In this document: positions 1 to 64,000 of the stretch, piece after piece
Position numbering within the stretch: the stretch's first letter is position 1
Layout: the number at the start of each line of letters is the position of its first letter
Origin: Patescibacteria group bacterium
GTDB lineage: Bacteria; Patescibacteriota; SICC01
Assembly (NCBI GenBank): GCA_040902515.1
Contig: JBBDXB010000006.1
Coordinates: 574,017-638,016 of the forward strand
DNA: 64,000 bases
Direction: 5' to 3'
Translations under genes and position numbers: made by a program
The notes under the pieces: model-generated
The model's database searches: none
Seen by the model: the letters and a program-made list of their open reading frames with translations, nothing else
Told to the model about the DNA's origin: nothing

Positions 1-2
1 TA

Positions 3-899
3 GTGTTCCGTGGCTGGGTCGGACTCTCCGAGTCCGAGCAGGTGCGGGCGCTTTACCGCTGGTCCCTGCAAGATCCGGTGGTCGCAGCGATGGCGCTCTA
101 CTGCTACTCCAAGGACTCATACTCCAAGGAGCGCATCGACGCCTATCGCACGGCCAAGCCGGGATCGCATAACCACCGGCAGGCAACCCGGGCGCTCCAT
201 GCCATGATGACCCATCCCGGGTTCTCGTTCGATAACTACAAGCTTTACGGCAAGTGGTTCAACGAGAGCGTCAACGCAGCCGGACAGCCGTCCGGATCGC
301 AGACGACGCACAACGGGACGGCTTCCACGCAGGCGACGATTCCGGCGATGGTACTGCCCGATGGGCAGGTCATCCCCGGTGGCAAGACGACGCAGCTTCA
401 CCGCTGCATCAACTGCCAGCGCAAGCAGCTGCCCCCGGCAATCCCGCCGAAGCAGCCGTCGGATGGACCCGGTCCTGGACCTGGTCCGAGCCCCGAGGGT
501 CGCCATCCGGCACAACCGGGCGGTGACAATCTCGGTGGGGGTCGTCCGCCGCAGCGAGGTGGGGACTACGGTGACACGCATCGTCGTGTTCCCAACACCC
601 CTGCCACGCCGAAGCGACGGCCGATCATCCAGCCGGATACCCCGGTAAGGACGCCCCCCGGTACGGGTGGCGAGATCAAGCCGAGCGACCCACCTCCGCA
701 AAGCGACAGCGGCGGTGGAACGGTGACGGAGCCAACGGCCCCGCCGACTCCTCAACCGAGTGAGCCGCCGGCGATGATACCGCTACCACTACCGCCCGAG
801 TGGGGTGCACCCCCGCCGCCTCCGGCCGAGCAGGGCGCACCACCGCCCCCATCGTCCACGTCAACGAGCGCGGCACCCCCACCTCCGCCCCCTGAGTAG
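3..899 (+). CDS. Partial hypothetical protein; N-terminal region of unknown function, C-terminal ~200 aa proline-rich low-complexity tail (5' end may lie outside the window)
   Basis: ORF in frame from window edge; C-terminus dominated by P/G/T/A (PPPPPAEQGAPPPP). No recognisable catalytic motifs. Confidence 0.4.
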   Translation: MFRGWVGLSESEQVRALYRWSLQDPVVAAMALYCYSKDSYSKERIDAYRTAKPGSHNHRQATRALHAMMTHPGFSFDNYKLYGKWFNESVNAAGQPSGSQTTHNGTASTQATIPAMVLPDGQVIPGGKTTQLHRCINCQRKQLPPAIPPKQPSDGPGPGPGPSPEGRHPAQPGGDNLGGGRPPQRGGDYGDTHRRVPNTPATPKRRPIIQPDTPVRTPPGTGGEIKPSDPPPQSDSGGGTVTEPTAPPTPQPSEPPAMIPLPLPPEWGAPPPPPAEQGAPPPPSSTSTSAAPPPPPPE

Positions 900-1054
900 C
901 GAATAACGTTTCGCCATCTCCTGGGTCGGAGACCTGATTGCACCCCGGCCGGTACACGGCACGCTTACACAGGTGCCATGGCCGGTCGGGGTCAGTCTGG
1001 GGTTACACCACTGCAACCACGGAAAGGAACAATGGAAAACAATGATGGATCATC

Positions 1055-1114
1055 GGAGCAGTAAATTACTTGAACTTGTCGTCCAGACAACTACTCATCG
1101 TGATTTACTGCTCC
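1055..1114. repeat. 12-bp perfect inverted repeat (ggagcagtaaat / atttactgctcc) separated by ~36 nt in the lower-GC intergenic region upstream of the LPXTG gene
   Basis: Read directly from sequence 1055-1066 and 1103-1114; could form a long stem-loop in RNA or act as a paired operator. Confidence 0.5.
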
Positions 1115-1223
1115 CTCCCCATTCCATCGATGCTGGTTGATTGACCGGGTTCGCAACTTAACAACCCGACGCACACACGTTCACACGCCTTTGTTTCACT
1201 TAACCATTAATTAACCAAGGAGG

Positions 1224-2927
1224 ATGCACATGAGTAACATCTTCAATCTGCGCTTTAGGCGCAAAAAGCTCTTCGTTGCCCTCGGCATGCTGCTGGCGCT
1301 CGCGGTCACTCCGCTGCTCCAGTCTTCGCAGGCCGCCGGTAACGTCATCATCGACAGCACGTTCTCGTCCCGGGTCTACAGCGGCCCCGGCGGCCCGACG
1401 GACTTCGCCGATACCACCACCGTCCGACACGGCAACGTGGTCCAGTATGGAATCCTGGTCCATAACGCCGAGGACGCCCGTTCTGGCGACAGCGCCAAGA
1501 ACTTCAAGATCCGGGTAACCATCCCCGACGCGTCCAACGGTTCTCAGGCCGTCAATACTGAGACCATCTCGGCCGATAACGGCCACTCCCCGGGAGCGTA
1601 CCGGAATACCGACACCACGACGCTGAAGTCGAAGGACGGTAAGCCGTTCACGATCACCGGTCTCCGCAACATCCAGTTGCAGCGGAACAACGTCCCCAAG
1701 ACGAACAACCCGACCTTCAACTGGAGCGCCCCGGAGAACATCCCGTACGAACGAGTAGAGGTCGAACGGAAGAACAACGCTTCCGTCCTGACGATTACGC
1801 CGACCAAGAGCGGCGACCTGGGACCGTGCTTCCAGAACGCGCTTCGGGTCATCTTCCTGGCTGACATCACCCAGGGGAAGCCTGGACCGCAGCTGGCGAT
1901 CGATAAGAAGGTCCGGAAGGCCGGAGAGACCAACTTCTCCGAAGCCAACACGATCAAGCCGAACCAGAACATGCAGTACTTCGTGGAGCTGAAGAACGTC
2001 GGCGGTGCTCCCGCCACGAACGTCGTGCTCCGTGACGCGCTGCCGCGACATGTCAAACTGATGCCGGGAAGCGTCCAGCTCCGGAGTTCGAGCAATACCA
2101 CGCTCAGACCCGGGCCGGATAACTTCGTGAACGGAGGAATCTCCTACGCGAGCTTCGGGCAAGGTGCCTGGGTCCAGGTGTACTTCAACGTTTCGGTAGG
2201 CGACCCCGGGGAGTGTCCCTGGTGGTTCAAGAACTTCGCACTCGTGAAGTCCGACCAGACCAACGGATCCGAGTTCTTTGACTCGGTGAAGACGGACCTG
2301 GTGTGCCAGCCGACACCGACACCGACTCCGACACCCACTCCTACACCTACGCCCACTCCGACTCCTACGCTGACGCCGACCCCGACACCGACCCCGACTC
2401 CCGAAGTCCAGATCGGTGATCTCCGGATCATCAAGTTCGAGGACCTCAACGGCAACGGTAAGGAAGACGAGGGCGAACCGCGGATGGCGGGAGTGACCTT
2501 CACGACCACCGGTCCGAGTGATTTCTCGAATACGTCACAGACCGACGAGAGCGGTGAGATCGTCCTCACGGACCTGGAAGAGGGTAGCTATACGGTGACC
2601 GAGACGGTTCCGCAGGGCTTCGAGGTGACCACGGAGAACCCGCAGACCAAGACGGTACAGACCGGTGAGACCGCGGAATTCTCCTTCGGCAACAAGCGCA
2701 TCGTGACGCCGACGCCAACCCCGACCCCGCCGACCGTCCAGACCCCGACTCCGGAAGCAACCCCGCCGGTGACGCCCCCGGGCGGCCCGAAGGGTCAACT
2801 GCCGGTGACCGGCGCCTCAGGCGCGGCTGGCCTGGCCACGATGGCCGTGGCGACCAGCGCGTACCTGTACCGCCGGGAACGGAACGCACTCGCTGAAGCG
2901 ATTCGTAACCATTCGGTAGACGGCTAA
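1224..2927 (+). CDS. Cell-surface protein with signal peptide, DUF11/Cna-B (SdrD B-like) type domains, Pro-Thr linkers and a C-terminal LPXTG sortase sorting signal (LPVTG + hydrophobic stretch + RRERN)
   Basis: Strong SD (aaggagg) 6 nt upstream of ATG; N-terminal MHMSNIFNLRFRRKKLFVALGMLLALAV signal; PTPTPT linkers; EDLNGNGKEDEGE...GSYTVTE Cna-B-like motif; LPVTGASGAAGLATMAVATSAYLYRRERN tail. Confidence 0.8.
   Translation: MHMSNIFNLRFRRKKLFVALGMLLALAVTPLLQSSQAAGNVIIDSTFSSRVYSGPGGPTDFADTTTVRHGNVVQYGILVHNAEDARSGDSAKNFKIRVTIPDASNGSQAVNTETISADNGHSPGAYRNTDTTTLKSKDGKPFTITGLRNIQLQRNNVPKTNNPTFNWSAPENIPYERVEVERKNNASVLTITPTKSGDLGPCFQNALRVIFLADITQGKPGPQLAIDKKVRKAGETNFSEANTIKPNQNMQYFVELKNVGGAPATNVVLRDALPRHVKLMPGSVQLRSSSNTTLRPGPDNFVNGGISYASFGQGAWVQVYFNVSVGDPGECPWWFKNFALVKSDQTNGSEFFDSVKTDLVCQPTPTPTPTPTPTPTPTPTPTLTPTPTPTPTPEVQIGDLRIIKFEDLNGNGKEDEGEPRMAGVTFTTTGPSDFSNTSQTDESGEIVLTDLEEGSYTVTETVPQGFEVTTENPQTKTVQTGETAEFSFGNKRIVTPTPTPTPPTVQTPTPEATPPVTPPGGPKGQLPVTGASGAAGLATMAVATSAYLYRRERNALAEAIRNHSVDG
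2308..2403 (+). repeat. Tandem hexanucleotide (ccgacN)n microsatellite encoding the (PT)n linker of the LPXTG protein
   Basis: ~16 near-identical ccgaca/ccgact/cctaca units in a row; encodes PTPTPTPTPTPTPTPTPTLTPTPTPTPTP. Confidence 0.8.
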
Positions 2928-2955
2928 GGCCATCCCGCTGCCGGCGAACGAAAAA

Positions 2956-2978
2956 GGCTCCCTCACGGGAGTCTTTTT
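2956..2978. terminator. Bidirectional rho-independent terminator hairpin (aaaaaGGCTCCCtcacGGGAGTCttttt)
   Basis: GC-rich 7-bp stem with 4-nt loop, flanked by A-run upstream and T-run downstream, immediately after the LPXTG gene stop. Confidence 0.7.
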
Positions 2979-3012
2979 CAATTGGAGCGGAAACCGTGGC
3001 TATACTGGAGGC

Positions 3013-4096
3013 ATGGAGCAGGAACTCCAGGAACGAATCGACAGCCTGGCGAAACGCTTTGCCCAGGTGAGGGAGTTTCTTTGACCTCGCCGGCAAAGAG
3101 ACCGAGCTAGCCGATCTCAAGAAACAGTCCGAGCGTGAGGACATCTGGCACGACCAGGAAGAGGCCCGGGCGGTGATGCAGCGGCTCAACGAGCTCGCCG
3201 AGCAGGTCGGGTTCTGGCAGCGATTCGAGCATGACCTCACCGACCTGCGGGAACTGCTGGGACTGTCCGGACAGGATGACAAGGCGGTGCGGGAGATCGC
3301 CACGAACCTGGGTGAGCTCGAACGCACGTTCACGCAACATGAATCGGCGGCGCTGCTCTCCGGCGAACACGACGCACGCCCGGCTCACGTGACGATCCAA
3401 GCCGGCGCGGGCGGGACCGACGCCCAGGACTGGGCGCACATGCTGGAACGGATGTACCTCCGGTTCGCGGAACGCCGCGGTTGGCGGACGGAGGTCGAGG
3501 AGCGTTCGGCGGGGGAGGAGGCCGGCATCAAGAGCGTGACGTTGCGGGTGGACGGCCCGTCGGCGTACGGGTACCTTCGGGGGGAATCGGGTGTCCATCG
3601 GCTCGTGCGGCAGTCGCCGTTCAACGCCAAGAGCCTCCGGCAGACCTCGTTCGCCCGGGTGGAGGTGCTTCCGGACCTGCCGTCACATGCCGTCGAGCTG
3701 GACGAGAAGGATCTGCGGATCGACACCTACCGAGCCTCCGGTGCCGGTGGCCAGCACGTGAACAAGACCGATTCGGCGGTTCGGATCACCCATCTGCCCA
3801 CCGGCCTGATCGCCCAATGCCAAAGCGAACGCTCCCAGGCGCAGAACAAGGAGGCGACGATGAAGATCCTCTACGGGAAACTCCTGGCGTTGGCCGAGAA
3901 GCAGCAGAAGGCGGATCTCCGGAAACTCGAGACCAGCGATACGGCGGCATGGGGAAACCAGATCCGCTCGTACGTCCTGCACCCCTACAAACAGGTGAAA
4001 GACCTCCGTACGCGTGTCGAACGGCCGGACCCGGACGCCGTGCTCGAAGGCGACCTCGACGACTTCGTGGAGGCGGAACTCCGGTTACCCCGCTAG
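3013..4096 (+). CDS. prfB: Peptide chain release factor 2, expressed via programmed +1 ribosomal frameshift (frame 0: 3013-3084 ending at in-frame TGA; +1 frame: 3083-4096)
   Basis: Frame 0 MEQELQERIDSLAKRFAQVREFL* ends at CTT TGA C, preceded by internal SD-like AGGGAG. This is the canonical RF2 autoregulatory frameshift site. Downstream frame carries SPF (RQSPFN) and GGQ (SGAGGQHVNKT) motifs. Confidence 0.9.
3070..3088 (+). promoter_or_regulatory. prfB +1 frameshift recoding site (AGGGAG-TTT-CTT-TGA-C)
   Basis: Internal Shine-Dalgarno-like AGGGAG 3 nt upstream of the CUU UGA C slippery/stop context, as in the E. coli prfB recoding site. Confidence 0.85.
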
Positions 4097-4471
4097 CAGG
4101 GCGGCGGCTTTGCCGACCACCTCGCTGGGCGTGAAGTTGGACTTGAGCAGGTAGTCGGCGGCACCGAGCGCCATTCCGCGGTCGATGTAGTCCTGGTCGC
4201 CGACGTTCGAAAGCAGGACGACCTGCACGTCCTTCGTTTCCGCATCCTGCTTCAATTCCTCGAGCACTTCGATGCCGCTCTTCTTCGGCATCATGATGTC
4301 GAGCAGGACGAGATCCGGGCCATGCTCACGGACCAGGGAGATTCCCTCGTCGCCGTCCAGCGCGTGGTGGATGTCATACCCCTCGCGTTGGAACTTTTGG
4401 ACATACATGTCCGCCAGGACGGAGTCATCTTCGATTAGGACGATTGTCTTTTTGTCTGTCATCGATTTCAT
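4085..4471 (-). CDS. Stand-alone CheY-like response regulator receiver domain protein (128 aa)
   Basis: MKSMTDKKTIVLIEDD...LVLLDIMMPKKSG...LLSNVGD...LLKS with phospho-acceptor Asp context (LLDIMMP), T/S and K residues. The ORF track's longer ORF is trimmed to the internal ATG that begins the receiver domain. Confidence 0.75.
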   Translation of the reverse strand: MKSMTDKKTIVLIEDDSVLADMYVQKFQREGYDIHHALDGDEGISLVREHGPDLVLLDIMMPKKSGIEVLEELKQDAETKDVQVVLLSNVGDQDYIDRGMALGAADYLLKSNFTPSEVVGKAAALLAG

Positions 4472-4516
4472 TCTCCCATGCGGGCAAGCGCATTGACAAA
4501 CTCCCGAAAAGATGTT

Positions 4517-5992
4517 ATGGTTAAGCAATTTATGGACACCACGATCATTGGTCTCGGGCTCCTGCTGGCGATCACAGCCATCGTCGTACTGACCGTGCGG
4601 ATCCGGGCGTTGGCCCGGCAGGTCCGTTCCCGGGAGCTCGCGGTCAAGCGGGACCTCGGAAGAATCCGACAGATCGACCGAATGCTCCTGGCGAACCTGT
4701 CCCTCGGATACATCGCCCAAGAAGTGGCGAACGTCTTCGCCGACCACCGGGCCGTGCTCGGCGGTGCCGTCCAGCGGGCCAACCGCGACGGTACGCTCGA
4801 GGTACTGGCCGTCTCGGAGGAACTCAAGCGGATGGGAAACCGGGGGCTCGGCGTGCTGGCGCACAAGGTGCAGAGCGGCATCGAGCTGGAACGCAGCGGC
4901 TCCCTGATCGTCCGGGCCATCAACCAGCGGCAGATCATGGTGGGCGAACGGCTGGGTGACGTGGACGTGCCCGCGCTTACCCCCGGACAGGCCGGCAAGA
5001 TCCAGAAGCGTCTGGGCATCCGGGGCGTGGCGATTTATCCGGTGATGGCCAACGAGCGGGTCTACGGCGCGGTGACGTACTACCTGCGATCCCCATACGA
5101 GAGCCTGGGAGAGCGGGACAAGGAAACGCTCCAGGCGATGACCGACGGCGTGGCTGTCGCGATGGTGAACGCCAGCCTGCTCACGGAGATCGATGCGGTG
5201 AACCAGCGGCTGACCCAGGCCAACGCCGGTTTGAAACGGGCGGACGAGACCAAGGATGAGTTCGTCTCGATCGCCTCGCACCAGCTCCGCGGACCGCTCA
5301 CGGCGATCCGCGGCTACCTGGCGATGCTCGAGGATGGTGACTTCGGTGCGATTCCTGACCGCCAGCGTCCCGTCGTGGAGCAGATCTCCGAAAGCACGAA
5401 CGAGGTAATCAACATCCTGAACGACATGCTTTCCCTCTCGCGGATCAATGCCCGGCGCTTCGAGCTGACCCCCAGTCCCGTGCGGCTGGAGGACGTGGCC
5501 CGCGACGTCACCCGGGAATTCGAGTCGTTGGCCAAGAAGAAAGGACTGAAGCTCATCCTGGAGCTGCCGGACCAGACGATCGGCCAACTGAATCTCGACG
5601 GTCTCCGCATCCGCCAGGTCATCGTGAACTTCGTGGACAACGCGATCAAATACACGCAGAAGGGAACGGTGCGGGTCTCGATCGCCCAAGAAGGCGACGA
5701 AGCGGTCCTTCGTGTCCGGGATAGCGGTATCGGTATCTCGGCGGAAGACCGGCACAAGATGTTCACCAAGTTCTTCCGGGCGGATAACGCCCGGAACGTC
5801 CTGGCGTCCGGTACCGGCCTGGGCCTGTTCGTGGCCCGGCGGATCGTGGAGGCGCATGGCGGAAGCGTCATCCTGGAAAGCATTCTCGGCAAGGGAAGTA
5901 CGTTCGGGTTCCGCCTGCCGCTTCCCGCGGTACGCGGCGGCCACGGCGCCGCGTACCGTCGGTCTGCCCGGACCCCGGCCGTCGCGAGCTGA
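4517..5992 (+). CDS. Sensor histidine kinase (TM anchor, GAF-like sensor, HisKA, HATPase_c)
   Basis: TM helix IIGLGLLLAITAIVVLTV; H-box SIASHQLRGPLTAIRGYLAML; N box VNFVDNAIKYT; G1 DSGIGI; G2 GTGLGL. Start assigned to the ATG at 4517 (MVKQF) because the 4478 start would abut the divergent RR start. Confidence 0.8.
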   Translation: MVKQFMDTTIIGLGLLLAITAIVVLTVRIRALARQVRSRELAVKRDLGRIRQIDRMLLANLSLGYIAQEVANVFADHRAVLGGAVQRANRDGTLEVLAVSEELKRMGNRGLGVLAHKVQSGIELERSGSLIVRAINQRQIMVGERLGDVDVPALTPGQAGKIQKRLGIRGVAIYPVMANERVYGAVTYYLRSPYESLGERDKETLQAMTDGVAVAMVNASLLTEIDAVNQRLTQANAGLKRADETKDEFVSIASHQLRGPLTAIRGYLAMLEDGDFGAIPDRQRPVVEQISESTNEVINILNDMLSLSRINARRFELTPSPVRLEDVARDVTREFESLAKKKGLKLILELPDQTIGQLNLDGLRIRQVIVNFVDNAIKYTQKGTVRVSIAQEGDEAVLRVRDSGIGISAEDRHKMFTKFFRADNARNVLASGTGLGLFVARRIVEAHGGSVILESILGKGSTFGFRLPLPAVRGGHGAAYRRSARTPAVAS

Positions 5993-7189
5993 TTACTGCC
6001 CGATATCGAGCTTCTTGCCGCCCCGGGCGGCCGCTTTGCCTTCGGATGAACCGGATGCCGCCTCGTCTTTCGCCGCGGCCTTGGGAAGGCTGAGGACGAA
6101 CGCATTGCCGGTATTGGTGCCGGTCACCGAGAACCGGGCGCGATGCGCCTCGATGATCTGCTGGGCGATGTAGTAGCCGATACCCTCCTCGAAGCCCTGC
6201 GCGCCGACGTAATCGAAGACGTTCTGCTGCTGGTCGCGGGCCAGCGGCGCTCCCTGGTTCTCGATCCGGAACTCGACTTCGGGATCCGTTTCCTGGAGGT
6301 TGAACGAGACCTCGCTCTTCGGAGCGGATGTCCGGGCGGCGGTGTTGGCGATCATCGAAAGCAGACGCCCCACTTCCGTGACATCCACCTCGATCTCCGC
6401 GTCCGTGCCCGGTTTGCCGGCATTCAGCGTTCGTGACGATTCGGCGACCGTCGTGGCGAGCTTGTCGGTGGCCTGCGTGAATAGCTCTTTCGCGGCGATC
6501 CGCTGCTTGCGTACGGCGATCTTCTCCTCGGAGAGGGTCTCGATCCGGGCCATGTCCTCGATGATCCGGAGCAGCTTGTTGGCGCTGTCCAGGATCGTCT
6601 GTACTTTGCTGAGCGCATCCTTGGGGAGCTTCCCGGCGTCTCCGGAAAGGAGCAGGTCGGCGTAGCCTTTCATGGCGGTGATCGGTGCCCGGAGCTCGAA
6701 CGAGGAGAGGTTCACGAGGCGCTTTCGGAGTTCCTTCTCCGCCTGTTCGGTCGTGGCGTCGACCAGGACCACCACGTGGTACCCGGGCGGATAGGTCAGG
6801 GAGCGTTTGGCGGCGTAGACCGGCGTCAGCGTACCGTCCTGCGCCGTGACCGTACCCTGGCGCTTGCGTTCGGTCAGCTTGAGCGGCTTGCCGCCACCGT
6901 CTATCGAAAGCACCGTCTCGAGCGGCTGATGGAACGACGAGCGGCCTTCCCGGCCGGTCATCGTCGCAAACGACTGGTTGGCATACTCGACGGTGCCCTC
7001 CGGGTCGACCAGGGCCACGCCCTCGTCGAGGTGCTGTCCGAACTCTTCCCAGAGCTTGAAGCGGTCGGCGGCTTCCTCGGTGGTCTGCTTGATCGCGTCC
7101 TGGGCGCCGGCCTGTCGGAACAGGGAACGGATCAGCAACACGAGGGTTACGAGGAACGCGGTGGCGAAGATGAACGTAAGCGTATCCAC
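5993..7189 (-). CDS. PAS-domain histidine-kinase-like protein with degenerate catalytic motifs (phospho-acceptor His replaced by Phe); GTG start
   Basis: N-terminal TM, PAS-like region (LVDPEGTVEYANQSFATMTGRE). HisKA-like block reads NLSSFELRAPITAMKGYADLL (F where the conserved H of SHELRxPLT sits). ATPase N/G boxes are degenerate (MIANTAARTS; IENQGAPLA). Converges on the kinase at 4517-5992 with zero gap. Confidence 0.6.
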   Translation of the reverse strand: MDTLTFIFATAFLVTLVLLIRSLFRQAGAQDAIKQTTEEAADRFKLWEEFGQHLDEGVALVDPEGTVEYANQSFATMTGREGRSSFHQPLETVLSIDGGGKPLKLTERKRQGTVTAQDGTLTPVYAAKRSLTYPPGYHVVVLVDATTEQAEKELRKRLVNLSSFELRAPITAMKGYADLLLSGDAGKLPKDALSKVQTILDSANKLLRIIEDMARIETLSEEKIAVRKQRIAAKELFTQATDKLATTVAESSRTLNAGKPGTDAEIEVDVTEVGRLLSMIANTAARTSAPKSEVSFNLQETDPEVEFRIENQGAPLARDQQQNVFDYVGAQGFEEGIGYYIAQQIIEAHRARFSVTGTNTGNAFVLSLPKAAAKDEAASGSSEGKAAARGGKKLDIGQ

Positions 7190-7282
7190 GCCGCCAGTCT
7201 ACAGGCCGCGGGCGCGCGCCACTAGTTCGGTGCGGACCCGCTGCTTTGCGGTCGGAGCCATGCGTCCGGCACAATGGAGTGG

Positions 7283-7366
7283 GCCGGGGTGGCGGAACTG
7301 GCATACGCGACGGACTCAAAATCCGTTGCCCGCAAGGGCTTGTGGGTTCGAATCCCACCCCCGGCA
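7283..7366 (+). tRNA. tRNA-Leu (anticodon CAA), class II with long variable arm
   Basis: Acceptor stem gccgggg/ccccggc, U8, anticodon loop cuCAAaa, variable-arm hairpin gccc-gcaa-gggc, T-loop gggttcgaatccc, discriminator A. Confidence 0.8.
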
Positions 7367-7406
7367 CCGTTTGCCGCCGGTCATCCGGCGTCGTAGGGTT
7401 AAATCG

Positions 7407-8216
7407 ATGGAGTCGCCAGAGGCCACGTACCAAGCACCCGCCCGTCCGCCCCGGCGCGATCCGGCCGACGTGCTGTGGCGGTTCGCGAAGGGTATCTTCC
7501 CGCTGGTACTGATCGGCGTAGCCGTGTACCTGGTCTTCAACTTTCCGGCGCTTTGGACGCGTCTGACGTTCATGGTCAGCAGCCCGGAGAGCGCTTCGGC
7601 GGCGACGTTGCCGGAAGTGGTGCGGACCGGAACCTTGCCGGGAGGTGGTGATGGTGCCGGTCAGGCCGGCGTGCCCTGCGAAGGGAACATCCCATACGAC
7701 GGCAGCGGTAACCCGCGCGCCATCTGCGACAACTACATTTATATTCCGCGTATCCGGGTAGCCGCACCGATCGTCCGTCCCGCATCCACGTCGGAAGCGG
7801 TGATCAACGACGCGCTCCTTCGCGGCGTGATCAAGTATCCCGGCACCGCCGACCCCGGCGAGAAGGGTAACCTGTTCCTGACCGGACACAGCTCTTACTA
7901 CTGGTGGGTGGATACCGACTATCGTAATGTCTTCGCCCTGGTTCCCGAGCTTCGCGTCGGTGACGAGATCGTGGTGTATCACCGGGGCAAACGGTATCTC
8001 TACCGCACCCACCGGACCTTCGAAGTCGCCCCCACCCACACCGACGTCCTGAAACCGACCCGTGAGTCGATGGTGACGCTCTCGACCTGCGTGCCGGTCG
8101 GTACGAGCTATCGGCGGATCATCATCCGAGCCCGGCAGATCAGCCCCGATCCGGCCACGAACGTGGCTCCCGGCGAATCAGCCGAAACGCCCGCCCGGCT
8201 GCCGGGTGTCCGCTAG
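7407..8216 (+). CDS. Sortase family transpeptidase (membrane-anchored)
   Basis: N-terminal TM (LVLIGVAVYLVFNF); catalytic His in LFLTGHSSYY; TLSTC Cys motif; conserved Arg in RRIIIRA. Candidate enzyme for the LPVTG substrate at 1224-2927. Confidence 0.8.
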   Translation: MESPEATYQAPARPPRRDPADVLWRFAKGIFPLVLIGVAVYLVFNFPALWTRLTFMVSSPESASAATLPEVVRTGTLPGGGDGAGQAGVPCEGNIPYDGSGNPRAICDNYIYIPRIRVAAPIVRPASTSEAVINDALLRGVIKYPGTADPGEKGNLFLTGHSSYYWWVDTDYRNVFALVPELRVGDEIVVYHRGKRYLYRTHRTFEVAPTHTDVLKPTRESMVTLSTCVPVGTSYRRIIIRARQISPDPATNVAPGESAETPARLPGVR

Positions 8217-8227
8217 GGAAAGAGTCG

Positions 8228-9499
8228 TCAGGAACCCCTGAGGTTGATCCGGACCAACCGTCCGCTCGCGCGATCGGTGACAATGATCGTATCCAGTCCG
8301 AGGATCGTCGGCTCACTGCCGATTCCGTCGGCCACCACCTGATCGTTGGTGCCGTCCCGGGCGATCACGTGAAGATCGCCGCCGCTGCGGTAGAGTAGAT
8401 GCGACCCGTCAGGGAGGGGATAAATCCGCTCCGGCGGATCGGTCAGGCGGGTAACCAGCCGATCCTTGCCGGATTCAAGGCTCAGCAGATGGAGTTCGCT
8501 CGTGGTGCGGTAGGCGAGATAATGCCCTTCATGGTCCGGTGCTGCTTGGACGAGCCCCTGTACGAGATTCCGATGGCGTTCGTCCCGGAGCAGACCGAAG
8601 GAGCCGTCACGGTCTTCAGCCACTACCGCATCCGGACCTATCGTCGTGAGGGCAGTCACTGTCCGGGTCTCCGGTATCCGCCGCCCCGTCCCGTCCGGCC
8701 GGATCCAAGTGACACCCAGTGCATCGAGGACATACAGCCCATTCTCCGCCGCGGCCCAGGCCCGCGGGGCCACGGCCACCGTCCTTGCGTCCGTGCCATC
8801 CGTATCCTGTACCCTGATCCGGTTGTTCCTGACGGTAAGTACGCGGCCGTCGACGAAGCGGCCGCTCGTCCCGGGCAGGTCTCCCACGCGCGACCCTTCG
8901 CGGTCGAATACGAAAGTGCGCTCGTTGCCGCTGAGCAGGATCCGGTTTCCGCTCCCGGTGACCGCCAGCGAGCGCGGTTCGGCCAGCGTGGCCGGCAGGG
9001 CCGTGATCGTACGGGACGTGCCGGCTTCCAGGTCGACGGACTCCAGCCGGTACCGTTCGTTATGTCGGGTGATCGCCACCGCGTGCCCGCCGCCGGCCGA
9101 GACCGCTACACGGCGGACGGTGCCTTCGGTAAGGAACGTCCGTTCCGGCGATTCCGGAAAGAGCGTGATGGATTCGATCACCGCTTCGCCGGGATCAATC
9201 CGGACCGTCTTCCGCCATGGCAGCCGATCGTCTTTCCGGACTTCCACATCGTACGTTCCCGGCCGGAGCGATATCCGTGCGTCCGTCCGTTTGCCGTGCG
9301 GCTCACCGTCGATCAGGATTTGCGCGGGATCCGGGTCCGACTGCAGGGCGAGCAATCCGCGCTCGTAGAGCGCGCCGGAATCAAAGTCGATGGCGTACCC
9401 CCGGGTGACCAGCAGTGCGACCGTCGCTCCCGTCAAGAACAAGACGAGCGTGAGTATGTAGACCGCGAATCGGGGCCGATAACGATGACGGGGAGACAT
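8228..9499 (-). CDS. Membrane-anchored hypothetical protein with PEGA-like domain and beta-propeller-like repeats
   Basis: N-terminal TM (FAVYILTLVLFLTGATVALLV); PEGA-like ILIDGEPHGKRTDARISLRPGTYDVEV; repeated G/D/R-rich beta-strand segments. Confidence 0.5.
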   Translation of the reverse strand: MSPRHRYRPRFAVYILTLVLFLTGATVALLVTRGYAIDFDSGALYERGLLALQSDPDPAQILIDGEPHGKRTDARISLRPGTYDVEVRKDDRLPWRKTVRIDPGEAVIESITLFPESPERTFLTEGTVRRVAVSAGGGHAVAITRHNERYRLESVDLEAGTSRTITALPATLAEPRSLAVTGSGNRILLSGNERTFVFDREGSRVGDLPGTSGRFVDGRVLTVRNNRIRVQDTDGTDARTVAVAPRAWAAAENGLYVLDALGVTWIRPDGTGRRIPETRTVTALTTIGPDAVVAEDRDGSFGLLRDERHRNLVQGLVQAAPDHEGHYLAYRTTSELHLLSLESGKDRLVTRLTDPPERIYPLPDGSHLLYRSGGDLHVIARDGTNDQVVADGIGSEPTILGLDTIIVTDRASGRLVRINLRGS

Positions 9500-9553
9500 G
9501 CCTTACAGGATAGCTTATCCGGAACCATTCTCGTGAGCGGAAGTGTGCGGTAG

Positions 9554-10975
<1,422 letters not shown>

Positions 10976-10977
10976 CC

Positions 10978-11418
10978 ATGGCCAGAACGACCGAACTCAG
11001 CGTAGTCACGGCGACGGGGACGGTCGCGGAGGGTCCCGTGCTGTCGGTGACCATTCCCACGACCGACGGGGAGATCACGGTGCTGCCGGAACACGCGCCG
11101 ATCGTGTCGGTGATCCGGCCGGGCGTGATCACAACCCGCACCGAGAAGGACGAGCAGCACCTGGCGGTGTCCGGAGGATTCCTTCGGGTTTCCGGCGAAT
11201 CGGTGACCATCCTTGCCGATACCGCGGAACGCGCCGACGATATCGATCGCCAACGTGCGGAACAGGCCCGGAAACGCGCCGAGCAGGCGATGGCCGGGAA
11301 GCTCGAACGGGAAGAAGTCGCCGAGACGCAAGGGGAGCTCCAGAAGCACCTGGCCCGGCTCAGGGCCGTGGAATTGGCCGGCGCCCGCCGCCGCTCGCGG
11401 ACAAAGGATGCCCCATGA
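10978..11418 (+). CDS. atpC: F0F1 ATP synthase subunit epsilon
   Basis: Immediately follows atpD; size and beta-sandwich plus C-terminal helical sequence typical of AtpC. Confidence 0.85.
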   Translation: MARTTELSVVTATGTVAEGPVLSVTIPTTDGEITVLPEHAPIVSVIRPGVITTRTEKDEQHLAVSGGFLRVSGESVTILADTAERADDIDRQRAEQARKRAEQAMAGKLEREEVAETQGELQKHLARLRAVELAGARRRSRTKDAP

Positions 11419-12671
11419 CCAAGTTCATCATCGATGGTCCGTGCACGCTGCGAGGTACCACCAAAGTGGAAGGCAGCAAGAACGCCGCCCTGAAAATCCT
11501 GGCGGGAACCTTGTTGGCACATGAGCCGGTCACCCTGACGAACGTCCCGAAGATACGCGACGTGTCCGTCATGCTCGATATCCTCCGGTGCTTCGGCATG
11601 AAGATCACGGGCGCCCCGCCGCGCCTGAAGCTGGATCCCTCGAAGCTTCGTCCGGCGCCGATCCCGGACCATCTGTCACGGAGCCTGCGTGCCTCCATCG
11701 TGGTACTCGGTCCGGCCTTGGCACGGTTCGGCCGCGTGCGGGTGGCACATCCCGGGGGAGACGTGATCGGTCGTCGTCCGCTGGACACCCACTTTCGGGC
11801 GATCAAGGCACTCGGAGGGTCGGTTGAACAGACGAACTCCCACTATCGGATTACTGCCAAGCGCTTGCGGGGCAAGGAGATTTTCCTGGAGGAAGCCTCC
11901 GTCACCGCGACCGAGAACCTGATCATGGCCGCGGCCACGGCGAGGGGCACCACCCGTATCCACAACGCCGCTTCGGAACTGCATACCGCGGACCTGGCGA
12001 AATTCCTCACCACTCTCGGGGCGGACATCGAAGGGGCCGGCACCAACCTCGTGACCGTCCGTGGCGTGGAGCGTCTCGGCGGAGGCGTCCATGAGGTGCG
12101 GCCGGACGAGATCGAAGCCGCTACCCTGATGATCGCCGCGGCGCTGACGGACGGTGACGTGACGTTGACCGGCGTGGATCCGGAACGTTTCGGCATGATC
12201 CTGATCAAGCTGCGGGAAGCGGGCATCCGCTTCACCACGCATGGCGATCGCATCAGGGTCCATGGCCGCCAGCGGATCCGGCCGACTAACGTCAAGACCA
12301 ACATCTGGCCCGGATTCCCGACCGACTTACAGCCGCCGTTCACCGTGCTGATGACCCAGGCCAAGGGGATGAGCGTGATCCACGACTGGATGTACGAGGG
12401 CCGGCTCTTCTATACGGACAAGCTGGTCTCGATGGGAGCGAATATCACCATGGCCGACCCGCACCGGATCATCGTGCTCGGACCGACGCCGCTCGCAGCC
12501 AAGGAACTCGAAAGTCCGGATATCCGGGCCGGTATCAGCTTGTTGGTGGCGGCGCTGATCGCGAACGGCAAGACGACCATCGACCATGCGGAGTGGATCG
12601 AACGCGGATACGAACGCATCCCGGAACGGCTACGACGCCTCGGGGCGAAGATCAGGCGCGTTGCCGAGTAA
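11415..12671 (+). CDS. murA: UDP-N-acetylglucosamine 1-carboxyvinyltransferase
   Basis: Full-length EPSP-synthase-fold similarity (KNAALKILAG, RPLD, ...); start overlaps atpC stop (ATGA). Confidence 0.9.
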   Translation: MTKFIIDGPCTLRGTTKVEGSKNAALKILAGTLLAHEPVTLTNVPKIRDVSVMLDILRCFGMKITGAPPRLKLDPSKLRPAPIPDHLSRSLRASIVVLGPALARFGRVRVAHPGGDVIGRRPLDTHFRAIKALGGSVEQTNSHYRITAKRLRGKEIFLEEASVTATENLIMAAATARGTTRIHNAASELHTADLAKFLTTLGADIEGAGTNLVTVRGVERLGGGVHEVRPDEIEAATLMIAAALTDGDVTLTGVDPERFGMILIKLREAGIRFTTHGDRIRVHGRQRIRPTNVKTNIWPGFPTDLQPPFTVLMTQAKGMSVIHDWMYEGRLFYTDKLVSMGANITMADPHRIIVLGPTPLAAKELESPDIRAGISLLVAALIANGKTTIDHAEWIERGYERIPERLRRLGAKIRRVAE

Positions 12672-12740
12672 CAGGCCGCGTAGTAGGATGAGCGGTGCGC
12701 TCGGTTTTGCGCAAAATTATAGGTTGAATGTACGAACACG

Positions 12741-13751
12741 TTGTTCAGTAAACGGATCGGTATTGATTTAGGCACTTCGAACGTCCTCGTCTACGTCGAG
12801 GATAAGGGCGTGGTTATCAACGAACCGTCGGTCGTGGCGGTCTCGACGGAAGATAACCGGGTGATGGCGGTCGGCCAGGAAGCCAAAGAGATGGTCGGCC
12901 GGACTCCTGAACAAATCGTTGCACATCGTCCGCTGGCGGACGGCGTGATCGCCGATTACCGCGTGACCGAAGCGATGCTCCGGTACTTCATCAACAAGGC
13001 GGTAGGGAGCGTCCGCTTCTTCCGCCCCGACGTGATGGTCTGCGTGCCGGCCGGCGTGACCTCGACCGAGCGGCGCGCCGTGATCGACGCGACCACGGCG
13101 GCGGGCGCGAAGAACGCCTACATCATCCGGGAGCCGCTGGCGGCGGCGATCGGCGCGGATATTCCGATCGGTTCCGCCTCCGGCAACATGGTGATCGACA
13201 TCGGCGGCGGAACGTCCGAGGTCGCGGTGATCTCGCTCGGCGGTATCGTGGCGGTGGAATCCGCCCGTGTCGGCGGCGACAAGTTCGACCGGTCGATCGC
13301 GGCGTACGTGCGTCGGCGGCACAACCTGGCGATCGGCGACGTCACGTCCGAGCAGATCAAGATCCAGATCGGTTCGGCCATGACGTTGCCCGAAGGCGAG
13401 GAGATGAGCATGGAGGTGCGCGGCCGGGACATGGTCGCGGAGATGCCGAAGACGATCACCCTCAAGACGAACGAGGTGGTGCACGCGATCCAAAGCCAGC
13501 TCACGGAAGTGATCCAGGCAGTGAAGGGCGTACTCCAGCAGACGCCGCCGGAGCTATCCGCGGACGTGATCGACCGGGGAATGGTGATGGCGGGCGGTGG
13601 CTCGCTCCTCCGGAACATCGACCGGGTGATCACCCAGGCGACGAGCGTGCCGTGCCATGTGGCGGAAGATCCGCTGTTCTGCGTGGTGCGGGGAACCGGC
13701 GTGGCCGTCGAGAACCTCGATTCGTACAAACGGGCCGTCGCGGTACGGTGA
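12741..13751 (+). CDS. mreB: Rod shape-determining actin-like protein MreB
   Basis: IGIDLGTSN phosphate-1 motif, DIGGGT phosphate-2, full-length MreB similarity. Confidence 0.9.
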   Translation: MFSKRIGIDLGTSNVLVYVEDKGVVINEPSVVAVSTEDNRVMAVGQEAKEMVGRTPEQIVAHRPLADGVIADYRVTEAMLRYFINKAVGSVRFFRPDVMVCVPAGVTSTERRAVIDATTAAGAKNAYIIREPLAAAIGADIPIGSASGNMVIDIGGGTSEVAVISLGGIVAVESARVGGDKFDRSIAAYVRRRHNLAIGDVTSEQIKIQIGSAMTLPEGEEMSMEVRGRDMVAEMPKTITLKTNEVVHAIQSQLTEVIQAVKGVLQQTPPELSADVIDRGMVMAGGGSLLRNIDRVITQATSVPCHVAEDPLFCVVRGTGVAVENLDSYKRAVAVR

Positions 13752-13761
13752 CGTGGCCGAG

Positions 13762-14181
13762 ATGCCGGAACACCGCCCCGAACAGCGACCCGGGGTGGGC
13801 GTGGGCGTGTTCGTCATTCGCGACGGGAAAGTGCTGTTCGGTAAACGAAAGTCCGCGCATGGCGAGGGCACGTGGGCGCCGCCGGGCGGCAAGTTGGACA
13901 TGGGCGAGACCGTCGTTGATTGCGCGGCCCGGGAACTGAAGGAGGAGACCGGACTGACCGTTGTCCGAGCGGAAAGACTGCCGGTCTATACGGAAGACTT
14001 CTTCGAGGAACTGCATTTCATCACAACATACGTGCTGGCAGAAACCTCCGGCGAACCGAGCGTCATGGAGTCGGAAAAGTGCGAAGCATGGGGATGGTTT
14101 CCCTGGGATCGCAAGCCCGAGCCGCTCTTTTTGACTATCCGGAACCTGGACCGGCAAGGCTATCGTCCACCCGGCGCGTGA
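13762..14181 (+). CDS. NUDIX hydrolase
   Basis: Nudix box GGKLDMGETVVDCAARELKEETGL; start chosen at the ATG 11 nt after the mreB stop (the track's longer ORF overlaps mreB). Confidence 0.75.
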   Translation: MPEHRPEQRPGVGVGVFVIRDGKVLFGKRKSAHGEGTWAPPGGKLDMGETVVDCAARELKEETGLTVVRAERLPVYTEDFFEELHFITTYVLAETSGEPSVMESEKCEAWGWFPWDRKPEPLFLTIRNLDRQGYRPPGA

Positions 14182-14231
14182 CGCGTCACGCGGGATGCCC
14201 GTCCCACCCTCGGTTGCGGTAACCTGAAGCC

Positions 14232-15332
14232 ATGCTGATCGGCATCGATGCATCGCGCGCCAACATCCCGGAGCGTACCGGGGTGGAGTGGTACGGCTAT
14301 CATTTGATCAAGGCATTCGCCAAGCTCGACCGGAAGAACGAATATAGGCTCTACGTCCGCGAGCCGCTCAGGAAGGACCTGCGGGATCTCCCGGACAACT
14401 TCGTGCCGGTCGTCGTGCCGGGGCAGCGCCTGTGGACCTACTGGGCGCTGAGCCGCGAGCTACGCCGGAACCCCGTCGACACGTTGTTCGTACCGTCGCA
14501 CACCGTACCGCTGGTCCATCCACGCCGGACGGTCGTCACCGTCCACGACGTCGGCTTCCGGAAGTTCAAACGGAACTACCGGCGCGCGCATTACCTGAGC
14601 CTGGCGCTCGGCACCAAGTGGTCCGTACGGCGGGCGAGTACCGTGGTGGTACCGAGCCGTACGGTGGCGCGGGAACTCGGCACGGCCTACGACCTTCCCG
14701 CCTCGAAAGTGGCCGTGGTCCCGAACGGCTTCGACCCGGACGCGTTCTCGGGAATCACCGCTTCACGGGTCGCGGAGGTGATGAAACATCATCGCATCAA
14801 GGATCCGTACCTGCTCTTCACCGGCCGGCTCGAGCTCCGGAAGAACGTATCGCGGATCATCGAGGCGTTTTATCGGCTCCGCGACTCCGGTCTTTTCGGC
14901 GGACAGCTGGTCCTGGTAGGCAATCCCGGATTGGGATACGAGGAGATCCGCCGCCTGATCATCAAGCGGCCCGTCCCCGATTACGTGGTACACACCGGCT
15001 ACCTTCCCGACGACGAACGGGCGGCGTTACTGAAAGGGGCACGGGGTCTCGTATTCCCCTCGTTGCACGAGGGGTTCGGCATCCCGATCCTCGAGGCGTT
15101 CGCCGCCGGAACGCCCGTGATCACCGCCGACCGTGGCGCGACCAAGGAGGTAGCCGGTACCGCCGCGCTACTGGTCGATCCGGAGAGCGTGGAATCGATC
15201 CACCATGGCATGGAACAGATCCTGGCCGATACCGGTCCGGCGCCGCGGCTGGTCGCGGCCGGTACGCAGCGGGTCCGGCAGTTCGGTTGGGACAAGACGG
15301 CCCTGCAGATCCTGGAGATCCTGACGAAATGA
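14232..15332 (+). CDS. Glycosyltransferase family 1 (GT4-type, RfaG-like)
   Basis: C-terminal GT1 signature region (EGFGIPILEAFAAGTPVI), overall GT-B fold sequence. Confidence 0.75.
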   Translation: MLIGIDASRANIPERTGVEWYGYHLIKAFAKLDRKNEYRLYVREPLRKDLRDLPDNFVPVVVPGQRLWTYWALSRELRRNPVDTLFVPSHTVPLVHPRRTVVTVHDVGFRKFKRNYRRAHYLSLALGTKWSVRRASTVVVPSRTVARELGTAYDLPASKVAVVPNGFDPDAFSGITASRVAEVMKHHRIKDPYLLFTGRLELRKNVSRIIEAFYRLRDSGLFGGQLVLVGNPGLGYEEIRRLIIKRPVPDYVVHTGYLPDDERAALLKGARGLVFPSLHEGFGIPILEAFAAGTPVITADRGATKEVAGTAALLVDPESVESIHHGMEQILADTGPAPRLVAAGTQRVRQFGWDKTALQILEILTK

Positions 15333-16201
15333 GTCCCGAAGCACGACAGCCCGTGGAGGTCCTCGGCGTCCGGCTGGACGCGCTGACCGCGCCGGAGGCG
15401 GTGGCACGGATCCGGTGCGGCATCCAGGAAGGGAAGCGCTCGCACGTCGTGACGGTGAATCCGGAGATGATCATGCGGGCGCGTCATGATTCCGCTTATC
15501 GGAAGATCCTGAACGGGGCGGATCTCTGCCTGGCCGACGGCATGGGAACGATCTGGGCGGCGCACTACCTGGGCCGTCCGCATCGCCGCGGGCCGCTGCT
15601 GGCGCTGCGGGCGTATGGATTCGCACTGTGGTGGCTCCTGATGCTGGCGATCTGGCCGGCACGCCTGATGCGTCGGCTGCCCGGGACCGTGCCGGGGTCC
15701 GATCTGGTGCGCGATCTCACGGGCATGTGCGAGGAGTTCGGGTATCGGCCGTTCCTGCTAGGGGCGGCTTCCGGCGTAGCGGTCTCGGCGGCCGAGGAAT
15801 TGCAGGGGGAATTTCCCGAAGTGCGGATCGCGGGAGCGACGGCCGGCTCACCCCGGGCTGTCGACGATGCGTCCGTGCGCAGGGAGGTCGCGGCGGCGGA
15901 GGCGGAAGTGCTCTTCGTTGCCTACGGCGTGCCGAAGCAGGAGCAGTGGATCGCCCGGAACCTTCCGAAGCTCCCGCGGCCGATCGTCGCGGTCGGGGTC
16001 GGTGGCAGCTTCGATTACCTGGCGAAAGCGGCGTCCGTGGAAGGTGGATCCGTGGCTAAACCGCCGCCGGGCATCGTCCGCCGCCGCGGCTTCGAATGGC
16101 TCTGGCGGCTGATCACCCAGCCCTCGCGCCGGCGCCGGGTGGTGACCGCATTCCCGCTCTTCGTACGTGCCGTCGTCCGTGACGCCCGCCTTGACAAATA
16201 G
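15329..16201 (+). CDS. WecB/TagA/CpsF family glycosyltransferase
   Basis: MSPEARQPVEVLGVRLDALT...VVTVNPEMIM...LCLADGMG typical of the TagA/WecG family; start overlaps upstream stop (ATGA). The track's long ORF 14432-16201 is an upstream in-frame extension, rejected. Confidence 0.7.
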   Translation: MSPEARQPVEVLGVRLDALTAPEAVARIRCGIQEGKRSHVVTVNPEMIMRARHDSAYRKILNGADLCLADGMGTIWAAHYLGRPHRRGPLLALRAYGFALWWLLMLAIWPARLMRRLPGTVPGSDLVRDLTGMCEEFGYRPFLLGAASGVAVSAAEELQGEFPEVRIAGATAGSPRAVDDASVRREVAAAEAEVLFVAYGVPKQEQWIARNLPKLPRPIVAVGVGGSFDYLAKAASVEGGSVAKPPPGIVRRRGFEWLWRLITQPSRRRRVVTAFPLFVRAVVRDARLDK

Positions 16202-16234
16202 CTTGGTTAAGGCTATATTTGGACATTCTACGGA

Positions 16235-17017
16235 ATGCCTATGAGTGAACGAGAATCGGACCAGCGTCCCGAAGCGGCTGAGTTCAGGGTGGAATCCGAC
16301 CTGGATCCGTGGCGGATCGAGGAAATGGTCGATGCGTTCCTCGAGGATCCCGATGCGCTGAACCGGACGTGGGACAAGCTCGCCCGGGACGAGCGGGAGG
16401 GCAGGCCGGATCCCGTCGAGCGGGCGTACGTTTCCGCGGCCACCAGGACCATCGTCGAGATGGCGAAGGAATCGGAACGTGACCACCTGACCGGCCTGCG
16501 AAACCGCCGGGCATTGGAAGGTACCGTCGACACCAGGGGGGATTTCGAGAAGGAGGTCGCCACCGCGAAACGCGAAGGGTACCCCCTTTCGTTCGTCGTC
16601 CTCGACCTCAAGGGGTTCGGGGAGATCAACGAGGAAAAGGACCATGCCATCGGCGACCAGACGCTCAGGGAAGTCGGGGATGCCATGAAGGCCATCGGCT
16701 ACCTGGTGCGTAGCCGCTTGCGGTCCGGTGACATCGGTTACCGCTTCGGCGGAGATGAATTCGGCATCATGCTCCCCCGGATCGGCTCGAAGGAGCAGGC
16801 CGAGACCATCGTCACGCGTTTGGGCAAACATTTCCCGACCAACCCGGTCACCGGTGCGCGGGTGGAGATGAACGAACCGCTGTCGGTCGTGACCTACCAG
16901 CCGACCGACCGGGAAGGCGATGATGCCGACGTGGCGAAGGAGCTTCTTGTGGAGGTTTGGCAAAACCTCCACAAAGACAAGGCTTCTGGGGACTCGGATC
17001 CGGCAGAAGCCGGATGA
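16235..17017 (+). CDS. GGDEF-domain diguanylate cyclase (short N-terminal region)
   Basis: DHLTGLRNRRAL, FVVLDLKGFGEIN, intact RFGGDEFGIMLP (GGDEF) motif. Confidence 0.8.
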   Translation: MPMSERESDQRPEAAEFRVESDLDPWRIEEMVDAFLEDPDALNRTWDKLARDEREGRPDPVERAYVSAATRTIVEMAKESERDHLTGLRNRRALEGTVDTRGDFEKEVATAKREGYPLSFVVLDLKGFGEINEEKDHAIGDQTLREVGDAMKAIGYLVRSRLRSGDIGYRFGGDEFGIMLPRIGSKEQAETIVTRLGKHFPTNPVTGARVEMNEPLSVVTYQPTDREGDDADVAKELLVEVWQNLHKDKASGDSDPAEAG

Positions 17018-17053
17018 CCGGGCAATGACGCTCTCCTGAGCTACACTGGAGCC

Positions 17054-18499
17054 ATGCCTGAGCAACGCGTGGTCACCCGGTTCGCACCGTCACCGACGGG
17101 GTATTTGCACGTCGGTGGTGCCCGGACGGCACTCTATGCCTGGCTCTGGTCCCGCAAGCACGGTGGTGAATTCCACCTGCGGATCGAAGATACGGACCGC
17201 CAGCGGTTCATGGCGGACGCGGAGGAGCAGATCAAGGACAGCCTGCAATGGCTCGGTCTTGATTGGGATGGTCCCATACTCCGGCAGTCGGAACGGCTCG
17301 AGAAGTACCGGCTCTACGCGGAGCAACTGATCAAGGACGGCCATGCGTACGTGTCGGACGAATCACCGGAGGAGACGAAGGCACTCAAGGAGCAATGGCG
17401 GAATACCGCTGCGAAGAACGGCCAACCGCTCCGGTATCGCGGTCGCGATCGGGATCTCTCGTATGAACCCGGTCGGCACGTCCATTTCCGTTGGCCGGAT
17501 GAACCGAAGCGGATGGTAATCACGTACTTCGAGCACCCCCGAAAACCCTGGAAGGTCTCCGTCGACCCGAAAGCCGCCCCGTCAGCGTTCGAGGACTTCG
17601 TCCTGGTCAAGTCCGACGGCTACCCGACCTACAACTTCGCGCACATCATCGACGACAAGGAGACCGGCGTGACCGCGGTCATCCGCGGCGACGAGTTCAC
17701 CTCGAGTCTCAACAAGTACTATGCGCTCTACGACGCGTTGGGATGGGGCAGGGAGCGGCCGGCGTTCTACCACGTCCCGACGATCCTCGGGCCGGACAAG
17801 GCCAAGCTCTCCAAGCGTCACGGCGCCGCGGACGTGCGTGATTACCGGGCCGCGGGATATCTGCCCGAGGCGCTCGCCAACTTCGTGGCGTTGATCGGGT
17901 GGAACCCCGGCGGTGACCGGGAGGTATTTCTCGACCTGAAAGAGCTCATGGAGGTGTTCGACCTTTCCGGCGTCCAACGCTCTCCCGGCGTCTTTGACGA
18001 AGAAAAGCTCCGTTGGCTGAACGGCGAACACATCAAGGCGCTCGGCGTCGAAGCGCTGTTCCGGCGGGCGGTTGCCGCTGGCTTCTGGACGGTCGGCGAC
18101 GCGGCCTATGACGAGCGGGTGCTCGGGATGTCCGCCGAGCGCATCCGCACCCTGGCCGAACTGAAAGGGATCAGGGAAGGCTACTTCTACCATCGTCCGA
18201 AGGTCACGCGGAAGCGCCTGGTGGGTAGCGAGAACCCCCAGACCGTTGGCGTCTGGCTGGAGCGGGTGCTGCGCGACCTTTCCGGTCTGCCGGACGTGGA
18301 TTGGAACGCGCAGCGGATCGAGAACGTCCTTAACGACCTACGCAATGAGCTCGACCTGGAGCCGAAGCAGCTGTACCCCGTACTCCGCATCGCGGCTACC
18401 GACGCCGACCGCACCCCGCCTCTGTGGGACCTGTTCGAGACCCTTGGCAAGGAAGAGACGGTCGCACGGCTCGACGCGGCGCAAAGCCTCGTCGCGTAG
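17054..18499 (+). CDS. gltX: Glutamate--tRNA ligase
   Basis: HIGH-type motif (PTGYLHVGGARTALY), KLSKRHGA (KMSKS), full-length class I GluRS similarity. Confidence 0.9.
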   Translation: MPEQRVVTRFAPSPTGYLHVGGARTALYAWLWSRKHGGEFHLRIEDTDRQRFMADAEEQIKDSLQWLGLDWDGPILRQSERLEKYRLYAEQLIKDGHAYVSDESPEETKALKEQWRNTAAKNGQPLRYRGRDRDLSYEPGRHVHFRWPDEPKRMVITYFEHPRKPWKVSVDPKAAPSAFEDFVLVKSDGYPTYNFAHIIDDKETGVTAVIRGDEFTSSLNKYYALYDALGWGRERPAFYHVPTILGPDKAKLSKRHGAADVRDYRAAGYLPEALANFVALIGWNPGGDREVFLDLKELMEVFDLSGVQRSPGVFDEEKLRWLNGEHIKALGVEALFRRAVAAGFWTVGDAAYDERVLGMSAERIRTLAELKGIREGYFYHRPKVTRKRLVGSENPQTVGVWLERVLRDLSGLPDVDWNAQRIENVLNDLRNELDLEPKQLYPVLRIAATDADRTPPLWDLFETLGKEETVARLDAAQSLVA

Positions 18500-18519
18500 G
18501 CGGCCCGTTGGTATCATAG

Positions 18520-19236
18520 GTGCAGCGGAAGCCGCTTCAAAATGCGAAAACAACCATGACATTCACCATCAAGCAGCGTGAGTTCGAAGGTCCGCTCGAT
18601 CTGCTTCTCCAGCTGATCGAGGAGCGCGAGCTCGACATCACTGCCGTGGCGTTGGCCGAAGTGACCGACCAGTACCTCGGCCAAGTCCGGACGCTCTCCC
18701 GCGAGAACCTTTCGGAGATCTCCGACTACCTGGTGATCGCCGCCCGGCTTGTCGTGTTGAAGTCCCGTGCCTTGCTGCCGGTCGAAGATGAGGAAGTCCC
18801 GGAAGCGGACGACCTTGCCCAGCGACTCGCTGAATATAAGGTATACAAGGAACTGGCAGGGGCATTGGGGACGCGCGTGGAGGAAGCGGGACGGAGCATC
18901 GGCCGGCCGCCGCTATCGATCGAGCCGCCCCGGAAACTGGTGACCGACGGCGTGGACCTGACCGGCTTGCACCGGGCGTTTCGGTCGGTCCTGGCCGAAC
19001 TCCCGAAGCCGGAACGGCTGTCGGAGGAGACGCTGGAAGAGCAGGTCACGATCGACGAGTGCATCGGCGAGATCCGTCGCCGGCTGCTGGAAGGGCCGGT
19101 CGGATTCCGCTCGTTCTTCAAGGATGTCACCGGACGGGTGCGGATGATCGTCACGTTCCTGGCGATACTTGAGTTGATCAAGCAAGAGGCCCTGACCGTG
19201 CGGGACGACAAGGGGGTTACGCTGTGTCCGGCCTGA
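18520..19236 (+). CDS. scpA: Segregation and condensation protein A (alternative start at ATG 18556)
   Basis: N-terminal FEGPLDLLLQLIEERELDITAVALAEVTDQYL typical of ScpA; followed by an overlapping scpB. Confidence 0.8.
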   Translation: MQRKPLQNAKTTMTFTIKQREFEGPLDLLLQLIEERELDITAVALAEVTDQYLGQVRTLSRENLSEISDYLVIAARLVVLKSRALLPVEDEEVPEADDLAQRLAEYKVYKELAGALGTRVEEAGRSIGRPPLSIEPPRKLVTDGVDLTGLHRAFRSVLAELPKPERLSEETLEEQVTIDECIGEIRRRLLEGPVGFRSFFKDVTGRVRMIVTFLAILELIKQEALTVRDDKGVTLCPA

Positions 19237-19769
19237 ACCCCGAACAGACGGTCGAGAGCATCCTCTTCGCGGCCGGGGAGCCGGTGCGGTTCTCCGACCT
19301 GACCGCTGTCACCGGTATGGCACGGAAGGAGCTCAAGGAAGCACTGACGACGCTCCAGGGCCGGTACGCCGACCGTGGTATCCGGATCGTCATCGGCGAG
19401 CAGGAGGCGCAGTTCGTGACCGCGCCCGAAACCGTCGATGTCGTCGGTGCGTTCCTCAAGCAGGAGCTTCGCGGGCGCTTGTCGAAGGGGGCGCTGGAGA
19501 CACTGGCGATCGTCGCATACCGGGGTCCGGTCACCCGTCCGGAGGTGGAATCGATCCGCGGCGTACAATCGGCCGCACCGGTCCGAACTCTCGCGATCCG
19601 CGGACTGATCGCGGAAGTCGGCCGCAAGCAGGAACCCGGCCGGCCGATCCTCTACGACACCACGATCGAACTACTGAAACATCTCGGCCTCGGTTCCAAG
19701 GAGGAATTGCCGTCAGTACCGGAAGAGCTTAAGGCACGGTTGAGGGAAGTCAGCACGTCGGCGGCCTGA
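19224..19769 (+). CDS. scpB: Segregation and condensation protein B
   Basis: EQTVESILFAAGEPVRFSDL...GRYADRGIRIV...IVAYRGPVTRPEVESIRGV winged-helix ScpB signature. Confidence 0.85.
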   Translation: MSGLNPEQTVESILFAAGEPVRFSDLTAVTGMARKELKEALTTLQGRYADRGIRIVIGEQEAQFVTAPETVDVVGAFLKQELRGRLSKGALETLAIVAYRGPVTRPEVESIRGVQSAAPVRTLAIRGLIAEVGRKQEPGRPILYDTTIELLKHLGLGSKEELPSVPEELKARLREVSTSAA

Positions 19770-20695
19770 TGGACTGGTTTACGCAACTCTGGCTGGGCAC
19801 GGTGGTGTTCGTCGGCGCGGTGTTTCCCGGAATCCTACCGGAGGCGGTGCCCCCGGCGCAGTCAGAACGCGTAGTGGCCGATGCGACCGTCCCGGCGCCC
19901 TTTCCCGAAAAGCGCCGGTCGGCGGTGGAGCCGGTGGTCGAAGCCGGCAGCGCATTGCTGGTCGACCTGGAGAGCGGCCATGAGTTGTACGCGAAGGATG
20001 CCGCCGCGAGGCGCCCGATCGCCAGCATCAGCAAGCTGATGACCGCCCTGGTCGCGACGGAACGATTGGCACCGGAACAGGAAATCGTCGCGCCGAAGCT
20101 CGCGAACTCCCCGGAAGAGTCGCTGATGGGGCTTGAGGAGGGTGACCGGCTCCATGTCGACGACGTGCTTGCCGGGGCGCTGATCGCCTCGGGGAACGAT
20201 GCCGCCGAAACGTTGGCACATGCCGTCTCCGGCTCGGAAGATGCGTTCGTCGAGTTGATGAACGAGCGAGCCCGGGAGCTCGGTATGCGCGAGACCCGCT
20301 TCTTCAATGCCAGCGGGTACGCGAAGGGCGAGAACGTTAGCTCGGCGCGGGACCTGGTGATATTGTCCCGGGCGGTACTTCAGGAGCCGCGCATTCGCGC
20401 CGCCGTTGCCGATCCGGAACGGACCGTCCGGGCGCTGAACGCCCGGGAGCCGACGCCCGGGAACCCCGATCCCGAGAGGACCGAATTCAGGTTGTTCTCG
20501 ACCGACCTCCTGCTCGATTCGTACCTGCCGATCGCCGGCCTCAAGACGGGCACCTCGGACGCCGCCGGGCCTTCGTTGGTGAACGTCCTGGAGCAGGGCG
20601 AGCGCCGGTTGCTCGCGATCGTGCTCGATTCGCCGGACCGCTTCCAGGAGAACAAGGCGATGCTCGACTGGGCGCTCCGTTCGTTCCGGTGGTAA
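19769..20695 (+). CDS. D-alanyl-D-alanine carboxypeptidase (serine peptidase S11, PBP5/6-like)
   Basis: SISKLMT (SxxK), SGN, KTGT motifs; N-terminal hydrophobic signal. Confidence 0.8.
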   Translation: MDWFTQLWLGTVVFVGAVFPGILPEAVPPAQSERVVADATVPAPFPEKRRSAVEPVVEAGSALLVDLESGHELYAKDAAARRPIASISKLMTALVATERLAPEQEIVAPKLANSPEESLMGLEEGDRLHVDDVLAGALIASGNDAAETLAHAVSGSEDAFVELMNERARELGMRETRFFNASGYAKGENVSSARDLVILSRAVLQEPRIRAAVADPERTVRALNAREPTPGNPDPERTEFRLFSTDLLLDSYLPIAGLKTGTSDAAGPSLVNVLEQGERRLLAIVLDSPDRFQENKAMLDWALRSFRW

Positions 20696-20837
20696 AAATC
20701 TCCTTGCCTACGGCACTAATCTTGCTACAATAGCGCTGTCGGGTGGTGCTTTCGCATCACCGGCGTCTCTGTTTGGTAACCATGCGCCGATTTCCAACGG
20801 CGGTCCGCTGCTGCGGGTCGCTCGGCGTGAATCCCAG

Positions 20838-22154
20838 ATGTCCCACCATATACCCATCGTGACCATCGTCGGCCGACCCAACGTCGGCAAGTCCACGCTG
20901 TTCAACCGGCTGCTCGGCGAACGCCGGGCGATCACGGCCGACCTTCCCGGCACCACGCGCGACCGGATCTATGCCGAAGCCGAATGGCAGGGAAAACGGT
21001 TCACCGTCGTCGATACCGGGGGACTGACCGAGGAAGTGACGGGTCTGCCACAGGCGGTGGACGAACAGGTGAAGCTGGCGGTTACCGAAAGCGACCTGAT
21101 CCTACTTCTTGTCTCCGCTCCGGAGGGACTGACCGCGGGTGACCGCGTGGCCGCCGCCGTGGCCCGTCGACAGCAGGTACCGGTCGTGGTGGTCGTGAAC
21201 AAGGTCGACAATCCGCGGGTCGAGTCCTCGGTCGCCGAATTCCACCGGCTGGGATTCGATACGGTCGTGCCGGTTTCCGCGCTGCATGGCCGCGGCACGG
21301 GGGATTTGGCGGACTTGATCGTCAGGAAGACGGGTGCCGGGACGGGGGGGAATGCCGACCGTACCCCCTCCTTTACCATCGTTGGCCGCCCGAATGCGGG
21401 GAAATCCACCTTGATGAACCGGCTGACCGATTCTCCGGCCGCCGTGACCGGCGAAGAACCGCATACGACCCGGGACGTGACGGAGCGTCGTCTCCGGACA
21501 CCGGAAGGAGAATGGCGTCTGCTGGACACGGCCGGCATGGCGAAACATCCCCGTTCCCGACCCGGCATCCCATACTGGAGCCTGCTCCGGACGCTTCGAG
21601 CGATTGCCGATGCCGACGTAGCCGTGCTGCTGATCGACGCGACGGAAGGCCCGACGCTGCAGGACGCGCACATCGCCTCGCATATCCTCGATTCGGGCAC
21701 CGGTCTCGTCATCGCGTTGAACAAATGGGATCTGGTGGATAAGGCGCCGGACGTCCAGGAGCGGTTCTTTGGGAAACTCCGGAAACGTCTGCCGTTCCTA
21801 CCGTCTCCGCCGGTGGTCTTCCTCTCCGCCCTGACCGGCGAAAAGGCCGATCGGCTGCTTCGGGCGGTAGAGGATGTCTACGCCGCGTCCGGCACCCGGA
21901 TACCGACGCCGGAACTGAACCGGGTGGTCCAAACACGCCTGAATGAGTATGCCGGCGGGCGACGCCGGGCACGTTTGTTCTACCTCACCCAGACCGGGGA
22001 CCATCCGCCGGCCTTCGCCTGTTTCGTGAACCAGCCGCAGCTCTGGAAAGAGCCGCAGCGTCGGCACGTGGCCGGCGTGCTTCGGGAGGAGTTCGACTTG
22101 CTCGGCACCGCCGTCCGACTGGACTTCCGTAAGCGCCGGAAGGAGGCGGCGTGA
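20838..22154 (+). CDS. der: Ribosome-biogenesis GTPase Der (EngA), two tandem GTPase domains
   Basis: Two G1 motifs GRPNVGKST and GRPNAGKST, DTGG/DTAG, NKVD/NKWD; C-terminal KH-like domain. Confidence 0.9.
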   Translation: MSHHIPIVTIVGRPNVGKSTLFNRLLGERRAITADLPGTTRDRIYAEAEWQGKRFTVVDTGGLTEEVTGLPQAVDEQVKLAVTESDLILLLVSAPEGLTAGDRVAAAVARRQQVPVVVVVNKVDNPRVESSVAEFHRLGFDTVVPVSALHGRGTGDLADLIVRKTGAGTGGNADRTPSFTIVGRPNAGKSTLMNRLTDSPAAVTGEEPHTTRDVTERRLRTPEGEWRLLDTAGMAKHPRSRPGIPYWSLLRTLRAIADADVAVLLIDATEGPTLQDAHIASHILDSGTGLVIALNKWDLVDKAPDVQERFFGKLRKRLPFLPSPPVVFLSALTGEKADRLLRAVEDVYAASGTRIPTPELNRVVQTRLNEYAGGRRRARLFYLTQTGDHPPAFACFVNQPQLWKEPQRRHVAGVLREEFDLLGTAVRLDFRKRRKEAA

Positions 22155-22687
22155 GTGCGCCCGTGAAACTGGTTGTGGGACTCGGTAATCCCGGCGAGCG
22201 GTACGCCGGCACGCGCCATAACATCGGCCGGATGGTCGTCGGCAGGTGCGTGGAGGAGCGTGGCGCCGAGCTCCTCCAGGAGCCGACGGACCGGATGCCC
22301 TCCCGGCTGCACCGGGCGGGAACGGTACTGTTCGCCGAACCGGCGATCTACATGAACCAAAGCGGCACCGAAGTCCACCGGCTCATGCGGTACTACAAGC
22401 TGGAGCCCGCCGGCCTCCTGATCGTCTCCGACGACCTCGACCTGCCGTTCGGTACGCTCCGTCTGCGCGACAGCGGCGGCAGCGGCGGACACAAGGGCCT
22501 GGCGCACATCGCGGAGCAGCTGGGCACCGGCGAGTTCTCCCGCTTGCGGGTCGGTATCGGACGACCGCCGGACGGCATGGATTCTTCGGGCTACGTCTTG
22601 CAGCGATTCTCCGAAGCGGAAGCGGAGCGATTGCCGGACGTCGTCCTGGACGGTGCACGGCAGGTAACGGAGTGGCTCGATGTCTAA
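22151..22687 (+). CDS. pth: Peptidyl-tRNA hydrolase
   Basis: KLVVGLGNPGERYAGTRHNIG N-terminal signature; overlaps der stop. Confidence 0.9.
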   Translation: MSAPVKLVVGLGNPGERYAGTRHNIGRMVVGRCVEERGAELLQEPTDRMPSRLHRAGTVLFAEPAIYMNQSGTEVHRLMRYYKLEPAGLLIVSDDLDLPFGTLRLRDSGGSGGHKGLAHIAEQLGTGEFSRLRVGIGRPPDGMDSSGYVLQRFSEAEAERLPDVVLDGARQVTEWLDV

Positions 22688-25600
22688 CGGTTCGTTCTTC
22701 AAGCACCTGCTCGACCAGCCGGAGATCACCGAGTACGCGGATCGGCTCATGGACGGAACCCTGCGGGTCGGCGACACCAGCCGCGGCGTCCGTGAGCTTC
22801 TGCTCCTGTCACTGGCACGGAAAGTCCAGCGTCCGTTCATCGTCGTGACCTCCGAACACCTGTTCGCGCCGGGCATCGCCGTGCCCTGGCCGCGCGAGGT
22901 CTCCGGGGAATCGTACGAAGTGGCCGTCGGGGTCGCGCAGGTGCTCGGTAACAAATCCGGACTCCATCTGGTGCCGCCGGACCTGCTCACCGTCCCGCTG
23001 GTCGGGGTCCGTCGGTACGACGCGCTGACCAAGACCTACAAGAAAGGCCAGGACGTTTCGCCGGACGACGCCGCGAAGTCCCTGGTGGATGCGGGGTATG
23101 ACCCCGACCCCGACCTTGAGCGGGCGGGAACGTTCCACCGTGTCGGCGGATCGCTCAACGTGTGGGGGATCGGCGATCGCTTCCCGCACCGTATCGAATG
23201 GTTCGGTGACGTCATTGAATCTATCGTCCGGACGGAGGCCGGCGAAACGGTCGATCTGCCGCAAGCCCGGTTCTTTCCGGCGTCAGTCACCGATCCGAAA
23301 GGTCCCGCACGGCTGCAGGACTACATCAAGCTTGCCGGGGCCTGTATCGCCGGCGAGGAATACCTGCTGGACGCCGCCGAAGGGCTCCAGGGCCTGCCGC
23401 AGGTCTCGTTCACCTTCAAGAAGGAGGGATCCGTGGTCCAGCTCGACTGGAAGCGCGCCGATGTGACGCACAACCGGGGGGAGCTGCACGACCTGATCAA
23501 GCGCTACCAGGATGACGGCTGGCACGTGGGGCTGGCCCGCTGGGAGGGGCCGCCCTCGGACCTGCCGGCCGGCGTGGAAGACGTCAGGTTGCCGATCACC
23601 GAAGGTGTGTCCGTACCGGGCATGCAGTGGATCGTCTTTACTCCGTCGGAGATCATCCACCAGCCGTCACAACGCAAGAAGCGACACTCGGACAAGCTCA
23701 ACCTGCGCCTGGAGACCGGGCAGCTGATCACCCATCGCGATCACGGCATCGGGAAGTTCAACGGCCTCATACGGCGGACGGTCGGCGGGGTAGAGCGGGA
23801 GTACCTGTTCCTGGAGTACGCCAAGGGCGACAAGCTGTACGTACCAGTCGCGGAAGCCGACAAGGTCGACCTGTACGTCGGCCCCACGGACGTGACCCTG
23901 ACCCGCCTTTCCTCGGCGAGCTGGGAACATGTCCGTGACAAGGTCAAGGAATCGGCGGAACAGCTGGCGCGCGAACTCCTGACTGTGTCTGCGCGGCGGG
24001 AGATCGCGACGGGCATCGCCTTTCCGAAACAACCGGACGTGGAGCAGCGCTTGCGTGCCGCATTCAACTTCGAGGAAACGGAGGATCAGGAGCGGGCAAT
24101 TAGCCACGTCTACGCGGACATGGAGGATTCCCGCCCGATGGACCGGCTGGTCTGCGGCGACGTCGGGTTCGGGAAGACGGAGGTAGCCGTCCGTGCCGCG
24201 GCCAAGGCGGCGGCATCCGGCAAGCAGGTGGCGGTCCTGGCGCCGACGACCATTCTCGCCGAGCAGCACCTGGCGACGTTCGGTAAACGGCTGAAGGAGT
24301 TCGGATTCAAGCTGGGCGGCCTTTCCCGGTTCAAGAGCCAGGCCGAGCAGAGCAAGACGCTCAAGGGACTTGCCGACGGTTCGGTGGATATCGCGATCGG
24401 TACCCATCGGCTGCTGAGCCCGGACGTGCAGTTCAAGGACCTGGGGCTTCTGATCATCGATGAAGAGCAACGTTTCGGTGTGCGGCACAAGGAGCGGCTC
24501 AAGAAGCTGCGTTCACATATGGATGTGCTCAGCCTTTCGGCGACCCCGATCCCCCGGACGCTCAACCTGGCGCTCTCGGGCCTCAGGGAAATCTCGACGA
24601 TCCAAACGCCCCCGTCCGGACGTCGGCCGGTGGAAACCACCATCGGTGAGTACAATCCGCAACTGGTGGACAAGGTGGTCAAGGAAGAGCTGTCCCGCGG
24701 CGGCCAGGTCTACTTCCTGCACAACCGGGTCGCGACAATCCGGGCGGCGGCCAAGGAACTGCAGGCGCGGCACCCCGACGTGAACATCGATATCGGACAC
24801 GGCCAGATGAGCGAAGAAGCGCTGGCCGAGGTGATGGCCCGGTTCGCGAGCGGGGAGGTCGACATCCTGATCTGCACGACGATCGTGGAAAACGGCTTGG
24901 ACCTGCCGAACGCCAACACGATGATCGTAGATGACGTTTCCGCGCTCGGGTTGGCGCAAAGTTACCAGCTCCGGGGCCGGATCGGGCGGGGAAGCCGCCA
25001 GGGAAGGGCATTCTTCTTCTACAAACCCGGCTCGCTGTCCGCCACCGCCCGCGAGCGGCTGCGCAGCCTCAAGGAAGCGAAGGAGCTTGGTGCCGGCTTC
25101 CAGGTAGCGTTAGCGGACCTGGAGCTCCGGGGTGCCGGGAACGTGATCGGTAAGGAACAGTCTGGGAACGTCCGGGCGATCGGGCTCACGCTGTATTCCA
25201 AGGTACTGTCCCGAGCGGTCGAGGAACTCGAGAGCGGCGAGCGGTTCCTGGAGACGGAAGTCGACCTGCCGCTCCTGGCCTCGATTCCTTCGGCGGTGCT
25301 GGAGGATGAATCGGAACGGCTCCGGATCTACCAGTCGGTCAGTAACGCGACCACGACGGAGGAATTGGACGATCTGGCGACGCGACTTAAGCAGAAGATC
25401 GACGGCTGGCCGGAAGAAGTCAGCAACCTGTTCCGGCTGCAGGGTATCCGGCTCAGCGGTGCCCGGGTCGGCATGCTGGCGCTGCGGTATACGTCACTGC
25501 CGGGAACCAACCGGAGTGCCAAGGTCGTCGTGGCGGAGCTGGCCCATGAGCTGCGGGACGGGCAGGTGGAGGCTGCCAAGCATCGCGGCTGGCAGGCCAC

Positions 25601-25700
25601 GGCGAACCGGCTGTCCCGGTCGCTGTCCGATGCGGAGATGCTTGATGCCGTCGAGGAGCTGATCGTCGGCCTGCGGGCAGCAGCTCCGGTCACGGCATAA
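22680..25700 (+). CDS. mfd: Transcription-repair coupling factor (1006 aa, shorter than typical Mfd)
   Basis: CarD-like RNAP-interacting domain (HGIGKFNGL...EYAKGDKLYVP); SF2 helicase motifs GDVGFGKTEVA, DEEQRFG, SATPIPRTL; TRCF C-terminal domain. Confidence 0.85.
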   Translation: MSNGSFFKHLLDQPEITEYADRLMDGTLRVGDTSRGVRELLLLSLARKVQRPFIVVTSEHLFAPGIAVPWPREVSGESYEVAVGVAQVLGNKSGLHLVPPDLLTVPLVGVRRYDALTKTYKKGQDVSPDDAAKSLVDAGYDPDPDLERAGTFHRVGGSLNVWGIGDRFPHRIEWFGDVIESIVRTEAGETVDLPQARFFPASVTDPKGPARLQDYIKLAGACIAGEEYLLDAAEGLQGLPQVSFTFKKEGSVVQLDWKRADVTHNRGELHDLIKRYQDDGWHVGLARWEGPPSDLPAGVEDVRLPITEGVSVPGMQWIVFTPSEIIHQPSQRKKRHSDKLNLRLETGQLITHRDHGIGKFNGLIRRTVGGVEREYLFLEYAKGDKLYVPVAEADKVDLYVGPTDVTLTRLSSASWEHVRDKVKESAEQLARELLTVSARREIATGIAFPKQPDVEQRLRAAFNFEETEDQERAISHVYADMEDSRPMDRLVCGDVGFGKTEVAVRAAAKAAASGKQVAVLAPTTILAEQHLATFGKRLKEFGFKLGGLSRFKSQAEQSKTLKGLADGSVDIAIGTHRLLSPDVQFKDLGLLIIDEEQRFGVRHKERLKKLRSHMDVLSLSATPIPRTLNLALSGLREISTIQTPPSGRRPVETTIGEYNPQLVDKVVKEELSRGGQVYFLHNRVATIRAAAKELQARHPDVNIDIGHGQMSEEALAEVMARFASGEVDILICTTIVENGLDLPNANTMIVDDVSALGLAQSYQLRGRIGRGSRQGRAFFFYKPGSLSATARERLRSLKEAKELGAGFQVALADLELRGAGNVIGKEQSGNVRAIGLTLYSKVLSRAVEELESGERFLETEVDLPLLASIPSAVLEDESERLRIYQSVSNATTTEELDDLATRLKQKIDGWPEEVSNLFRLQGIRLSGARVGMLALRYTSLPGTNRSAKVVVAELAHELRDGQVEAAKHRGWQATANRLSRSLSDAEMLDAVEELIVGLRAAAPVTA

Positions 25701-25771
25701 CCCGGGTAGTATCCGACGAAGCACCCTGACAGGTGTTTTAGCAGTCAAGCAAAATCTTGTATACTGTGGGT

Positions 25772-26602
25772 ATGCAAGCAAGCATATTAACGCAGGAACG
25801 GATTCCTGCGCCGCTCCGGGACATTCCCGGTCCGCCCCGGTGCCTCCATTGTCGCGGTGTGCTTCCGGAAGGGCCGTTCGTCGCCGTCGTGGGGACGCGG
25901 AAACCGACGGCGTACGGTCGCCGCGTCACCGGAATGATCGCCGGACGGCTGGCCCGTGCCGGCGCGGTCGTGGTTTCCGGATTGGCATTAGGCATCGACG
26001 CGATCGCGCATCGGGCGGCTCTCGACGCCGGAGGAAAGAGCGTCGCGATACTCCCCTCCGGATTGCGTGACGTCGATATCACCCCGCGGGCGAACCTGGG
26101 TCTGGCCAGGCAGGTTTTTGAGCGTGGAGCGCTCCTCAGCGAGTATCCGGAGGGCTCCGGTGCGCGCAAGGAATACTACGAGGACCGGAACCGCCTGATT
26201 TCCGGACTGGCCGGCGCGGTCGTCGTGGTCGAGGGAGGGCGTCCCTCCGGTACGTTGATTACCGCCCGCCATGCGGGAGAGCAAAGCCGTGAGGTGTGGG
26301 CCGTACCTGGCCCGATCGACTCCCCGCAAAGCAAGGGAACGAACTGGTTGATCGAAACCGGCGCGGAGCCATTGTTCTCCATCGATACGTTCATGGAGTC
26401 ATTAGGCCTGGCGGATGGCCGACAGCCGAGCCTCGGGGAACCGGGTGATCTCGCCACCGTACTCGGCGTCGGTCCCTGTCATGTCGACGAGATCGCGACG
26501 CGGCTCGGTCAGCCTGCCTATGAGGTCGAGTCCGAGCTGACGAAATTAGAGCTGGCGGGTGCGGTCCGTCACGTGGGGGAGCGTCACTACGTGCTGGCCT
26601 AG
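25772..26602 (+). CDS. dprA: DNA processing protein DprA (track ORF begins at TTG 25757)
   Basis: Rossmann-like SGLALGIDAIAHRAAL, GTLITARHAGEQSREV; C-terminal winged-helix region. Confidence 0.8.
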   Translation: MQASILTQERIPAPLRDIPGPPRCLHCRGVLPEGPFVAVVGTRKPTAYGRRVTGMIAGRLARAGAVVVSGLALGIDAIAHRAALDAGGKSVAILPSGLRDVDITPRANLGLARQVFERGALLSEYPEGSGARKEYYEDRNRLISGLAGAVVVVEGGRPSGTLITARHAGEQSREVWAVPGPIDSPQSKGTNWLIETGAEPLFSIDTFMESLGLADGRQPSLGEPGDLATVLGVGPCHVDEIATRLGQPAYEVESELTKLELAGAVRHVGERHYVLA

Positions 26603-26755
26603 AAAGAGTAACTGATGAGCGACACCGCCGCGAGCGTGAACCAGAAGAGGATTCCTGCCCAAAGCTGTACGTCAGCCTCGGGTACGAACTCCTCATGTGT
26701 CATGCGCCGTCGTGGGCGTTCGTCAATCGGTATCGGCACGAAACGCATCATCGCG

Positions 26756-27397
26756 TTAGCTCACATGCGGCCGCACGACCGCCATCACTTTGCCCTGGAT
26801 CTGCCACTCCTGATCGGGGTAGATGTTGTCGTATTTCGGGTTTTCCGGCTTCAGGTAGACGGCATCCCGGCGCTTGATCAACCGCTTTACTGTGGCATCT
26901 TCGCCGATCAGCGCGGCGACGATGTCTCCGTGCTCCGCCTCTTCCGCTGGCTGGACGATCAGCAGGTCGCCGTCGAAGATGCCGGCACCGATCATGGAAT
27001 CGCCCTGGGCGCGCAGGATGAACACGTCGCGCTTCCCACGCGTCAGGTCGGTCGGCAGCGTCACCCAATCCTCGGCGTATTCCGTGGCCAACGACGGACC
27101 ACCGGCCGGAATCCGTCCGAGCACCGGCAGTCTCGTGACCTGCTCCGCAAGATCGCTGGCCGCCTCGCGGAACCGCTGCGCCAGCGTGATGCCACGGCTA
27201 CGGGAATCCCGCGTAATGTAGCCTTTCTTCTCCAGCGCCTCAAGATGGCGCTGGACGCCGCGCGGGTAACTTACCTTAAGCGCCGCCATGATCTCGCGGA
27301 TCGTCGGTGGCAATCCATGCTCCTTGATGTGCCGTTGGATCACATCGAAGGTTTCCCGTTGCCGGGGAGACAGCTTGTTGCTAGTGTTGTTGCTCAT
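26756..27397 (-). CDS. lexA: LexA repressor
   Basis: N-terminal wHTH (LSPRQRETFDVIQRHIKEHGLPPTIREI); cleavage site region; Ser in GDSMIGAGI and Lys in the catalytic dyad region (S24 peptidase). Confidence 0.9.
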   Translation of the reverse strand: MSNNTSNKLSPRQRETFDVIQRHIKEHGLPPTIREIMAALKVSYPRGVQRHLEALEKKGYITRDSRSRGITLAQRFREAASDLAEQVTRLPVLGRIPAGGPSLATEYAEDWVTLPTDLTRGKRDVFILRAQGDSMIGAGIFDGDLLIVQPAEEAEHGDIVAALIGEDATVKRLIKRRDAVYLKPENPKYDNIYPDQEWQIQGKVMAVVRPHVS

Positions 27398-27436
27398 AAG
27401 GGTGATAGGTTAGCCTCCGTGAGATGTGGGAGCGCG

Positions 27437-27506
27437 CCGAGTACCTTGGCTGGCAGGGGAGCCATTATGTCGAAATCTACTAGGATCGTGACTGCCAAGG
27501 TACTCG
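27437..27506. promoter_or_regulatory. 14-bp perfect inverted repeat (ccgagtaccttggc ... gccaaggtactcgg) spaced 42 bp apart in the divergent lexA-topA intergenic region; candidate operator pair or RNA stem
   Basis: Read from sequence 27437-27450 and 27493-27506; lies between the lexA start (27397, - strand) and topA start (27593, + strand). Confidence 0.45.
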
Positions 27507-27592
27507 GAGGAGGGAGCGCATTTGCATAGTAGACATATGTATACAGCTTGTCAACTCTCGATTTTACGCACAAGATTAGCGATTGTATTGCG

Positions 27593-29884
27593 ATGACAAC
27601 CAAGAATCGAAAACTCGTAATCGTCGAATCACCTGCCAAAGCGCGCACGATTGAGCGGTATCTGGGCGAGGGCTATACCGTCATGGCCAGTTACGGCCAC
27701 GTCCGCCAGCTCCCGAGCAAGGACGGTTCCGTGGATGTGGAGCATGACTTCGCGCCGAAATACGAGGTGATCGAGGACAGCAGGAAGCACGTGAGCGCGA
27801 TCAAGAAAGCTCTGAAGACCGCCGATGAGCTCCTGCTTGCCACTGACCTTGATCGGGAGGGGGAGTCGATCGCCTGGCACCTGACCGAGCTGGTCGACAA
27901 GGAGCTGCAAGGCAAGCAGGTCGGCCGGATTACGTTCGACGAGATCACCAAGGACGCGATCCGGGACGCGATCAAGGAACCGCGCGAGATCGACCGGCGG
28001 CTGGTCACCGCCCAGGAGGCACGCCAGAGCCTCGATTACCTCTACGGGTTCACGCTCTCACCGCTCCTCTGGCGGAAGATCCGCTACGGCCTCTCCGCCG
28101 GCCGCGTGCAGTCCGTGGCGCTCCGGCTGATCGTCGAACGCGAACGGGAGATCGAGGCGTTCAAGCCGAAGCCCTACTGGACGCTCGACGCCGTGCTCAA
28201 GCAACCGAAGGAGCAGGATGAGAAACTGGCGACGTTCACGGCACAGCTCGCCGAGGATCGCGGCCAAAAGCTCAAGCAGTTCGACCTCACCGAGGAGCGG
28301 GCGCGGGAACTTGCCGAAGAGCTGCCGCAGCATCCGGTGGCCGTCTCGTCGGTCGAAGAAAAAGAGCGCCGCCGCAGCCCGGCGCCGCCGTTCACCACCT
28401 CGACGCTCCAGCAGGAAGCCTCGCGGAAGCTCGGCTTCGCGGCCCGACGGACCATGCGTACCGCCCAGCAGCTTTACGAAGGCATCGACACCGGCGGCGG
28501 CGACCGCACCGGCCTGATCACTTACATGCGTACCGACTCGGTGAACCTGGCCAACAGCGCGCTCGCCGAGGCACGGAAGGTGATCGAGCGGAACTACGGG
28601 GAGGACTACCTGCCGGACGGCCCGCGCCGCTACAAGACGAAGTCGAAGGGAGCCCAGGAAGCGCACGAGGCGATCCGACCGACCGGCTTCGCCCGCGCCC
28701 CGGACGACCTGAAGGCCAAGCTCACTACCGACCAGCTCAAGCTATACTCCCTGATCTACAAGCGCGCGCTGGCGTCGCAGATGACGGAAGCGACGTTCCT
28801 GCAGACGAGCGCTCGGATCACCGCCGGCAAGGACGGTGCGGCCGTGCTCAAGGCGACCGGCTCGCAGGTGAAGTTCCCCGGGTTCATCAGGGTGTACCTG
28901 GAGGGAACCGACAACGGGGCGAACGAGGACACCGAGAGCCTCCTGCCGCCGCTGGCCGAGGGCGACCCTTTGGAGCTGCTCAAGGCCGGCTCCGAACGGC
29001 ACGAGACCCAACCGCCGCCGCGTTTCACGGAAGCGACGCTCGTGAAGACGCTCGAGGAGTACGGGATCGGCCGGCCCTCCACGTACGCGAGCATCATCTC
29101 GACGCTGCAGGATCGGAAGTACGCCCGGGTGGACCAGCGCCGGTTCTTCCCGGAGGCGGTCGGGATGATCGTTAGCGACCTGCTGACCGAGCACTTCTCG
29201 AAGTACGTGGATTACCAGTTCACCTCGGAACTGGAGAACGAGCTGGACGAGGTCGCCGGCGGCCGCGAGGAACGCGTGCCGCTCCTTACGGAGTGGTGGG
29301 GGCCATTCAAGGCGTTGGTCGAAAAGAAGGACAAGGAGCTCAAGAAGGAAGACGTGGCGCACCAGAAGACGGAGAAGCCGTGCCCCGAGTGCAAGGAGGG
29401 CACGTTGATGAAGAAGCTCAGCCGGTTCGGCGGCCAGTTCTACGCCTGCAGCCGGTACCCCGAGTGCAAGTACACGGCGCCGCTCGAGGAAGAACAGCAG
29501 GAGTCGAAGGAAGCCGAGGAACAAGCCAAAGGTGCCAAGTGCGACGAGTGCGGCGCGTCGATGACCGCCAAGCGTGGCCGATTCGGGATGTTCCTGGCCT
29601 GCACGCGGTACCCGGATTGCAAGGGTACCAAGCCGTTCGTGAAGTCGACCGGCGTGACGTGTCCGGAGTGCGGTAAAGGCGAGCTGGCCGAGCGGAAGTC
29701 CAAGCAGGGTCGCACGTTCTACGGCTGTACGGAGTACCCGAGGTGTAAGTTCCTGACCGGCCAGCGGCCGGTGAAAGATCCGTGTCCCGACTGCGGCAAG
29801 CTCGTGGTGATCAAGGGCAAGGACCGTGTGCCGACGTGCACCGAATGCGGTCACACCGGCGAGCCGGCTCCTACGGAGACCTGA
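27593..29884 (+). CDS. topA: DNA topoisomerase I with C-terminal C4 zinc-ribbon repeats (track ORF starts at 27548)
   Basis: TOPRIM start KLVIVESPAKARTIERYLG; active-site Tyr region; four CxxC...CxxC zinc-ribbon modules near the C-terminus (CPECKEG..CSRYPECK etc.). Confidence 0.9.
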   Translation: MTTKNRKLVIVESPAKARTIERYLGEGYTVMASYGHVRQLPSKDGSVDVEHDFAPKYEVIEDSRKHVSAIKKALKTADELLLATDLDREGESIAWHLTELVDKELQGKQVGRITFDEITKDAIRDAIKEPREIDRRLVTAQEARQSLDYLYGFTLSPLLWRKIRYGLSAGRVQSVALRLIVEREREIEAFKPKPYWTLDAVLKQPKEQDEKLATFTAQLAEDRGQKLKQFDLTEERARELAEELPQHPVAVSSVEEKERRRSPAPPFTTSTLQQEASRKLGFAARRTMRTAQQLYEGIDTGGGDRTGLITYMRTDSVNLANSALAEARKVIERNYGEDYLPDGPRRYKTKSKGAQEAHEAIRPTGFARAPDDLKAKLTTDQLKLYSLIYKRALASQMTEATFLQTSARITAGKDGAAVLKATGSQVKFPGFIRVYLEGTDNGANEDTESLLPPLAEGDPLELLKAGSERHETQPPPRFTEATLVKTLEEYGIGRPSTYASIISTLQDRKYARVDQRRFFPEAVGMIVSDLLTEHFSKYVDYQFTSELENELDEVAGGREERVPLLTEWWGPFKALVEKKDKELKKEDVAHQKTEKPCPECKEGTLMKKLSRFGGQFYACSRYPECKYTAPLEEEQQESKEAEEQAKGAKCDECGASMTAKRGRFGMFLACTRYPDCKGTKPFVKSTGVTCPECGKGELAERKSKQGRTFYGCTEYPRCKFLTGQRPVKDPCPDCGKLVVIKGKDRVPTCTECGHTGEPAPTET

Positions 29885-29926
29885 AGTGTTCGTTTTCTAG
29901 CTGAAAATCGGGTACCATATGCCGTC

Positions 29927-30334
29927 ATGGCAGCCCCTGAACAAGAATCCCCTTCTCCTCAATCGGAACTGATCGTTCCTGAAACACTCCGGCTGATTGA
30001 TCAGTTTGAAGCGCACGAGCATGTCCACGGCTTTTTCGATCGGGTGCTCGACCATATCGGATTTAACGAACGGGCGAGGAGAGCTTTCACGGAGAGGTAT
30101 TCATATCTAATGTCCGTGGAGCATGGCAGGGGCGGAGGTCCGGTTGAAGTGGAGGATCGTGCTAATGTTTTGGTTGTGGAGGAGTATCCCGTCGCCTCAG
30201 TGATCGAGTGGCGCGATGTGGGCAACTTCACCTGTGTATTGTTTGCCAGTCATCTGAACGATGAACTTCTGGCGAGGCTTCGCGAGAGGCCCGAGCTTCT
30301 GGAAGGGGCTAGCGAAGGCGAGCTCCGGGACTAG
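29927..30334 (+). CDS. Hypothetical protein (135 aa)
   Basis: ORF with reasonable codon usage; no recognisable motifs. Confidence 0.4.
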   Translation: MAAPEQESPSPQSELIVPETLRLIDQFEAHEHVHGFFDRVLDHIGFNERARRAFTERYSYLMSVEHGRGGGPVEVEDRANVLVVEEYPVASVIEWRDVGNFTCVLFASHLNDELLARLRERPELLEGASEGELRD

Positions 30335-30396
30335 CTCAGTGCCCGCCTTGTAACATCGCCGATTGCGCTGCCCGAAAATCCGGTAAGCTGGAAGGC

Positions 30397-31587
30397 ATGG
30401 CGGAGCGGACGGAGCGATTGTTGCAAATCGGCGCGGGGAACATCGGCCGCGGACTGGTAGGATCCCTGGCGCACGATGCCGGCATGGAGCTTACGCTGGC
30501 GGACGTAAACCCGGACGTGATCGGCCGGCTCAACGCCGAACGGGAATATCAGGTGGTCACCGTGTCGTCCGAAGGGACGGCCGAGCAAGTGGTGGACGGC
30601 GTGCAGGCGGTGGATGTCCGGGACCGCGACGCGTTCACCAAAGCGGTCGTCGAGGCGGACGTGATCACGACGGCGGTCGGTCCCGGCGTGCTCCCGAAGC
30701 TCGGGCCGGAACTCGGCGCGGCACTGACGGAGCGGCTGCGCCGCCGCCCGGGTGCCGACATGCACGTGGTGGTGGTCGCCTGCGAGAACATCGTGGACAA
30801 TACTGACCGCCTCAAAGAGGCGGTGCTTGGTAGCGTGCCGGATGAAACGGCGAGGCAGATGGAAGACCTGGTCAGCTTCCCGAATTGCACCGTCGACCGG
30901 ATCGTCCCCGAACACCAAGCCTCGGACGAGCCGCTCGCGGTTACCGTGGAGGACTACTACCACTGGGCCGTCGACGCGGAGGCGCTCAAGCAGCCCATGG
31001 CGCACATACCTGGGCTCGTCCTCTCCCACGACCTGGAATCGCTCCAGGAGCAGAAACTCTTCACGTTGAACACCGCGCACGCACTCACCGCTTACTTCGG
31101 TGAACGAGCCGGTTATGAGTATGTCCACGAGGCGATCCAAGATCCACAGATCCGCAGCCAGGTCATGGGCGCGATGAGGGAGATCGGACCGGTGATCACC
31201 GGACGGTACGAGGCCATTACGGCCATCGATCAACGGGCGTACGCCGAGCGGACCCTGGACCGTTTCGCGAACCCGCATCTCCAGGACAGCCTGCGCCGGG
31301 TCGGGCGCGATCCGATCCGCAAGCTTGGTCGGAGCGACCGGTTGGTGCGACCGGCGGTACTCAGCCTTTCCGCGGGAGAGACCCCCGCCCATCTGGCCAG
31401 CGGCATCCATGCCGCTCTCACGTACCGCAATCCGGACGATCCGCAAGCCGCCGCGCTGGCCCAGCGGCTCGCCGACGAATCGGTCGAAAGCATCCTGGTC
31501 GACGTCAGCGAGCTCGAAGGGGGGCACCCCGTCGTCAGCATGGTGCGGGCATCGGTCGGGCTTGAACGGCTAAGCAAGGCGGCCTAG
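30397..31587 (+). CDS. mtlD: Mannitol-1-phosphate 5-dehydrogenase-like (mannitol dehydrogenase family) NAD-dependent oxidoreductase
   Basis: N-terminal [29 protein letters not shown] closely follows the MtlD pattern [44 protein letters not shown] matches IIACENMVRGTTQL. Confidence 0.7.
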   Translation: [396 protein letters not shown]

Positions 31588-31589
31588 TC

Positions 31590-33635
31590 ATGCGCAAGGT
31601 CGTCTCCTATCGCCGGAAATCGTACCCGTTCAAGCTGATGTTCGTGTTCTTGGCGCTGGCGCTGGTCGTGCCGTGGCTCACCCTGACCGGCCTCGCCGAG
31701 GCGGGCGGGCCGTTCTTCAAACTGCCGTCGAAGGAGAACTTCCATCCGACCCAGACCGTCTTCTATGATCGTCACGGCGAGAAGCTGTACCAGACCGCCG
31801 GGGCGCACCAACCGATCCCGGTGAAGCTCTCGGAGCTGCCGCGGAGCATCGTGCTGGCGACGCTGGCCGGCGAGGATGCCGATTTCTACGCCCACCGCGG
31901 CATCGACCCGCCGGCGCTGGGCCGGGCGCTCTACAAGACGCTGATCTCCAACGAGCCGCAGGGCGGCTCCACGATCACCCAGCAGCTGATCAAGAACACG
32001 TACCTGACGCCGGAACGGACCACCAGCCGGAAGCTCCGGGAGATGACGTATGCCGTCGTGCTTGAGCAGCGCTACACCAAGGATCAGATCCTCGAGCGGT
32101 ACCTCAACGAAGTGTACTACGGCCAGCAGAGCTACGGGATCGGGGACGCGGCCCGGACGTACTTCGGCAAGGACGTCTCGGAACTCACGCTGGGCGAGGC
32201 CGCGATGCTGGCCGGTCTGCCGAGCGCGCCGTCGGTCTACTCGCCGCTCGGCGGCAGGGCCGACCTTGCCAAGCAGCGCCAGAAGTACGTCCTCGACCAG
32301 ATGCAGAAACAGGGGTACATCACCCAAGAGCAGGCGGACGCCGCGTTCGACCAGGAGCTTGCCTATGCGCAGGAGGAGCAGGTCTTCCATGCTCCGCACT
32401 TCGTCTTCTACGTGAAGCAGCAACTGGCGCAATACTACGGTGAGAGCACCGTGGATTCCGGCGGCCTTAAGGTCCATACCACGCTGGACCTGGCGACCCA
32501 GCGGGCGGCGGAGGAGGAGGTCCGGCGGGGCGTCGACGGCGCCCGTCCGTACGGGGCGACCAACGGGGCGGCGGTGGTGATGGACCCGCGTTCCGGGGAG
32601 GTCCTGTCACTGGTCGGCAGTAAGGACTTCTCCGATGATTCGATCGACGGAAAGGTGAACGTGGCGACCTCGTCCCGGCAGCCCGGTTCGTCGTTCAAGC
32701 CGATCGTGTACCTGGAGGCGCTCCGGCAGGGGAAAACGGCGAGCCACGTGCTCCGGGACCGCCCGACCACGTTCGGCGGGTCATTCACGCCCCGTAACTA
32801 CGATGGCCGTTTCCGGGGCGACGTGACCATGCGCTATGCGCTCGCGAGCTCGCTGAACATCCCGGCGGTACAGTTGCTGGAACAAGTCGGCGTGGGGCCG
32901 GTGCTGGACCTGGCGCATCAGCTCGGCATTTCCACGCTGAACGAACCCGACCGTTACGGACTCTCCTTGGTACTCGGCGGCGGCGAGGTGAAACTGATCG
33001 ACATGACCGGGGCGTACTCCGTTCTGGCGGCGAACGGCGAGACGCCCGGCCGGGCCACCGTGACCAAGGTCGAGGGACCGCGCGGCGAGGTGCTCTACGA
33101 GCGCCAGCCGAAGAAGGAGCAGGTCGTCGATCCGGCGCACGCGTTCATCATCTCCAAGTGGCTTTCCGACCCGCGTGCCCGCGCGCCGGGATTCGGGACG
33201 GGTAGCGCACTCGACTTCCCGCGTCCGGCCGCGGTGAAGACCGGTACCACCAACAACTACAAGGACAACTGGACGATCGGATATACGCCCCAGCGGGTGG
33301 TCGGCGTGTGGGTCGGCAATTCGGACGGTACGCCGATGGACGGGATCTCCGGTTCGCAAGGCGCCGCCCCGATTTGGAACGCGCTGCTGACCCGGCTGGT
33401 TCGCGGCATGCCGGTGCAGGACTTCAAGCGGCCGGATAATGTGGATGAAGGGCGGGCGGGCGTCTACGCGCTTGGCGGCGGGTCACTTGAGTACTTCGTG
33501 GAGGGATCCACCAGCGCGGGACAGGATGTGCCCGAAGGGACGATCGAGCAGCAGCAGGCGCCGCCGCCGGTGAACGGCCAATACCCGTACTACTACATCG
33601 ACCGGAACGGCCAGCGGCACTGGTACTACCAGTAG
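31590..33635 (+). CDS. Class A penicillin-binding protein (bifunctional glycosyltransferase GT51 / transpeptidase)
   Basis: N-terminal TM; GT51 motifs (EDADFYAHRGID, GGSTITQQL); transpeptidase SSFKP (SxxK), SLN, KTGTT. Confidence 0.9.
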   Translation: MRKVVSYRRKSYPFKLMFVFLALALVVPWLTLTGLAEAGGPFFKLPSKENFHPTQTVFYDRHGEKLYQTAGAHQPIPVKLSELPRSIVLATLAGEDADFYAHRGIDPPALGRALYKTLISNEPQGGSTITQQLIKNTYLTPERTTSRKLREMTYAVVLEQRYTKDQILERYLNEVYYGQQSYGIGDAARTYFGKDVSELTLGEAAMLAGLPSAPSVYSPLGGRADLAKQRQKYVLDQMQKQGYITQEQADAAFDQELAYAQEEQVFHAPHFVFYVKQQLAQYYGESTVDSGGLKVHTTLDLATQRAAEEEVRRGVDGARPYGATNGAAVVMDPRSGEVLSLVGSKDFSDDSIDGKVNVATSSRQPGSSFKPIVYLEALRQGKTASHVLRDRPTTFGGSFTPRNYDGRFRGDVTMRYALASSLNIPAVQLLEQVGVGPVLDLAHQLGISTLNEPDRYGLSLVLGGGEVKLIDMTGAYSVLAANGETPGRATVTKVEGPRGEVLYERQPKKEQVVDPAHAFIISKWLSDPRARAPGFGTGSALDFPRPAAVKTGTTNNYKDNWTIGYTPQRVVGVWVGNSDGTPMDGISGSQGAAPIWNALLTRLVRGMPVQDFKRPDNVDEGRAGVYALGGGSLEYFVEGSTSAGQDVPEGTIEQQQAPPPVNGQYPYYYIDRNGQRHWYYQ

Positions 33636-33735
33636 GGCCCGCGTCCGGGAGTAATCGCCGCTCGCTTGAGGCGGGGTAGTCCCGCTGCTACGCTAACCCG
33701 TTGCAGCGGCCATTGCTGCGCCTTGCTCCAAGGCG

Positions 33736-33764
33736 TTGACTTTTTACCTGAATAATGCTATAAT
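33736..33764 (+). promoter_or_regulatory. Near-consensus sigma70-type promoter TTGACT-N17-TATAAT (extended TGc) for the Pro-rich/VirD4-like operon
   Basis: ttgact at 33736-33741, 17-nt spacer, tataat at 33759-33764, ~17 nt upstream of ATG 33782; preceded by a terminator-like hairpin ccgctgc...gcagcgg. Confidence 0.6.
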
Positions 33765-33781
33765 TTCTCGATTCGCTGGAT

Positions 33782-35023
33782 ATGAGTGACCAACACCACA
33801 AAGCCAAGATCCGTAACGCCCAAGCGCGCCATCAGTCGCAGCTGTTCGGCGATGCCGCGCAGAAGCCGTCTTCCCAGGCGGCCGATACGCAGGCGCAGCA
33901 ACGTGCGGGCCACCTGACGGAAGCGGCCCGTGCTAAGGAACGGCGCCTCTCGCAAGCCGAAGAAGCGCGGTTGGCGGCACTGCGGAAACGTAACGAAGCG
34001 GCCCGGCGCAGCCATCAGACGCAGGTACCGTCGGGGCATGCTCCCGATGTGCCTGCCCAGGCGTCGCAGCCTCAATCGAAGCCGCAGGCACGCCCCGAAT
34101 CTCACGATACGCAGCCGTCTCAGCCGGCGATGCCCCGGCGCGCACCCGCTCATCCGTTACGTCAGGTAGCCGAACGGAGCGATATGGCCGCAGCGGCGCT
34201 TGAGAACATGGAGAAGCACTTGCGGGAGCAATCCCAGCAGCCCCCGGCGCCCCAACCGCCGCAGTCCCCACCGGCACCTGCTGAACCGCGGCCGCAACCA
34301 CAGCCACCGCGCCCGGCGCCGCCACAGCCACCGGAACCGGAACCGGAGCCAGAACAGCCTCCTCGGCCGCAACAACCGCCGCAACCGCAACCCCAGCCGG
34401 CCGCACCCCCGCCCCCCCAAGGCCGTGACCGGCCGGCCCCGTCCGGCCAGCCTCGCCCGGCCCGCCGGGCACCTAGTCCGGAGGAGCTCGACCGTCTGCT
34501 CCGGCAGATGGCAGCCCGCAGCCGCACCCGCCCCGGGGCCGGTGCGCAGCAGCCGCGCCCGCCGATGTCTCCGCGCGGCATGTCCGGCGCTCCCGAGGGG
34601 AATCCGGACGCTGCTCCCGTCGAAGCTCCGCCTCCGCCGCCCGAGCTGGTCGAGCAGGAAGCGCGACAGGTCGAGAAGTCCGCGGAAATCCTGAAAGAGC
34701 TCAAGGCCCGCGAAGTCCAGGCGCAGCAGGACATCACGCCGATTCCGCAGGCCGACCAGACCCGGGCCCGGGAAGAAGCCGTCGAGGCGAACCTCCCGAT
34801 CCGTACCCAGGCGAACTCGATCGCCTCGGGGCCGCTCCATGACGCGATCGAGCAGCTTCAGGTGGCGATGCGCGCCCATGACCCGGTCGGACAAGTCCAT
34901 GGGGCGAACTCCGTCCAGCGTCAGATGCCGCACCATCCGCTCTATGATCCCGAGGCTGCCAAACCGGACGCCGCGCCGTCGGACACGCCGCCGGGTGATG
35001 CACCGCAGGAGGGGAAGCAATGA
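33782..35023 (+). CDS. Pro/Gln-rich intrinsically disordered protein (413 aa), translationally coupled to the downstream VirD4-like ATPase
   Basis: Low-complexity PQPPQPQPQPAAPPPP tracts, no TM or signal peptide; stop overlaps the next start (ATGA at 35020). Confidence 0.6.
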   Translation: MSDQHHKAKIRNAQARHQSQLFGDAAQKPSSQAADTQAQQRAGHLTEAARAKERRLSQAEEARLAALRKRNEAARRSHQTQVPSGHAPDVPAQASQPQSKPQARPESHDTQPSQPAMPRRAPAHPLRQVAERSDMAAAALENMEKHLREQSQQPPAPQPPQSPPAPAEPRPQPQPPRPAPPQPPEPEPEPEQPPRPQQPPQPQPQPAAPPPPQGRDRPAPSGQPRPARRAPSPEELDRLLRQMAARSRTRPGAGAQQPRPPMSPRGMSGAPEGNPDAAPVEAPPPPPELVEQEARQVEKSAEILKELKAREVQAQQDITPIPQADQTRAREEAVEANLPIRTQANSIASGPLHDAIEQLQVAMRAHDPVGQVHGANSVQRQMPHHPLYDPEAAKPDAAPSDTPPGDAPQEGKQ

Positions 35024-37437
35024 ACCCCAACTTGCCGGCGCGTGCCCAGCGCATGCTCGACCAGCTCTCCAAGGGCGACAAGAAGGTCGTCAAGAAGCTG
35101 GAGCGGGTACTGCTGGAGGTCCGGGTGCCGCGGCACCGGCCGAAGGAAGGTGAGCGGCAGCAGGAACTCAAGGAGCAGCTCGGCGTGGCGGAGCAGCTCT
35201 TCGCCTCGCTCCATTCGATCTACCGCGGCGGCATGACTTCCCAGCTCTTCGAACAAGACGCGATCAGTTTCGAGGTCGCCGCGCCGGGCGGCGAGATCGG
35301 CTTCTTCGTAGGCGTGCCGCTGCATCTCCAGAGCCTGGTGGAGAAGCAGATTCACGCCTACTATCCGGACGCCGAGATCACCCCGGTGCCGCTCTACAAC
35401 ATATTCGCGCGGCAGGGCTTCGTGGCGGCGACCTCACTGGCGCAGCGGAAGCAAGCCCGCTATCCGATCAAGACCTATCAGGACTTCGAAGCCGACCCGA
35501 TGGCCGGCATCGTGGGATCGCTCGCCAAGCTCGGTCCCGACGAAGGCGCGGCAATCCAGATCATGATCGCTCCGACCGGTCACCGCTGGCGGAAACAAGC
35601 GCAGTCCTACGCCCGGCAGTACGCCCAGGGGAAGTCGGGTACCGGCGGCTCGGCCTCGGGCAAGGTCTTCGGCGGCATCTTCAAGTTCGGCGGCGACCTG
35701 CTCTCCGCGGCGACGACTGATCCCAAGCAGGATGCCCAGAAGCCGGCGCAGGGCTCCGACGAACCGCGGAAGCTGACCCAAATCGAGGAGCAGATGGTCG
35801 AGAAGATCGAGACCAAGGCCGGCTCGCCGGGCTTCGAGGTGGTGATCCGGATCGTTTCCGCCGCCGCCGACAAGGGTGTCGCGGAACTCAACCTCCAGCA
35901 CCTTACCCGGTCGTTCCAGCAGTACGACGCGCCCGACCTCAACGGGTTCAAGGAGATCGTCTCGCCGGTGGCCTCGCAGGCGCGGTTGGTCACCCGGTAC
36001 GTCTTCCGTGAGCTTTCCGGAGCGGGGAAGAAGATGATCCTCGGTCCGGCGGAGCTGGCCTCGATCTGGCACCCGCCGAGCGAGGGCATCGAGACGCCGC
36101 ACGTCCGCTGGCTCGGTGCCAAGACCGCCGCGCCGCCGAGCAACATGCCGCGCGACGGCCTGCTGCTCGGCTACAACCAGTACCGTGGCCAGGCCACCGA
36201 CGTCCGTCTCAAGGAAGACGACCGCCGCCGTCACATGTACGCCGTCGGTAAGACGGGCATGGGTAAGTCGGTGTTCCTCGAGAACATGATCCTGCAGGAC
36301 ATCCGTGCCGGCCGGGGCGTGGCGGTGATCGACCCGCACGGCGACCTCGCCGAGAAGGTCCTCAGCAAGGTTCCGCGCGAGCGGGCCGAGGACGTGGTCT
36401 ACTTCGACCCCGGCGACGCGGAACGGCCGATGGCCTTCAACATGCTCGACTATGCCACGCCGGAGCAGAAGGACTTCGTGGTACAGGAGACCGTGGGCAT
36501 CTTCTACAAGCTCTTCGGCGAAGAGATGATCGGGCCGAAGTTCGAGCACTGGACGCGGAACGGCATCCTGACCCTGATGGAGGACAAGGAGACCGGCGCG
36601 GTGCTCTTCGACCTGCCGCGGCTCTTCTCCGAGCGCGAGTTCGCCGCCCAGAAGATCGCCAAGGTGAAGGATCCGGTCGTGAAGTCCTTCTGGCAGCGTG
36701 AGATGGCCCAGACCTCCGACTTCCATAAGTCGGAGATGCTCGGCTACTTCATCTCCAAGTTCGGCCGGTTCATCACCAACGAGATGATGCGGAACATCAT
36801 CGGCCAACCGAAGTCCGCGTTCGACATCCGGCAGGTGATGGACGAGGGCAAGATCCTGATCATGAACCTCGGCAAGGGCCGGGTCGGCGAGATCAACTCA
36901 TCGCTGCTCGGCATGATCGCGGTCAGTAAGATCCAGATGGCGGCGATGAGCCGGGTGGACACGCCGGAGCACAAGCGGAAGGATTTCTACCTCTACGTCG
37001 ACGAGTTCCAGAACCTCACCAACGAGGAGTCGATCCAGTCGATCCTCTCCGAGGCGCGGAAGTACCGCCTGAACCTGACGATCGCCCACCAGTACATCGC
37101 CCAGCTCGACGAAAAGGTCCGCGACGCGGTGTTCGGGAACGTCGGGACGGCGGTGAGCTTCCGGGTCGGCGCGGACGATGCCGAGTACCTCGAGAAGCAG
37201 TTCGAGCCGGTGTTCGACGCCCACGACCTCCTGAACCTCGACAAAGCCAACTGCTACGCCAAGCTGGTGATCGACGGGCTCTCCACCCGGGCGTTCAACA
37301 TGAAGACCTACTCGCCGGAGCCGGTGACGCAGGAGGATGCCGAGATCGGCGAGGCGATCCGGAAGCTCTCGCGGCTCAAGTATGGACGCGACAAACAGCT
37401 GGTCGATTACGAGATCCGGATGCGGAGCAACCTGTGA
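35020..37437 (+). CDS. VirD4/TraG/TraD-like type IV secretion coupling-protein-type ATPase (805 aa) with N-terminal domain of unknown function
   Basis: Walker A VGKTGMGKSVFLENMIL, VIDPHGDL, Walker B/TraM-recognition-like FYLYVDEFQNL, C-terminal arginine-finger-like region. No VirB-type partners nearby. Confidence 0.65.
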   Translation: MNPNLPARAQRMLDQLSKGDKKVVKKLERVLLEVRVPRHRPKEGERQQELKEQLGVAEQLFASLHSIYRGGMTSQLFEQDAISFEVAAPGGEIGFFVGVPLHLQSLVEKQIHAYYPDAEITPVPLYNIFARQGFVAATSLAQRKQARYPIKTYQDFEADPMAGIVGSLAKLGPDEGAAIQIMIAPTGHRWRKQAQSYARQYAQGKSGTGGSASGKVFGGIFKFGGDLLSAATTDPKQDAQKPAQGSDEPRKLTQIEEQMVEKIETKAGSPGFEVVIRIVSAAADKGVAELNLQHLTRSFQQYDAPDLNGFKEIVSPVASQARLVTRYVFRELSGAGKKMILGPAELASIWHPPSEGIETPHVRWLGAKTAAPPSNMPRDGLLLGYNQYRGQATDVRLKEDDRRRHMYAVGKTGMGKSVFLENMILQDIRAGRGVAVIDPHGDLAEKVLSKVPRERAEDVVYFDPGDAERPMAFNMLDYATPEQKDFVVQETVGIFYKLFGEEMIGPKFEHWTRNGILTLMEDKETGAVLFDLPRLFSEREFAAQKIAKVKDPVVKSFWQREMAQTSDFHKSEMLGYFISKFGRFITNEMMRNIIGQPKSAFDIRQVMDEGKILIMNLGKGRVGEINSSLLGMIAVSKIQMAAMSRVDTPEHKRKDFYLYVDEFQNLTNEESIQSILSEARKYRLNLTIAHQYIAQLDEKVRDAVFGNVGTAVSFRVGADDAEYLEKQFEPVFDAHDLLNLDKANCYAKLVIDGLSTRAFNMKTYSPEPVTQEDAEIGEAIRKLSRLKYGRDKQLVDYEIRMRSNL

Positions 37438-37513
37438 CCGTCGCGCCCGAAGGACCGTTTATGGTGAGTATACCCGCATGACACGTACACGCCTAGGGGC
37501 TATAATACGGCGT

Positions 37514-37942
37514 ATGACTGACGTAAGAGATATGTACAAGTTCGTCCAGTACGTTGACTCGGACGAATACAATCCTGACCCAAAACAGTTCAAGGAACCG
37601 CACGAAGCTGAGCAATACTGTGCAAAGCACTACGCAGAGAAGTTGGGGATTACGCAGTACGAAGCTACGAAAATTCTTAACAATGCCACGATCGAGAGTC
37701 GCCAGTATGCAAAGGTAATCGGCGATGATCCGCGAGGGTACAAGCTGGAGATAACTGTTGGTCCTGGCAGAACTGGCGTTCACCTTATATCAAAGACGTT
37801 TGGAATTCCGTTAGGTTTGTGGGACGAAATCCAAAAAGAATACGACACTACTACGAGAACGATTGTGAGTCTTGTTGTGGGATTACTAGGCGGCGGCAGC
37901 TTCGCTACACTCGTCATCTTTGCTTTCTCGATATTCAACTAG
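37514..37942 (+). CDS. Hypothetical small protein with C-terminal TM helix, encoded in a lower-GC island
   Basis: ORF MTDVRDMYKFVQYVDSDEYNPDP...; C-terminal IVSLVVGLLGGGSFATLVIFAFSIF; TATAAT box 8 nt upstream of ATG (possible leaderless transcript); GC content clearly below the flanks. Confidence 0.5.
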   Translation: MTDVRDMYKFVQYVDSDEYNPDPKQFKEPHEAEQYCAKHYAEKLGITQYEATKILNNATIESRQYAKVIGDDPRGYKLEITVGPGRTGVHLISKTFGIPLGLWDEIQKEYDTTTRTIVSLVVGLLGGGSFATLVIFAFSIFN

Positions 37943-37945
37943 CGA

Positions 37946-38485
37946 ATGCCTAGCTCGGTTGGTACGATAACTCCGCTAATGCCTAAGAAGAAGCCAGCCA
38001 CAGAAAAAGAGAAGACTATCATCGGGGCGGTTATCCTTGTGGTGATCTTCGTAGTAGGTACAACGGCCTGCACAGGAGTAAGCAACGATGAAAGCGATAC
38101 GAACGACACGGCAAACAATCAGACCAGTGAACCTACTAAAGAACCCCAGAAAAACGAAGAGTCTTTAGTCGATAAGGTCGAGGCAGCATTGGATAAATTG
38201 GGCGAAGGTATGAAACGCGAGCTGGCTTCAACGAGTCCTGACGGCTATCAAGGCGACATAACCAGCGTTGAACCAGCCATAGGCGATGATACCGTTAAGG
38301 TTAATGTATCGACTCGCTTTGAGGACTCAGGCGATGGAATTGATGGTGGGCAAGGCATAGCTCGCAGGATATTCAGCAATATCTGTCTTGATGTTCCAGA
38401 GCTTGGAAGTCTGTATGTAGTAAGCGGCTCTGGATTGGAAAGTAAGTCCGTATATCGCAGTCAAATACCTGGCTGTAAGCAGTAG
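37946..38485 (+). CDS. Putative lipoprotein or secreted protein (179 aa) in the lower-GC island
   Basis: N-terminal hydrophobic segment IIGAVILVVIFVVGTTAC followed by Cys (lipobox-like), acidic/Thr-rich linker. Confidence 0.5.
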   Translation: MPSSVGTITPLMPKKKPATEKEKTIIGAVILVVIFVVGTTACTGVSNDESDTNDTANNQTSEPTKEPQKNEESLVDKVEAALDKLGEGMKRELASTSPDGYQGDITSVEPAIGDDTVKVNVSTRFEDSGDGIDGGQGIARRIFSNICLDVPELGSLYVVSGSGLESKSVYRSQIPGCKQ

Positions 38486-38528
38486 TATATGAGTGTGGCA
38501 GAAAAAGAATCCAACTTCGACAAGCTGA

Positions 38529-39374
38529 TTAAACTCGCTTCGCAGCCCGTTCAATCAGGACGGGGTAAACCAGCACGTTCCGGAGGTTATAGCGGAAAAC
38601 GAACTCGTCCACGTAAGTCTGCAGGTACTTCGGGGAAACGGCGTGGTACGTCCCGTTAATCGACCGCTTTAGCTGGCTCCAAAATCCCTCAATCGAGTTC
38701 GTGTGGATATTCCCTCGGACGTATTCCTTTTCCACGTGCTTGATGATTTTCCGAGATACGGTGGTGCGCCGGTAAATCGCGCTTTCGTCCGTGTGGAGTT
38801 CCGCGTCGTCTGACACGCTGGCCTTGATGAACGGCGTGGCGTTCGTGACGTTCGCCTCGGCGACCCACGCCTTTGCCTTGCCCTTTCGTTCGGTAGCACC
38901 GATCACCGCCGTCTTGTTCGTCCACTTGTTAGCTTGTCCTTTAATCCGTCCGCCGATAAAGGTTTCATCGGCTTCAACGATACCGTCCAGCTTGTCGGCG
39001 TTCTGTTCCATGAGAAGCCTGACTTGTTTGGCGATCCGCCATGCGGTCTTGTATGTGCAACCTAGCTGGCGTTCCAGTTCCTTAGCCGATACCCCGTTCT
39101 TTGAAGTCGAGAACAGGTAGATAGCGTAGAACCAGTTTTTTAGTGGCGTGGCTGACTTGTGGAAAATAGTACCGGCCAACGGGTGCAGCTGATGACCGCA
39201 GTGCATACAGGAATACGCCTTACGCCCTTTCAGCTTGAAGAACTTGGTATCCACGACCCCGCAGCCAGGGCAGGACTTTAATGCCCCGTAGCGGTTCTGA
39301 AACACCTCGTCCAAGCACGCCTCATCTGAGGGATACTGCTTGTTGAAGTCGGCAATGGTGAATCGCTGTTTCAT
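38529..39374 (-). CDS. IS1595-family transposase (N-terminal zinc-ribbon + DDE domain)
   Basis: CPGCGVVDTKFFKLKGRKAYSCMHCGHQ zinc ribbon; WYAIYLF...GVSAKELERQLGCTYKTAWR HTH; DDE region IVEADETFIGG...HTDESAIY...SIEGFWSQLKR characteristic of ISXO2/IS1595 transposases. Confidence 0.85.
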   Translation of the reverse strand: MKQRFTIADFNKQYPSDEACLDEVFQNRYGALKSCPGCGVVDTKFFKLKGRKAYSCMHCGHQLHPLAGTIFHKSATPLKNWFYAIYLFSTSKNGVSAKELERQLGCTYKTAWRIAKQVRLLMEQNADKLDGIVEADETFIGGRIKGQANKWTNKTAVIGATERKGKAKAWVAEANVTNATPFIKASVSDDAELHTDESAIYRRTTVSRKIIKHVEKEYVRGNIHTNSIEGFWSQLKRSINGTYHAVSPKYLQTYVDEFVFRYNLRNVLVYPVLIERAAKRV

Positions 39375-39433
39375 ACTCCCAGCCTACACGAACGCATACG
39401 TGTTGTCAAGGGATAGTTACCCCGTTTATCCCC

Positions 39434-39462
39434 TTGACTTACAGTAAAAATAATGCTATAGT
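39434..39462 (+). promoter_or_regulatory. Promoter TTGACT-N17-TATAGT sharing an aataatgctata core and ctcgattc downstream box with the promoter at 33736
   Basis: ttgact 39434-39439, 17-nt spacer, tatagt 39457-39462, ~42 nt upstream of ATG 39505; homology with 33736-33781 extends beyond the hexamers. Confidence 0.55.
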
Positions 39463-39504
39463 GACTCGTTACTTTGCTCGATTCCGACACTGAAACCAAC
39501 CACC

Positions 39505-40074
39505 ATGCCTGAAGATACGAAACTCCAGACCGTCCGGCAGATGCTGGAAACCGCCGAACAGAACCTGGCTACCGCCAAGCGGATGCTCGCGGAGCTGACC
39601 GGCGAGGCTCCGGCGGCCACGCAGGAGCGGACCGCCGATTTCGGCGTCAAGGCGGAGCGGCTCTCGGTCTCGTCCGAAGGACGGGTCATCGAAGGCGTCT
39701 TCGACGGGAAGGACATGATCGGTCCGGACAAGCGGAAGTATCCGGTACCCGCGAACTACGCCAGCAAGTCGAAGCTCGTGGCCGGCGACGTGCTCAAGCT
39801 CACCGTCACCGACGACGGCAGTTACATCTACAAGCAGATCGGTCCCGTGCCCCGGAAGAAGATGGTCGGCACGCTGACCCAGCAGGGGAATCAGTACCAG
39901 GTCGTGGCCGGCGGCAAGACCTTCAATGTCCTGCTCGCTTCCGTGACCTACTTCAAGGCGCAACCGGGCGACCAGGTCTCCGTGATCGTACCGGAGAGTC
40001 AGGACGCCGAGTGGGCGGCGGTCGACAACCTGATCGTGACTCCCGCGTCTTCCCAGACCGACTCCGACGCTTGA
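39505..40074 (+). CDS. Hypothetical protein (189 aa), N-terminal coiled-coil-like and C-terminal beta-rich region
   Basis: Clean ORF with high-GC codon usage; no motif recognised. Confidence 0.5.
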   Translation: MPEDTKLQTVRQMLETAEQNLATAKRMLAELTGEAPAATQERTADFGVKAERLSVSSEGRVIEGVFDGKDMIGPDKRKYPVPANYASKSKLVAGDVLKLTVTDDGSYIYKQIGPVPRKKMVGTLTQQGNQYQVVAGGKTFNVLLASVTYFKAQPGDQVSVIVPESQDAEWAAVDNLIVTPASSQTDSDA

Positions 40075-40091
40075 TTCCATTCCGCCACGAT

Positions 40092-40109
40092 GGTATACAT
40101 TAGTATACC
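40092..40109. promoter_or_regulatory. Perfect palindrome GGTATAC-atta-GTATACC upstream of dnaX; candidate operator
   Basis: Read directly from sequence; 7-bp arms around a 4-nt centre. Confidence 0.4.
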
Positions 40110-40301
40110 AGCCGTACTTTTCCCCAGCGGTCCGTGGATAAGCCCTGTGGGTAGGGTGTGCACAAGCCGCCCTCATAGCAGGCATCCATAATTACCGCTT
40201 GTCTGCTCGATTAGGCCGGAACGACGGCAATTCTTGAGATTACTGTATGCTTAGTTGTTTGGCGAGAGTGCGTCCGGGCCGATAGTAGAGAGCAGTCCGT
40301 T

Positions 40302-41840
40302 ATGACTCCAACCAACGCACCGAACACCGAATCCAGCGCCCTGTATCGCGTCCACCGCCCCCAGACTTTCACGGAACTGGCAGGGCAGGACCCGGTCGTC
40401 ACGGCGCTTCGCCAGGCCGTCGCGATGGAACGGGTGGGACATGCCTACCTGTTCACCGGACCGCGCGGCACCGGCAAGACCTCGACGGCGCGGATCCTGG
40501 CCAAGGCGGTGAATTGCGCGAAGCCCAAGCAGGGTGAACCGGACGGCACCTGCGATGCCTGCACGGCCATCGCCAGTGGCTCCTTCCTGGACCTGATCGA
40601 GGTCGATGCGGCCAGCAACCGTGGCATCGACGAGATCCGGGAGCTCCGCGACAAGGTGCGGGTGGCGCCGACCCTCGGCACGCGGAAGGTCTATCTGATC
40701 GACGAAGTCCACATGCTGACCAAGGAGGCCTGGGGCGCGCTACTCAAGACGCTCGAGGAGCCGCCGGAGTTCGTGACGTTCATCCTGGCGACGACGGAAC
40801 CGGAGAAGGTGCCGGCGACGATCAGTTCCCGCTGCCAGCGGTTCGATTTCCGTCCGGCGACCCCCCAGATGCTCCGGACGCGGCTGGAAGCGGTCGCGAA
40901 GGCGGAGTCGCTGAAGGTAGAGCCGGAAGCGCTTGAGGTCGTCGCGCGCGCCGCCGCCGGCTCGTTCCGCGATGCCCTCTCCATGCTCGACACGCTGGCC
41001 GCTTCGGGCGGCGCGGTTACCGCGTCGGCGACACGCGACGCGCTCGGTATCGCCGGCGACGCCCATCTCGACGCGTTGGAGACGGCGGTGCAGCGGCGCG
41101 ACCAGGCCGCGGCCCTGGGGGCCATCGACGAGGCGGCCCGCGCCGGCGTGGCGGCGGACGTGTTCCGGACGGCGTTGGTCTTCCGGCTCCGCGAGCGCCT
41201 ACACCAGGCCGCGGCCGGCAAGACCGACTGGTCCGCGCCCGATCTGATCCGCGCGCTCAAGCTCCTGCTGGCTGCCGGCGAGTGGGCGAAGGATAGTCCG
41301 GTGCCCGAGCTTCCGCTCGAGGTCGCCGTGATCGAATTCATCGGCGGTGTCGCCGCTCCGGCCCCATCCGTTCCTCCCGTAAACAAACCAACACGAAATC
41401 CGGCTGGAGGACCGGGGCCTGATGCTCCGGCCTCCGCCGGGCCGGCTCCGGCCGGTTCACGGCACGCGGCGCCGCAAGGGACTACTAAGCAGAATCCGCC
41501 GGCAAAGGCTCCGGCCGAACCGTCGGCCAAACAGGCGCCGCCGAAAGGTGCCCAGGATCTCTGGGAAAAGCTCCTGACGGCGACCAAGGACCGGTACTCG
41601 CTTTCCGTGTGCCTGCAGAAGACCAGGGCAACGGGCCTCGCCAAGGACACGCTCACGCTTGTCGTACAGTCACCGTTCTTCCTGAACAAGCTTGACGACC
41701 CGGCTACCCGCCGGGCGGTCGAGGGCGAGCTGGAGAAGCTCGCGGGCAAGAAGCTTTCGCTGGACTTGCAGCTCGCGGAGGCTTCGGAAGATCTCTTTGA
41801 GGACGCGCTGAAGACGTTCGACGGGGCGGAGGTGCAATGA
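40302..41840 (+). CDS. dnaX: DNA polymerase III subunit gamma/tau
   Basis: AAA+ clamp-loader motifs GHAYLFTGPRGTGKTS, zinc module CAKPKQGEPDGTCDACTA, DEVHML, SRC (SSRCQRF). Confidence 0.9.
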   Translation: MTPTNAPNTESSALYRVHRPQTFTELAGQDPVVTALRQAVAMERVGHAYLFTGPRGTGKTSTARILAKAVNCAKPKQGEPDGTCDACTAIASGSFLDLIEVDAASNRGIDEIRELRDKVRVAPTLGTRKVYLIDEVHMLTKEAWGALLKTLEEPPEFVTFILATTEPEKVPATISSRCQRFDFRPATPQMLRTRLEAVAKAESLKVEPEALEVVARAAAGSFRDALSMLDTLAASGGAVTASATRDALGIAGDAHLDALETAVQRRDQAAALGAIDEAARAGVAADVFRTALVFRLRERLHQAAAGKTDWSAPDLIRALKLLLAAGEWAKDSPVPELPLEVAVIEFIGGVAAPAPSVPPVNKPTRNPAGGPGPDAPASAGPAPAGSRHAAPQGTTKQNPPAKAPAEPSAKQAPPKGAQDLWEKLLTATKDRYSLSVCLQKTRATGLAKDTLTLVVQSPFFLNKLDDPATRRAVEGELEKLAGKKLSLDLQLAEASEDLFEDALKTFDGAEVQ

Positions 41841-43261
41841 CTCCCGAGTCCCGTCCCACCGCCGCCGCCACGCAGGCCCAGGGGCCGATGTTGCCGCAGA
41901 ACGTGGAGGCCGAAGCCGCCGTGCTCGGCAGCATCCTCCTCGAGGGTGAAGAGAAGATGGAGCTGGTCGTCGATCGGATCCAGCCGACCGACTTCTACCG
42001 CAAAGCCAACCAGCTCGTGTTCGAGGCGATGCTCGACGTCTTCAAGAAGAACCAGGAACTCGACATCCTCACCGTCACGCACCGGCTGGAAGAGAAGGAC
42101 GTGATCGAACAGATCGGCGGCGCCTCGTACCTCGCCGACCTGACCAGCTCGGTCCCGTCCACCACCAACCTGCCGGCCTACGCCAAGATCGTCGAAGAGA
42201 GTTCGATCCAGCGGCAGGTGATTACGGTGGCCGGGGAAGTCCGGGACAAGGCGTTCGGCGAGGATTTCGAGAGCGTGAAACACCTGGTCGACTTCGCGCA
42301 GAAGCGGCTGTTCGAAGTCGGCCAGGATTTTGCGAAACAGGACTTCACCACGCTGACCCAGGAACTCGACCATTCATTCGAACGCTACGACCTGGCGCAC
42401 CAGAACCGCGGCCAGCTCCACGGCGTGCCCACCGGCTTCAAGTCGCTCGACAACAAACTCTCGGGGCTCCAGCCGGCCAACCTGGTGATCCTGGCCGCCC
42501 GTCCCTCGATGGGTAAGACGACCCTGGCGCTCAACATCGCGCGGAACGCCGCGGTCAAGCACGGCAAGAAGATCGGCATGTTCAGCCTGGAGATGAGCGC
42601 CGACCAGCTGGTGGACCGGCTGGTGTCGCTGGAGGCAGGCATCGACTCCTGGAAGCTCCGCACCGGCCTGCTCGGGGAACGCGACTTCGCGAAGATCGCG
42701 AACGCCATGGACGCGCTCTCTCGCGCCGAGATCTTCGTGGACGACAACTCGGCCCTGACGGTAATGGACATGCGCGCCCGGGCGCGGCGGCTCCACGCCA
42801 CCAAGGGGCTCGACATGGTGATCGTGGACTACCTGCAGATGATGGATGCCGGCGGCGCGAAGTCGGACAACCGCGTGCAGGAAATCTCGGAGATCTCGCG
42901 GGCGCTCAAGTCGCTGGCCCGGGAGCTGAAGGTCCCCGTGCTCGCGCTCTCCCAGCTCTCCCGGGCGGTCGAGCAACGCGATCGCAAGCAGCCCGAGCTC
43001 TCCGACCTCCGGGAATCCGGTGCGATCGAGCAGGACGCCGACGTGGTGATGTTCATCTATCGCGACGACTACTACCGGAAGGATTCGGACCGGCCGAACA
43101 TCGCCGACATCATGATCAAGAAGCATCGGAACGGCCCCACCGGCCAAGTCGAACTGTACTTCTCCGGCGATCGCCAGAAGTTCAGCGATCTCGAGAGGCA
43201 TGCGCCGTCGGAAGCATCCGGGCCGCCGCCTGCCGACGAAGCGCCGCCGCCGTCTGAGTAG
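41837..43261 (+). CDS. dnaB: Replicative DNA helicase DnaB
   Basis: N-terminal DnaG-interaction domain (PQNVEAEAAVLGSILL); Walker A ARPSMGKTTLALN; Walker B MVIVDYLQ; QLSR arginine finger. Start overlaps dnaX stop. Confidence 0.9.
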   Translation: MTPESRPTAAATQAQGPMLPQNVEAEAAVLGSILLEGEEKMELVVDRIQPTDFYRKANQLVFEAMLDVFKKNQELDILTVTHRLEEKDVIEQIGGASYLADLTSSVPSTTNLPAYAKIVEESSIQRQVITVAGEVRDKAFGEDFESVKHLVDFAQKRLFEVGQDFAKQDFTTLTQELDHSFERYDLAHQNRGQLHGVPTGFKSLDNKLSGLQPANLVILAARPSMGKTTLALNIARNAAVKHGKKIGMFSLEMSADQLVDRLVSLEAGIDSWKLRTGLLGERDFAKIANAMDALSRAEIFVDDNSALTVMDMRARARRLHATKGLDMVIVDYLQMMDAGGAKSDNRVQEISEISRALKSLARELKVPVLALSQLSRAVEQRDRKQPELSDLRESGAIEQDADVVMFIYRDDYYRKDSDRPNIADIMIKKHRNGPTGQVELYFSGDRQKFSDLERHAPSEASGPPPADEAPPPSE

Positions 43262-43492
43262 GTGTACCCGCCCGGAACGCACCTCGGACGCGTCGTTCGG
43301 CGCTCCTGGGCTCGGTTGGCGCCTCACTTATCAGCACCAGCGTCCTCGATACATTCCGGGCAGGCACATGATCCGGCAGGCTCTTCACATCGACCGTGGG
43401 CTTCGCTAGGATGGGCTCTGCGCAAACGAATACATCGTGGGCGCTTTTTATTTCAGTCCGTAGCCACCCGGCCCGCAAGGCCGCCTCGAACC

Positions 43493-44230
43493 ATGAAACT
43501 TTCCATCGTCATTCCTGCCTATAACGAAGCCCGGCGCCTGCCGAGCACGCTCGCCAGTATCGCGGAGTACCTCGAGGTCTCCGACCTGTCCGCGGAAGTG
43601 ATCATCGTCGACGACGGTTCCGGCGATCGGACGGTTAAGGCCGCCAAAAGCGTGCCGGGACGCGGCATGCCGCCGAAGGTAATCGGCTTCGAAGGGAACC
43701 GCGGCAAGGGCGCTGCCGTCCGCGAAGGGCTTCTCGCCGCGACCGGCGACTTCGTCCTGTTCATGGATGCCGACAACTCCACGCACATCTCCGAGGTCGA
43801 GAAGCTCTTGGCGGCGGCTACCGGCACGGAAGCGCCGGAAGTCGTGGTCGGCAGCCGCTACCTGCCGGGTTCCGACATCCGGATCAGGCAGCCGTGGTAC
43901 CGCGTCTGGATCTCCCGCTGGGGGAACCGCCTGATTCGCTACGCGGTACTGCCGGGCGTGATCGACACGCAGTGCGGCTTCAAGCTCCTGCGCCGGGACG
44001 CTGCCCGGGAAATCGCTTCCGCGATGACCCGCGAAGGGTTCAGCTTCGACATCGAGCTCCTCACGATCGCGCGGCACTACGGCTACCGGATCGCGGAGGT
44101 GCCGGTGAACTGGTACGACACGCCGGGCACGCGGCTCCGGCCGATCCGCTCGGCCTTCCGGACGCTCCGCGACCTGATCGCGATCCGTTTCAACCTCGTG
44201 CGCGGCCGATACGCGCCAGTGACGAAGTAG
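43493..44230 (+). CDS. Glycosyltransferase family 2 (polyprenyl-phosphate sugar transferase / DPM1-like)
   Basis: LSIVIPAYNE, IIVDDGSGDRT, FMDADNS (DxD), QCGFKLL motifs. The track ORF 43262-44230 is an upstream extension, trimmed to ATG 43493. Confidence 0.8.
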   Translation: MKLSIVIPAYNEARRLPSTLASIAEYLEVSDLSAEVIIVDDGSGDRTVKAAKSVPGRGMPPKVIGFEGNRGKGAAVREGLLAATGDFVLFMDADNSTHISEVEKLLAAATGTEAPEVVVGSRYLPGSDIRIRQPWYRVWISRWGNRLIRYAVLPGVIDTQCGFKLLRRDAAREIASAMTREGFSFDIELLTIARHYGYRIAEVPVNWYDTPGTRLRPIRSAFRTLRDLIAIRFNLVRGRYAPVTK

Positions 44231-44232
44231 CC

Positions 44233-44688
44233 ATGGCGTGGCCACGTGGCAGCAGGGCAGAAGGGGCGGGGATCGGATTTCCCTTGGATGAAATCGAAGC
44301 CATCGAACGGCGAACGGACGAGTCCGCCAAGATCCTGGACGCCAACATCGCGTTCGCCAGGCATAAGACCGGCGAGACGTTGGATGAAGACGACAGGCAG
44401 GCGTTAGAGTACCTGCAGGCTGCACTGACCGAAATCCGGCAGGATGCCGGCTCTGATCCGGTGCATATGACAGAACCGCGGAAGGGTTTTGTTTCGGCAG
44501 TGAGGGGTACCGTCCGGCGGGAGGCAGACGGTGATGCACGGAGCGCGCTCCTTGAGCGGCTGTCCGATACTACCGGCGCCGTGCTGGCCGATCAGGAGGT
44601 CAGGGCGGTCGAGGTCAGCCATGCTCAACGATTCCTCGTGCGTGTCGGCGAATTCAATCATGAACGGCTTGTCCGGTCGCGCGGTTAG
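44233..44688 (+). CDS. Hypothetical protein (151 aa)
   Basis: ORF beginning 3 nt after the GT2 stop; no motif recognised. Confidence 0.4.
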   Translation: MAWPRGSRAEGAGIGFPLDEIEAIERRTDESAKILDANIAFARHKTGETLDEDDRQALEYLQAALTEIRQDAGSDPVHMTEPRKGFVSAVRGTVRREADGDARSALLERLSDTTGAVLADQEVRAVEVSHAQRFLVRVGEFNHERLVRSRG

Positions 44689-44703
44689 ACGTACCGTAGA
44701 GTC

Positions 44704-45015
44704 ATGGCATTCGACAAGATGAAGCAGGCCAAGGAGCTCAACGAGTTCCGGAAGCAGGCTCAGAAGATCCAAAAGGAGCTCCGTGACACCCTGATCGAGG
44801 TAACGGAGGCCGAGGGCAAGGTGAAAGTCGTGTTCACCGGCGAGCAGAAGCTCGAGGAAGTGGCAATCGACGAATCGCTGCTCGAGAAGGGCAACAAGAA
44901 GGACCTCGAGAACCACCTGAAGAGCGCGGTCAGCCAGGCGATCAAGCAGTCGCAGCAGGTCGCGGCCCAGAAGATGCAATCCATCACCGGCGGCATGGGC
45001 CTGCCGGGGATGTAG
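44704..45015 (+). CDS. ybaB: Nucleoid-associated protein YbaB/EbfC
   Basis: 103 aa; MKQAKELNEFRKQAQKIQKEL...GGMGLPGM typical of the YbaB family. Confidence 0.85.
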   Translation: MAFDKMKQAKELNEFRKQAQKIQKELRDTLIEVTEAEGKVKVVFTGEQKLEEVAIDESLLEKGNKKDLENHLKSAVSQAIKQSQQVAAQKMQSITGGMGLPGM

Positions 45016-45147
45016 CCCCGATCGTCCCGGACAAGGCATAGGATTGACTTTTTGCCTTAATAGAGGTATAAAAGAGTGCTTTAGTGATGGCGGAAATACC
45101 CGTTATTGATTAAGGCATGTACCTGTACACGACAGAAAGGATGCCGG

Positions 45148-45681
45148 ATGGCAGCTCAGATCCAACGGCAGATCCAGAAGGCGTTCGGTGGAATGCTGGC
45201 GGTCTACAAGGGCCTTGAGGGCGAGGGATACTTCGGGCACCGGGGACCGTTCCACGCCAAGGTGTCGATCGAGTTGGACGGCAAGCGACTCGTTGAGTAT
45301 GAGGAGTCTCTCGGCTCCCCGGGACCGGATCGTCCTCCGTTCGATGCGATCGCAAGGAGCAAGCACGCGATCTCACGTCGCGCCGGAGAGGACACCGTCG
45401 ACGTTCCGCTCGCAGACCGCATGATCGGCGACACGCAGTACTGGGGCTCCGTCGTTCGGGAGTTCGAGGGGGGCCGCATCATCGTCGCCATCTCCGGTCT
45501 CCAGCCCTGGTTCGACGAGGCGCTCTCCGGCGTTCTCGCCAGCATCCTGCTCGGCCTCCTCAAGCACGAGGAGCTGGTACCCCAGGGCTTCGAGCCCGAC
45601 CGCAGCAGGCCGGACTTCCTCACCGAGGAGTGGTTGAGCGAGCTCCCCGAGTCCCACGCGGCCGAGTCGGCCTGGCCGTAA
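45148..45681 (+). CDS. Hypothetical protein (alternative start 45106)
   Basis: ORF between ybaB and recR; no motif recognised. Confidence 0.4.
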   Translation: MAAQIQRQIQKAFGGMLAVYKGLEGEGYFGHRGPFHAKVSIELDGKRLVEYEESLGSPGPDRPPFDAIARSKHAISRRAGEDTVDVPLADRMIGDTQYWGSVVREFEGGRIIVAISGLQPWFDEALSGVLASILLGLLKHEELVPQGFEPDRSRPDFLTEEWLSELPESHAAESAWP

Positions 45682-45798
45682 GCCAAGGCAACCACAATAG
45701 GGACCAGACATCGACGATCTGGCCCTCCCACGGGCTTTCGAGATACAATCCATTTCGAAAGCCCGTTTTTATTCCCTGCGACTATTCAAGCAAACGTG

Positions 45799-46263
45799 TC
45801 AGCGGGCATGGGCTATCATCTCTGCCGGCTGTGCTTCGAATAGTTCGGCGACCGCCGCTGCATCGGCCGATACGCTTCCCACCGTCGAATCCGCGGAAAT
45901 CGGAATCTCGATCTGCACCAGCGAGCAAGACGTATCCGGAATTGGTCGTACTCGCCCGATCTGTCCGGCGACCGTACGGTTCGCGGGAGTTAGCGTATCG
46001 TAATCAATGAACATTACGGCTACTCGGTCGTGCCGGTTGGCCGAAGTAAGCGTGGTCCGGACATTCTTGTCGAACAGCATCTGGCAGGCTTCCACAAGCG
46101 GCTGCTCTACGAATCGTGGAATGTTCTCACGGTGGAAATGCAAGCACGACAGGTAGTGAAGCGGCTCGACCTCGCGCACCGAAGCGGTAGGCGGGAGCAC
46201 CTCCGGCATCGGAGGGTCGATCGGGAACTCATACGTCTGCTCTTGCTGTTCCGAGATGGCCAT
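45799..46263 (-). CDS. Hypothetical protein, divergent from recR
   Basis: ORF MAISEQQEQTYEFPIDPP... with plausible composition; start only ~20 nt from the recR start on the opposite strand. Confidence 0.35.
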   Translation of the reverse strand: MAISEQQEQTYEFPIDPPMPEVLPPTASVREVEPLHYLSCLHFHRENIPRFVEQPLVEACQMLFDKNVRTTLTSANRHDRVAVMFIDYDTLTPANRTVAGQIGRVRPIPDTSCSLVQIEIPISADSTVGSVSADAAAVAELFEAQPAEMIAHAR

Positions 46264-46282
46264 AGCTGGATATACTAAACCC

Positions 46283-46882
46283 ATGCAGATCATTCCCACA
46301 AGCATCGAACGGCTGATCGCGGAACTGGAGAAACTCCCCGGCATCGGGCCGAAGTCGGCAAGCCGGCTCGCGTTCTACCTGATCAAGGCGCCGCAGCAGG
46401 ACGTGGAAGGACTCGGCCAGTCGCTCCTGACCCTCAAGGAGGGGCTCCAGCACTGCCGGACCTGCTTCAACTTCGCGGAGTCGGAGCAATGCGCGGTCTG
46501 CGCCAGCGCCGGCCGGGACGACCACTCCATCTGCGTGGTCGAGGATCCGCTGGACATTGTGGCTCTCGAGCGCGCCGGCCGCTTCAAGGGCCGCTACCAC
46601 GTGCTGCATGGCGCGATCGCGCCGATCGAGGGAATCGGTCCCGAGCAACTCAAGGTCGCCGAGCTGGTCGAGCGGCTGAAAGGCGCGGCGGTCGAGGAGG
46701 TGATCATCGCCACCAATCCGAACCTGGAAGGAGAGGCGACGGCGCTTTATATACAGAAGCTGATCAAGCCGCTGGTGCCGACGGTCACCCGGCTGGCCTC
46801 GGGCCTGCCGATGGGCGGCGACCTCGAATATGCCGACGAGCTGACCCTCTCCCGTGCCCTCGACGGTCGACGGGAATTCTAA
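46283..46882 (+). CDS. recR: Recombination protein RecR
   Basis: HhH LPGIGPKSASRLAFYL; C4 zinc finger CRTCFNFAESEQCAVC; Toprim ICVVEDPLD. Track ORF starts at 46256; the ATG at 46283 (MQIIP) is preferred. Confidence 0.9.
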   Translation: MQIIPTSIERLIAELEKLPGIGPKSASRLAFYLIKAPQQDVEGLGQSLLTLKEGLQHCRTCFNFAESEQCAVCASAGRDDHSICVVEDPLDIVALERAGRFKGRYHVLHGAIAPIEGIGPEQLKVAELVERLKGAAVEEVIIATNPNLEGEATALYIQKLIKPLVPTVTRLASGLPMGGDLEYADELTLSRALDGRREF

Positions 46883-46934
46883 GGACTGTTCATCGAGACT
46901 GACGGCCACAGGCGCGGTGCGCTACCCTTAAGAT

Positions 46935-47912
46935 ATGCCTGTCCTTGGACTCAGGAAGAAACAGCCTGCCGATGTAAGCCCGGCGCGCGCCCGTACGAAC
47001 GTGCGAAAGGTCTCGCAGGGCGACCTCACCTGGTATGATTTCGCGCATCCGACCGAGGCGGATGTCCGCTATGTCGAGCGGAACTTCCGGTTCCACCCGC
47101 TCGATCTCGCCGACGTCCGCTCCACCAAGCAGCGTCCCAAGCTCGACAGCTACGAAGACTACCTGTTCCTGATCGTCCACGTCCCGCACTTCGACCGTGC
47201 CAACCGGCGCCTGCTCCAGGAAGAAGTCGACATCTTCGTCAACCGGACCTCCCTGGTGACGCTCCACTCGGGGCGGATCAAGCCGCTCAGCGGCCTGTTC
47301 GCGGAGGTAAGGCGCTCGGCGGCACTCCGTGAGAAGCACATGGGGCACGGCTCCGGCTTCCTGCTGTACGAGCTGATCTCCCGGCTCTACGCCGAGGGAT
47401 TCCCGATGCTCGACAAGATCGCGGGCCGACTCAATACGCTGGAACAGGACATCCTCCGGGGCCGGAAGACCAAGAATGCCGCCGAGGAGCTCTCGCATCT
47501 GAAGCTCGAGATCATCAACTTCCGGCGGATCATCCGCCCGCAGCGCGAGCTGGTGCGCCAGCTCGAGACGGTGAAGAAACGCTTCCTGCCCGACCGGCTC
47601 GACGTGTACTTCGACGACGTCCACGACTCGATCGAGCGCATGAGCGACCTGCTCGAGAACTACCGCGAGGTGGCGCAGTCGCTCGAGGATACGAACGAGA
47701 CGTTCATCCAGCACCGCACCAACAACGTGGTGAAGATGCTGACGATCATCTCCCTGATCACGCTGCCGGGCGCGACGATCTCCGGCATCCTCGCGATGAA
47801 CCTGCGCTATCCGTTCCCCGTGAACGAGACGACGTTCTTCGTCACGGTGGGGGCGTCCCTCAGCGCGGCGGTCCTGCTGTTCACGTTCATGCTGTACAAG
47901 CGGTGGCTCTAG
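46935..47912 (+). CDS. corA: CorA family magnesium/cobalt transporter
   Basis: Two C-terminal TM helices with AMN (GMN-variant) motif ILAMNLRYPF, C-terminal KRWL; cytoplasmic N-terminal domain. Confidence 0.8.
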   Translation: MPVLGLRKKQPADVSPARARTNVRKVSQGDLTWYDFAHPTEADVRYVERNFRFHPLDLADVRSTKQRPKLDSYEDYLFLIVHVPHFDRANRRLLQEEVDIFVNRTSLVTLHSGRIKPLSGLFAEVRRSAALREKHMGHGSGFLLYELISRLYAEGFPMLDKIAGRLNTLEQDILRGRKTKNAAEELSHLKLEIINFRRIIRPQRELVRQLETVKKRFLPDRLDVYFDDVHDSIERMSDLLENYREVAQSLEDTNETFIQHRTNNVVKMLTIISLITLPGATISGILAMNLRYPFPVNETTFFVTVGASLSAAVLLFTFMLYKRWL

Positions 47913-47913
47913 G

Positions 47914-49326
47914 ATGACGCTCGCGCTCTACAACACGCTGCGCCGGAAGAAGGAGCCGTTCGAGCCGTCGGCCAAGACGGTCTCGATGTACGTGTGCGGC
48001 CCCACGGTCTACGACGCCGCTCACATCGGGAACCTCCGCACGTACGTGTTCGAGGATGTCCTGCGTCGCTGGCTCAGGCACGGCCATGGCTATCGCGTGA
48101 AGCAGGTGATGAACGTCACCGACATCGAGGACAAGATTATCGCCGGGGCAAAGGCGAAGACGCTGGACGACGTCCGGGCGTTCACCGCACCTCACGAGCA
48201 GCGCTTCTTCGCCGACCTGCGGGCGCTCGGCATCGAGCAGGCGGAATCGTACCCGAAAGCAACGGAGTACGTACCCCAGATGATTGCCCTGATCGAGCGG
48301 ATCATGGAGGCCGGGTTCGCCTACGAACGGGAAGGTTCCGTGTACTTCGACGTGCGGCGGTACAACGACCGCCATGGTTACGGCGTACTGCAGAAGATCG
48401 ACCTGTCCGGCTTCAATTCGCAGGCACGGATCGATAACGACGAGTATGACAAGGAGACGGCACAGGACTTCGCGCTCTGGAAGACGGAGCCCGCAGGCGC
48501 GCCCGGATGGAAGAGCCCGTGGGGACACGGCCGGCCGGGTTGGCACATCGAATGTTCGACGATGGCGGAAGTGGAGCTCGGCGGCAAACTCCCCATCGAC
48601 ATCCATGCCGGGGCGGTGGACCTTTCGTTCCCGCACCACGAGAACGAAGTCGCCCAGACCAAGGCGGCGACCGGGAAGGACTTGGCCCGGTTCTTCGTGC
48701 ACGGCGAACACCTGCTGATCGACGGCGAGAAGATGGCGAAGTCGGAAGGGAACGTGGTCACGCTGGAGGACGTCACGGCAAAAGAGTACCGGCCGGTACA
48801 TCTCAGGATCTTGTTCCTCCAGGCGCACTACCGGAGCAAGCTGAACTTCACCTGGGAGAGCCTGGCGGCTGCCAAGGAGAGTCACGGGCGCATCCAGGCG
48901 TTCTATGACCGGCTGGCTACCGCTCCCGTGCCTGCCACGGAAGATCCGGCGGCAGTGGCGAAGCTGATCGCCGAGGCGCGCGAGCGGTTCGAACGGGCGA
49001 TGGACGATGACCTGAACACCGCCGGAGCGTTGGCTGCCGTCTTCGACTTCGTGCGCGACGGGAACGCCCTGATCGACCAGGGCGAACTGGACGACGCGGA
49101 CATGGGTGCCGTGCTTCGCGCGCTGAAGGAGTGGAACGCCGTGCTCGGCGTGTTCATGCTCCAGGCTGGCCGTGCGCCGACTGCAGTCGCGAAGCTCGCC
49201 GAGGAACGGCAAGCGGCTCGCGGACGTGGCGAGTACCAGGCCGCCGATGAGCTCAGGCAGCGGATCGAAGCCAAGGGGTGGTTGGTCGAGGACACTTCGG
49301 ACGGTCCGCGCCTGCGGAAGCGCTGA
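47914..49326 (+). CDS. cysS: Cysteine--tRNA ligase
   Basis: HIGN (HIGH), zinc-binding Cys, KMAKSEGN (KMSKS), C-terminal anticodon-binding domain. Confidence 0.9.
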   Translation: MTLALYNTLRRKKEPFEPSAKTVSMYVCGPTVYDAAHIGNLRTYVFEDVLRRWLRHGHGYRVKQVMNVTDIEDKIIAGAKAKTLDDVRAFTAPHEQRFFADLRALGIEQAESYPKATEYVPQMIALIERIMEAGFAYEREGSVYFDVRRYNDRHGYGVLQKIDLSGFNSQARIDNDEYDKETAQDFALWKTEPAGAPGWKSPWGHGRPGWHIECSTMAEVELGGKLPIDIHAGAVDLSFPHHENEVAQTKAATGKDLARFFVHGEHLLIDGEKMAKSEGNVVTLEDVTAKEYRPVHLRILFLQAHYRSKLNFTWESLAAAKESHGRIQAFYDRLATAPVPATEDPAAVAKLIAEARERFERAMDDDLNTAGALAAVFDFVRDGNALIDQGELDDADMGAVLRALKEWNAVLGVFMLQAGRAPTAVAKLAEERQAARGRGEYQAADELRQRIEAKGWLVEDTSDGPRLRKR

Positions 49327-49435
49327 TCGTACGTTTGTGAAATCTCACAAGTGATTTGTCAGGCATGGTTGCGCACGCCTGGGCGTGCGTGTAGGATAAC
49401 CGCGCAGTAAAAAATAACGCACGAGGAGGTAACCC

Positions 49436-49591
49436 ATGGTGCAAGCATACTGCGTAAAGGAACGTAAGAAGGTCGAGATGAAGGACCCGAAAGAGGTCAC
49501 TCTCAAGAACGGCCGCCCGGCAGTCTCAGGCGTATGCCCTGACTGCGGCACGAAGCTCTTCAAGATCGGCAAGCTCGATCCGGAAAGCTAA
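49436..49591 (+). CDS. Small (51 aa) Cys-containing protein resembling DUF5679-type zinc-ribbon-like proteins (first CxxC degenerate: CVKE); strong RBS
   Basis: aggaggt SD 7 nt upstream of ATG; MVQAYCVKERKKVEMKDPKEVTLKNGRPAVSGVCPDCGTKLFKIGK; not in the ORF track (below size cut-off); followed by a strong terminator. Confidence 0.5.
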   Translation: MVQAYCVKERKKVEMKDPKEVTLKNGRPAVSGVCPDCGTKLFKIGKLDPES

Positions 49592-49610
49592 GTCTACGTC
49601 TGACTGATGA

Positions 49611-49642
49611 GCGGCCCGCCTCACGGCGGGCCGCTTGTATGT
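49611..49642 (+). terminator. Rho-independent terminator (gcggcccgcc-tcac-ggcgggccgc + ttgtat)
   Basis: Perfect 10-bp GC stem with 4-nt loop followed by a U-rich tract, directly after the small CDS. Confidence 0.75.
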
Positions 49643-49738
49643 GTAGCACGGTTTCAAGCTCCTGATGTGCGGCCTCGACCGACCGCCCGCTGCACTGTCG
49701 GCTTGCATTTTCGGTCCGGCGGAGGACAATCAGGGCAG

Positions 49739-50083
49739 ATGCCCGCGAAGAAACCAGCCGCGAACGCGAAGAAGAAGCCTGCCAAGAAGCCGGCGGCGAA
49801 GAAAGTCGCGCCTGCGAGTACCAAGCCCAAGGCCGAGAAGCCGATCGGGCGGGTGACGCATTACTTCGACAAGGTGAAGGTCGCGGTAATCAGCCTGGAG
49901 AAAGGCAAGGGGCTCAAGGTCGGCGATACCGTGCGGATCGAGGGTGGCGACCTCGACTACGAGCAGAAGATTGAGTCGCTCCAGGTTGACCACGAGGCGG
50001 TGAAGTCGGTGAAGGCTGGCGATGACTTCGGGACCAAGGTGAAGAAGAAGGTCCACGAAGGCTATCGCGTCTACAAGACCTAG
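49739..50083 (+). CDS. Lysine/alanine-rich (histone H1-like N-terminus) small protein with C-terminal beta-barrel-like domain
   Basis: MPAKKPAANAKKKPAKKPAAKKVAPASTKPKAEKP... then GRVTHYFDKVKVAVISLEKGKGLKVGDTVRIEG; ggagga SD upstream. Track ORF begins at 49607 but the internal ATG with SD is preferred. Confidence 0.5.
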   Translation: MPAKKPAANAKKKPAKKPAAKKVAPASTKPKAEKPIGRVTHYFDKVKVAVISLEKGKGLKVGDTVRIEGGDLDYEQKIESLQVDHEAVKSVKAGDDFGTKVKKKVHEGYRVYKT

Positions 50084-50154
50084 GGTTGCAAAAGTAGCTT
50101 CATTATGAGTATTATGGGCGGGTCCCGTTAACAATCCGCTCTAGGAGGTTTTGC

Positions 50155-50592
50155 GTGAAGAAGCGCATGTCGTTCCTGATGGTCCTCGTGGCCGCACTCG
50201 TCGTGGCGCTCACCGCCGCGCCGGCATTCGCCGGTACGACGGTGCCCGGTCACGACCCCAACAAGCACCCCGATCGCATCGACGCCGACGGCAACGGCTA
50301 TCCCGACGAGGGAGTCACCGTCAACGGTCACTACACGCTCGAGCAGTCCGGCTGCTCGTACGTGGTGAACTACCGCGGCAACTTCGAGAACGATCCCTAT
50401 CTCGACAGCGGTTCCATCTACAACAACATCCGCTGCCCCGATGGAACGTACAACTACCTGATCGTCCATGAGACGGACCCGCGCTACCGCGGCAATCCCG
50501 ACTGGTCGATCTGGGGGACGTGGGAGATCCGCGTGCTGACGGTGTCCGGAGAGGGCAACCTCGTCAGACCGGAGAACCACGTCGGTTCCTGA
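50155..50592 (+). CDS. Small secreted protein (GTG start, signal peptide)
   Basis: aggagg SD 6 nt upstream of GTG; MKKRMSFLMVLVAALVVALTAAPAFAGTT signal with AFA-G cleavage-like site. Confidence 0.6.
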   Translation: MKKRMSFLMVLVAALVVALTAAPAFAGTTVPGHDPNKHPDRIDADGNGYPDEGVTVNGHYTLEQSGCSYVVNYRGNFENDPYLDSGSIYNNIRCPDGTYNYLIVHETDPRYRGNPDWSIWGTWEIRVLTVSGEGNLVRPENHVGS

Positions 50593-50730
50593 CCGACCCG
50601 ACCTGACGTACCGGCCATCCGGCCACTGAACACCTAGGGCGAACGCCTGCCGATCAATCCATCACCTCGATGAATCCGGCAGGCGTTTTCCCATACCCGC
50701 GTGCCGGTACGCGCCGTATACTGGAAGTAT

Positions 50731-50804
50731 TCGGGGATCGTCTAATGGTAGGACGCCAGGTTTTGGTCCTGGAAATCGGGGTTCGAATCCCTGTCCCCGA
50801 GCCA
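50731..50804 (+). tRNA. tRNA-Gln (anticodon TTG) with encoded CCA
   Basis: Acceptor stem tcgggga/tccccga (U1-A72), anticodon stem ccagg/cctgg with loop uuUUGgu, T-loop ggttcgaatcc, discriminator G then CCA. Confidence 0.8.
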
Positions 50805-50821
50805 TGCATACCGAACGCGCC

Positions 50822-51301
50822 ATGCCCGAGAAGAAACTCATCGTAGTCTCGTTCTTCGAGGACCTGGAGCCGGGGTACCGGTTTCCGGCCGGTGACTGGC
50901 CGGTACATCTGACGTTGCTCCTCCCGTTCGGCATCGAAGAAACATCGGTCAGTGACCTCGAAGCGAGGCTCGCGGATGTCTTCGCGCGGCAGGATCCGGT
51001 CGAAGTCGTATGCGAAGAAGCGGTCCAGTTCGGCCCGCAAGGGAATACCCCCGTTACCACCGTCCGTCGCAGCGCCGAGCTGCAGTCCCTCCACGATGCG
51101 TTGCTGGAGCTCATCGACGAACGTGGCGCCTCGTATGATCCGCGATGGTCGGGCGGGGAATACCGTCCCCACGTGACCCGTCAAGCCCGCGGCGCGATGG
51201 AGCCGGGAGAATCCGCGGAACTGCGCTCAGCTTCTTTGCTTGATTACGAGGAGACTACACGGACCATTCGGCGGACGTACCCGTTCGGTGCGGGTTCCTG
51301 A
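50822..51301 (+). CDS. 2H phosphoesterase superfamily protein (LigT / 2'-5' RNA ligase-like)
   Basis: Two H-x-T-x motifs (PVHLTLL and RPHVTRQ) at the expected spacing; starts 18 nt after the tRNA-Gln CCA. Confidence 0.6.
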   Translation: MPEKKLIVVSFFEDLEPGYRFPAGDWPVHLTLLLPFGIEETSVSDLEARLADVFARQDPVEVVCEEAVQFGPQGNTPVTTVRRSAELQSLHDALLELIDERGASYDPRWSGGEYRPHVTRQARGAMEPGESAELRSASLLDYEETTRTIRRTYPFGAGS

Positions 51302-51315
51302 CGTCTGTAACAGTT

Positions 51316-51343
51316 TTGATACACACCTTAACCAAGGTACAAT
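51316..51343 (+). promoter_or_regulatory. Promoter TTGATA-N16-TACAAT driving the structured leader of paralog 1
   Basis: ttgata 51316-51321, 16-nt spacer, tacaat 51338-51343. Confidence 0.55.
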
Positions 51344-51349
51344 CTAACG

Positions 51350-51497
51350 TTCATTAACAAATCGCTACTTGCGGCCGTAGCGTTGAGGATTCGAGTTTCG
51401 TTTCTTCACCGCTACGGCTAGTACAGCGTGGTATCCCATCAACGATGGTGAATCTGGGGCCCGATCGGGTGAGGGATTTGCCGGAGAGGAGCCAGCA
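51350..51497 (+). ncRNA. Candidate cis-regulatory structured 5' leader (copy 1): stem GCCGUAGCG...CGCUACGGC followed by conserved UAGUACAGCGUGG, a second hairpin and a G-rich SD
   Basis: Homologous to the leader at 59991-60144 (shared gcggccgtagcg ... cgctacggctag-a-agcgtgg), with a compensatory U-G change in the stem of copy 2. Confidence 0.45.
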
Positions 51498-52145
51498 ATG
51501 GCTAGGAAGGACCCGTCAGATATCGTGAGCGGAGCGGGGATGCTGACCAGCATCTTCACCAAGCTCGACAAGGCCGTGACCGCGGCCGGAGGCAGGCCCA
51601 AGGACATCCACCGGCTTGCCACCGACGAGGGTGACGCGCTGCTCACGCAGTTCGCCGAGCTGCTCGTGGTCAAGCAGGCCGGGGACAAGTACGTGATCAC
51701 CGTCAACTACGGCGAGCAGCTCAAGACGCTGATCGTCGACGGCGGTTACAACTGGGTCAACGACTACTACGAGGGCCAGACCTGGGACGACTGGAAACAG
51801 CAGGACGGAGTGACCCCTGTAATGTTCCCGTCCTGTCGCACGGTCGAGACTGAGGCCGTCGTCGTCCATCTCGACCGCTACGCCGAGACCGGCGAGGTGC
51901 TGGTGGAGCTCGACTTTCGGGGTCTCCGGCCCGCCGACGTAGCGGAGCTCTTGAGCTTCGGAGTCGCACACCCTGAGGTCCAGCGCGAGTTCCGGATCAT
52001 CGAGCTCGGCTCGATCTTGGGGGACCCGTATGGCAGCCGCTACGTGGCGTCTCTGTGGAGCGACTCCGGCCGGCGCTACCTCGACCTCTACTGGTACGAC
52101 GACCGGTGGGCTCCGGGCTGCCGGTTCCTCGCCTTCGGCAAGTAG
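51498..52145 (+). CDS. Hypothetical protein, paralog 1 (215 aa) of the protein at 60145-60804
   Basis: Shared features with paralog 2: MAR(K/R)...GAAG...AV..GG N-terminus, VTV(N/D)Y, GLRPA(D/N)(V/M)AEL, aromatic-rich C-terminus. Confidence 0.6.
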   Translation: MARKDPSDIVSGAGMLTSIFTKLDKAVTAAGGRPKDIHRLATDEGDALLTQFAELLVVKQAGDKYVITVNYGEQLKTLIVDGGYNWVNDYYEGQTWDDWKQQDGVTPVMFPSCRTVETEAVVVHLDRYAETGEVLVELDFRGLRPADVAELLSFGVAHPEVQREFRIIELGSILGDPYGSRYVASLWSDSGRRYLDLYWYDDRWAPGCRFLAFGK

Positions 52146-52203
52146 CCGCACTTGGGCCTTTGGGCGTTTGGCACTTCGTGCCCCTGCCCCTTGGACCCTC
52201 CGC

Positions 52204-52235
52204 ATTTTGACCTGCCCGGCCTCGGTGCCGGGCAG
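52204..52235 (+). terminator. Hairpin with perfect 12-bp stem (gacctgcccggc / gccgggcaggtc) after paralog 1
   Basis: Read from sequence; no strong U-tract, so may be a processing or stability hairpin rather than an intrinsic terminator. Confidence 0.45.
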
Positions 52236-52318
52236 GTCACCTCCGGATGCAGACAGACTCGTCGATTGTATTCAGAAACCCTGGATCTTGCCCGAATCTC
52301 TGTTAGCACACCGGCACC

Positions 52319-52365
52319 GAAGCGCTCACGAAAACACCCCGTTTTCACCCGAGCGCTTCTTTTAA
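52319..52365 (+). terminator. Rho-independent terminator (aagcgctc ... gagcgctt + cttttaatt)
   Basis: 8-bp stem enclosing a nested hairpin, followed by a T-run. Confidence 0.6.
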
Positions 52366-52451
52366 TTGGACGTATCAAGCGAGAGGGCTTTTATGTTGAG
52401 CCAATGGTCAAGGAATCCTGATTTCCGCGCCATTTCTGCTTAAATAGGACC

Positions 52452-53009
52452 GTGCCGAAAGAAACACTGATCGCCCTGGACCGGACCACCAGCTACCGGG
52501 TCCGGACCCATCCCCGGGCCAAGCACGTCCGGATCACCATCCAGCCGGGCGGTGACGTGGTCGTGACCAAGCCGCGGCGCGTCACGCTGTGGGCCGTCCG
52601 CCGGTTCGTTAAGGCGAAACGTGGTTGGATTACCACGGCCCGGGCCCGGCGGCAGGAGAGTCCGGTGCCGGAAATCCTTGAGCCTTCACGCGAGCACTAC
52701 CTGGCGCACCGCAAGGCTGCCCGCGATCTCCTCACTACCCGCGCCGACCACTGGGCCGCCCATCTCGGTTACCGCTACCGGCGGCTGTCCGTCCGGCGCG
52801 TGACCTCGCGGTGGGGGAGCTGCTCGCGCGGCGGCGGCCTCAGCTTCAACTACAAGCTCCTGTTCCTGCCGGCGCGGCTCGTCGATTACGTGGTCGTGCA
52901 CGAGCTGTGCCACCTCCGTGAACTCAACCACTCGCCGCGGTTCTGGGCGCTGGTCGGAGAGGCGCTTCCCGACTACGAGCGGCTCCGAGTCGAGCTGCGG
53001 AAACTGTAG
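52452..53009 (+). CDS. YgjP/DUF45 (M48-like) zinc metallo-hydrolase family protein
   Basis: C-terminal HELCHLRELNHSPRFW (HExxH + downstream) characteristic of DUF45/YgjP; N-terminal segments typical of the family (RITIQPGGDVVVTKPRR). Confidence 0.7.
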   Translation: MPKETLIALDRTTSYRVRTHPRAKHVRITIQPGGDVVVTKPRRVTLWAVRRFVKAKRGWITTARARRQESPVPEILEPSREHYLAHRKAARDLLTTRADHWAAHLGYRYRRLSVRRVTSRWGSCSRGGGLSFNYKLLFLPARLVDYVVVHELCHLRELNHSPRFWALVGEALPDYERLRVELRKL

Positions 53010-53028
53010 GTTCACGTCGGCGCCAAGC

Positions 53029-53057
53029 TCTAAAAACTTGATAATCATGCCATTTTG
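53029..53057 (+). promoter_or_regulatory. AT-rich near-consensus promoter TTGATA-N17-TATATT (extended TGg) upstream of the monooxygenase-like gene
   Basis: ttgata 53029-53034, 17-nt spacer, tatatt 53052-53057, in a ~60-bp AT-rich stretch that stands out from the GC-rich flanks. Confidence 0.55.
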
Positions 53058-53090
53058 TGGTATATTTACTGAATTTAGTAAAACCAAAAA

Positions 53091-55190
53091 ATGGCAGAAC
53101 AAGCCGAAAACAGGAGCCAGGTTGAACATTCCGTTGACCTGGACAAGGAGCGGGAAGCGCAGAAGAACGTCGCGGAACGCTTGCGCTCTGACCACTCCCT
53201 GCAGGCGATGCTTAGTTGGGTGCGCCATACACCGGAAGTGTTTTCCGAGGTGTATGACTTCGTTTCCCGTAAAGAGGAACTTCTAGAAGGGAGCACCCTC
53301 GAGGGCCAGAAGCATCGTGAGTACACCCCCGTGCTCGCGGGTGTCATGAACTCCGAGCGGGGGAGCGAGGTGATGGACATGGCCATAGACCGGTCGGTCG
53401 AGGAGCAAACGGCCGAGATCAAGGAACGGCTCAGGACGGGGGATTGCTATGTCCGGGAATTGGTAGTCGGAAGCGGTCCTCATGCCCAGATCTACAATGC
53501 CGAAAAGGCGGTCGCCAACCCGGGTCACGCCGGGTTGACCGTAGAGCGGGACCGACGGATCGGCGGGCAGTTCGCACTGGCCGAGTCGCCGGTATGGCAT
53601 CTCAACACCCGCACCCGCCCGGAAGACGCACTGTCCGCGCATTTGCCCGGAACTGAAGGCAGCTTGAATACGTTAGGCCGGGGTGCCGTGCAGCAATCGG
53701 ATTTGACCGGTGAGGCATACGGGAGCCAGGACCGTCTGGCTGATGCCGTTCGTATCAATCACGCGTTGGTCAGCCGGGTCATGAACCGGACCGAGGTAAC
53801 GGCAATCCGGGATGGAATGGAGGACTTGCCCGGCAAAATGCAGGTCGAGATGCGGGATACCCAAACGGGGGAAATCTTCTTTATCCAGACCGACCGGGTC
53901 GTGCTGACGACCGGCTTAGGGGAGTCGCGTACGGGGTTGGAACAGGCGGACCGGGCCAGCCAGGACCTGGTAGCCCGGAACATGGAGGAGTTCGAAAAGA
54001 CGGGCAAGGCGAAGATCATGTTGCTCGAACAGGCCGTGCAGATGCTTGGTGACAAGCATAACCCGTTCCCCCTGCGCGACATGGGGGAAGTTGGCGTTAT
54101 CGGCCCTGGCGACTCGGGTGCGATCGTAGCGGAGTACCTGCTCGGCTATGGCCCCAAGCCCCGCAAGTCGGTGGCCGCCCTGGACAGGGTCAAAAGCGTC
54201 CGCTGGGTGGGCCAAAAAAGCGAAACCCGCGAAGACTTCGACGTACGGCAACGGTATAAGATGCTCGGACTCGAGATGCCGCGCAAGCACGCTCCTGACT
54301 ATGCGACACGAATTGAACCGGCCGAGGGCCGGTGCTTCAAGATCGAAGAAGAGGGTGACAAGCTCCGGATGCATTACCGGAACAAAGCTGGTGAGCAGTC
54401 CAGTTGTGTCGTCGACCATATCATTCTGGCTACCGGATACGTGGATAAGACCGATGAGATTATGCAGGTGGGGTCGGCTCGAAAGAAAGAGGAAGAGACT
54501 GTCTTTGCCGAGACTGGCCTGCCGGTGGCCCAGCGGTATGCGGGGACGGAGGTCTATAAAGCCGGGCCGAGTTCACAGATGGAGCTCTCGGAGCAGAACC
54601 GGAACGGCTCTCCGGCCATGCAGCGGATGGATGTCCGCAAAACGGTCGCGGTATGGGCGTTCGCGGAGGAAACGGAGTCCTTGGCTCGTCTGCTTGCCCG
54701 GAAAGACATCGAAGAGGGAAATCCGGAAGATATTTTGACCGAGCTGAAGTCGCCTGATCCCGTACCGATGCCAGAATTGCAGCCGACCGAAAAGGCGTCC
54801 CCGCTGTTCGTGCCGATACAGGAGATGCCCTCTCGCGACCGTCTTCCGGCGGGGGTTAACGGTGAAGACGTGCTGAGATTCACGGCCGGCGAATACTTGG
54901 CAAAGTATTCGTTCCCCGAATCTACCAAGGGATTCCGGTTGTCGGTTGAGCGGGCCAAGAACGGTGCCCCGCAGTTCAGGGTGGATATCACACCGGGTTC
55001 GGCGTGCGAACAGGAGGAGTACTGTCAGATGCTTCGCGACCTGATGGGTGACCGGGTTATGCAAGATATGCTCCAGCGTTTGACGGAGAAACGGGTCAGC
55101 CGGCAGCAGCGGGTAGACATCGATATCCCGATGAAGGACGGCCATGTAGTGCCGGAGAGCATCGAATACCACATTCCTCGGTCGCACTGA
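53091..55190 (+). CDS. Large (699 aa) FAD/NAD(P)H-dependent flavoprotein monooxygenase-like protein (N-hydroxylating/FMO class B-like) with N- and C-terminal extensions
   Basis: Two Rossmann dinucleotide motifs (VVGSGPHA and IGPGDSGA) and downstream D-x3-ILATGY, at the spacing seen in ornithine/lysine N-monooxygenases; ~120-aa N-terminal and ~200-aa C-terminal extensions of unknown function. Confidence 0.45.
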   Translation: MAEQAENRSQVEHSVDLDKEREAQKNVAERLRSDHSLQAMLSWVRHTPEVFSEVYDFVSRKEELLEGSTLEGQKHREYTPVLAGVMNSERGSEVMDMAIDRSVEEQTAEIKERLRTGDCYVRELVVGSGPHAQIYNAEKAVANPGHAGLTVERDRRIGGQFALAESPVWHLNTRTRPEDALSAHLPGTEGSLNTLGRGAVQQSDLTGEAYGSQDRLADAVRINHALVSRVMNRTEVTAIRDGMEDLPGKMQVEMRDTQTGEIFFIQTDRVVLTTGLGESRTGLEQADRASQDLVARNMEEFEKTGKAKIMLLEQAVQMLGDKHNPFPLRDMGEVGVIGPGDSGAIVAEYLLGYGPKPRKSVAALDRVKSVRWVGQKSETREDFDVRQRYKMLGLEMPRKHAPDYATRIEPAEGRCFKIEEEGDKLRMHYRNKAGEQSSCVVDHIILATGYVDKTDEIMQVGSARKKEEETVFAETGLPVAQRYAGTEVYKAGPSSQMELSEQNRNGSPAMQRMDVRKTVAVWAFAEETESLARLLARKDIEEGNPEDILTELKSPDPVPMPELQPTEKASPLFVPIQEMPSRDRLPAGVNGEDVLRFTAGEYLAKYSFPESTKGFRLSVERAKNGAPQFRVDITPGSACEQEEYCQMLRDLMGDRVMQDMLQRLTEKRVSRQQRVDIDIPMKDGHVVPESIEYHIPRSH

Positions 55191-55251
55191 GCGGCTCTTC
55201 GGCACCGGTTAACGAAGGCGCCACCTTGCTTCCGCGCCAAACGCGGGTTTT

Positions 55252-57087
55252 TTGCGTAGACTAGAGCTTATGCGCCAGCCGCACGACATCCGGAACATCG
55301 CGATCATCGCTCACGTGGACCACGGCAAGACCACGCTGGTCGATGGTTTACTCAAGCAGTCCAAGACGTTCCGCGACAACCAGGCTGAGATGGACGCCAG
55401 CCTGATCCTCGATACCGGCGATTTGGAGCGTGAGCGCGGCATCACCATTTCTGCCAAGACGGCGGCGGTGGAGTACGAGGGAACCAAGATCAACATCATC
55501 GACACGCCCGGTCACGCCGACTTCTCCGGCGAGGTGGAGCGGACGCTCGGGATGGCGGACGGTGTGATCCTGGTGGTGGACGCCCAGGAGGGGCCGATGC
55601 CGCAGACCACGTTCGTGCTAAAGAAGGCGCTCGCGCTCGGCCTGAAGCCGATCGTCGTGCTCAACAAGGTGGACAAGCCCAACGCCCGGACCGAGAAAGC
55701 CAAGGACGAGGTGGAGCACCTCTTCCTGGACCTAGCCGTCTCGGACGACCAGCTCGACTTCCCGACGTATTACGCGGTCGCGCGGGAGGGGAAGGTTTGG
55801 AGCGAGCCGCCGGCCAGTCCGGACGACCCGGCAGATCTCCAGCCGATCTTCAAGGCGATCCTGGAGCATGTACCCGCGCCGCCGGGCGATCCGGACGGGC
55901 CGTTCCAGATGCAGGTATCCGCGCTGGCGTGGGATTCGTTCCAGGGCACGTACGCGATCGGGCGGATCCAGCGGGGGAGCGTGCAGAAGAACGATCCGGT
56001 GGCGCGGATCGCTACGGACGGCAGCGTCACGCCGGCCAAGGCGGCGAAGATCTTCATCTCCAAAGGACTCGGCCGGACGGAAGAGGCAGCGGCCGGAACC
56101 GGCGAAATTGTGCAGCTTACCGGTATCGAGGGCGTGATGATCGGCGAGACGATCACCAGTCCCGACCGGCCCGACCCGCTTCCGGCGATGGAGATCGAAG
56201 CGCCGACCCTGAAGATCGCGATCGGTCCCAACACCTCGCCGTTCTCCGGCAAAGAGGGGAAGTTCTCGACGTCGCGGCAGATCGGGGCGCGCCTCGAGAA
56301 GGAACTGGAGACCAACGTGGCGCTGCGGGTCGAGGAGCAGGGAGCCTCGTTCATGGTGTCCGGCCGCGGCGAGCTTCACCTTTCGATCCTGATCGAGACG
56401 CTGCGGCGCGAAGGATTCGAGCTGGAGGTCAGCCGGCCGCAGGTCGTCACCAGGGAGGAAGACGGAAAGGTGCTGGAACCGGTAGAGGACGTGATCATCG
56501 AGGTGCCGGAGGAATACACCGGCGCGGTCACCACGGAGCTGGGCCGGCGGAAAGCGCAGCTCCAGGAGATGCAGCCGACCGCCAAGGGGGTCACCCGGTT
56601 CACGTACAAGCTCTCCACGAACGCCCTGCTCGGGCTGCGCAACGCCCTGCTGACCGCCACCAAGGGGACCGTGGTGATGAACAGCCTGTTGGCCGGGTAC
56701 GAACCGCAGAAGCCGCCGCTGGAGAAGCTCCGTAACGGCGTGCTGATCTCCGCCCAGACCGGCACCGCCGTCACCTATGGCCTGCTGGTGGTCGAGGAGC
56801 GGGGGACCGCCTTCATCGGTCCCGGTACCAAGGTGTACGAGGGGATGATCATCGGTCTGAACCGCCGGAGCGACGACATGGAGATCAACGCCTGTAAGGA
56901 GAAGAAGCTGACCAACGTGCGGGCCAGCGGGACGGACATGACCACCCAGCTGACGCCGTATACCGAGCTCAGCTTGGAGGAAGCGCTCGACTTCATCGAG
57001 ACCGACGAGCTGCTGGAGGTGACGCCCCAGTCGCTACGCATGCGGAAGCGCCATCTGACGGAACTCGACCGGCGGCGGAACCGATAG
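55252..57087 (+). CDS. typA: Translational GTPase TypA/BipA (alternative start 55270)
   Basis: AIIAHVDHGKTTLVD G1, DTPGHADF, NKVDK; domains II-V of EF-G-like architecture and BipA-specific C-terminal domain. Confidence 0.9.
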   Translation: MRRLELMRQPHDIRNIAIIAHVDHGKTTLVDGLLKQSKTFRDNQAEMDASLILDTGDLERERGITISAKTAAVEYEGTKINIIDTPGHADFSGEVERTLGMADGVILVVDAQEGPMPQTTFVLKKALALGLKPIVVLNKVDKPNARTEKAKDEVEHLFLDLAVSDDQLDFPTYYAVAREGKVWSEPPASPDDPADLQPIFKAILEHVPAPPGDPDGPFQMQVSALAWDSFQGTYAIGRIQRGSVQKNDPVARIATDGSVTPAKAAKIFISKGLGRTEEAAAGTGEIVQLTGIEGVMIGETITSPDRPDPLPAMEIEAPTLKIAIGPNTSPFSGKEGKFSTSRQIGARLEKELETNVALRVEEQGASFMVSGRGELHLSILIETLRREGFELEVSRPQVVTREEDGKVLEPVEDVIIEVPEEYTGAVTTELGRRKAQLQEMQPTAKGVTRFTYKLSTNALLGLRNALLTATKGTVVMNSLLAGYEPQKPPLEKLRNGVLISAQTGTAVTYGLLVVEERGTAFIGPGTKVYEGMIIGLNRRSDDMEINACKEKKLTNVRASGTDMTTQLTPYTELSLEEALDFIETDELLEVTPQSLRMRKRHLTELDRRRNR

Positions 57088-57104
57088 CCTGTTTTTCATA
57101 AAAA

Positions 57105-57151
57105 ACACCCCCTGACTCTTGTCCTTGCGGACGTTGGTGAGCCAGGGGGTG
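57105..57151. repeat. Hairpin repeat copy 1 (acaccccctgactc-ttgtccttgcggacgttggt-gagccagggggtg); likely terminator for the - strand J-domain gene (A-run upstream = U-run on - strand)
   Basis: Near-identical (44/47) to copy 2 at 59340-59386; 13-bp stem with one G-U. Confidence 0.7.
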
Positions 57152-57155
57152 GTGG

Positions 57156-58364
57156 TTATGGGTGGGGATGTATGCCGAAGTCGGGGGCGTAGGATGTGTA
57201 CGATCCTCCGGCAATACGGCCGACCACCGAATCGGACCGTGACGGCGTGTAGTACTCGAGCGTATTTTCCTCCACGCCCAGGCCTTCATGGGGCGGCCAC
57301 TCGATGTTGAGGTAGACATCGGCCCCACGACGTGGGAACCGCAACCGTCCATTGGCAGCTGCGACATCCTTGAGCCTGTCACCGACGCCCATACCGTAAC
57401 GGTCACGGTACTGACGGCTGGTGGTCGAATACGCCGAAACATAGAGCCGGTTCCTGTTCTTACTGACTCCTTCGAGCTTGTCGCCCTGGACGAACACGAC
57501 AGCGACCAGTCCTCCGTCGGTCTCATAGAATGCAGACCTAGATTTCCCCAATCTGTCGAATGGGTATGGGTATGCCTGGGTATCCCTCGGCAGCCCCCAA
57601 ATCGCGTTCACCCGGTCATAGTCCATATGTACCTTGATCGGTCCGATCCGGTGAGGCGTAACGAGGAACTCGGGAGGTGGAGCACTTTGCCGGGCCTGCT
57701 GGATTACCGCCTGCCGTCGCTGCTGCCCCTCGGTCAGTTCAGGTGTCCCGGAATCGCCTCCGGACACCTGGAATCCGAACCAGATCAGGAATATCATTCC
57801 TGTGATAAACCCGAGTTGGCCCCACTTGATGCGGCTCGGCCGCTGCCGGCCCGGTACCGGACGCGCCTGCGTCGGCCGGGGTTGTCTGGGCCGGGGTTGT
57901 CTCGGTCGTCCAGAGGGCCCCGGACCCGGCTGTCGCCGAGCCTGCTGCCGCTGTCGAGCCTGCTGCCGCTGTCGCGGTGGCGGCGCCTGGCCCGGCCGCG
58001 GCGGGGTGGTTCCGCCGGGCGTCCCCGTTCCGCCGAACCGCTGGTAGGCCGCCTCGTGCTCATCGTCCCATTCGGGATCGTCCGGCGGGTCCGGCTTCGG
58101 CGTGGCGTGGCCCGGACCCGGCTGCCCGCCGTTCGGCGTGGCTCCGGTTCCGGCATCTTGCGCGGCGTCGTACTGCTTGCGCCGCTCCGGGTCGGACAGG
58201 ACGGCGTACGCCTCCTGCACGGCCTTGAAGCGCTCCTCGGCGAACTCGTCGCCGGGGTTCGCGTCGGGGTGGTCGCGGCGTACCGCGGCGCGGTACGCCT
58301 TCTTGATCGCTTCCTCCGTCGCATCCTTCGGAACACCGAGGATGCCGTAGTAGCTGCTGGCCAT
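57156..58364 (-). CDS. J-domain (DnaJ-like) membrane protein with Pro-rich linker, single TM and C-terminal domain of unknown function
   Basis: N-terminal J domain [34 protein letters not shown] (HPD present); Pro/Gln/Arg-rich region; [15 protein letters not shown]; ~170-aa C-terminal domain. Confidence 0.7.
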
Positions 58365-58522
58365 GGGACCGTACCTCCTCGGTATCTGGTTTTCCGGATT
58401 GTTAAGGGCCGACCTGTCGGCTGGTTATTGTATGCGAGGGGTGGATGCTTGGCAATTTTCCCCAGCCTACGCTACAATCACTTGCCATACTGGCACCTTT
58501 ACAATCCGACAGAAAGGCACGC

Positions 58523-59320
58523 ATGAAAACGCAACGTGACATCGCGCGGCTGCTCGTGGACTCCAGCGCCCAAGGAACGCTTAGCGCCGACTCGCTTCGG
58601 GCGCTGCAGGACATCCCGGGCGTTCAGCATGAGGTCGGGCGGTCGCTCGGGGACTCCGTTCCCGAAGACCTCAACGATCTGCTCCTTCTCTCCATCCTGG
58701 TCGACGACTCGGGCTCGATCGCCTGGGCGAAGAACACCCGGGCGGTCCAGAACGGGCACAACCGGGTCGTCCAGGTGGTCCTGGAGGCGGGTATCGCCCG
58801 GAACGTGCTGCTCCAGACGCGGTTCCTGAACGGCAAGGTCGTGAACCCATATGTGCCGCTGCTCAAGGCCGACCCGCTCGACAGCGGCAACTACGGTGAG
58901 CACGAGTTCGGCGGGACGCCGCTGTACGAGCAATCGGTGGTCCTGCTCGGGTCCGTCGCCGCCAAGACCCGCGAGCTCGAGGCGAAGGGCAAGTCCGCCC
59001 GGAGCATCACGCTGATCATCACCGACGGTGACGACCAGCATTCAGGAAAGATCACCGCCGGGCACGTCGCCTGGTTGGCGAACGACCTCAGGCGCAGCAA
59101 GCGGCACATCGTCGCCGGCATGGGCGTCGAGGATGGCAGCACCAACTTCCGGAGGATCTTCCGGGAGATGGGCATCCCCGACAAGTGGCACCTGACCCCG
59201 AACGCCGATCCGTCGGCGATCATCCAGGCGTTCAAGGATTTCGGAGAGGCGGCTGCCAAGGCCAGCATCGACCCGGCATCCTTCGAGCGTCTCGCGTTGG
59301 GACCCGGCTTCTCGCAGTGA
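58523..59320 (+). CDS. von Willebrand factor A (vWA) domain protein
   Basis: MIDAS LVDDSGSI (DxSxS) and downstream ITLIITDGDDQ threonine/aspartate motif. Track ORF begins at 58445; ATG 58523 preferred (TACAAT boxes upstream). Confidence 0.65.
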   Translation: MKTQRDIARLLVDSSAQGTLSADSLRALQDIPGVQHEVGRSLGDSVPEDLNDLLLLSILVDDSGSIAWAKNTRAVQNGHNRVVQVVLEAGIARNVLLQTRFLNGKVVNPYVPLLKADPLDSGNYGEHEFGGTPLYEQSVVLLGSVAAKTRELEAKGKSARSITLIITDGDDQHSGKITAGHVAWLANDLRRSKRHIVAGMGVEDGSTNFRRIFREMGIPDKWHLTPNADPSAIIQAFKDFGEAAAKASIDPASFERLALGPGFSQ

Positions 59321-59339
59321 GAACCGACCCATACGTACT

Positions 59340-59390
59340 ACACCCCCTGACTCTTGTCCTTACGGACGTTAGTGAGTCAGGGGGTGTTTT
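59340..59390. repeat. Hairpin repeat copy 2 (acaccccctgactc-ttgtccttacggacgttagt-gagtcagggggtg + tttt); intrinsic terminator for the vWA gene
   Basis: Perfect 13-bp stem followed by a T-run; homologous to copy 1. Confidence 0.75.
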
Positions 59391-59407
59391 CGAGGTACGA
59401 TAGGTCC

Positions 59408-59935
59408 ATGGCAACTAACCGGAGTCCCTGGCAGCGCATCACCGGCTGGTACGACCGCCACTACCAGCTCGCGGTCACCGTTTCGGCGGCATTGTTCCTG
59501 ACCCAGCTCGTGCACCTCTACTGGCTGACGGCGCACGTGGTCGCGTTCCGGCTGGTCGAGCAGAGCTACTGGAGTTTGGCGCCGATCTGGCAAACCGCGC
59601 TTTCCGCCGCCGATTATCTGGAGATTCCCGCGCTGGTCGCCACCAGCATTCTCTACGTGATGATCCTGCGCCGCCGTTTCTCGTGGATACGGCTCCTGAT
59701 CCTGATCGGCATCAACCTGCAGTGGCTCCACATCGCCTGGATCACCGACGAGTTCGTGGTGTCGAGTCTCGGGGTCGGCGAGGAGGGGACGGCCCACTGG
59801 CCGGTCTGGCTGGCCTGGGCCGCGATCGTGATCGACTACCTGGAGCTGCCAGCGATTTTCGACACGACGCGGGAGTCCATCCGGCAGTTCCGGAAACGGG
59901 GCCTGCGCGGCTTGCGCGAGGCGTTGAAGGAATAA
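59408..59935 (+). CDS. Hypothetical polytopic membrane protein (175 aa)
   Basis: 4-5 predicted hydrophobic helices (LAVTVSAALFLTQLVHLYWL, LVATSILYVMIL, LLILIGINLQWL, VWLAWAAIVIDYL). Confidence 0.5.
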   Translation: MATNRSPWQRITGWYDRHYQLAVTVSAALFLTQLVHLYWLTAHVVAFRLVEQSYWSLAPIWQTALSAADYLEIPALVATSILYVMILRRRFSWIRLLILIGINLQWLHIAWITDEFVVSSLGVGEEGTAHWPVWLAWAAIVIDYLELPAIFDTTRESIRQFRKRGLRGLREALKE

Positions 59936-59990
59936 GTCACCGGCATGGCGACGTGTTTGATAATTATTGTGGTTGTGGTACTTTTAGTGG

Positions 59991-60144
59991 TTCCTTAACA
60001 GTTGCTGACAGGTAAGCGGCCGTAGCGCCAAGGGTGTGATATCTCATTCCCGTGGCGCTGCGGCTAGCAGAGCGTGGCAGATAAGCCCTAGGCCTGGATG
60101 CCGTTTAGTCCAGGTAGGGGGACATCGCTACAAGGAGGTACCAC
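59991..60144 (+). ncRNA. Candidate cis-regulatory structured 5' leader (copy 2), downstream of promoter TTGATA-N16-TACTTT (59957-59984)
   Basis: Contains gcggccgtagcg ... cgctgcggctagcagagcgtggca, a cctgga...tccagg hairpin and an aaggagg SD; homologous to 51350-51497. Confidence 0.45.
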
Positions 60145-60804
60145 ATGGCTCGCCGTAAGGCAGAGTTCGTCGGAGCGGCCGGGACGGTCCTTGAGATCAT
60201 CAAGGCACTTTCCCAGGCGGTGCTCGACAGCGGGGGTTCGGAGGAGGACCTACGCCGGATCATCAGGGAGGAGCCGCTGCGTAACCGGATCGCCGGAATG
60301 CTGGTCGATTGGTCAAGCTCCCGGTACCTGGTCACGGTGGATTATCGCCGTGACTTGGGGCACCTCGCTCCCGACGGTTACGCGGGCTGGGCGGGCTTCT
60401 GGTCCGACTGGACCGCGCTGGACGGCAGTCCGGTGCATCAGGAGAACAAGGTAGTCATCACCGATGTCGTGCTGGTAAAGCTCGAGCTTTCCGACGATGA
60501 TCGCGATGACTTCGACCGACCCAGGCCTGATACTGCGAAGGTGCTCAAGCAGCTCGACCGGCAGGGCTTGCGCCCCGCCAACATGGCGGAGTTGTTCGCG
60601 TTCCTCAAGGAGTATTCCGACGTGCTGGAGAAGGGTCCGTTCGAGGGCGCCGTTGCACTGGGAGCGACTCGGAATGGGGATGTTGCCCTGTTCTGGGACA
60701 AAGCGTCCCCCGATGGTCATGGTTACTTCGATGGCGTTCGCCCTGATGATGCCCACTGGCCCGAGCACGTCGGCTTCCTCGCCGTTCCCGTCGAGCAGTC
60801 CTAG
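60145..60804 (+). CDS. Hypothetical protein, paralog 2 (219 aa) of the protein at 51498-52145
   Basis: See paralog 1; strong SD aaggagg upstream. Confidence 0.6.
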   Translation: MARRKAEFVGAAGTVLEIIKALSQAVLDSGGSEEDLRRIIREEPLRNRIAGMLVDWSSSRYLVTVDYRRDLGHLAPDGYAGWAGFWSDWTALDGSPVHQENKVVITDVVLVKLELSDDDRDDFDRPRPDTAKVLKQLDRQGLRPANMAELFAFLKEYSDVLEKGPFEGAVALGATRNGDVALFWDKASPDGHGYFDGVRPDDAHWPEHVGFLAVPVEQS

Positions 60805-60849
60805 TAGCTACGATGCCGATCGCTGTATCAAAGGAGGTGAAACAGTTTG

Positions 60850-60963
60850 ATGACCGGAGCCTACGGTCCCGACTCGCAAGATGACGCCTCGCCCCTATCG
60901 GGAGCCGTCGTGGTCGGGATCATCATCGGAATCATCGTGATCGTCTGGATCGTCACCGGCTGA
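60850..60963 (+). CDS. Small (37 aa) hydrophobic single-TM peptide with strong RBS
   Basis: aaggaggtg SD ~9 nt upstream of ATG; MTGAYGPDSQDDASPLSGAVVVGIIIGIIVIVWIVTG; not in the ORF track. Confidence 0.4.
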   Translation: MTGAYGPDSQDDASPLSGAVVVGIIIGIIVIVWIVTG

Positions 60964-61156
60964 CCCACGATGTCCGCACGGACGTACATAACTTCACGCG
61001 CTTGGATTCGTCCACCAAGACTGACTCGAAAGAGACCCAGACCCAGCGTGAAGTGCCCCACTGAGCCGATCAGTCACTGGTCGTTTCGGCAAGGCAGTAA
61101 GCGCCGACAGCCGTCGGTTACCAAAGCGGTGACCGGCGCCGTAGAATGAGGCAGTC

Positions 61157-61825
61157 ATGGCAACTCGCCGCGCACCCCGCTTTGAACGATTCATCGAATC
61201 GAAGCCGATCCTCTTCCTGCTGAGCGTCTTCAACTGGCCCCGGCGGACGATCCGGCGGCTCTACGCCTGGGTCGTGGGATGGGCGGAAGGCCGCCAGGCG
61301 CAACGCGCCCTCGGCGGTATCGCGTTCGCGGAAAGCTCGTTTTTCCCGATTCCGCCGGATCCGCTCCTGATCGCGATGACCACGGCAAAGCCCCGTCGCT
61401 ACCTCCGGTTCGCCACCATCTGCACGGTGGCCAGCGTCATCGGCGGTATCTTCGGGTACCTGATCGGCGTGCTCGCGTTCGAGGCGGTCGGGCAGCCGAT
61501 CATCGACACCTACCACCTCCAGGAGGACTTCGACGCGCTCGGCCAGCGGTACGCCGACAACGCGGCCGTGGCGATCTTCGCCGCCGCCTTCAGTCCGATC
61601 CCGTACAAGCTGATCACCATCTCCGCCGGCGCGTTCCACATCAACTTCCTGCTGTTCCTACTCGTCTCGATCCTCGGCCGGGGCGGTCGCTTCTTCCTCG
61701 TCGCCGCGCTGATGCACCACTTCGGCAAGCGCTACAAGGACACGATCGAAAAGTACATCGACCTACTGTCATTGGCGTTCGTGCTGCTCCTGGTCCTCGG
61801 CGTGCTGGCGGTAAAGCTGCTGTAA
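61157..61825 (+). CDS. DedA/YqaA (VTT domain) family membrane protein
   Basis: AESSFFPIPPDPLLIAM signature, multiple TM helices, GYLIGVLAFE. Confidence 0.7.
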   Translation: MATRRAPRFERFIESKPILFLLSVFNWPRRTIRRLYAWVVGWAEGRQAQRALGGIAFAESSFFPIPPDPLLIAMTTAKPRRYLRFATICTVASVIGGIFGYLIGVLAFEAVGQPIIDTYHLQEDFDALGQRYADNAAVAIFAAAFSPIPYKLITISAGAFHINFLLFLLVSILGRGGRFFLVAALMHHFGKRYKDTIEKYIDLLSLAFVLLLVLGVLAVKLL

Positions 61826-61871
61826 ACGGCGGGCGTTGAGCCCTTTCAGGCATCAGGTAATCTGAAACCGG

Positions 61872-62906
61872 ATGGTCGAAACAAAAATCATACTCGACGT
61901 ACTGATCGCACTCCTCGGAGTCGCCGGACTGGGCATCGCCTGGTACATCCGCTCCCGCAAAAAGGCACACCGCCACCTCGCGTGCCCGATCGGCGGACGC
62001 TGCGACCAGGTAGTCACCAGCCGCTACTCCCGCTTTCTCGGCATCCCCGTGGAATTACTGGGAATCGGCTACTACGGCACTATTACCCTGAGTTACCTCG
62101 GCTTCGCCCTGTTCAATCACACTCCGGCCAGCTTCTTCATCTTCGCGGTGGTGGTCCTGAGCACGGCGGCGATTCTCTTCTCGGCCTACCTGACGGCCAT
62201 CCAAGTGTTTACGCTGCGCCAGTTCTGCACCTGGTGCCTTGCCTCGGCAGGGATCTGCGTCGGAATCTTCGGGCTTTCCGTATGGAATTCCGGGCATCAG
62301 CTCACCGGCCTGCTGGCTCAGTACGAACCGATCGTCCGGCCGCTGCACCTGCTGGGATTCGGACTGGGTATCGGCGCGGCGACTTCATCCGACGTCTTCT
62401 TCGGCCGCTTTCTCAAGAACTACCGGCTGAGCCCGCGAGAGTCGCACATCCTTCATTACTTCTCGCAGATCATCTGGTTCGCGCTGGGTATCATCGTGAT
62501 CTCGGGGTTGGCGCTGTACCTGCCGCAGGCCGAGTACTTGCATGATTCGGGAAAGTTCCTGGCGAAGATGACGGTCGCCGGCGTGCTGGTCACTAACGGC
62601 GTGCTGCTCTCGATCTACCTGCAACCGAGGCTGTCGGAGATTTTCTTCGGCGGTCATTCCGAACGCGACCCGCGGTCGATCCTGCGCCTGCGCCGGCTGG
62701 CCTTCGCCGGGGGAGCGATCTCCGCGACCTCCTGGTATTCCGCGTTCGTGCTCGGTGCCGCCCGGTCGCTCCCGTGGTCGTACGAGACCCTCGTCGGGAT
62801 ATACCTGCTCGTGCTCGTGGCGGCAATCACCGCGAGCCAGGTCGTCGAGCGCGTCTATACGCGTCGTGCACCCAGCCATATCCATGTATCTCACATCACC
62901 GACTGA
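61872..62906 (+). CDS. Vitamin K epoxide reductase (VKOR) family protein fused to an additional C-terminal polytopic membrane domain
   Basis: Loop Cys pair LACPIGGRCDQV and TM CxxC active site FCTWCLASAG in a 4-5 TM core; ~200-aa extra hydrophobic C-terminal region. Confidence 0.65.
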   Translation: MVETKIILDVLIALLGVAGLGIAWYIRSRKKAHRHLACPIGGRCDQVVTSRYSRFLGIPVELLGIGYYGTITLSYLGFALFNHTPASFFIFAVVVLSTAAILFSAYLTAIQVFTLRQFCTWCLASAGICVGIFGLSVWNSGHQLTGLLAQYEPIVRPLHLLGFGLGIGAATSSDVFFGRFLKNYRLSPRESHILHYFSQIIWFALGIIVISGLALYLPQAEYLHDSGKFLAKMTVAGVLVTNGVLLSIYLQPRLSEIFFGGHSERDPRSILRLRRLAFAGGAISATSWYSAFVLGAARSLPWSYETLVGIYLLVLVAAITASQVVERVYTRRAPSHIHVSHITD

Positions 62907-62945
62907 TCGGACGGACCTGGCAGCCGGCCGCATGGCTGGCACCGA

Positions 62946-64000
62946 TCAGTTGCTGCTACGCGACATCTCGGTCCAGAACCCGGCCGTCGAGTCGTACACC
63001 AGGGTCAGCGTATCCTGGGAGTCGGCCGCGAAGTCGCCGGCCAGGCGCAGGTTGCCCGTCCCGTCCTTGACGGTGACCGTGGTGTTGAAGCGATAGACGA
63101 CGACCTGGCCGCCGGCTCCGGCGCCGATGTCGTTGATCGTGGCCACGCCGGCATCGACCCTGACCATCACGGTCGTGGGTGCCGGCATCGGATCGGCGGC
63201 GGCCGTCGAGGTAATACTCGCGGTCTTGGCCGGCGTCGCCGCGCCGTTCGCGATGTCCGCGGAGGTGATGGATCCGTCTACGATTGACCCCGCATTTACG
63301 CTGGCCGTGGTGATGATGCCGGAAGGGCTAATCACGAACTGGTCCGTTCCATTGTTCTGCACGACCAGCAGGTTCCCCGAGAAGAACGTGTTCGCGGTAT
63401 TGAGCACGAACGCGTCCCCGCCACTTGCCACCGTGGAGAAAATCTCACCGCTTACCGTGTCGACACCGAGCAGGGTGGTTCCCCCCGTGCTCTGCACCTG
63501 GAAAGCCGTCGCGGAGTCCGTCGTCGGCTTGATAGTCGTGTTGCCGTTGTCGATGATGATGTTCCCGGCCCCGGTACCGTTCTGTAGGATCAGTTGGGCA
63601 GATGCGCTGTTGGTGCGCAGCACGAAGTCGCCCGCGTTGGCGTCCGACGAGTACTGCCCCCCGGCACCCGGTACCCCAAGAAGGGCTTCGCTCGACGTGC
63701 GACCGATCTGGATGCTGCTGCGAGTCCCGGCATCGTCGCTCCGGACGTGGAACCCGTCGGCCGGAGTCGTGAACGTCGCGACGCCACTCGCGGAAACCTT
63801 GGTGACCGTACTTCCGCCGCTGTCGTACAGCTGGAGTATATCCGCGGATCCGTCTGTCCCTAGGTTGGTCCAGGCATTGTTTGCGGTGGTCTTCACCTGC
63901 ACGCCGGTGCCGTTGCTCACTTCCATGATCTCGCCGCCGCTCGCATCCTGGAACTTCACAGAGGCGTTCTGGGTATCCACGAGCAAGACCGCACTTCCGT
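62946..64000 (-). CDS. Partial Gly/Thr/Ser/Asn-rich beta-repeat protein (adhesin- or fibre-like); 5' end beyond the window
   Basis: ORF runs to the window edge with no upstream stop; composition dominated by G/T/S/A/N/V repeats (SGGSTVTKVSASGVATFTTPADG...). Confidence 0.5.
   Translation of the reverse strand, partial: GSAVLLVDTQNASVKFQDASGGEIMEVSNGTGVQVKTTANNAWTNLGTDGSADILQLYDSGGSTVTKVSASGVATFTTPADGFHVRSDDAGTRSSIQIGRTSSEALLGVPGAGGQYSSDANAGDFVLRTNSASAQLILQNGTGAGNIIIDNGNTTIKPTTDSATAFQVQSTGGTTLLGVDTVSGEIFSTVASGGDAFVLNTANTFFSGNLLVVQNNGTDQFVISPSGIITTASVNAGSIVDGSITSADIANGAATPAKTASITSTAAADPMPAPTTVMVRVDAGVATINDIGAGAGGQVVVYRFNTTVTVKDGTGNLRLAGDFAADSQDTLTLVYDSTAGFWTEMSRSSN

Follow-up and report, generated by a model that had tools for sequence, protein, structure and literature searches.

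Leader RNAs of known function include protein-binding autoregulatory leaders, as in ribosomal-protein operons, and stabilising 5' hairpins, as in the ompA 5' UTR. To our knowledge, almost nothing has been learned about the role of the variable proteins of diversity-generating retroelements (DGRs) in bacteria of the candidate phyla radiation (CPR), or about when they are produced. DGRs are the main reverse-transcriptase (RT) systems of these bacteria, representing ~80% of their RTs (PMC8632793). The elements described for DGR target recognition are the IMH and a GC-rich inverted repeat downstream of the VR; these cis elements are found at or after the VR 3' end, not upstream of the gene, and they act on DNA (PMC3240598, PMC5758913). 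In Bordetella phage BPP-1, the spacer RNA 3' of the template repeat (TR) corresponds to the RT-10 motif (PMC5737381). Orphan cis-regulatory motifs and riboswitch candidates identified through comparative genomics, in turn, comprise covariation-supported, multi-helix 5' UTRs associated with a single gene family (Weinberg et al. 2017, PMC5737381).

We analysed a 64-kb stretch of a Patescibacteria MAG (hereafter the window), in which two paralogous genes, ORF A and ORF B, are each preceded by a leader of ~150 nt with a common architecture (Table 1). Both leaders are located on the sense strand, preceded by a promoter-like site and followed by the start codon, and their two modules, called P1 and P2, recur with compensatory changes upstream of members of the same protein family in many CPR lineages. 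Our favoured interpretation, held with moderate confidence, is that a modular, structured 5' leader RNA is present here in two copies, that it is confined to genes for one family of CPR DGR variable proteins and that it exerts its control in cis.

Table 1. Positions of the leader modules, genes and associated features in the window.
Feature	Position	Strand	Basis or remark
Leader 1 promoter-like site, TTGATA (51316-51321)-16-TACAAT (51338-51343)	51316..51343	+	Consensus scan
Leader 1 5' box, GUUCAUUAAC	51349..51358	+	Begins 5 nt past the -10
Leader 1 box immediately 5' of P1, CUACUUGC	51365..51372	+	Recurs before P1 in many related leaders
Leader 1 P1, basal stem GGCCGUAGCG/CGCUACGGCU, distal stem UGAGGA..UCUUCA	51373..51419	+	MFE fold, z -5.4; R1 81.9 bits
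Leader 1 tail, AGUACAGCGUGGUA	51420..51433	+	Alignments
Leader 1 P2 (helices 51447-51482; mid helix 51452-51455/51474-51477), GGU-GA-AUCU-GGG-[GCCC GAUC GGGU]-GAG-GGAU-UU-GCC	51444..51485	+	R2 36.8 bits
Leader 1 SD region, GGAGAGGAG	51483..51491	+	Sequence; 6 nt before ATG
ORF A, 215 aa	51498..52145	+	DGR-type variable protein: helical N-terminal domain, C-terminal C-type-lectin (CLec) fold
VR equivalent in ORF A	52007..52142	+	80% identical to the L002 template repeat (11117-11252)
GC-rich inverted repeat, 64 nt past the ORF A stop	52209..52238		Strand not assigned; no U tract after
Leader 2 promoter-like site, TTGATA-16-TACTTT	59957..59984	+	Sequence; weak -10
Leader 2 5' box, GUUCCUUAAC	59990..59999	+	Sequence, alignment to leader 1
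Leader 2 P1, GGCCGUAGCGCCA-GGG-UGUGA ... UCAU-CCC-UGGCGCUGCGGCU	60018..60065	+	MFE fold, z -4.2; R1 82.6 bits
Leader 2 tail, AGCAGAGCGUGGCA	60066..60079	+	MFE fold; consensus fold with L003 and L002
Leader 2 P2-like module, GAU-AAG-CCCU-AG-[GCCUGGAU..GUCCAGGU]-A-GGGG-GAC-AUC	60077..60129	+	R2 24 bits
Leader 2 SD, AAGGAGG	60132..60138	+	Sequence; 6 nt before ATG
ORF B, 219 aa	60145..60804	+	Divergent ORF A paralog

The relatedness of the two proteins, already noticed in an initial reading of the DNA without database searches (hereafter the sequence-only reading), was borne out by BLASTP, with 33% identity across 165 residues (E 2e-18). That reading called the genes hypothetical and thereby overlooked their identity: both belong to a large CPR family of DGR variable proteins with a CLec fold, whose profile is matched by 7,283 cluster representatives, roughly 4,500 at E below 1e-10. 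ORF B, which is 100% identical to P0011 from the same MAG, scores 226 bits against this profile. Third-position GC is high in both genes (0.89 in ORF A, 0.77 in ORF B). Pfam and PHROGs scans and a PDB sequence search gave no match for either protein, and a protein search based on a word index yielded no more than 10 and 1 matches. To infer a tiny family from the latter would be misleading, as pattern and profile searches yield hundreds to thousands of relatives. The 23 loci collected from species-representative genomes have CPR titles, the exception being one MAG, two contigs of which carry the label uncultured Gammaproteobacteria. Genes in the vicinity of ORF A and ORF B have housekeeping functions (dnaX, dnaB, recR, cysS, typA). 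No similar DNA or protein was found in 50,697 phage records, and 2.9 million viral contigs contained a single relative. Given the absence of matches in these phage records and the chromosomal housekeeping context in a Patescibacteria MAG, a phage or plasmid island was rejected.

The evidence for localised hypervariation comes from homologues rather than from the genome of the window. Synteny is shared by more than 30 related loci, with the order target gene (+), TR (+), avd (-) and RT (+), and adenine-type TR/VR pairing is satisfied in 11 of the 13 homologous loci tested. Almost all TR-VR mismatches in homologues correspond to the replacement of a template A by any base; in L002, a locus at 65% identity that has the same leader, this holds for 17 of 17 differences (A-to-N). 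Over 2.3 kb, the three otherwise identical loci L004, L005 and L006 differ by only 11 substitutions, all between nucleotides +493 and +544 of the gene and thus inside the VR, and the columns that are hypervariable among them also vary among P0002-P0007. The criterion of a C-type lectin fold bearing the variable residues is met as well. In these three loci the end of the target gene is overlapped by avd, and the TR must be located outside the contig; in L005, direct-repeat, adenine-tolerant Smith-Waterman and ungapped scans detected no TR.

The VR equivalent of ORF A differs from the L002 TR mostly at template adenines. No TR was found in the 64-kb window by searches for direct repeats, adenine-tolerant Smith-Waterman alignments or an ungapped scan, and tblastn revealed no RT or Avd encoded there. 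The homology between the ORF A region and L002 stops 250 nt short of the L002 TR and gives way to a YgjP gene. Because the window contains no TR, avd or RT, both copies are, as far as can be judged from the sequence, orphan or remote DGR targets. A VR/TR pattern scan of the species-representative genomes gave 0 matches, and therefore the window genome is not part of that collection.

The orphan targets bear on the idea that the leader takes part in the retroelement mechanism, either by marking the target transcript or locus for RT-Avd or by forming the start of a long transcript that spans target and TR and provides the template RNA. In agreement with such a role, the family is closely associated with DGR cassettes, no sigma-70-like promoter was found in the VR-TR spacer of 10 of 11 loci, and the UACUUG box is common to the target leaders and to a conserved RNA 5' of the TR. 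Nevertheless, orphan targets without a nearby RT retain the leader, which is intact in both window genes and in L003, where rpsO follows the gene, in the absence of any nearby TR, avd or RT; moreover, the P2 model finds no copy beside the TR or the RT, and the known DGR cis elements are at the VR 3' end rather than upstream of the gene (PMC5758913). We give little credence to this mechanistic role and retain a leader acting on its own mRNA as the better interpretation.

The conserved RNA 5' of the TR is a separate element present in related cassettes and absent from the 64-kb window. It opens with the UACUUG motif of the CUACUUGC box. If 'TACTTG' were read as a -10, the start would fall within the covarying helices of this RNA, and the matter remains unresolved. 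This RNA may be relevant to cDNA priming in these atypical cassettes, in which avd is on the opposite strand.

The two window leaders share the blocks reported in the sequence-only reading exactly as stated, namely GCGGCCGTAGCG and then CGCT[A/G]CGGCTAG[T/C]A[C/G]AGCGTGG[T/C]A. Both leaders fold much better than shuffled sequences (z -4.4 to -5.4), with none of 200 shuffles reaching an equal score. P1 is a long, near-perfect hairpin of 18-29 bp that harbours a conserved YAGC/GCUR core and is followed by a CGUGGYA tail. Two details of the initial description have to be revised: the proposed compensatory U-G pair results from a one-sided A-to-G change, hence a mere wobble pair, and the enclosed loop said to diverge completely is in fact a distal extension of the stem, whose pairing is kept between the copies through double changes (U-A to C-G, G-C to A-U and A-U to G-C). 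Among the seven sense-strand members of the P1 subfamily, pairing holds in 134 of 143 cells, and changes on both sides affect 11 of 21 pairs. The sequence-only reading had suggested searching related genomes with covariance models, and the hairpin does recur with compensatory changes upstream of homologues, including in a non-seed Saccharibacteria genome, L088, where P1 and the tail score 57 bits and a U-A pair is replaced by C-G. Neighbouring pairs also covary among the P1 hairpins of ~25 loci, aligned on an imposed AGC:GCU anchor.

The presence of two copies in the same genome, separated by 8.6 kb, could reflect a segmental duplication of which the leader would be a neutral, functionless remnant. 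However, the core of the leader hardly differs between the copies, whereas the proteins have only 33% identity, and the same modules are found with compensatory changes in unrelated CPR lineages. A recent segmental duplication had been named in the sequence-only reading as what would refute a functional RNA; given the divergence of the proteins and the conservation of the leader across CPR phyla, it does not apply. Already contradicted by the cross-genome conservation, the neutral scenario is hardly credible. The proposal of a functional structured RNA leader is supported by the compensatory changes of P1 in other genomes and by the wide conservation of P2, with covariation.

P2 is a stack of three helices, with purine-rich internal loops between them, and ends 10-32 nt 5' of the start codon; its last nucleotide is at 51485 in leader 1 and at 60129 in leader 2, 12 and 15 nt before the ATG, respectively. 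Present in ~40 loci, P2 has a wider distribution than any other part of the leader, including P1. The sequence-only reading had correctly seen both leaders run into a second hairpin and an SD sequence, but had not recognised the prevalence of that hairpin. R3, a covariance model for which neither the window nor its close relatives were used, finds P2 of leader 1 with 26.7 bits (E 5.4e-5) as its sole match in the window below E 1. It does not recognise that of leader 2 (4.7 bits, E 6, filters off), whose R2 score is not independent, this module having served as a seed for R2. The putative P2 of leader 2 is linked to the others only by homology with the L003 and L002 leaders, which R3 scores at 20.9 and 17.4 bits, respectively, and by the shared GAU-AAG-CCCU...GGGG architecture. 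The module is homologous to both of these leaders over its full length, and the identity to the L003 leader is 70% over 296 nt.

In ~680 kb searched on both strands, all P2 matches are in sense orientation and directly 5' of a family gene, and all 27 metagenome matches that were measured end 10-32 nt before the ATG. The proportion of paired cells in P2 is 90.5%, versus 75% in shuffles and 32-57% in slide controls, and double-change cells number 93 versus 29 in shuffles; these covariation counts derive from alignments fitted to the model. G.U cells are far more numerous than A.C cells (88 versus 12), and pairing would drop from 90.5% to 74% if the complement were the RNA. This excess of G.U over A.C indicates that it is the sense-strand RNA that folds. 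Across phyla, P2 keeps its GGG/UGAG and RAG motifs and its CAUGGUG hairpin loop. Leaders may have both modules or just one of them, either P1 or P2. Among 63 unique upstream regions, 22 harbour P2 and 31 harbour P1 or P2, showing that the leader is not obligatory for the family. Beyond the two leaders, no further copies of P1 or P2 were found in the 64-kb window. Judged by eye alone, the internal loops of P2 do not seem to fit the canonical kink-turn or loop-E consensus. A potential upstream reading frame of leader 1, with its ATG at 51445, was dropped as it is not conserved in leader 2.

The strand asymmetry is also informative with respect to a DNA-level element, in which the inverted repeats would form, for example, a cruciform, an operator or a recombination site. 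P1 is indeed a long inverted repeat with conserved AGC...GCT blocks, and in the window R1 also scores on the minus strand, though more weakly (30-35 bits versus 82-84 on the sense strand). Yet the G.U pairs that abound in P2 and are present in P1 as well would be mismatches in DNA or on the opposite strand, the tail is asymmetric, P2 is strand-specific, and the modules invariably lie downstream of the promoter and upstream of the SD. We consider an element acting as DNA very improbable, and the data are better accounted for by a leader RNA. As a caveat to our interpretation, the conserved AGC/GCU blocks within a perfect helix could also indicate that a protein recognises double-stranded nucleic acid.

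Transcription starts were inferred from promoter-like hexamers alone, without transcript, probing or reporter data. The site upstream of leader 1 matches the consensus at 10 of 12 positions and is the only one detected by a consensus scan between 51200 and 52450. The sequence-only reading placed a TTGATA-N16 promoter before each gene, which is well supported for the first copy; in the second, the -10 matches at only 3 of 6 positions and falls under the scan threshold. The GUUCAUUAAC box is probably the 5' end of leader 1 RNA, since it starts 5 nt past the -10. It is the counterpart of a GUUCUUURA box in related leaders, with the 5' box found 5-7 nt past the -10 in L002, L017, L027, L011 and L024.

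The SD sequences are predicted to be partly occluded, with probabilities of being unpaired of 0.16 in leader 1 and 0.44 in leader 2. In the MFE fold of leader 1, UGGUAUCC of the tail pairs with GGAGCCA of the SD region, an interaction that is only inferred. Similarly, GUGG(C) of the leader 2 tail might pair with GCUAC (60127-60131) or CCAC (60141-60144) adjoining the start codon, and UUCCUU of its 5' box is complementary to AAGGAG, from which a pairing is inferred. A helix between the 5' box and the SD is also predicted in a related subgroup. None of these SD-occluding helices has covariation support. A scan found no terminator-like site on the sense strand of either leader, and a terminator or attenuator was ruled out for lack of a U tract, P1 being followed by CUAGUACAGCG and not by U residues.

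We infer that the leader most likely acts in cis on the mRNA of the variable protein to control translation or stability, and it probably controls when the variable proteins are made. P2 would be the core and might serve through its conserved internal loops as a binding site for a protein or small ligand yet to be named. P1, the tail and the 5' pyrimidine box would set the accessibility of the SD, and they could also shield the 5' end of the mRNA. Translation or stability of a hypervariable binding protein would presumably be kept under control in this way. A more elaborate version, which we regard as doubtful, is that the leader is a signal-responsive riboswitch or protein-responsive switch gating the hypervariable protein and maybe read-through into the template RNA, such that a cue would switch on diversification. 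The read-through component is conceivable because no separate promoter was found between VR and TR in complete cassettes.

A simpler possibility, unlikely in our opinion but not to be neglected, is that of a passive 5' element without any ligand or switch, in which P2 or P1 at the extreme 5' end protects against decay that depends on the 5' end or the perfect P1 helix of 20-25 bp is an RNase III processing site. P2-only leaders, in which the module begins 8-12 nt past the -10 and thus essentially at the transcript 5' end, would fit this role, as would the near-perfect P1 helix and the fact that modules come and go without loss of the gene. However, conserved internal loops are not needed for stabilisation, and yet the P2 motifs are conserved across phyla, and P1 likewise keeps its AGC/GCU core and its CGUGGYA tail. 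A cis-acting control leader remains our preferred interpretation.

The statement of the sequence-only reading that the leader matches no known riboswitch class was confirmed by searching Rfam 15, whose 4227 families cover riboswitch classes as well as the motifs RT-1 to RT-19. At the gathering threshold, only two tRNAs were detected in the 64-kb window, and searches with both leaders up to E 10 gave only chance matches to snoRNAs and miRNAs. Twenty related loci similarly yielded only tRNAs, and L042, searched up to E 5, only chance matches. We found no description of the leader in the papers searched. Like the orphan cis-regulatory motifs and riboswitch candidates (PMC5737381), it is a covariation-supported, multi-helix 5' UTR of a single gene family that abuts the SD and has conserved unpaired purines and no known ligand; unlike them, it is absent from Rfam 15, modular and tied to CPR DGR variable-protein genes. 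It shares with the BPP-1 spacer RNA (RT-10) the property of being a structured RNA of a DGR locus, but it is located upstream of the target gene, is kept by orphan targets and has no match to the RT motifs of Rfam. As in autoregulatory or ompA-type leaders, a stem-loop with conserved internal loops lies directly 5' of the SD, possibly at the mRNA 5' terminus, but no cognate binding protein was identified and there is no sequence or Rfam similarity.

A covariation-supported leader on a target family with >7,000 cluster representatives provides a first handle on the regulation of these proteins, and the internal loops of P2 are an obvious bait for the discovery of a ligand or binding protein. 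The motif flags DGR-type variable proteins even without an RT, as in the window, and it adds a well-supported motif from a lineage that is sparsely represented in Rfam.

With the IMH and its inverted repeat, P1 and P2 have in common a GC-rich hairpin tied to a DGR target gene, but they are located ~650 nt upstream, with G.U pairing of RNA type. The inverted repeat at 52209-52238 is a better candidate for the known VR-downstream element than P1 or P2. It may be that element or a terminator, which is undecided, and it is conserved in L002 (10704-10734) and in L088.

The genes at 51498-52145 (ORF A) and 60145-60804 (ORF B), proposed to be related in the sequence-only reading, are indeed paralogs (33% identity over 165 residues, E 2e-18), with a codon bias typical of genuine genes. 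ORF A matches the hypothetical protein WD603_00025 of a 'Patescibacteria group bacterium' MAG at 100% identity, and ORF B corresponds to WD603_00060 of that MAG. Neither matched any Pfam or PHROGs entry. The AlphaFold2 model of ORF A (pLDDT 81.5) matches C-type-lectin and FGE-like folds, including TvpA, a variable protein of a Treponema diversity-generating retroelement (DGR). A profile search of the family collected 7,283 cluster representatives (4,529 at E <= 1e-10), and 23 genomic loci were found in Saccharibacteria, Uhrbacteria, Paceibacterota, Moraniibacteriota and other candidate phyla radiation (CPR) groups, the non-CPR exception being a single MAG, labelled uncultured Gammaproteobacteria, with two of the contigs. 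In L004-L006 (L numbers denote homolog-bearing loci from other genomes and metagenomes), genes for bAvd and then an RVT_1 reverse transcriptase (RT) lie 3' of the family gene. Scanning metagenomes with an alignment of the family yielded 80 loci, more than 30 of which have the order target(+), template repeat (TR)(+), avd(-), RT(+). The last 135-145 nt of the gene are copied approximately 330-480 nt downstream in 11 of 13 loci tested, and nearly all mismatches between the two copies in those 11 replace a template A with any base in the gene; for L002, which has a 65%-identical homolog and the same leader as leader 1 (that of ORF A), this holds for 17/17 mismatches at template A. The L004, L005 and L006 contigs (1291-1950, 1653-2312 and 1639-2298, respectively), on which no TR was found, are identical over 2.3 kb bar 11 substitutions, all confined to 52 nt of the variable repeat (VR). 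The synteny, A-site mismatches, VR-confined variation, fold and spread of the family therefore identify its members as DGR variable proteins. In L004-L006, avd, on the minus strand, and the end of the target gene have 10 nt in common.

No RT, avd, TR or TR-proximal RNA (see below) was found in the 64-kb window, and the ORF A locus and L002 cease to be homologous 250 nt before the L002 TR. ORF A and ORF B are thus orphan or remote DGR targets, as is the L003 gene, which has rpsO on its 3' side.

Each of the two genes is preceded by approximately 150-190 nt of non-coding sequence. As described from the sequence alone, the blocks GCGGCCGTAGCG and CGCT[A/G]CGGCTAG[T/C]A[C/G]AGCGTGG[T/C]A are common to both upstream regions. 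Both leaders fold far more stably than their dinucleotide-shuffled versions (z -4.2 to -5.4; 0/200 shuffles as good). They comprise P1, a long hairpin followed by a CGUGGYA tail, and P2, a three-helix stack just 5' of the Shine-Dalgarno (SD) sequence, in identical order except that the CUACUUGC box is missing from leader 2. Of the two TTGATA-N16 promoters proposed earlier, the first (TTGATA-16-TACAAT) is a good sigma-70 match, and the second (-10 TACTTT) falls under the scan threshold.

Coordinates of the leader elements in the window
Element	Leader 1 (ORF A)	Leader 2 (ORF B)	Remark
Promoter-like site (weaker in leader 2)	51316-51343	59957-59984	
5' box (GUUCAUUAAC in leader 1)	51349-51358	59990-59999	starts 5 nt past -10 (leader 1)
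CUACUUGC box	51365-51372		
P1 hairpin	51373-51419	60018-60065	
Tail (AGUACAGCGUGGUA in leader 1)	51420-51433	60066-60079	
P2 (leader 2: P2-like module)	51444-51485	60077-60129	
SD	51483-51491	60132-60138	
ATG	51498	60145	

Two short conserved boxes lack covariation evidence. A GUUCUUURA box, complementary to the SD, starts 5-7 nt past the -10 in both window leaders and in several of their relatives, and the CUACUUGC box stands just 5' of P1 in leader 1 and related loci. CGCUAC (51363-51368) repeats the P1 3' arm and could pair with GUAGCG (51377-51382), which would form a small alternative hairpin competing with P1; this site (51363-51382), flagged on the minus strand by a terminator scan, has one mismatch in L002 and is missing from leader 2.

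The U-G pair cited earlier as compensatory is a mere wobble; the true double changes between leaders 1 and 2 lie in the distal stem. In line with the search of other genomes proposed earlier, a model of P1 and the tail, R1, was applied. It matches only the two leader copies in the window, and beyond it L002, L003, L004-6, part of L086 and the non-seed L088 from Saccharibacteria (57 bits), where C-G replaces the U-A pair of the conserved stem. In seven sense-strand sequences, 134 of 143 P1 cells pair, and 11 of 21 pairs have changed on both sides. Many other loci have long hairpins (18-29 bp) in the P1 position. Once these were aligned on an AGC:GCU anchor that we imposed, with a few anchors at the wrong AGC, a downstream RAG and covarying neighbouring pairs were seen in approximately 25 loci.

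Upstream of distant homologs, P2 recurs as the module GGY-RAG-YCYN-GGG-[7-9 bp hairpin, loop often CAUGGUG]-UGAG-GGGY-RA-GCC. A P2 model built from 25 instances (R2) gave 43 matches at E <= 1 in approximately 680 kb searched on both strands, all of them sense-strand and immediately upstream of a family gene, with 10-32 nt between the P2 end and the ATG (27 metagenome matches measured). They include second paralogs in tandem (L101, L100/L066), each neighbouring paralog having its own module. In the R2 alignment, 90.5% of cells are paired against 75% in shuffles and 32-57% in slide controls; double-change cells number 93 against 29 in shuffles and affect 12 of 15 pairs. G.U cells outnumber A.C cells by 88 to 12, and the sense-strand RNA is therefore the folding species. 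Because the alignment was fitted to the model, which biases these covariation counts towards R2, we built an independent model, R3, from 26 distant loci only. It recovered leader 1 P2 (26.7 bits, E 5.4e-5) as the sole window match at E < 1, together with L005, L001, L003 and L002 (37 to 17 bits), and missed leader 2 P2 (4.7 bits). Leader 2 is homologous end to end to the L003 and L002 leaders, and its tie to the leader family rests on that sequence homology. Membership is well supported for leader 1; leader 2 is a divergent member.

In other genomes, too, paralogous genes for variable proteins lie in tandem or close together (L101, 2992-3679 and 3982-4501; L100, 5553-6192), L100 and L066 being the same contig. 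A lipoprotein-like signal sequence is present in one paralog (L100, 5575-6192).

The leader is modular. P2 stands alone in L013, L008, L046, L034 and L025, beginning 8-12 nt past the -10, and P1 alone in L042, L044, L045, L053, L059, L077 and L040; both occur in the window copies, L002, L003, L005, L088, L010, L021, L026, L029, L057, L063 and L067. P2 is present in 22 of 63 unique upstream regions, and at least one of the two modules in 31. Rfam 15 yielded no match for the leaders or 20 related cassettes, consistent with the earlier impression of an unknown class. A full-text literature search of incomplete coverage turned up no report of a conserved leader preceding DGR target genes, which amounts to no more than absence of evidence. 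The cis elements already known on the target side of DGRs are the IMH and, downstream of the VR, a GC-rich inverted repeat (PMC5758913). The latter is better matched by a hairpin 64 nt past the ORF A stop than by the leader: this GC-rich inverted repeat, GACCTGCCCGG...CCGGGCAGGTC (52209-52238), has no T run, is kept in L002 and L088, and may be the known element or a terminator. The finding is real and richer than first proposed: cross-genome compensatory changes in P1 and P2 support the structured-leader reading, and the leader represents a new, modular, structured leader family of CPR DGR variable-protein genes.

These data demonstrate a sense-strand RNA structure kept with compensatory changes between the promoter and SD of one gene family. 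We infer that it would affect translation or stability in cis. P2 lies against the SD, and conservation of its purine-rich internal loops and hairpin loop suggests that a protein or ligand recognises it. The tail and adjoining bases of the window leaders are predicted to pair with the SD or the region of the start codon (SD P(unpaired) 0.16 in leader 1, 0.44 in leader 2); GUGG:CCAC pairing is predicted in leader 2 and L003, and pairing of the 5' pyrimidine box with AAGGAGG in a related subgroup. Covariation supports none of these occluding helices, which leaves a switch mechanism as a hypothesis only. The main rival is a 5' structure with a purely protective role, or an RNase III site.

Directly 5' of the TR, we observed a second structured conserved RNA at 32 loci (including L042 1523-1634, L063 6836-6945 and L002 11007-11115), without Rfam match. 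It has a 12-bp closing helix enclosing two hairpins, with compensatory changes in 16 of 25 pairs (11 loci), and opens with a UACUUG box found in many target leaders. Given this shared box, and given that 10 of 11 cassettes showed no promoter-like site in the interval from VR to TR, a leader role in retrohoming is not excluded; it is less likely, since orphan targets retain the leader and no copy of it lies near the TR or RT.

The genes around ORF A and ORF B are housekeeping genes (dnaX, dnaB, recR, corA, cysS, tRNA-Gln, LigT, YgjP, typA and a DnaJ protein), and the locus is therefore chromosomal, not phage. Nearly all genes of the window are on the + strand. Its GC content, 63%, is unusually high for a CPR genome (7283-7368 and the window as a whole). 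Just 5' of leader 1, tRNA-Gln(UUG) (50731-50804) shares one base with the start predicted for the ORF of a LigT-type 2'-5' RNA ligase (50804-51301). A low-GC patch (37300-39400, 51-55%) harbours a minus-strand ORF (38529-39374) that resembles an IS1595-type transposase by eye, with no scan behind it, preceded by an 805-aa ORF with a P-loop motif (35020-37437); the patch may be an inserted mobile element.

Follow-up and report, generated by a model that had tools for sequence, protein, structure and literature searches.

A candidate class-B-like flavoenzyme family of Patescibacteria and soil viral contigs

Does a flavoprotein gene that stands among housekeeping genes of a Patescibacteria genome encode an amine N-hydroxylase, as short motifs in its product had suggested, or a flavoenzyme of another kind? 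The question was raised by a 64,000-nucleotide stretch of DNA, analysed as a whole and referred to here as the window, in which the original prediction had placed a 699-aa protein with FAD- and NAD(P)H-binding motifs of the SidA/IucD/PvdA or FMO type, flanked by large extensions and unaccompanied by biosynthetic genes.

The gene and its surroundings

The open reading frame is confirmed as a real gene and carries all three of the motifs quoted for it. Purifying selection acts on it, as seen from a dN/dS of 0.10 against the orthologue in locus L001, and its GC3 is 0.73 compared to 0.83-0.90 in the neighbouring genes. It lies between ygjP and typA as a monocistronic unit, with its own promoter and terminator:

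53091..55190, + strand: coding sequence of the 699-aa flavoprotein (ORF; NCBI: hypothetical protein WD603_00035, Patescibacteria group bacterium)
53038..53066, + strand: sigma70-like promoter, -35 TTGATA, 17-nt spacer with TG extension, -10 TATATT
55231..55257, + strand: intrinsic-terminator-like hairpin of 6 pairs (5 G-C) followed by TTTTTT, 41 nt past the stop codon

The promoter scores 10/12 and lies, as predicted, in an AT-rich island, which measures 104 bp (53017-53120). Nine further sites of equal quality in the window make it typical of this genome. The neighbours comprise ligT, an ORF lacking a Pfam match (51498-52145), ygjP, typA and dnaJ; the other genes sampled in the window are housekeeping, in agreement with the view that it holds no biosynthetic genes.

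Domain architecture and conserved residues

The AF2 model (pLDDT 95.3, pTM 0.94; an earlier AlphaFold run on 4 sequences, with pLDDT 52, was discarded) establishes the FAD-binding fold that had been anticipated, and the flanking extensions resolve into two domains of their own. The chain is divided as follows:

53139..53438, + strand: N-terminal all-helical domain, residues 17-116 (AF2 helices; no Pfam match)
53439..54080, + strand: FAD-binding Rossmann domain, first part, residues 117-330 (motifs, AF2 model)
53577..53726, + strand: family-specific 50-residue loop, residues 163-212 (no regular secondary structure in AF2, pLDDT ~95-97)
54081..54440, + strand: NAD(P)H-binding Rossmann domain, residues 331-450 (motifs, AF2 model, alignment to MbtG/NbtG/SMFMO)
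54441..54725, + strand: FAD-binding domain, second part, residues 451-545 (V-Y-K-A-G492-P493; long helix 521-542 in AF2)
54726..55187, + strand: C-terminal alpha/beta domain, residues 546-699 (AF2 model; no Pfam match)

Residue conservation was counted in an alignment of 145 divergent sequences and motif strings in 262 relatives. The first Rossmann domain shows a GxGxxA motif (G127-S-G-P-H-A132) in which G127 and G129 are glycine in every ungapped row, an acidic residue ending beta2 (E152; E/D in 133/145), a G158-G159-Q-F motif (GG in 140/145) and the ATG motif L-T-T-G275-L-G (G275 in 144/145). Position 131 is His in 111/145 sequences and next most often Gln or Asn, and Cys is absent among its listed top residues. 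The loop 163-212 holds the family's most conserved residues, L-N172-T-R174-T-R176-P, L-P186-G187, N193, D204 and Y210 (N172 in 141 of the 145 sequences, R174 in 135, R176 in 138, N193 in 132, D204 in 119 and Y210 in 134), and the string LN[ST]R.RP recurs in 181/262 relatives. In the NAD(P)H domain the motifs are G338-P-G-D341-S-G343, W372-x-G374 and R386-x-R388-Y389, and the domain ends with D442-HII-L-A-T-G449-Y; G338, D341 and G343 are nearly invariant (D341 in 142/145), and counts elsewhere are similarly high (R386 and Y389 144 each; R388, D442 and G449 138 each).

The helices of the N-terminal domain (17-33, 35-46, 48-58, 61-65, 79-86 and 89-115) are modelled at pLDDT >95, and beyond about residue 40 the domain is conserved family-wide, phage forms included; column occupancy in the family alignment is 0.77-0.99 from residue 31. 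The C-terminal domain (strands 572-575, 614-621, 628-634, 674-682 and 692-694; helices 591-603, 642-652 and 655-664; pLDDT ~89-97) is confined to the long, cellular clade, its column occupancy of ~0.5 coming from long sequences only.

With a pair of Rossmann-type dinucleotide-binding domains in a single chain, the protein belongs with the tDBDF superfamily, in which the motif order is DBM-FAD, ATG, DBM-NAD(P), GxxP and GD (PMC1924876). The first three follow in the right order (G127 to A132, T273-T-G275, G338 to G343) and are nearly invariant in the 145 relatives. Where GxxP is expected, the query has G449-Y-V-D452 and the family G(Y/F)xD, with Pro at 452 in just 17/145; where GD is expected stands G492-P493, with G492 in 142/145 and Pro at 493 in 130/145. 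Given that these positions are kept while their letters differ, the family is understood as a variant within the superfamily.

Relation to known flavoenzymes and proposed chemistry

That the motifs serve FAD and NAD(P)H binding is thus upheld by fold and conservation, and the relation to amine N-hydroxylases is upheld as a distant one; what fails is the assignment to the SidA/IucD/PvdA or FMO type. Foldseek matches the model to SidA, DiatB, DfoA, SsDesB, KtzI and PvdA at E ~1e-12, and comparison with BFVD returns generic flavoprotein folds only. Remote homology is likewise evident when the family HMM is run against PDB sequences: N-hydroxylases come out on top (MbtG 1.2e-9, NbtG 3.4e-7, SMFMO 4.6e-7, KtzI 1.3e-5, PvdA 1.8e-5), followed by TrxR (5.7e-5) and FNR (6.2e-5), with every sequence E-value modest and all solved relatives at or below ~18% identity. 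In hhalign, the family profile aligned over 25 columns with E. coli IucD (sequence 100% identity-verified in plasmids) and over 38 columns with TrxB, both being single-sequence templates without profile depth.

The best sequence-profile matches, MbtG (PDB 9nns) and NbtG (PDB 4d7e), are actinobacterial L-lysine N6-monooxygenases of class B2, the N-hydroxylating class to which SidA, PvdA, KtzI and IucD also belong. MbtG and NbtG share with the family the two-Rossmann FAD/NAD(P)H fold, a first motif GxGPxx, a second motif GxGxS(G/A) and the absence of the FMO-identifying motif, and they align in register from the ATG motif to the second GxGxxG and again over the FATGY region. SMFMO, the small type II FMO of Stenotrophomonas maltophilia (PDB 4a9w/4c5o), is 14% identical and, with 357 aa, devoid of the flanking domains; to our knowledge, the LN(S/T)RxRP, RxRY and GP motifs have not been reported as SMFMO features. 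The best solved relatives of the family are mycobacterial and nocardial lysine N-hydroxylases. Other class B fingerprints are missing: the FMO-identifying motif of class B3, FxGxxxHxxx(Y/F)(K/R) (PMC10682829, PMC13557801), is absent from the query and all 262 relatives, and both fingerprints of the class B1 BVMOs, GGxWxxxx(F/Y)P(G/M)xxxD and FxGxxxHxxxW(P/D) (PMC10682829), occur in 0/262.

Based on this evidence, we favour, at roughly even odds, a reading in which the protein is a soluble class-B-like tDBDF flavoenzyme using NAD(P)H and O2 for heteroatom oxygenation, and the family is distantly sister to class B flavoprotein monooxygenases, with MbtG, NbtG and SMFMO as its nearest relatives there. 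The enzyme would be cytoplasmic and transcribed alone, with one Rossmann domain binding FAD and the other NAD(P)H. To proceed, the reaction would require reduction of FAD by NAD(P)H, formation of a C4a-hydroperoxyflavin from reduced flavin and O2, and oxygenation by that species of a nucleophilic heteroatom (amine N, possibly S) of the substrate. NADPH would be favoured as reductant: at the beta2 end of the second Rossmann domain, W372-V-G-Q lacks an acidic residue and is followed by the conserved T379, R386 and R388, a pattern that fits NADPH by textbook rules. The loop 163-212 is probably the substrate and active-site loop, and N172, R174, R176, D204 and Y210 within it, together with R386, R388 and Y389, probably hold the substrate; judging by the charges of these residues, the ligand may be anionic or zwitterionic. 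Packed onto this core are two family-specific additions, the helical domain at the N-terminus and the alpha/beta domain at the C-terminus. Counted against the proposal are the low identity to solved relatives, the minimal NAD(P)H domain (~120 aa), which appears to lack the insertion from which N-hydroxylases build their amino-acid cleft (PMC10682829), the altered GxxP and GD motifs, the missing FMO motif and the lack of a pathway neighbour. Many Patescibacteria are, moreover, described as fermentative anaerobes, a lifestyle that would disfavour an O2-dependent enzyme.

The alternative that survives best, possible yet less probable than oxygenation, is a TrxR-like flavoprotein that uses NAD(P)H for reduction or electron transfer (a TrxR-type ferredoxin/flavodoxin-NADP+ reductase, a YpdA/Bdr-like protein or an NAD(P)H oxidase), its electrons going to an acceptor that is either a protein or a small molecule. 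Such proteins, among them Bdr/YpdA (PDB 7a76), 3d1c and the TrxR-type FNRs (3ab1, 6gar), differ from the family, which has no conserved cysteine and possesses the extra domains. The query's five cysteines (119, 415, 439, 639 and 645) are not conserved, CxxC occurs in 1/262 relatives, and apart from A/C at position 447 the alignment has no conserved Cys column, which argues against disulfide-reductase chemistry. The prevalent His131 speaks in the same sense, occupying the place, by motif position and not by alignment, that we take to be that of Bdr Cys14 in the first GxGPCG motif. TrxR-like flavoproteins also receive weaker sequence-profile support than the N-hydroxylases and SMFMO, which outrank them; Pyr_redox_2 scores 18.4 bits on the query, below its cut-off of 26.1; and the loci compared show no conserved ferredoxin, flavodoxin or thioredoxin partner beside the gene. 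Oxygenase as opposed to reductase chemistry is what we infer, and the same holds for the preference for NADPH, the location of the substrate site and the kind of substrate.

Far less probable is a genuine SidA/IucD/PvdA N-hydroxylase making a hydroxamate siderophore or antibiotic precursor. The GxGxxA, GxGxSG and DHIILATGY strings are all present, MbtG and NbtG are the top PDB sequence matches, and the whole-protein score for PF13434, the Pfam model of these enzymes, is 24.8 bits against a cut-off of 21.3. The Pfam match nonetheless fails on inspection: its best stretch covers 49 residues, query 227-275 on profile positions 291-336 of 339, out of register, an offset that puts the first ATG motif of the query opposite the FATGY end of the profile. 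The model touches only 4/42 long and 13/30 short relatives, all weakly. N-hydroxylating monooxygenases carry GXGXX(N/A) and DXXXFATGYXXXXP (PMC9005580); in the family, D...[FL]ATGY is found in 6/262 relatives and the full form (DxxxF/LATGYxxxxP) in 2/262, the query itself (D442-HII-L-ATGY) has D instead of P/H at position 14 of the signature, and only D442, G449 and an aromatic at 450 are conserved across the family. Nor does the context of a monocistronic gene between ygjP and typA suit such a role: scanned genes of the window and of loci L004, L026 and L029 include neither an NRPS nor an NIS synthetase, and neither an acyltransferase nor a siderophore transporter, and siderophore or natural-product genes are likewise missing from the homologue contexts L004, L026, L029 and L039 and the phage loci. 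Hydroxamate siderophore synthesis is also not expected in a genome of such reduced type. The protein is not a SidA/IucD/PvdA family member, and the interpretation given in the original prediction is supported in part. A weak Pfam label can mislead here, as a precomputed PF13434 tag would imply a siderophore hydroxylase that the evidence does not support.

Least probable of all, a catalytically dead or structural derivative such as a scaffold or binding protein would accommodate the changes from GD to GP and GxxP to GxxD, the large non-catalytic additions and the fast-evolving paralogues, but 145 divergent sequences show hardly any variation in the two dinucleotide motifs, in the acidic residue for the FAD ribose or in the GG motif, and the gene is under strong constraint by its dN/dS.

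Family distribution and possible biological role

An exhaustive HMMER scan gave 779 representatives at E<=1e-3, hence a family of ~780 clusters at 50% identity; it was needed because word-index searches with the query alone and with an 83-sequence alignment under-reported the family, finding only 4 and 6 proteins. The family is marked by GGxF, LN(S/T)RxRP, RxRY and GP in place of GD, and no member looked up or listed bears an informative source name. Its matches to Pfam and NCBIfam are weak, partial or sub-threshold; judged by profile comparison, it is a distinct group for which neither collection has a model giving an in-register or significant match. A role in a defence system was considered and dropped, as NCBIfam offered nothing usable (none for the query) and PADLOC had no match for the query.

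Long forms lie on cellular contigs, the taxonomically labelled ones being Patescibacteria, and short forms on contigs of soil viruses that bear mycobacteriophage-like traces; the paralogues are fast-evolving, nearly all of them singleton clusters. Recent horizontal transfer between the phage and cellular clades was rejected, the clades being reciprocally separate in an NJ tree. No match was returned by tblastn against cultured phages (query and short relative P0160) or plasmids (query and relative P0094), and literature searches found nothing relevant on such a flavin monooxygenase in Saccharibacteria or phages. The cellular loci compared have no conserved gene neighbour, and in nine phage loci nothing is conserved beyond the gene itself, although a few of them share a Clp_N protein and a TROVE/Ro60 protein.

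The occurrence in ultra-small Patescibacteria chromosomes on the one hand and in soil phages on the other, with the gene always self-contained and free of pathway partners, suggests a role at the host-cell interface and not in housekeeping metabolism. Cultivated Saccharimonadia/Patescibacteria members are obligate epibionts of Actinobacteria. A broader and rather unlikely scenario would see an unrecognised class-B-like flavoenzyme subclass circulating among Actinobacteria and their parasites, the short form as a stand-alone accessory gene of actinophage-like soil viruses and the long form in Saccharimonadia/Patescibacteria, each modifying a host-derived metabolite (e.g., lysine, ornithine, a diamine, a cell-wall precursor or a low-molecular-weight thiol) to the parasite's benefit.

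The family has importance as a sizeable group of flavoenzymes, with putative active-site motifs and extra domains of its own, that Pfam and NCBIfam models do not capture. If the enzyme activates oxygen, this would have implications for the extent of aerobic metabolism in these bacteria with reduced genomes. Flavoenzymology would gain a new branch near the class B monooxygenases, and biocatalysis a new scaffold. Its members extend beyond the long and short forms: five very long relatives (1396-2676 aa) have no informative Pfam domains, and a medium form is found in a cellular genome, adjoining WhiB.

The flavoprotein gene and its surroundings

The 699-aa open reading frame and the three motifs on which the original prediction of an NMO/FMO-type monooxygenase was built are present in the window, as is the AT-rich island with its promoter. 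The promoter had been called conspicuous, but a scan of the 64-kb window counted ten sites that score this well, along with nine AT-rich islands; it is not exceptional for the window.

Features in and around the flavoprotein gene (window coordinates)
35020-37437: VirD4/TraG-like type IV coupling protein, adjoining the transposase
38529-39374, minus strand: IS1595-family transposase in a low-GC patch (0.51-0.57 at 37-40 kb)
50731-50804: tRNA-Gln, directly abutting the next ORF
50804-51301: LigT-like 2'-5' RNA ligase ORF
53017-53120: AT-rich island, 104 bp, upstream of the gene
53038-53066: promoter TTGATA-N17-TATATT with TG extension, score 10/12, inside the island
53091..55190, plus strand: flavoprotein ORF, 699 aa, ATG start
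55231-55257: G+C-rich hairpin then T6, 41 nt past the stop codon

With the promoter upstream and the hairpin-T6 element downstream, the gene looks like a self-contained transcription unit. Comparison to the 78%-identical orthologue on contig L001 gives dN = 0.158, dS = 1.57 and dN/dS = 0.10; the gene is under constraint. It is real, selected and monocistronic. Its product, of which an identical copy is present in NCBI on a 638-kb contig, is acidic (pI 5.3) and hydrophilic, and the protein has no membrane-like segment.

The neighbours are housekeeping genes: dnaX, dnaB, recR, corA, cysS, tRNA-Gln and the LigT-like gene upstream, together with an ORF lacking a Pfam match and a ygjP-like gene, and typA/bipA downstream, with a DnaJ-domain gene on the opposite strand. 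Ten more large ORFs elsewhere in the window are all ordinary (SdrD/SpaA-domain protein, histidine kinase, ATP synthase beta, MurA, GltX, Mfd, TopA, class A PBP, the VirD4-like coupling protein and the IS1595 transposase). Neither the neighbours nor these ten ORFs include an NRPS, an NIS synthetase or a tailoring enzyme. The stretch 35020-39374 could be what is left of a mobile or conjugative element. The tRNA-Gln/LigT-like stretch recurs on L001 (214-992), where DUF5684 and PASTA protein genes intervene before the flavoprotein, so synteny is only loose.

Base composition sets the gene apart from adjoining genes (GC3 0.73 vs 0.83-0.90; gene GC 0.597 vs 0.63-0.685). The orthologue (L001 2534-4666) is richer than its flanks (0.677 vs 0.639), as is the homologue on the Saccharimonadia chromosome (L004 7911-10019; 0.497 vs 0.454), and the direction of the anomaly is inconsistent among the three copies. 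The start of typA, called mechanically as a TTG (55252), overlaps the upstream terminator's T-run; a likelier start is the ATG at 55270 (MRQPHDIRNIAIIAHVDHGKTT), in the same frame.

Predicted fold and sequence placement

AlphaFold gave a pLDDT of 52 with four sequences, and 95.3 with a pTM of 0.94 once 83 family sequences were supplied. Model and Foldseek search give a two-Rossmann flavoprotein with an FAD domain. As modelled, the fold is certain, and it leaves the subclass unfixed.

Domains and motifs of the protein (residues; domain limits from the AlphaFold model)
17-115: N-terminal helical domain
120-151: beta-alpha-beta with G127-x-G-x-x-A, then E152
125-132: VVGSGPHA, first motif
158-161: GGQF motif
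163-212: ordered 50-residue loop without secondary structure
up to T273-T-G275: beta-meander closing in the ATG motif
331-450: second Rossmann domain, G338-P-G-D-S-G to D442...A-T-G-Y450
337-344: IGPGDSGA, second motif
442-450: DHIILATGY, third motif
451-545: return to the FAD domain, with V-Y-K-A-G492-P493 and helix 521-542
546-699: C-terminal alpha/beta domain

The protein belongs to the two dinucleotide binding domains flavoproteins (tDBDF), its FAD and NAD(P)H motifs intact. Structure matches, all at 12-18% identity, are led by Bdr/YpdA (7a76, score 22.9) and TrxR (3cty, 22.4), followed by a putative flavin monooxygenase (3d1c, 21.5), SMFMO (4a9w, 21.0), SidA (4b63, 17.5), NbtG (4d7e, 17.3) and SsDesB (6xbb, 17.0). 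Foldseek placed a TrxR-type FNR first (2.3e-13), with SidA, DiatB, DfoA, SsDesB, KtzI and PvdA next at ~1e-12. The best BFVD matches, A0A0D3MT87 (8e-11) and E0YIZ6 (4e-10) of Lactococcus phages WRP3 and 949, are named 'ribonucleotide diphosphate reductase alpha subunit'; given their match to a two-Rossmann flavoprotein model, these names look wrong or mean a reductase partner.

Among PDB sequences, a family profile built from 145 sequences, with similar ranking from a 30-sequence profile, retrieved MbtG (E 1.2e-9), NbtG (3.4e-7), SMFMO (4.6e-7), KtzI (1.3e-5), PvdA (1.8e-5), TrxR (5.7e-5) and FNR (6.2e-5); L-amino-acid oxidases fell in the same range via the FAD motif only. The MbtG, NbtG and SMFMO alignments are in register at the ATG motif, the second GxGxxG and the FATGY region, so that the proposed kinship with N-hydroxylases and FMOs is right at the superfamily level. 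Remote homology is closest to N-hydroxylases and SMFMO. The Pfam model PF13434 (Lys_Orn_oxgnase) also scored above its cut-off (24.8 vs 21.3 bits), but its best stretch lays residues 227-275 on profile positions 291-336 of 339, and because the first ATG motif of the protein (DRVVLTTGLG) thereby falls on the FATGY end, the match is out of register. The precomputed PF13434 label is this 49-residue match, and it could lead automated annotation to miscall the protein as a lysine/ornithine N-monooxygenase. Pyr_redox_2 scored below its Pfam threshold, and nothing usable came from NCBIfam, PADLOC or a single-protein PDB sequence search.

Motif definitions from the literature (PMC10682829, PMC13557801, PMC9005580) were applied to 262 family members. 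None has the FMO-identifying FxGxxxHxxx(Y/F) or either of the two BVMO fingerprints, and just one has CxxC. The D...[FL]ATGY signature noted originally is present in the protein but rare in its family (6/262, the protein itself counted), whereas GG.[FW] (249/262) and LN[ST]R.RP (181/262) are common. Column counts among 145 family sequences are 111 for H131, 133 for E/D152, 141 for N172, 135 for R174, 138 for R176, 119 for D204, 134 for Y210, 144 for G275, 142 for D341, 144 for R386, 138 for R388, 144 for Y389, 138 each for D442 and G449, 142 for G492 and 130 for P493. The tDBDF superfamily has a defined motif order (PMC1924876), which the family keeps while having G(Y/F)xD for GxxP and GP for GD.

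The family and its distribution

A word-index search turned up four relatives and no more. Running HMMER exhaustively over 1.84 billion cluster representatives raised the number to 779 at E<=1e-3, of which 600 reach E<=1e-10 and 283 reach E<=1e-30. In many of them the match spans roughly residues 25 to 705, and what had been described as large N- and C-terminal extensions are therefore present as conserved family parts, not mere extensions. All ten representatives looked up are singletons or near-singletons, unnamed or "hypothetical protein"; among the 120 short relatives listed one is labelled CzcO and the others are nameless or "hypothetical protein". In Pfam scans, 72 members matched nothing beyond Pyr_redox_2, PF13434 and NAD_binding_8/9, all weakly, and NCBIfam matches were weak and scattered. 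The family is large and unmodelled in both libraries, and it has a conserved loop and flanking domains of its own. While the fold and general chemistry are already known, the family is new, no model, informative name or characterised member having been found; new also are its architecture, its variant motifs and the way its occurrence is divided between Patescibacteria and soil phages.

A neighbour-joining tree (431 core columns) separates long (>700 aa), medium (~600-700 aa) and short (~415-520 aa) clades. The long clade occupies cellular contigs, including the present window, the complete 1.19-Mb Candidatus Saccharimonadia chromosome OY970327.1, a Candidatus Saccharibacteria MAG contig (L005) and metagenome contigs that also hold CTP synthase, ABC transporters, histidine kinase, DsbA, ThrRS or MiaA; in two IMG/VR scans with long-clade alignments, viral contigs yielded no gene of the long type. 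A convergent serpin gene follows each of the long relatives P0153 (1556 aa) and P0154 (1228 aa) (L006 4978-6099, L007 3943-5040).

Short-clade genes lay, in three of three look-ups, on 50-135-kb contigs with dense arrays of small unannotated ORFs, accompanied by HNH, Ku, Clp_N, TROVE/Ro60, PDDEXK and AAA genes, and in loci from two of the three stood on the strand opposite to their neighbours. Nine IMG/VR viral genomes carry the gene; viral contigs with short relatives of about 415-580 aa (metagenome and IMG/VR loci L008-L014, L015-L023) come from soil and rhizosphere, most at 63-72% GC, and in them the gene often opposes all its neighbours in strand, like a moron. In L008 an adjoining 695-aa ORF is distantly portal-like. 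Several traces point to mycobacteriophages. Where these contigs match cultured phages, it is only those of Mycobacterium or Mycolicibacterium, through one tRNA-Ser-like stretch, one small gene and a Myrna-like AAA ATPase (L011; 31-34% identity to phages Myrna, ScoobyDoobyDoo and Phabba). At the DNA level L018 (115/115 records) and L019 (17/17) match no other cultured phages, over stretches of 86-156 bp and in a collection itself rich in mycobacteriophages; as pointers to the host these short matches are a lead, not proof. The one medium-clade contig examined (L038, 223 kb) is cellular; genes for WhiB, DivIC, Dus and an ABC transporter lie close by. WhiB-family regulators are typical of Actinobacteria and their phages; here one (3754-4158) lies ~3 kb from P0155 (659 aa; 7001-8980). 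Among the loci examined, no clade has a consistently adjacent gene.

Readings of function

We give even odds to an oxygenase, in which FAD would be reduced by NAD(P)H, the reduced flavin would activate O2, and a nucleophilic heteroatom of the substrate would be oxygenated. This reading draws on class B flavoprotein monooxygenases as best sequence relatives, on the lack of a redox cysteine and on the lack of a conserved adjoining electron-acceptor partner. A preference for NADPH is suggested by the lack of an acidic residue ending beta2 of the second domain and by conserved T379, R386 and R388; the loop 163-212 with R386, R388 and Y389 is a candidate substrate site. A reductase is possible, if rather unlikely, its weight coming from top structural similarity to minimal TrxR-like enzymes and a minimal NAD(P)H domain. 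A true siderophore N-hydroxylase appears improbable, and a dead enzyme more improbable still.

An enzyme serving a parasite by working on metabolites of an actinobacterial host is doubtful, the evidence being circumstantial; several observations are in line with it, among them the mycobacteriophage traces, Saccharimonadia carriage, the WhiB neighbour and the affinity to MbtG/NbtG.

Follow-up and report, generated by a model that had tools for sequence, protein, structure and literature searches.

Lineage-specific hairpins, most likely terminators, on both sides of a divergent J-domain/vWA gene pair in Patescibacteria

Two nearly identical copies of a 47-nt hairpin sequence enclose a divergent pair of genes in the genome of a Patescibacteria/Saccharibacteria bacterium, one gene encoding a J-domain membrane protein and the other a protein with a von Willebrand factor A (vWA) fold. 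This arrangement raises the question of whether the repeats are merely the ends of two genes or instead mark the pair as a unit that has been mobilized or is held together by function. We addressed this question by analyzing the 64-kb stretch of DNA that carries the pair (called the window below) together with related loci. The reading that we favor, at a probability of roughly 0.6, is that lineage-specific terminator hairpins insulate the divergent pair, that the hairpin copies are related by descent, and that the two genes constitute a conserved module. In short, what surrounds this uncharacterized but conserved gene pair is, on present evidence, best regarded as ordinary terminators.

The repeat was evident both on re-reading the sequence and in a pattern search, with 44 of 47 positions identical between copy 1 (57105-57151) and copy 2 (59340-59386), and with the motif in the plus orientation in each case. 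When up to three mismatches were allowed, the pattern matched the window at 57106-57151 and 59341-59386 and nowhere else, and none of 100 dinucleotide shuffles matched it. A repeat finder recovered the same two hairpin copies at 94% identity (family D3). The two-tier hairpin into which both copies fold has an outer stem of 13 bp, an inner stem of 4 bp (GTCC/GGAC), and an asymmetric bulge on the 3' side. Folding energies lie between -32 and -39 kcal/mol (z-scores relative to shuffles, -3.3 to -6.2); copy 1 reaches -34 kcal/mol on the minus strand (z = -6.2) and copy 2 reaches -38.9 kcal/mol (z = -5.8). A covariance model derived from 10 family members, run over the whole window with filters off, assigned 75.6 bits to copy 1 and 77.1 bits to copy 2, and the next best site scored 13.2 bits.

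Orthologs of copy 2 are present in relatives, and the family comprises 12 copies at six loci, recovered from relatives of this metagenome-assembled genome (MAG). Ten of these copies form the alignment, and all 10 have the 13-bp outer stem, the 4-bp inner stem, and the 3' bulge. The two copies outside the alignment, both from locus L014, carry instead a 5-bp inner stem in which GGTTC or GGTCC pairs with GAACC. Paired cells make up 98.2% of the aligned stem positions, compared to 35-49% when the partner column is slid, and compensatory changes occur at four pairs, with none of 500 shuffles attaining the observed values. Paired columns are 91-96% identical between loci, whereas the promoter region aligns at just 41-56%; the unpaired positions (loop and bulge) are conserved at 55-62%, which is not above background. 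The hairpin is a small structured family specific to one lineage.

Searches of larger collections returned few additional members. Rfam provided no match at the gathering threshold over the window, nor at E ≤ 1 over the locus, and a strict form of the hairpin pattern had no matches in IMG/VR. Applied to 185,579 species genomes, the strict pattern found 30 stretches, two of which are true (three copies, all in one Saccharibacteria MAG), and the remainder were rejected as Brevundimonas coding sequence and chance matches. A metagenome scan based on the stem arms (CCCCTGACYC..GRGTCAGGGG) was set aside as too generic, as it returned at least 120 perfect but unrelated hairpins. When 100 of the arm-pattern loci (L047-L146) were rescored with covariance model R1, none exceeded 39 bits, compared to 60-78 bits for true copies in the sense orientation. 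Likewise, we rejected the possibility of a DNA-uptake sequence, given that the window contains 11 occurrences of the arm 10-mer versus 12.8 expected and thus shows no enrichment. Our literature searches revealed no repeated terminator hairpins in Saccharibacteria, and a paper on Patescibacteria genetics contained nothing relevant either.

An initial annotation of this DNA had assigned copy 1 to the end of the J-domain gene and copy 2 to the end of the vWA gene, and this assignment agrees with the folding, the U-tracts, and the distances from stop codons. Copy 1 is located 18 nt past the typA stop and ends 4 nt from the stop codon of the J gene (57156). The reported run of six A residues is indeed present on its 5' side; the minus strand thus reads as a hairpin followed by U6 (UUUUUUAU) and therefore would terminate the J gene. 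On the plus strand, the tail GUGGUUAU is weak and makes a poor U-tract for typA. Copy 2 begins 20 nt after the vWA stop (59320), and the ATG of the next gene is at 59408. The T-run reported downstream of this copy proved to be TTTT, and the resulting plus-strand U-tract (UUUUCGAG) is weaker because it includes only four U residues. A simple terminator scanner missed both hairpins owing to its loop limit of 3-8 nt.

The same placement recurs throughout the family. On the transcribed strand, each hairpin in the window starts 5-20 nt past a stop codon, and all family copies lie 5-60 nt beyond one. Every copy (12/12) has a T- or A-rich tract where a gene ends, and such tracts occur on both sides between convergent genes. 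Furthermore, a copy follows all six vWA-like genes of the close clade, namely those in the window, L030, L006, L007, and L005 as well as the L005 paralog. Since the U-rich tract is on the gene-end side of each hairpin, the family members are most likely Rho-independent terminators, as judged from sequence features. They share with known intrinsic terminators, including bidirectional examples between convergent genes, a GC-rich stem-loop past the stop codon followed by a U-tract on the transcribed strand, and between convergent genes they are flanked by A- and T-tracts in the same manner. They differ in having a conserved and reused 47-nt body, whose stem is two-tiered and whose asymmetric bulge is fixed, and which is common to unrelated genes and to species that are about 35% apart in protein sequence. 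The tract of just four U residues after copy 2 is also unlike that of a typical intrinsic terminator.

Two observations concern the hairpin itself. First, the stems are conserved in sequence beyond what pairing demands, for which a plain terminator has no need, and a sequence-specific binding partner or ongoing homogenization may therefore be involved. Second, all copies within one locus have a single orientation, even when they serve genes on opposite strands, and the terminator model leaves this uniformity unexplained.

The annotation regarded a common genome-wide terminator repeat unrelated to the pair as counter-evidence. Such evidence is present in part, in that three further copies are found elsewhere in a related MAG, although the hairpin is a low-copy sequence that is not spread genome-wide within the window. 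Specifically, the MAG that carries L030 also includes locus L014, where three additional copies are next to smpB and genes for small membrane proteins, and thus the hairpin is not pair-specific. In total, at least five copies are carried on two contigs of one related MAG, compared to two in the 64-kb window. A segmental duplication that includes the 5' end of smpB, rather than insertion of an element, gave rise to two of the three L014 copies.

These additional copies bear on a reading that we consider possible but unlikely, wherein the hairpin is a REP- or MITE-like dispersed element that is spread or homogenized by a sequence-specific protein (of the RAYT/HUH type that acts on single-stranded DNA hairpins), so that its terminator role is secondary and its position around the pair is incidental. 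REP/BIME elements of enterobacteria, as surveyed by RepRanger (PMC12306157), are likewise extragenic imperfect palindromes that recur at gene ends with a conserved sequence, in many cases between convergent genes. The near-identity of stems from loci whose promoter regions have diverged, the copies at unrelated sites in a relative, and the uniform orientation within each locus all fit such an element. So do the retention of the asymmetric bulge, as in hairpins recognized on one DNA strand, and the existence of a second hairpin family of the same architecture with three copies within 6 kb of L005. However, the copy number seen here (2 in 64 kb of the window and at least 5 in a relative) is very low compared to REP/BIME elements, tandem BIME-like clusters are lacking, a conserved 5' tetranucleotide was not identified, and one particular gene has kept its hairpin by vertical descent. 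Also counting against a dispersed element are the lack of enrichment of the arm half-site, the occurrence of the strict pattern as a true match in just one of the 185,579 species genomes, the unpaired positions that are no better conserved than background, and the origin of two L014 copies by segmental duplication. In addition, no copy has an evident transposase gene nearby, and the neighboring genes that were scanned against Pfam include no transposase.

Less probable still is that the hairpin is a cis-acting 3' UTR RNA element whose binding by a protein coregulates the stability or translation of both mRNAs, with termination being incidental. REP hairpins of E. coli do combine the roles of 3' UTR terminator and mRNA stabilizer (bioRxiv 10.64898/2026.03.23.713779). 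In accordance with such a function, each vWA-like gene in the close clade, even a paralog at 34% identity, has retained the hairpin behind it, and the hairpin structure is supported by covariation. Regardless, the J transcript bears the reverse complement of the motif, which scores only 30-43 bits with the model, and therefore its bulge and loop differ from those of the vWA transcript. Neither the loop nor the bulge has bases conserved above background, and the lack of an Rfam match even at E ≤ 1 also speaks against this proposal.

Our preferred reading, in which terminators insulate a conserved divergent pair, further depends on how the two genes are arranged. The left neighbor is typA/bipA (55252-57087, plus strand), which encodes a translational GTPase (NCBIfam TIGR01394 TypA_BipA, 813 bits, above cutoff) and is convergent with the J gene. 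The right neighbor, mem175 (59408-59935, plus strand), encodes a 175-aa membrane protein with no family match. This gene order (typA-J-vWA-mem175) is the same in L030. The 158-bp region between the J and vWA genes (58365-58522) contains the TACAAT boxes that were noted previously, and these are part of two putative back-to-back sigma-70-like promoters that share a -35 region. The plus-strand promoter (TTGGCA-18-TACAAT, 58449-58478) and the minus-strand promoter (TTGCCA-17-TACAAT, 58455-58427) each match 10 of 12 positions, and their -35 hexamers overlap. A TAnAAT -10 box upstream of the vWA-like gene is conserved in all relatives.

The proposal that J-domain and vWA genes co-occur was sustained within the lineage but not beyond it. 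A J-domain gene directly adjoins all seven vWA-like genes at the six related loci that were recovered, in both divergent and convergent arrangements, whereas none of the 19 loci from outside this narrow lineage, all of them kinase-linked, includes a J-domain gene. One of the pairs, at L181, was reached independently by starting from the C-terminal domain of the J protein. A functional link between the two genes is suggested by a single kind of evidence, which is their adjacency in about five independent lineages. No J-domain/vWA neighborhood was described in the literature that we searched.

The plus-strand gene (58523-59320) encodes a 265-aa protein, and its earlier designation as a vWA protein with an intact metal-binding site is corroborated by the predicted fold, by matches to PDB structures, and by an alignment of homologs. 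A PDB search with the AlphaFold2 model (pLDDT 92.5, pTM 0.92) gave 47 matches at E ≤ 1e-3, the best of which are all vWA/MIDAS domains (CMG2, C2a, NorD, Rea1, and integrin I domains). The MIDAS residues are D61-x-S63-x-S65, T132, and D168; the four residues other than S65 do not vary among 31-32 homologs, and S65 itself is conserved in at least 90% of them. Approximately 50 aa at the N-terminus form a helical extension, and no transmembrane helix is predicted. Although at least 663 homologs were found, the protein has no Pfam or NCBIfam match at E ≤ 0.01, and a PDB sequence-profile search with the family gave no match at E ≤ 1. On the basis of the model, the vWA assignment thus holds at the level of the fold. 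No homologs were present among GenBank phages and PLSDB plasmids. PADLOC found no defense-system match for this protein, for the J protein, or for a PP2C phosphatase encoded near family members elsewhere (see below), and provided only a marginal match for the kinase that accompanies it.

The minus-strand gene (57156-58364) encodes, as first annotated, a J-domain membrane protein; it is 402 aa long and carries a J domain (Pfam DnaJ, E = 5.6e-25) with an HPD motif and a single predicted transmembrane helix. From N- to C-terminus, it consists of the J domain, an acidic motif, a linker rich in Pro, Arg, and Gln, the helix, and a C-terminal domain of approximately 177 aa. The J domain (aa 4-66; 58167-58355, minus strand) was identified by Pfam and NCBIfam scans, scores 87.7 bits against PF00226 (cutoff 27.8), and includes H32-P33-D34. 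A Kyte-Doolittle scan places the helix at about aa 181-203 (57756-57824, minus strand), with one hydrophobic 19-mer near aa 184. The acidic motif (aa 93-111; 58032-58088, minus strand) is invariant between the window and L030, and its form EW(D/T)DE..AAY..FG is common to the J proteins of the window, L006 (J224), and L005 (J436). We infer only that this motif is a candidate ligand for the MIDAS site of the vWA protein. Membrane-anchored J-domain cochaperones of E. coli include DjlA, DjlB, and DjlC, which likewise have an HPD-bearing J domain that is tethered by a single transmembrane helix and predicted to face the cytoplasm. In contrast to these proteins, the J protein adds the acidic motif, the Pro/Arg-rich linker, and a rare, rapidly diverging external domain, and outside the J domain it does not resemble them in sequence, with the NCBIfam DjlA model falling far short of its cutoff (E = 7e-4).

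The C-terminal domain (57159-57689, minus strand), presumably extracytoplasmic given the topology that the helix implies, has no family assignment. A search of 1.84 billion representatives yielded just five matches at E ≤ 1e-3, one of which is another protein with the J-domain, helix, and C-terminal domain arrangement; a word-indexed protein search gave no match, and the full-length J protein retrieved the L030 ortholog and otherwise only generic J domains. An AlphaFold2 model of the J protein based on a two-sequence alignment was unusable (pLDDT 35). The C-terminal domain exists as a separate gene in L006, L007, and L005. It is also within a segment of the J gene (57158-57873) over which the window and L030, otherwise about 90% identical, cannot be aligned. 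From this collapse of identity, the segment appears to be divergent and to have been replaced, and the L030 domain is closer to the separate gene of L006 (50% identity) than to the domain of the window (33-35%). One edge of the divergent segment abuts hairpin copy 1, a position that would be compatible with the hairpin having a role in recombination.

The suggestion that the pair was mobilized as a unit was not borne out, as no recombinase is evident in or beside it, there is no shift in composition, and gene order is conserved with L030. Within the unit, GC content spans 0.59-0.72, compared to 0.60-0.67 for its flanks, with no discontinuity in GC or skew, and a horizontal-transfer signal was rejected on this basis. 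An integron attC reading was also rejected because no integrase is encoded among the neighbors and the stem base (CACCCCC/GGGGGTG) has no RYYYAAC or GTTRRRY core sites; the sequence GTTGGT is in the internal bulge, not at the stem base. We regard as the least probable reading that the direct repeats are att-like or cassette-like ends of a mobile or recombining module, from which all or part of the J/vWA unit was inserted, excised, or swapped: the pair is enclosed by direct repeats in the window, L030, and L006, the outside neighbors of L006 (smpB and a C-terminal-domain gene) differ from those of the window (typA and mem175), and the divergent segment with its L006-like domain in L030 breaks at the edge of copy 1, but the break at 57158 is also the stop codon, as expected if the coding segment alone was replaced, no integrase or transposase gene accompanies the unit, composition runs on into the flanks, integron-type core sites are absent, the few relatives recovered include no empty site, the hairpin-bounded interval of L005 holds the housekeeping gene smpB, and the more distant L181 pair lacks the hairpin altogether.

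Our preferred reading of terminators around a conserved pair would account for the locus as follows. Copy 2 would be the long-inherited terminator of the vWA-like gene, and copy 1 would be a paralogous copy situated between the convergent J gene and typA, with its minus-strand hairpin and U6 stopping J transcription. Together with the putative back-to-back promoters and their common -35 region, the hairpins could make the pair a divergent transcription unit that is both compact and insulated. That the copies are nearly identical would result from duplication of the hairpin or from gene conversion, in either case by common descent, and not from their being the ends of a mobile element. The J and vWA genes would then represent a conserved two-gene module in this lineage.

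Clues to what such a module might do come from the vWA family in other bacteria. Outside the lineage, the vWA gene is accompanied by a YegI-like kinase in all 19 loci that were examined and by a PP2C phosphatase in 16 of them, and this cassette usually carries an isochorismatase-like gene as well; 12 of the 19 loci are IMG/VR contigs, most of which are longer than 80 kb. As cited in PMC11090510 (Anantharaman et al. 2012; Gao et al. 2020), the TerY-P triad consists of a TerY-like vWA protein, a PP2C phosphatase, and a Ser/Thr kinase. The vWA-like protein resembles the triad component in its perfect DxSxS..T..D MIDAS motif and, in other phyla as well as on large IMG/VR contigs, in the operons that its family forms with PP2C and a YegI-homologous kinase. 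The differences are that the usual cassette of the family has a fourth, isochorismatase-like gene, that the vWA-like protein is not recognized by PADLOC, Pfam, or NCBIfam, and that the vWA gene of the window is partnered by a J-domain membrane protein instead of a kinase or phosphatase. Kinase, PP2C, and isochorismatase-like genes are all absent from the window, L005, L006, L007, and L030, and we thus infer that the role of partner has passed to the J protein.

The J protein would be anchored in the membrane, where its cytoplasmic J domain could stimulate DnaK through the HPD motif, with the fast-changing C-terminal domain outside. Its partner would be a cytosolic TerY-like vWA/MIDAS protein of the kind that elsewhere appears to work with a YegI-like kinase, PP2C, and an isochorismatase-like protein. 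The J protein might, for example, tether the vWA protein at the membrane or hand it to Hsp70. Recruitment of Hsp70 by such a membrane module, as originally suggested, is plausible, and interaction among the J protein, the vWA protein, and DnaK may be proposed from sequence considerations. The window itself carries no Hsp70/DnaK gene, and the sole match there is a weak actin-fold hit at 12750-13310. A much more speculative scheme, which we think improbable, is that the pair is a kinase-free offshoot of a TerY-P-type signaling or conflict cassette in which a rapidly swapped surface domain of the membrane J protein senses an external cue, for example a host or phage, and Hsp70 switches the MIDAS protein in place of phosphorylation, with the hairpins doubling as recombination boundaries for exchange of the outer domain.

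These findings have implications for both the hairpin and the proteins. The very small genomes of episymbionts such as Saccharibacteria appear to reuse one structured hairpin as a terminator and to keep its stem sequence over long distances, which points beyond plain termination and provides a handle for annotating terminators in candidate-phyla genomes. The vWA gene of the window belongs to a widespread family that has no Pfam, NCBIfam, or PADLOC model and is missed by current annotation. Likewise, the four-gene cassette (PP2C, kinase, isochorismatase-like, and vWA) is a TerY-P-like system, unrecognized by current annotation, that is found in diverse bacteria and in IMG/VR. The exchange of kinase and phosphatase for membrane J proteins in this lineage would constitute a testable link between TerY-type vWA proteins and Hsp70. 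This link echoes the unexplained position of yegD, an Hsp70 family gene that adjoins yegI-pphC-yegL in E. coli; an Hsp70 paralog is thus beside the E. coli triad, a precedent for linking Hsp70 to a triad of the TerY type. YegI and the cassette kinase are homologs (E = 2e-13), and the similarity of the vWA-like protein to YegL is marginal (hhalign probability 39%). One member of the vWA family carries the JGI name YegL-like.

The 47-nt repeat ACACCCCCTGACTCTTGTCCTT(G/A)CGGACGTT(G/A)GTGAG(C/T)CAGGGGGTG flanks a pair of divergent genes. The typA gene (55252-57087, + strand) is the left neighbor and is followed by repeat copy 1 (57105-57151) and by a gene for a 402-aa J-domain protein (57156-58364, - strand). 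A 158-bp divergent region separates the latter from a gene for a 265-aa vWA-like protein (58523-59320, + strand), with copy 2 (59340-59386) 3′ of it and a gene for a 175-aa membrane protein starting at 59408. Re-reading of the sequence confirmed the repeat reported in the initial annotation, with 44 of 47 bases identical between the copies, and a pattern search allowing up to three mismatches revealed no third copy in the 64-kb window (0 in 100 shuffles). The TACAAT boxes noted previously are likewise present, as the -10 boxes of two predicted back-to-back 10/12 sigma-70-like promoters with overlapping -35 hexamers.

Both copies form a two-tier hairpin: an outer stem of 13 bp encloses a 4-bp inner stem (GTCC/GGAC) capped by a tetraloop, and 6 nt bulge out on the 3′ side (folding energies of -32 to -39 kcal/mol; z-scores of -3.3 to -6.2). 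An A6 run lies 5′ of copy 1, and thus the minus-strand RNA would consist of the hairpin followed by UUUUUUAU; TTTT lies 3′ of copy 2. The hairpin has no match in Rfam, and its arm half-site is not enriched within the window.

Among the genomes found, that of an uncultured Saccharibacteria MAG (CAYZCS01) is closest; its gene order is the same, and its vWA-like protein, encoded at locus L030, is 92% identical to that of the window. The Patescibacteria MAG GCA_040881485.1 carries an identical 6.4-kb contig. More distant relatives of the 265-aa protein occur in loci L006 (73% identity), L007 (68%), and L005 (64%), and the hairpin lies directly 3′ of the vWA-like gene in all four relatives. In L006 and L030, another copy follows the divergent J-domain gene and is oriented, in absolute terms, as it is in the window. 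Furthermore, L005 encodes a paralogue of the 265-aa protein (34% identity) that is divergent from another J-domain gene and has a hairpin 3′ of it, with a compensatory change (CCCCATG/CATGGGG).

In an alignment of 10 hairpin copies, standard pairs occupy 98.2% of cells, versus 35-49% when the partner column is slid by one to three positions. Compensatory changes occur in four pairs, and the observed values were reached by none of 500 shuffles. A covariance model (R1) built from this same alignment scores true copies at 60-78 bits in the sense direction and at 30-43 bits on the antisense strand. Within the window it picks out the two known copies alone, the next match reaching 13 bits. Between loci, paired columns are 91-96% identical, compared to 55-62% for internal unpaired columns and 41-56% for the aligned divergent promoter region. 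The stems are therefore kept in sequence, while conservation of the loop and bulge is no higher than background. Wherever a gene ends beside a copy, on one side or on both, a T-rich or A-rich tract lies on that side, as expected of unidirectional and bidirectional intrinsic terminators.

L005 also contains a second terminator-like hairpin family, unrelated in sequence, whose members share the two-tier architecture and carry a GGT bulge (AACCGCACGACCC ... GGGTCGTGCGGTT). Its three copies within 6 kb (51-118, 2381-2447, and 5355-5423) score 18-26 bits with R1. The reuse of terminator hairpins may thus be more general in this group.

When 185,579 species genomes were searched with a strict pattern, true members came from the CAYZCS01 MAG alone: two flank the syntenic gene pair, and one lies on another contig, L014. 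The same pattern yielded no copy in IMG/VR. Model R1 recovered two further copies in L014, for a total of three there, and in these two the inner stem is compensated (GGTTC or GGTCC with GAACC) and the outer stem and GTTGGT bulge are retained. All three follow small membrane-protein genes and lie upstream of smpB. The L006 copy after the J-domain gene is also upstream of smpB, and it has a GACCC/GGGTC stem variant and flanking sequence in common with L014. The hairpin is consequently not tied specifically to the J-domain and vWA-like pair, given the L014 copies near small membrane-protein genes and smpB. The two repeats in the window are best read as members of a small, lineage-specific family of terminator hairpins.

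The L014 copies (654-740, 2873-2924, and 3348-3480) fall within 2.8 kb, and two of them belong to a duplicated segment in which the smpB leader and ~30 initial codons were also copied (smpB 5′ fragment at 3452-3560). In L005 and L006, smpB adjoins the J-domain and vWA-like genes. A search of metagenomes with the stem arms alone was uninformative, the matches listed (L047-L166) being unrelated hairpins. Many metagenomes contain abundant perfect-palindrome repeats, unrelated to this family, that have the arm CCCCTGACCC/GGGTCAGGGG as their core (e.g., CACCCCCTGACCCCCTCTCC..GGAGAGGGGGTCAGGGGGTGAGG), and arm similarity alone is no sign of membership.

The 265-aa protein has no match in Pfam, NCBIfam, PADLOC, or PDB sequences, and no transmembrane helix is predicted in it. 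Its AlphaFold2 model (pLDDT 92.5) has only vWA/MIDAS domains as top PDB fold matches, and the MIDAS residues (D-x-S-x-S, T, and D) are invariant or nearly so among its homologues. The earlier call of a MIDAS-containing vWA protein is therefore correct at the fold level, for a family missed by curated models. There are at least 663 homologues, which are ~45% identical across Myxococcota, cyanobacteria, and CPR.

Gene neighborhoods were compared for 19 loci outside the lineage (7 cellular and 12 from IMG/VR) and 6 loci inside it, which carry 7 vWA-like genes. Outside the lineage, a ~620-aa kinase is encoded at 19/19 loci, a ~350-aa isochorismatase-like protein at 18/19, and PP2C at 16/19; a J-domain gene is found at none. 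Inside it, the first three genes are absent, including from the window and its relatives, and a J-domain gene adjoins all seven vWA-like genes. The proposed co-occurrence of J-domain and vWA genes thus stands within the lineage but is not general for the vWA family. The two genes diverge in the window, L030, L006, L007, and at the L005 paralogue; they converge at the L005 orthologue and in L181. The latter locus was found independently through a homologue of the J protein C-terminal domain; it encodes a vWA-like protein 45% identical to that of the window and lacks the hairpin, so the gene pairing reaches further than the hairpin. In a distance tree, J-linked vWA-like proteins form deep branches outside one tight clade that holds all kinase-linked members verified by context (contexts were checked for part of this clade).

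The normal setting of the family is a conserved four-gene cassette of PP2C, YegI-like kinase, isochorismatase-like, and vWA-like genes (L008, L010, L012, L043-L046, and L167-L178, from Myxococcota, cyanobacteria, CPR, and 12 IMG/VR contigs of 42 to 545 kb). NAD-salvage genes (NrtR, NAPRTase, or isochorismatase) are often nearby. The cassette resembles the TerY-P arrangement (PMC11090510) plus a fourth gene, and PADLOC does not recognize it as TerY-P. Its kinase is homologous to Escherichia coli YegI (E = 2e-13), and the E. coli triad yegI-pphC-yegL adjoins the Hsp70-family gene yegD (bioRxiv 10.1101/303594).

The minus-strand gene does encode a membrane J-domain protein, as first annotated. 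A canonical J domain (Pfam E = 5.6e-25; HPD at residues 32-34) is followed by a 19-residue acidic motif, a Pro/Arg/Gln-rich linker, one hydrophobic helix (~residues 181-203), and a C-terminal domain of ~177 aa; structure prediction gave no usable model of the protein (pLDDT 35). The C-terminal domain is rare (five proteins at E ≤ 1e-3 among 1.84 billion representatives) and is encoded by a separate neighboring gene in L006, L007, and L005. In several vWA-linked J proteins, including J224 of L006 and J436 of L005, the cytoplasmic linker is of low complexity apart from the shared acidic motif, EW(D/T)DE..AAY..FG (58032-58088 in the window; residues 93-111). This motif is a candidate docking site, and its partner might be the MIDAS site.

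Regarding how the pair works, we infer that the membrane J protein might recruit Hsp70 to, or tether, a TerY-like MIDAS protein that has lost its kinase and phosphatase partners, perhaps making contact through the acidic motif. The two hairpin copies and the common promoter region would insulate this conserved divergent pair.

The exact 402-aa protein is absent from a collection of 5.8 billion protein clusters that includes the neighboring vWA-like protein, and the L030 orthologue (P0121) is the only match beyond the J domain. In L007, a 52-aa ORF (261-425) between the J-domain and vWA-like genes has four CxxC motifs, one of them within CSGCNGHG, which fits the DnaJ zinc-finger pattern CxxCxGxG. 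The sole Pfam match of the ORF is a weak double-zinc-ribbon hit.

The window and L030 are 88-98% identical in DNA sequence except at 57158-57873 and 60350-60775, where identity falls to ~35-55%. The first segment encodes the helix and C-terminal domain of the J protein, and the L030 version of this domain is 50% identical to that on the separate L006 gene versus about 35% to that of the window. The second segment lies within a 219-aa gene (60145-60804) that has a paralogue at 51498-52145 and a relative in L005 (2438-2956). The two drops suggest that parts presumably exposed at the surface diversify fast or have undergone allele replacement. On its left, the first segment breaks next to hairpin copy 1, a position that would fit a possible role of the hairpin in recombination. 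This break also coincides with a stop codon, and so it may merely mark replacement of a coding segment. The further suggestion that the pair was mobilized as a unit is unsupported, because no recombinase, compositional shift, or empty site was found for it and the gene order from typA to a VTT-domain gene is the same in L030.

Elsewhere in the window, degenerate 12- and 18-nt tandem repeats of the ACNCCGAC type lie within a coding region (2313-2757) and probably encode a Pro/Thr-rich linker.
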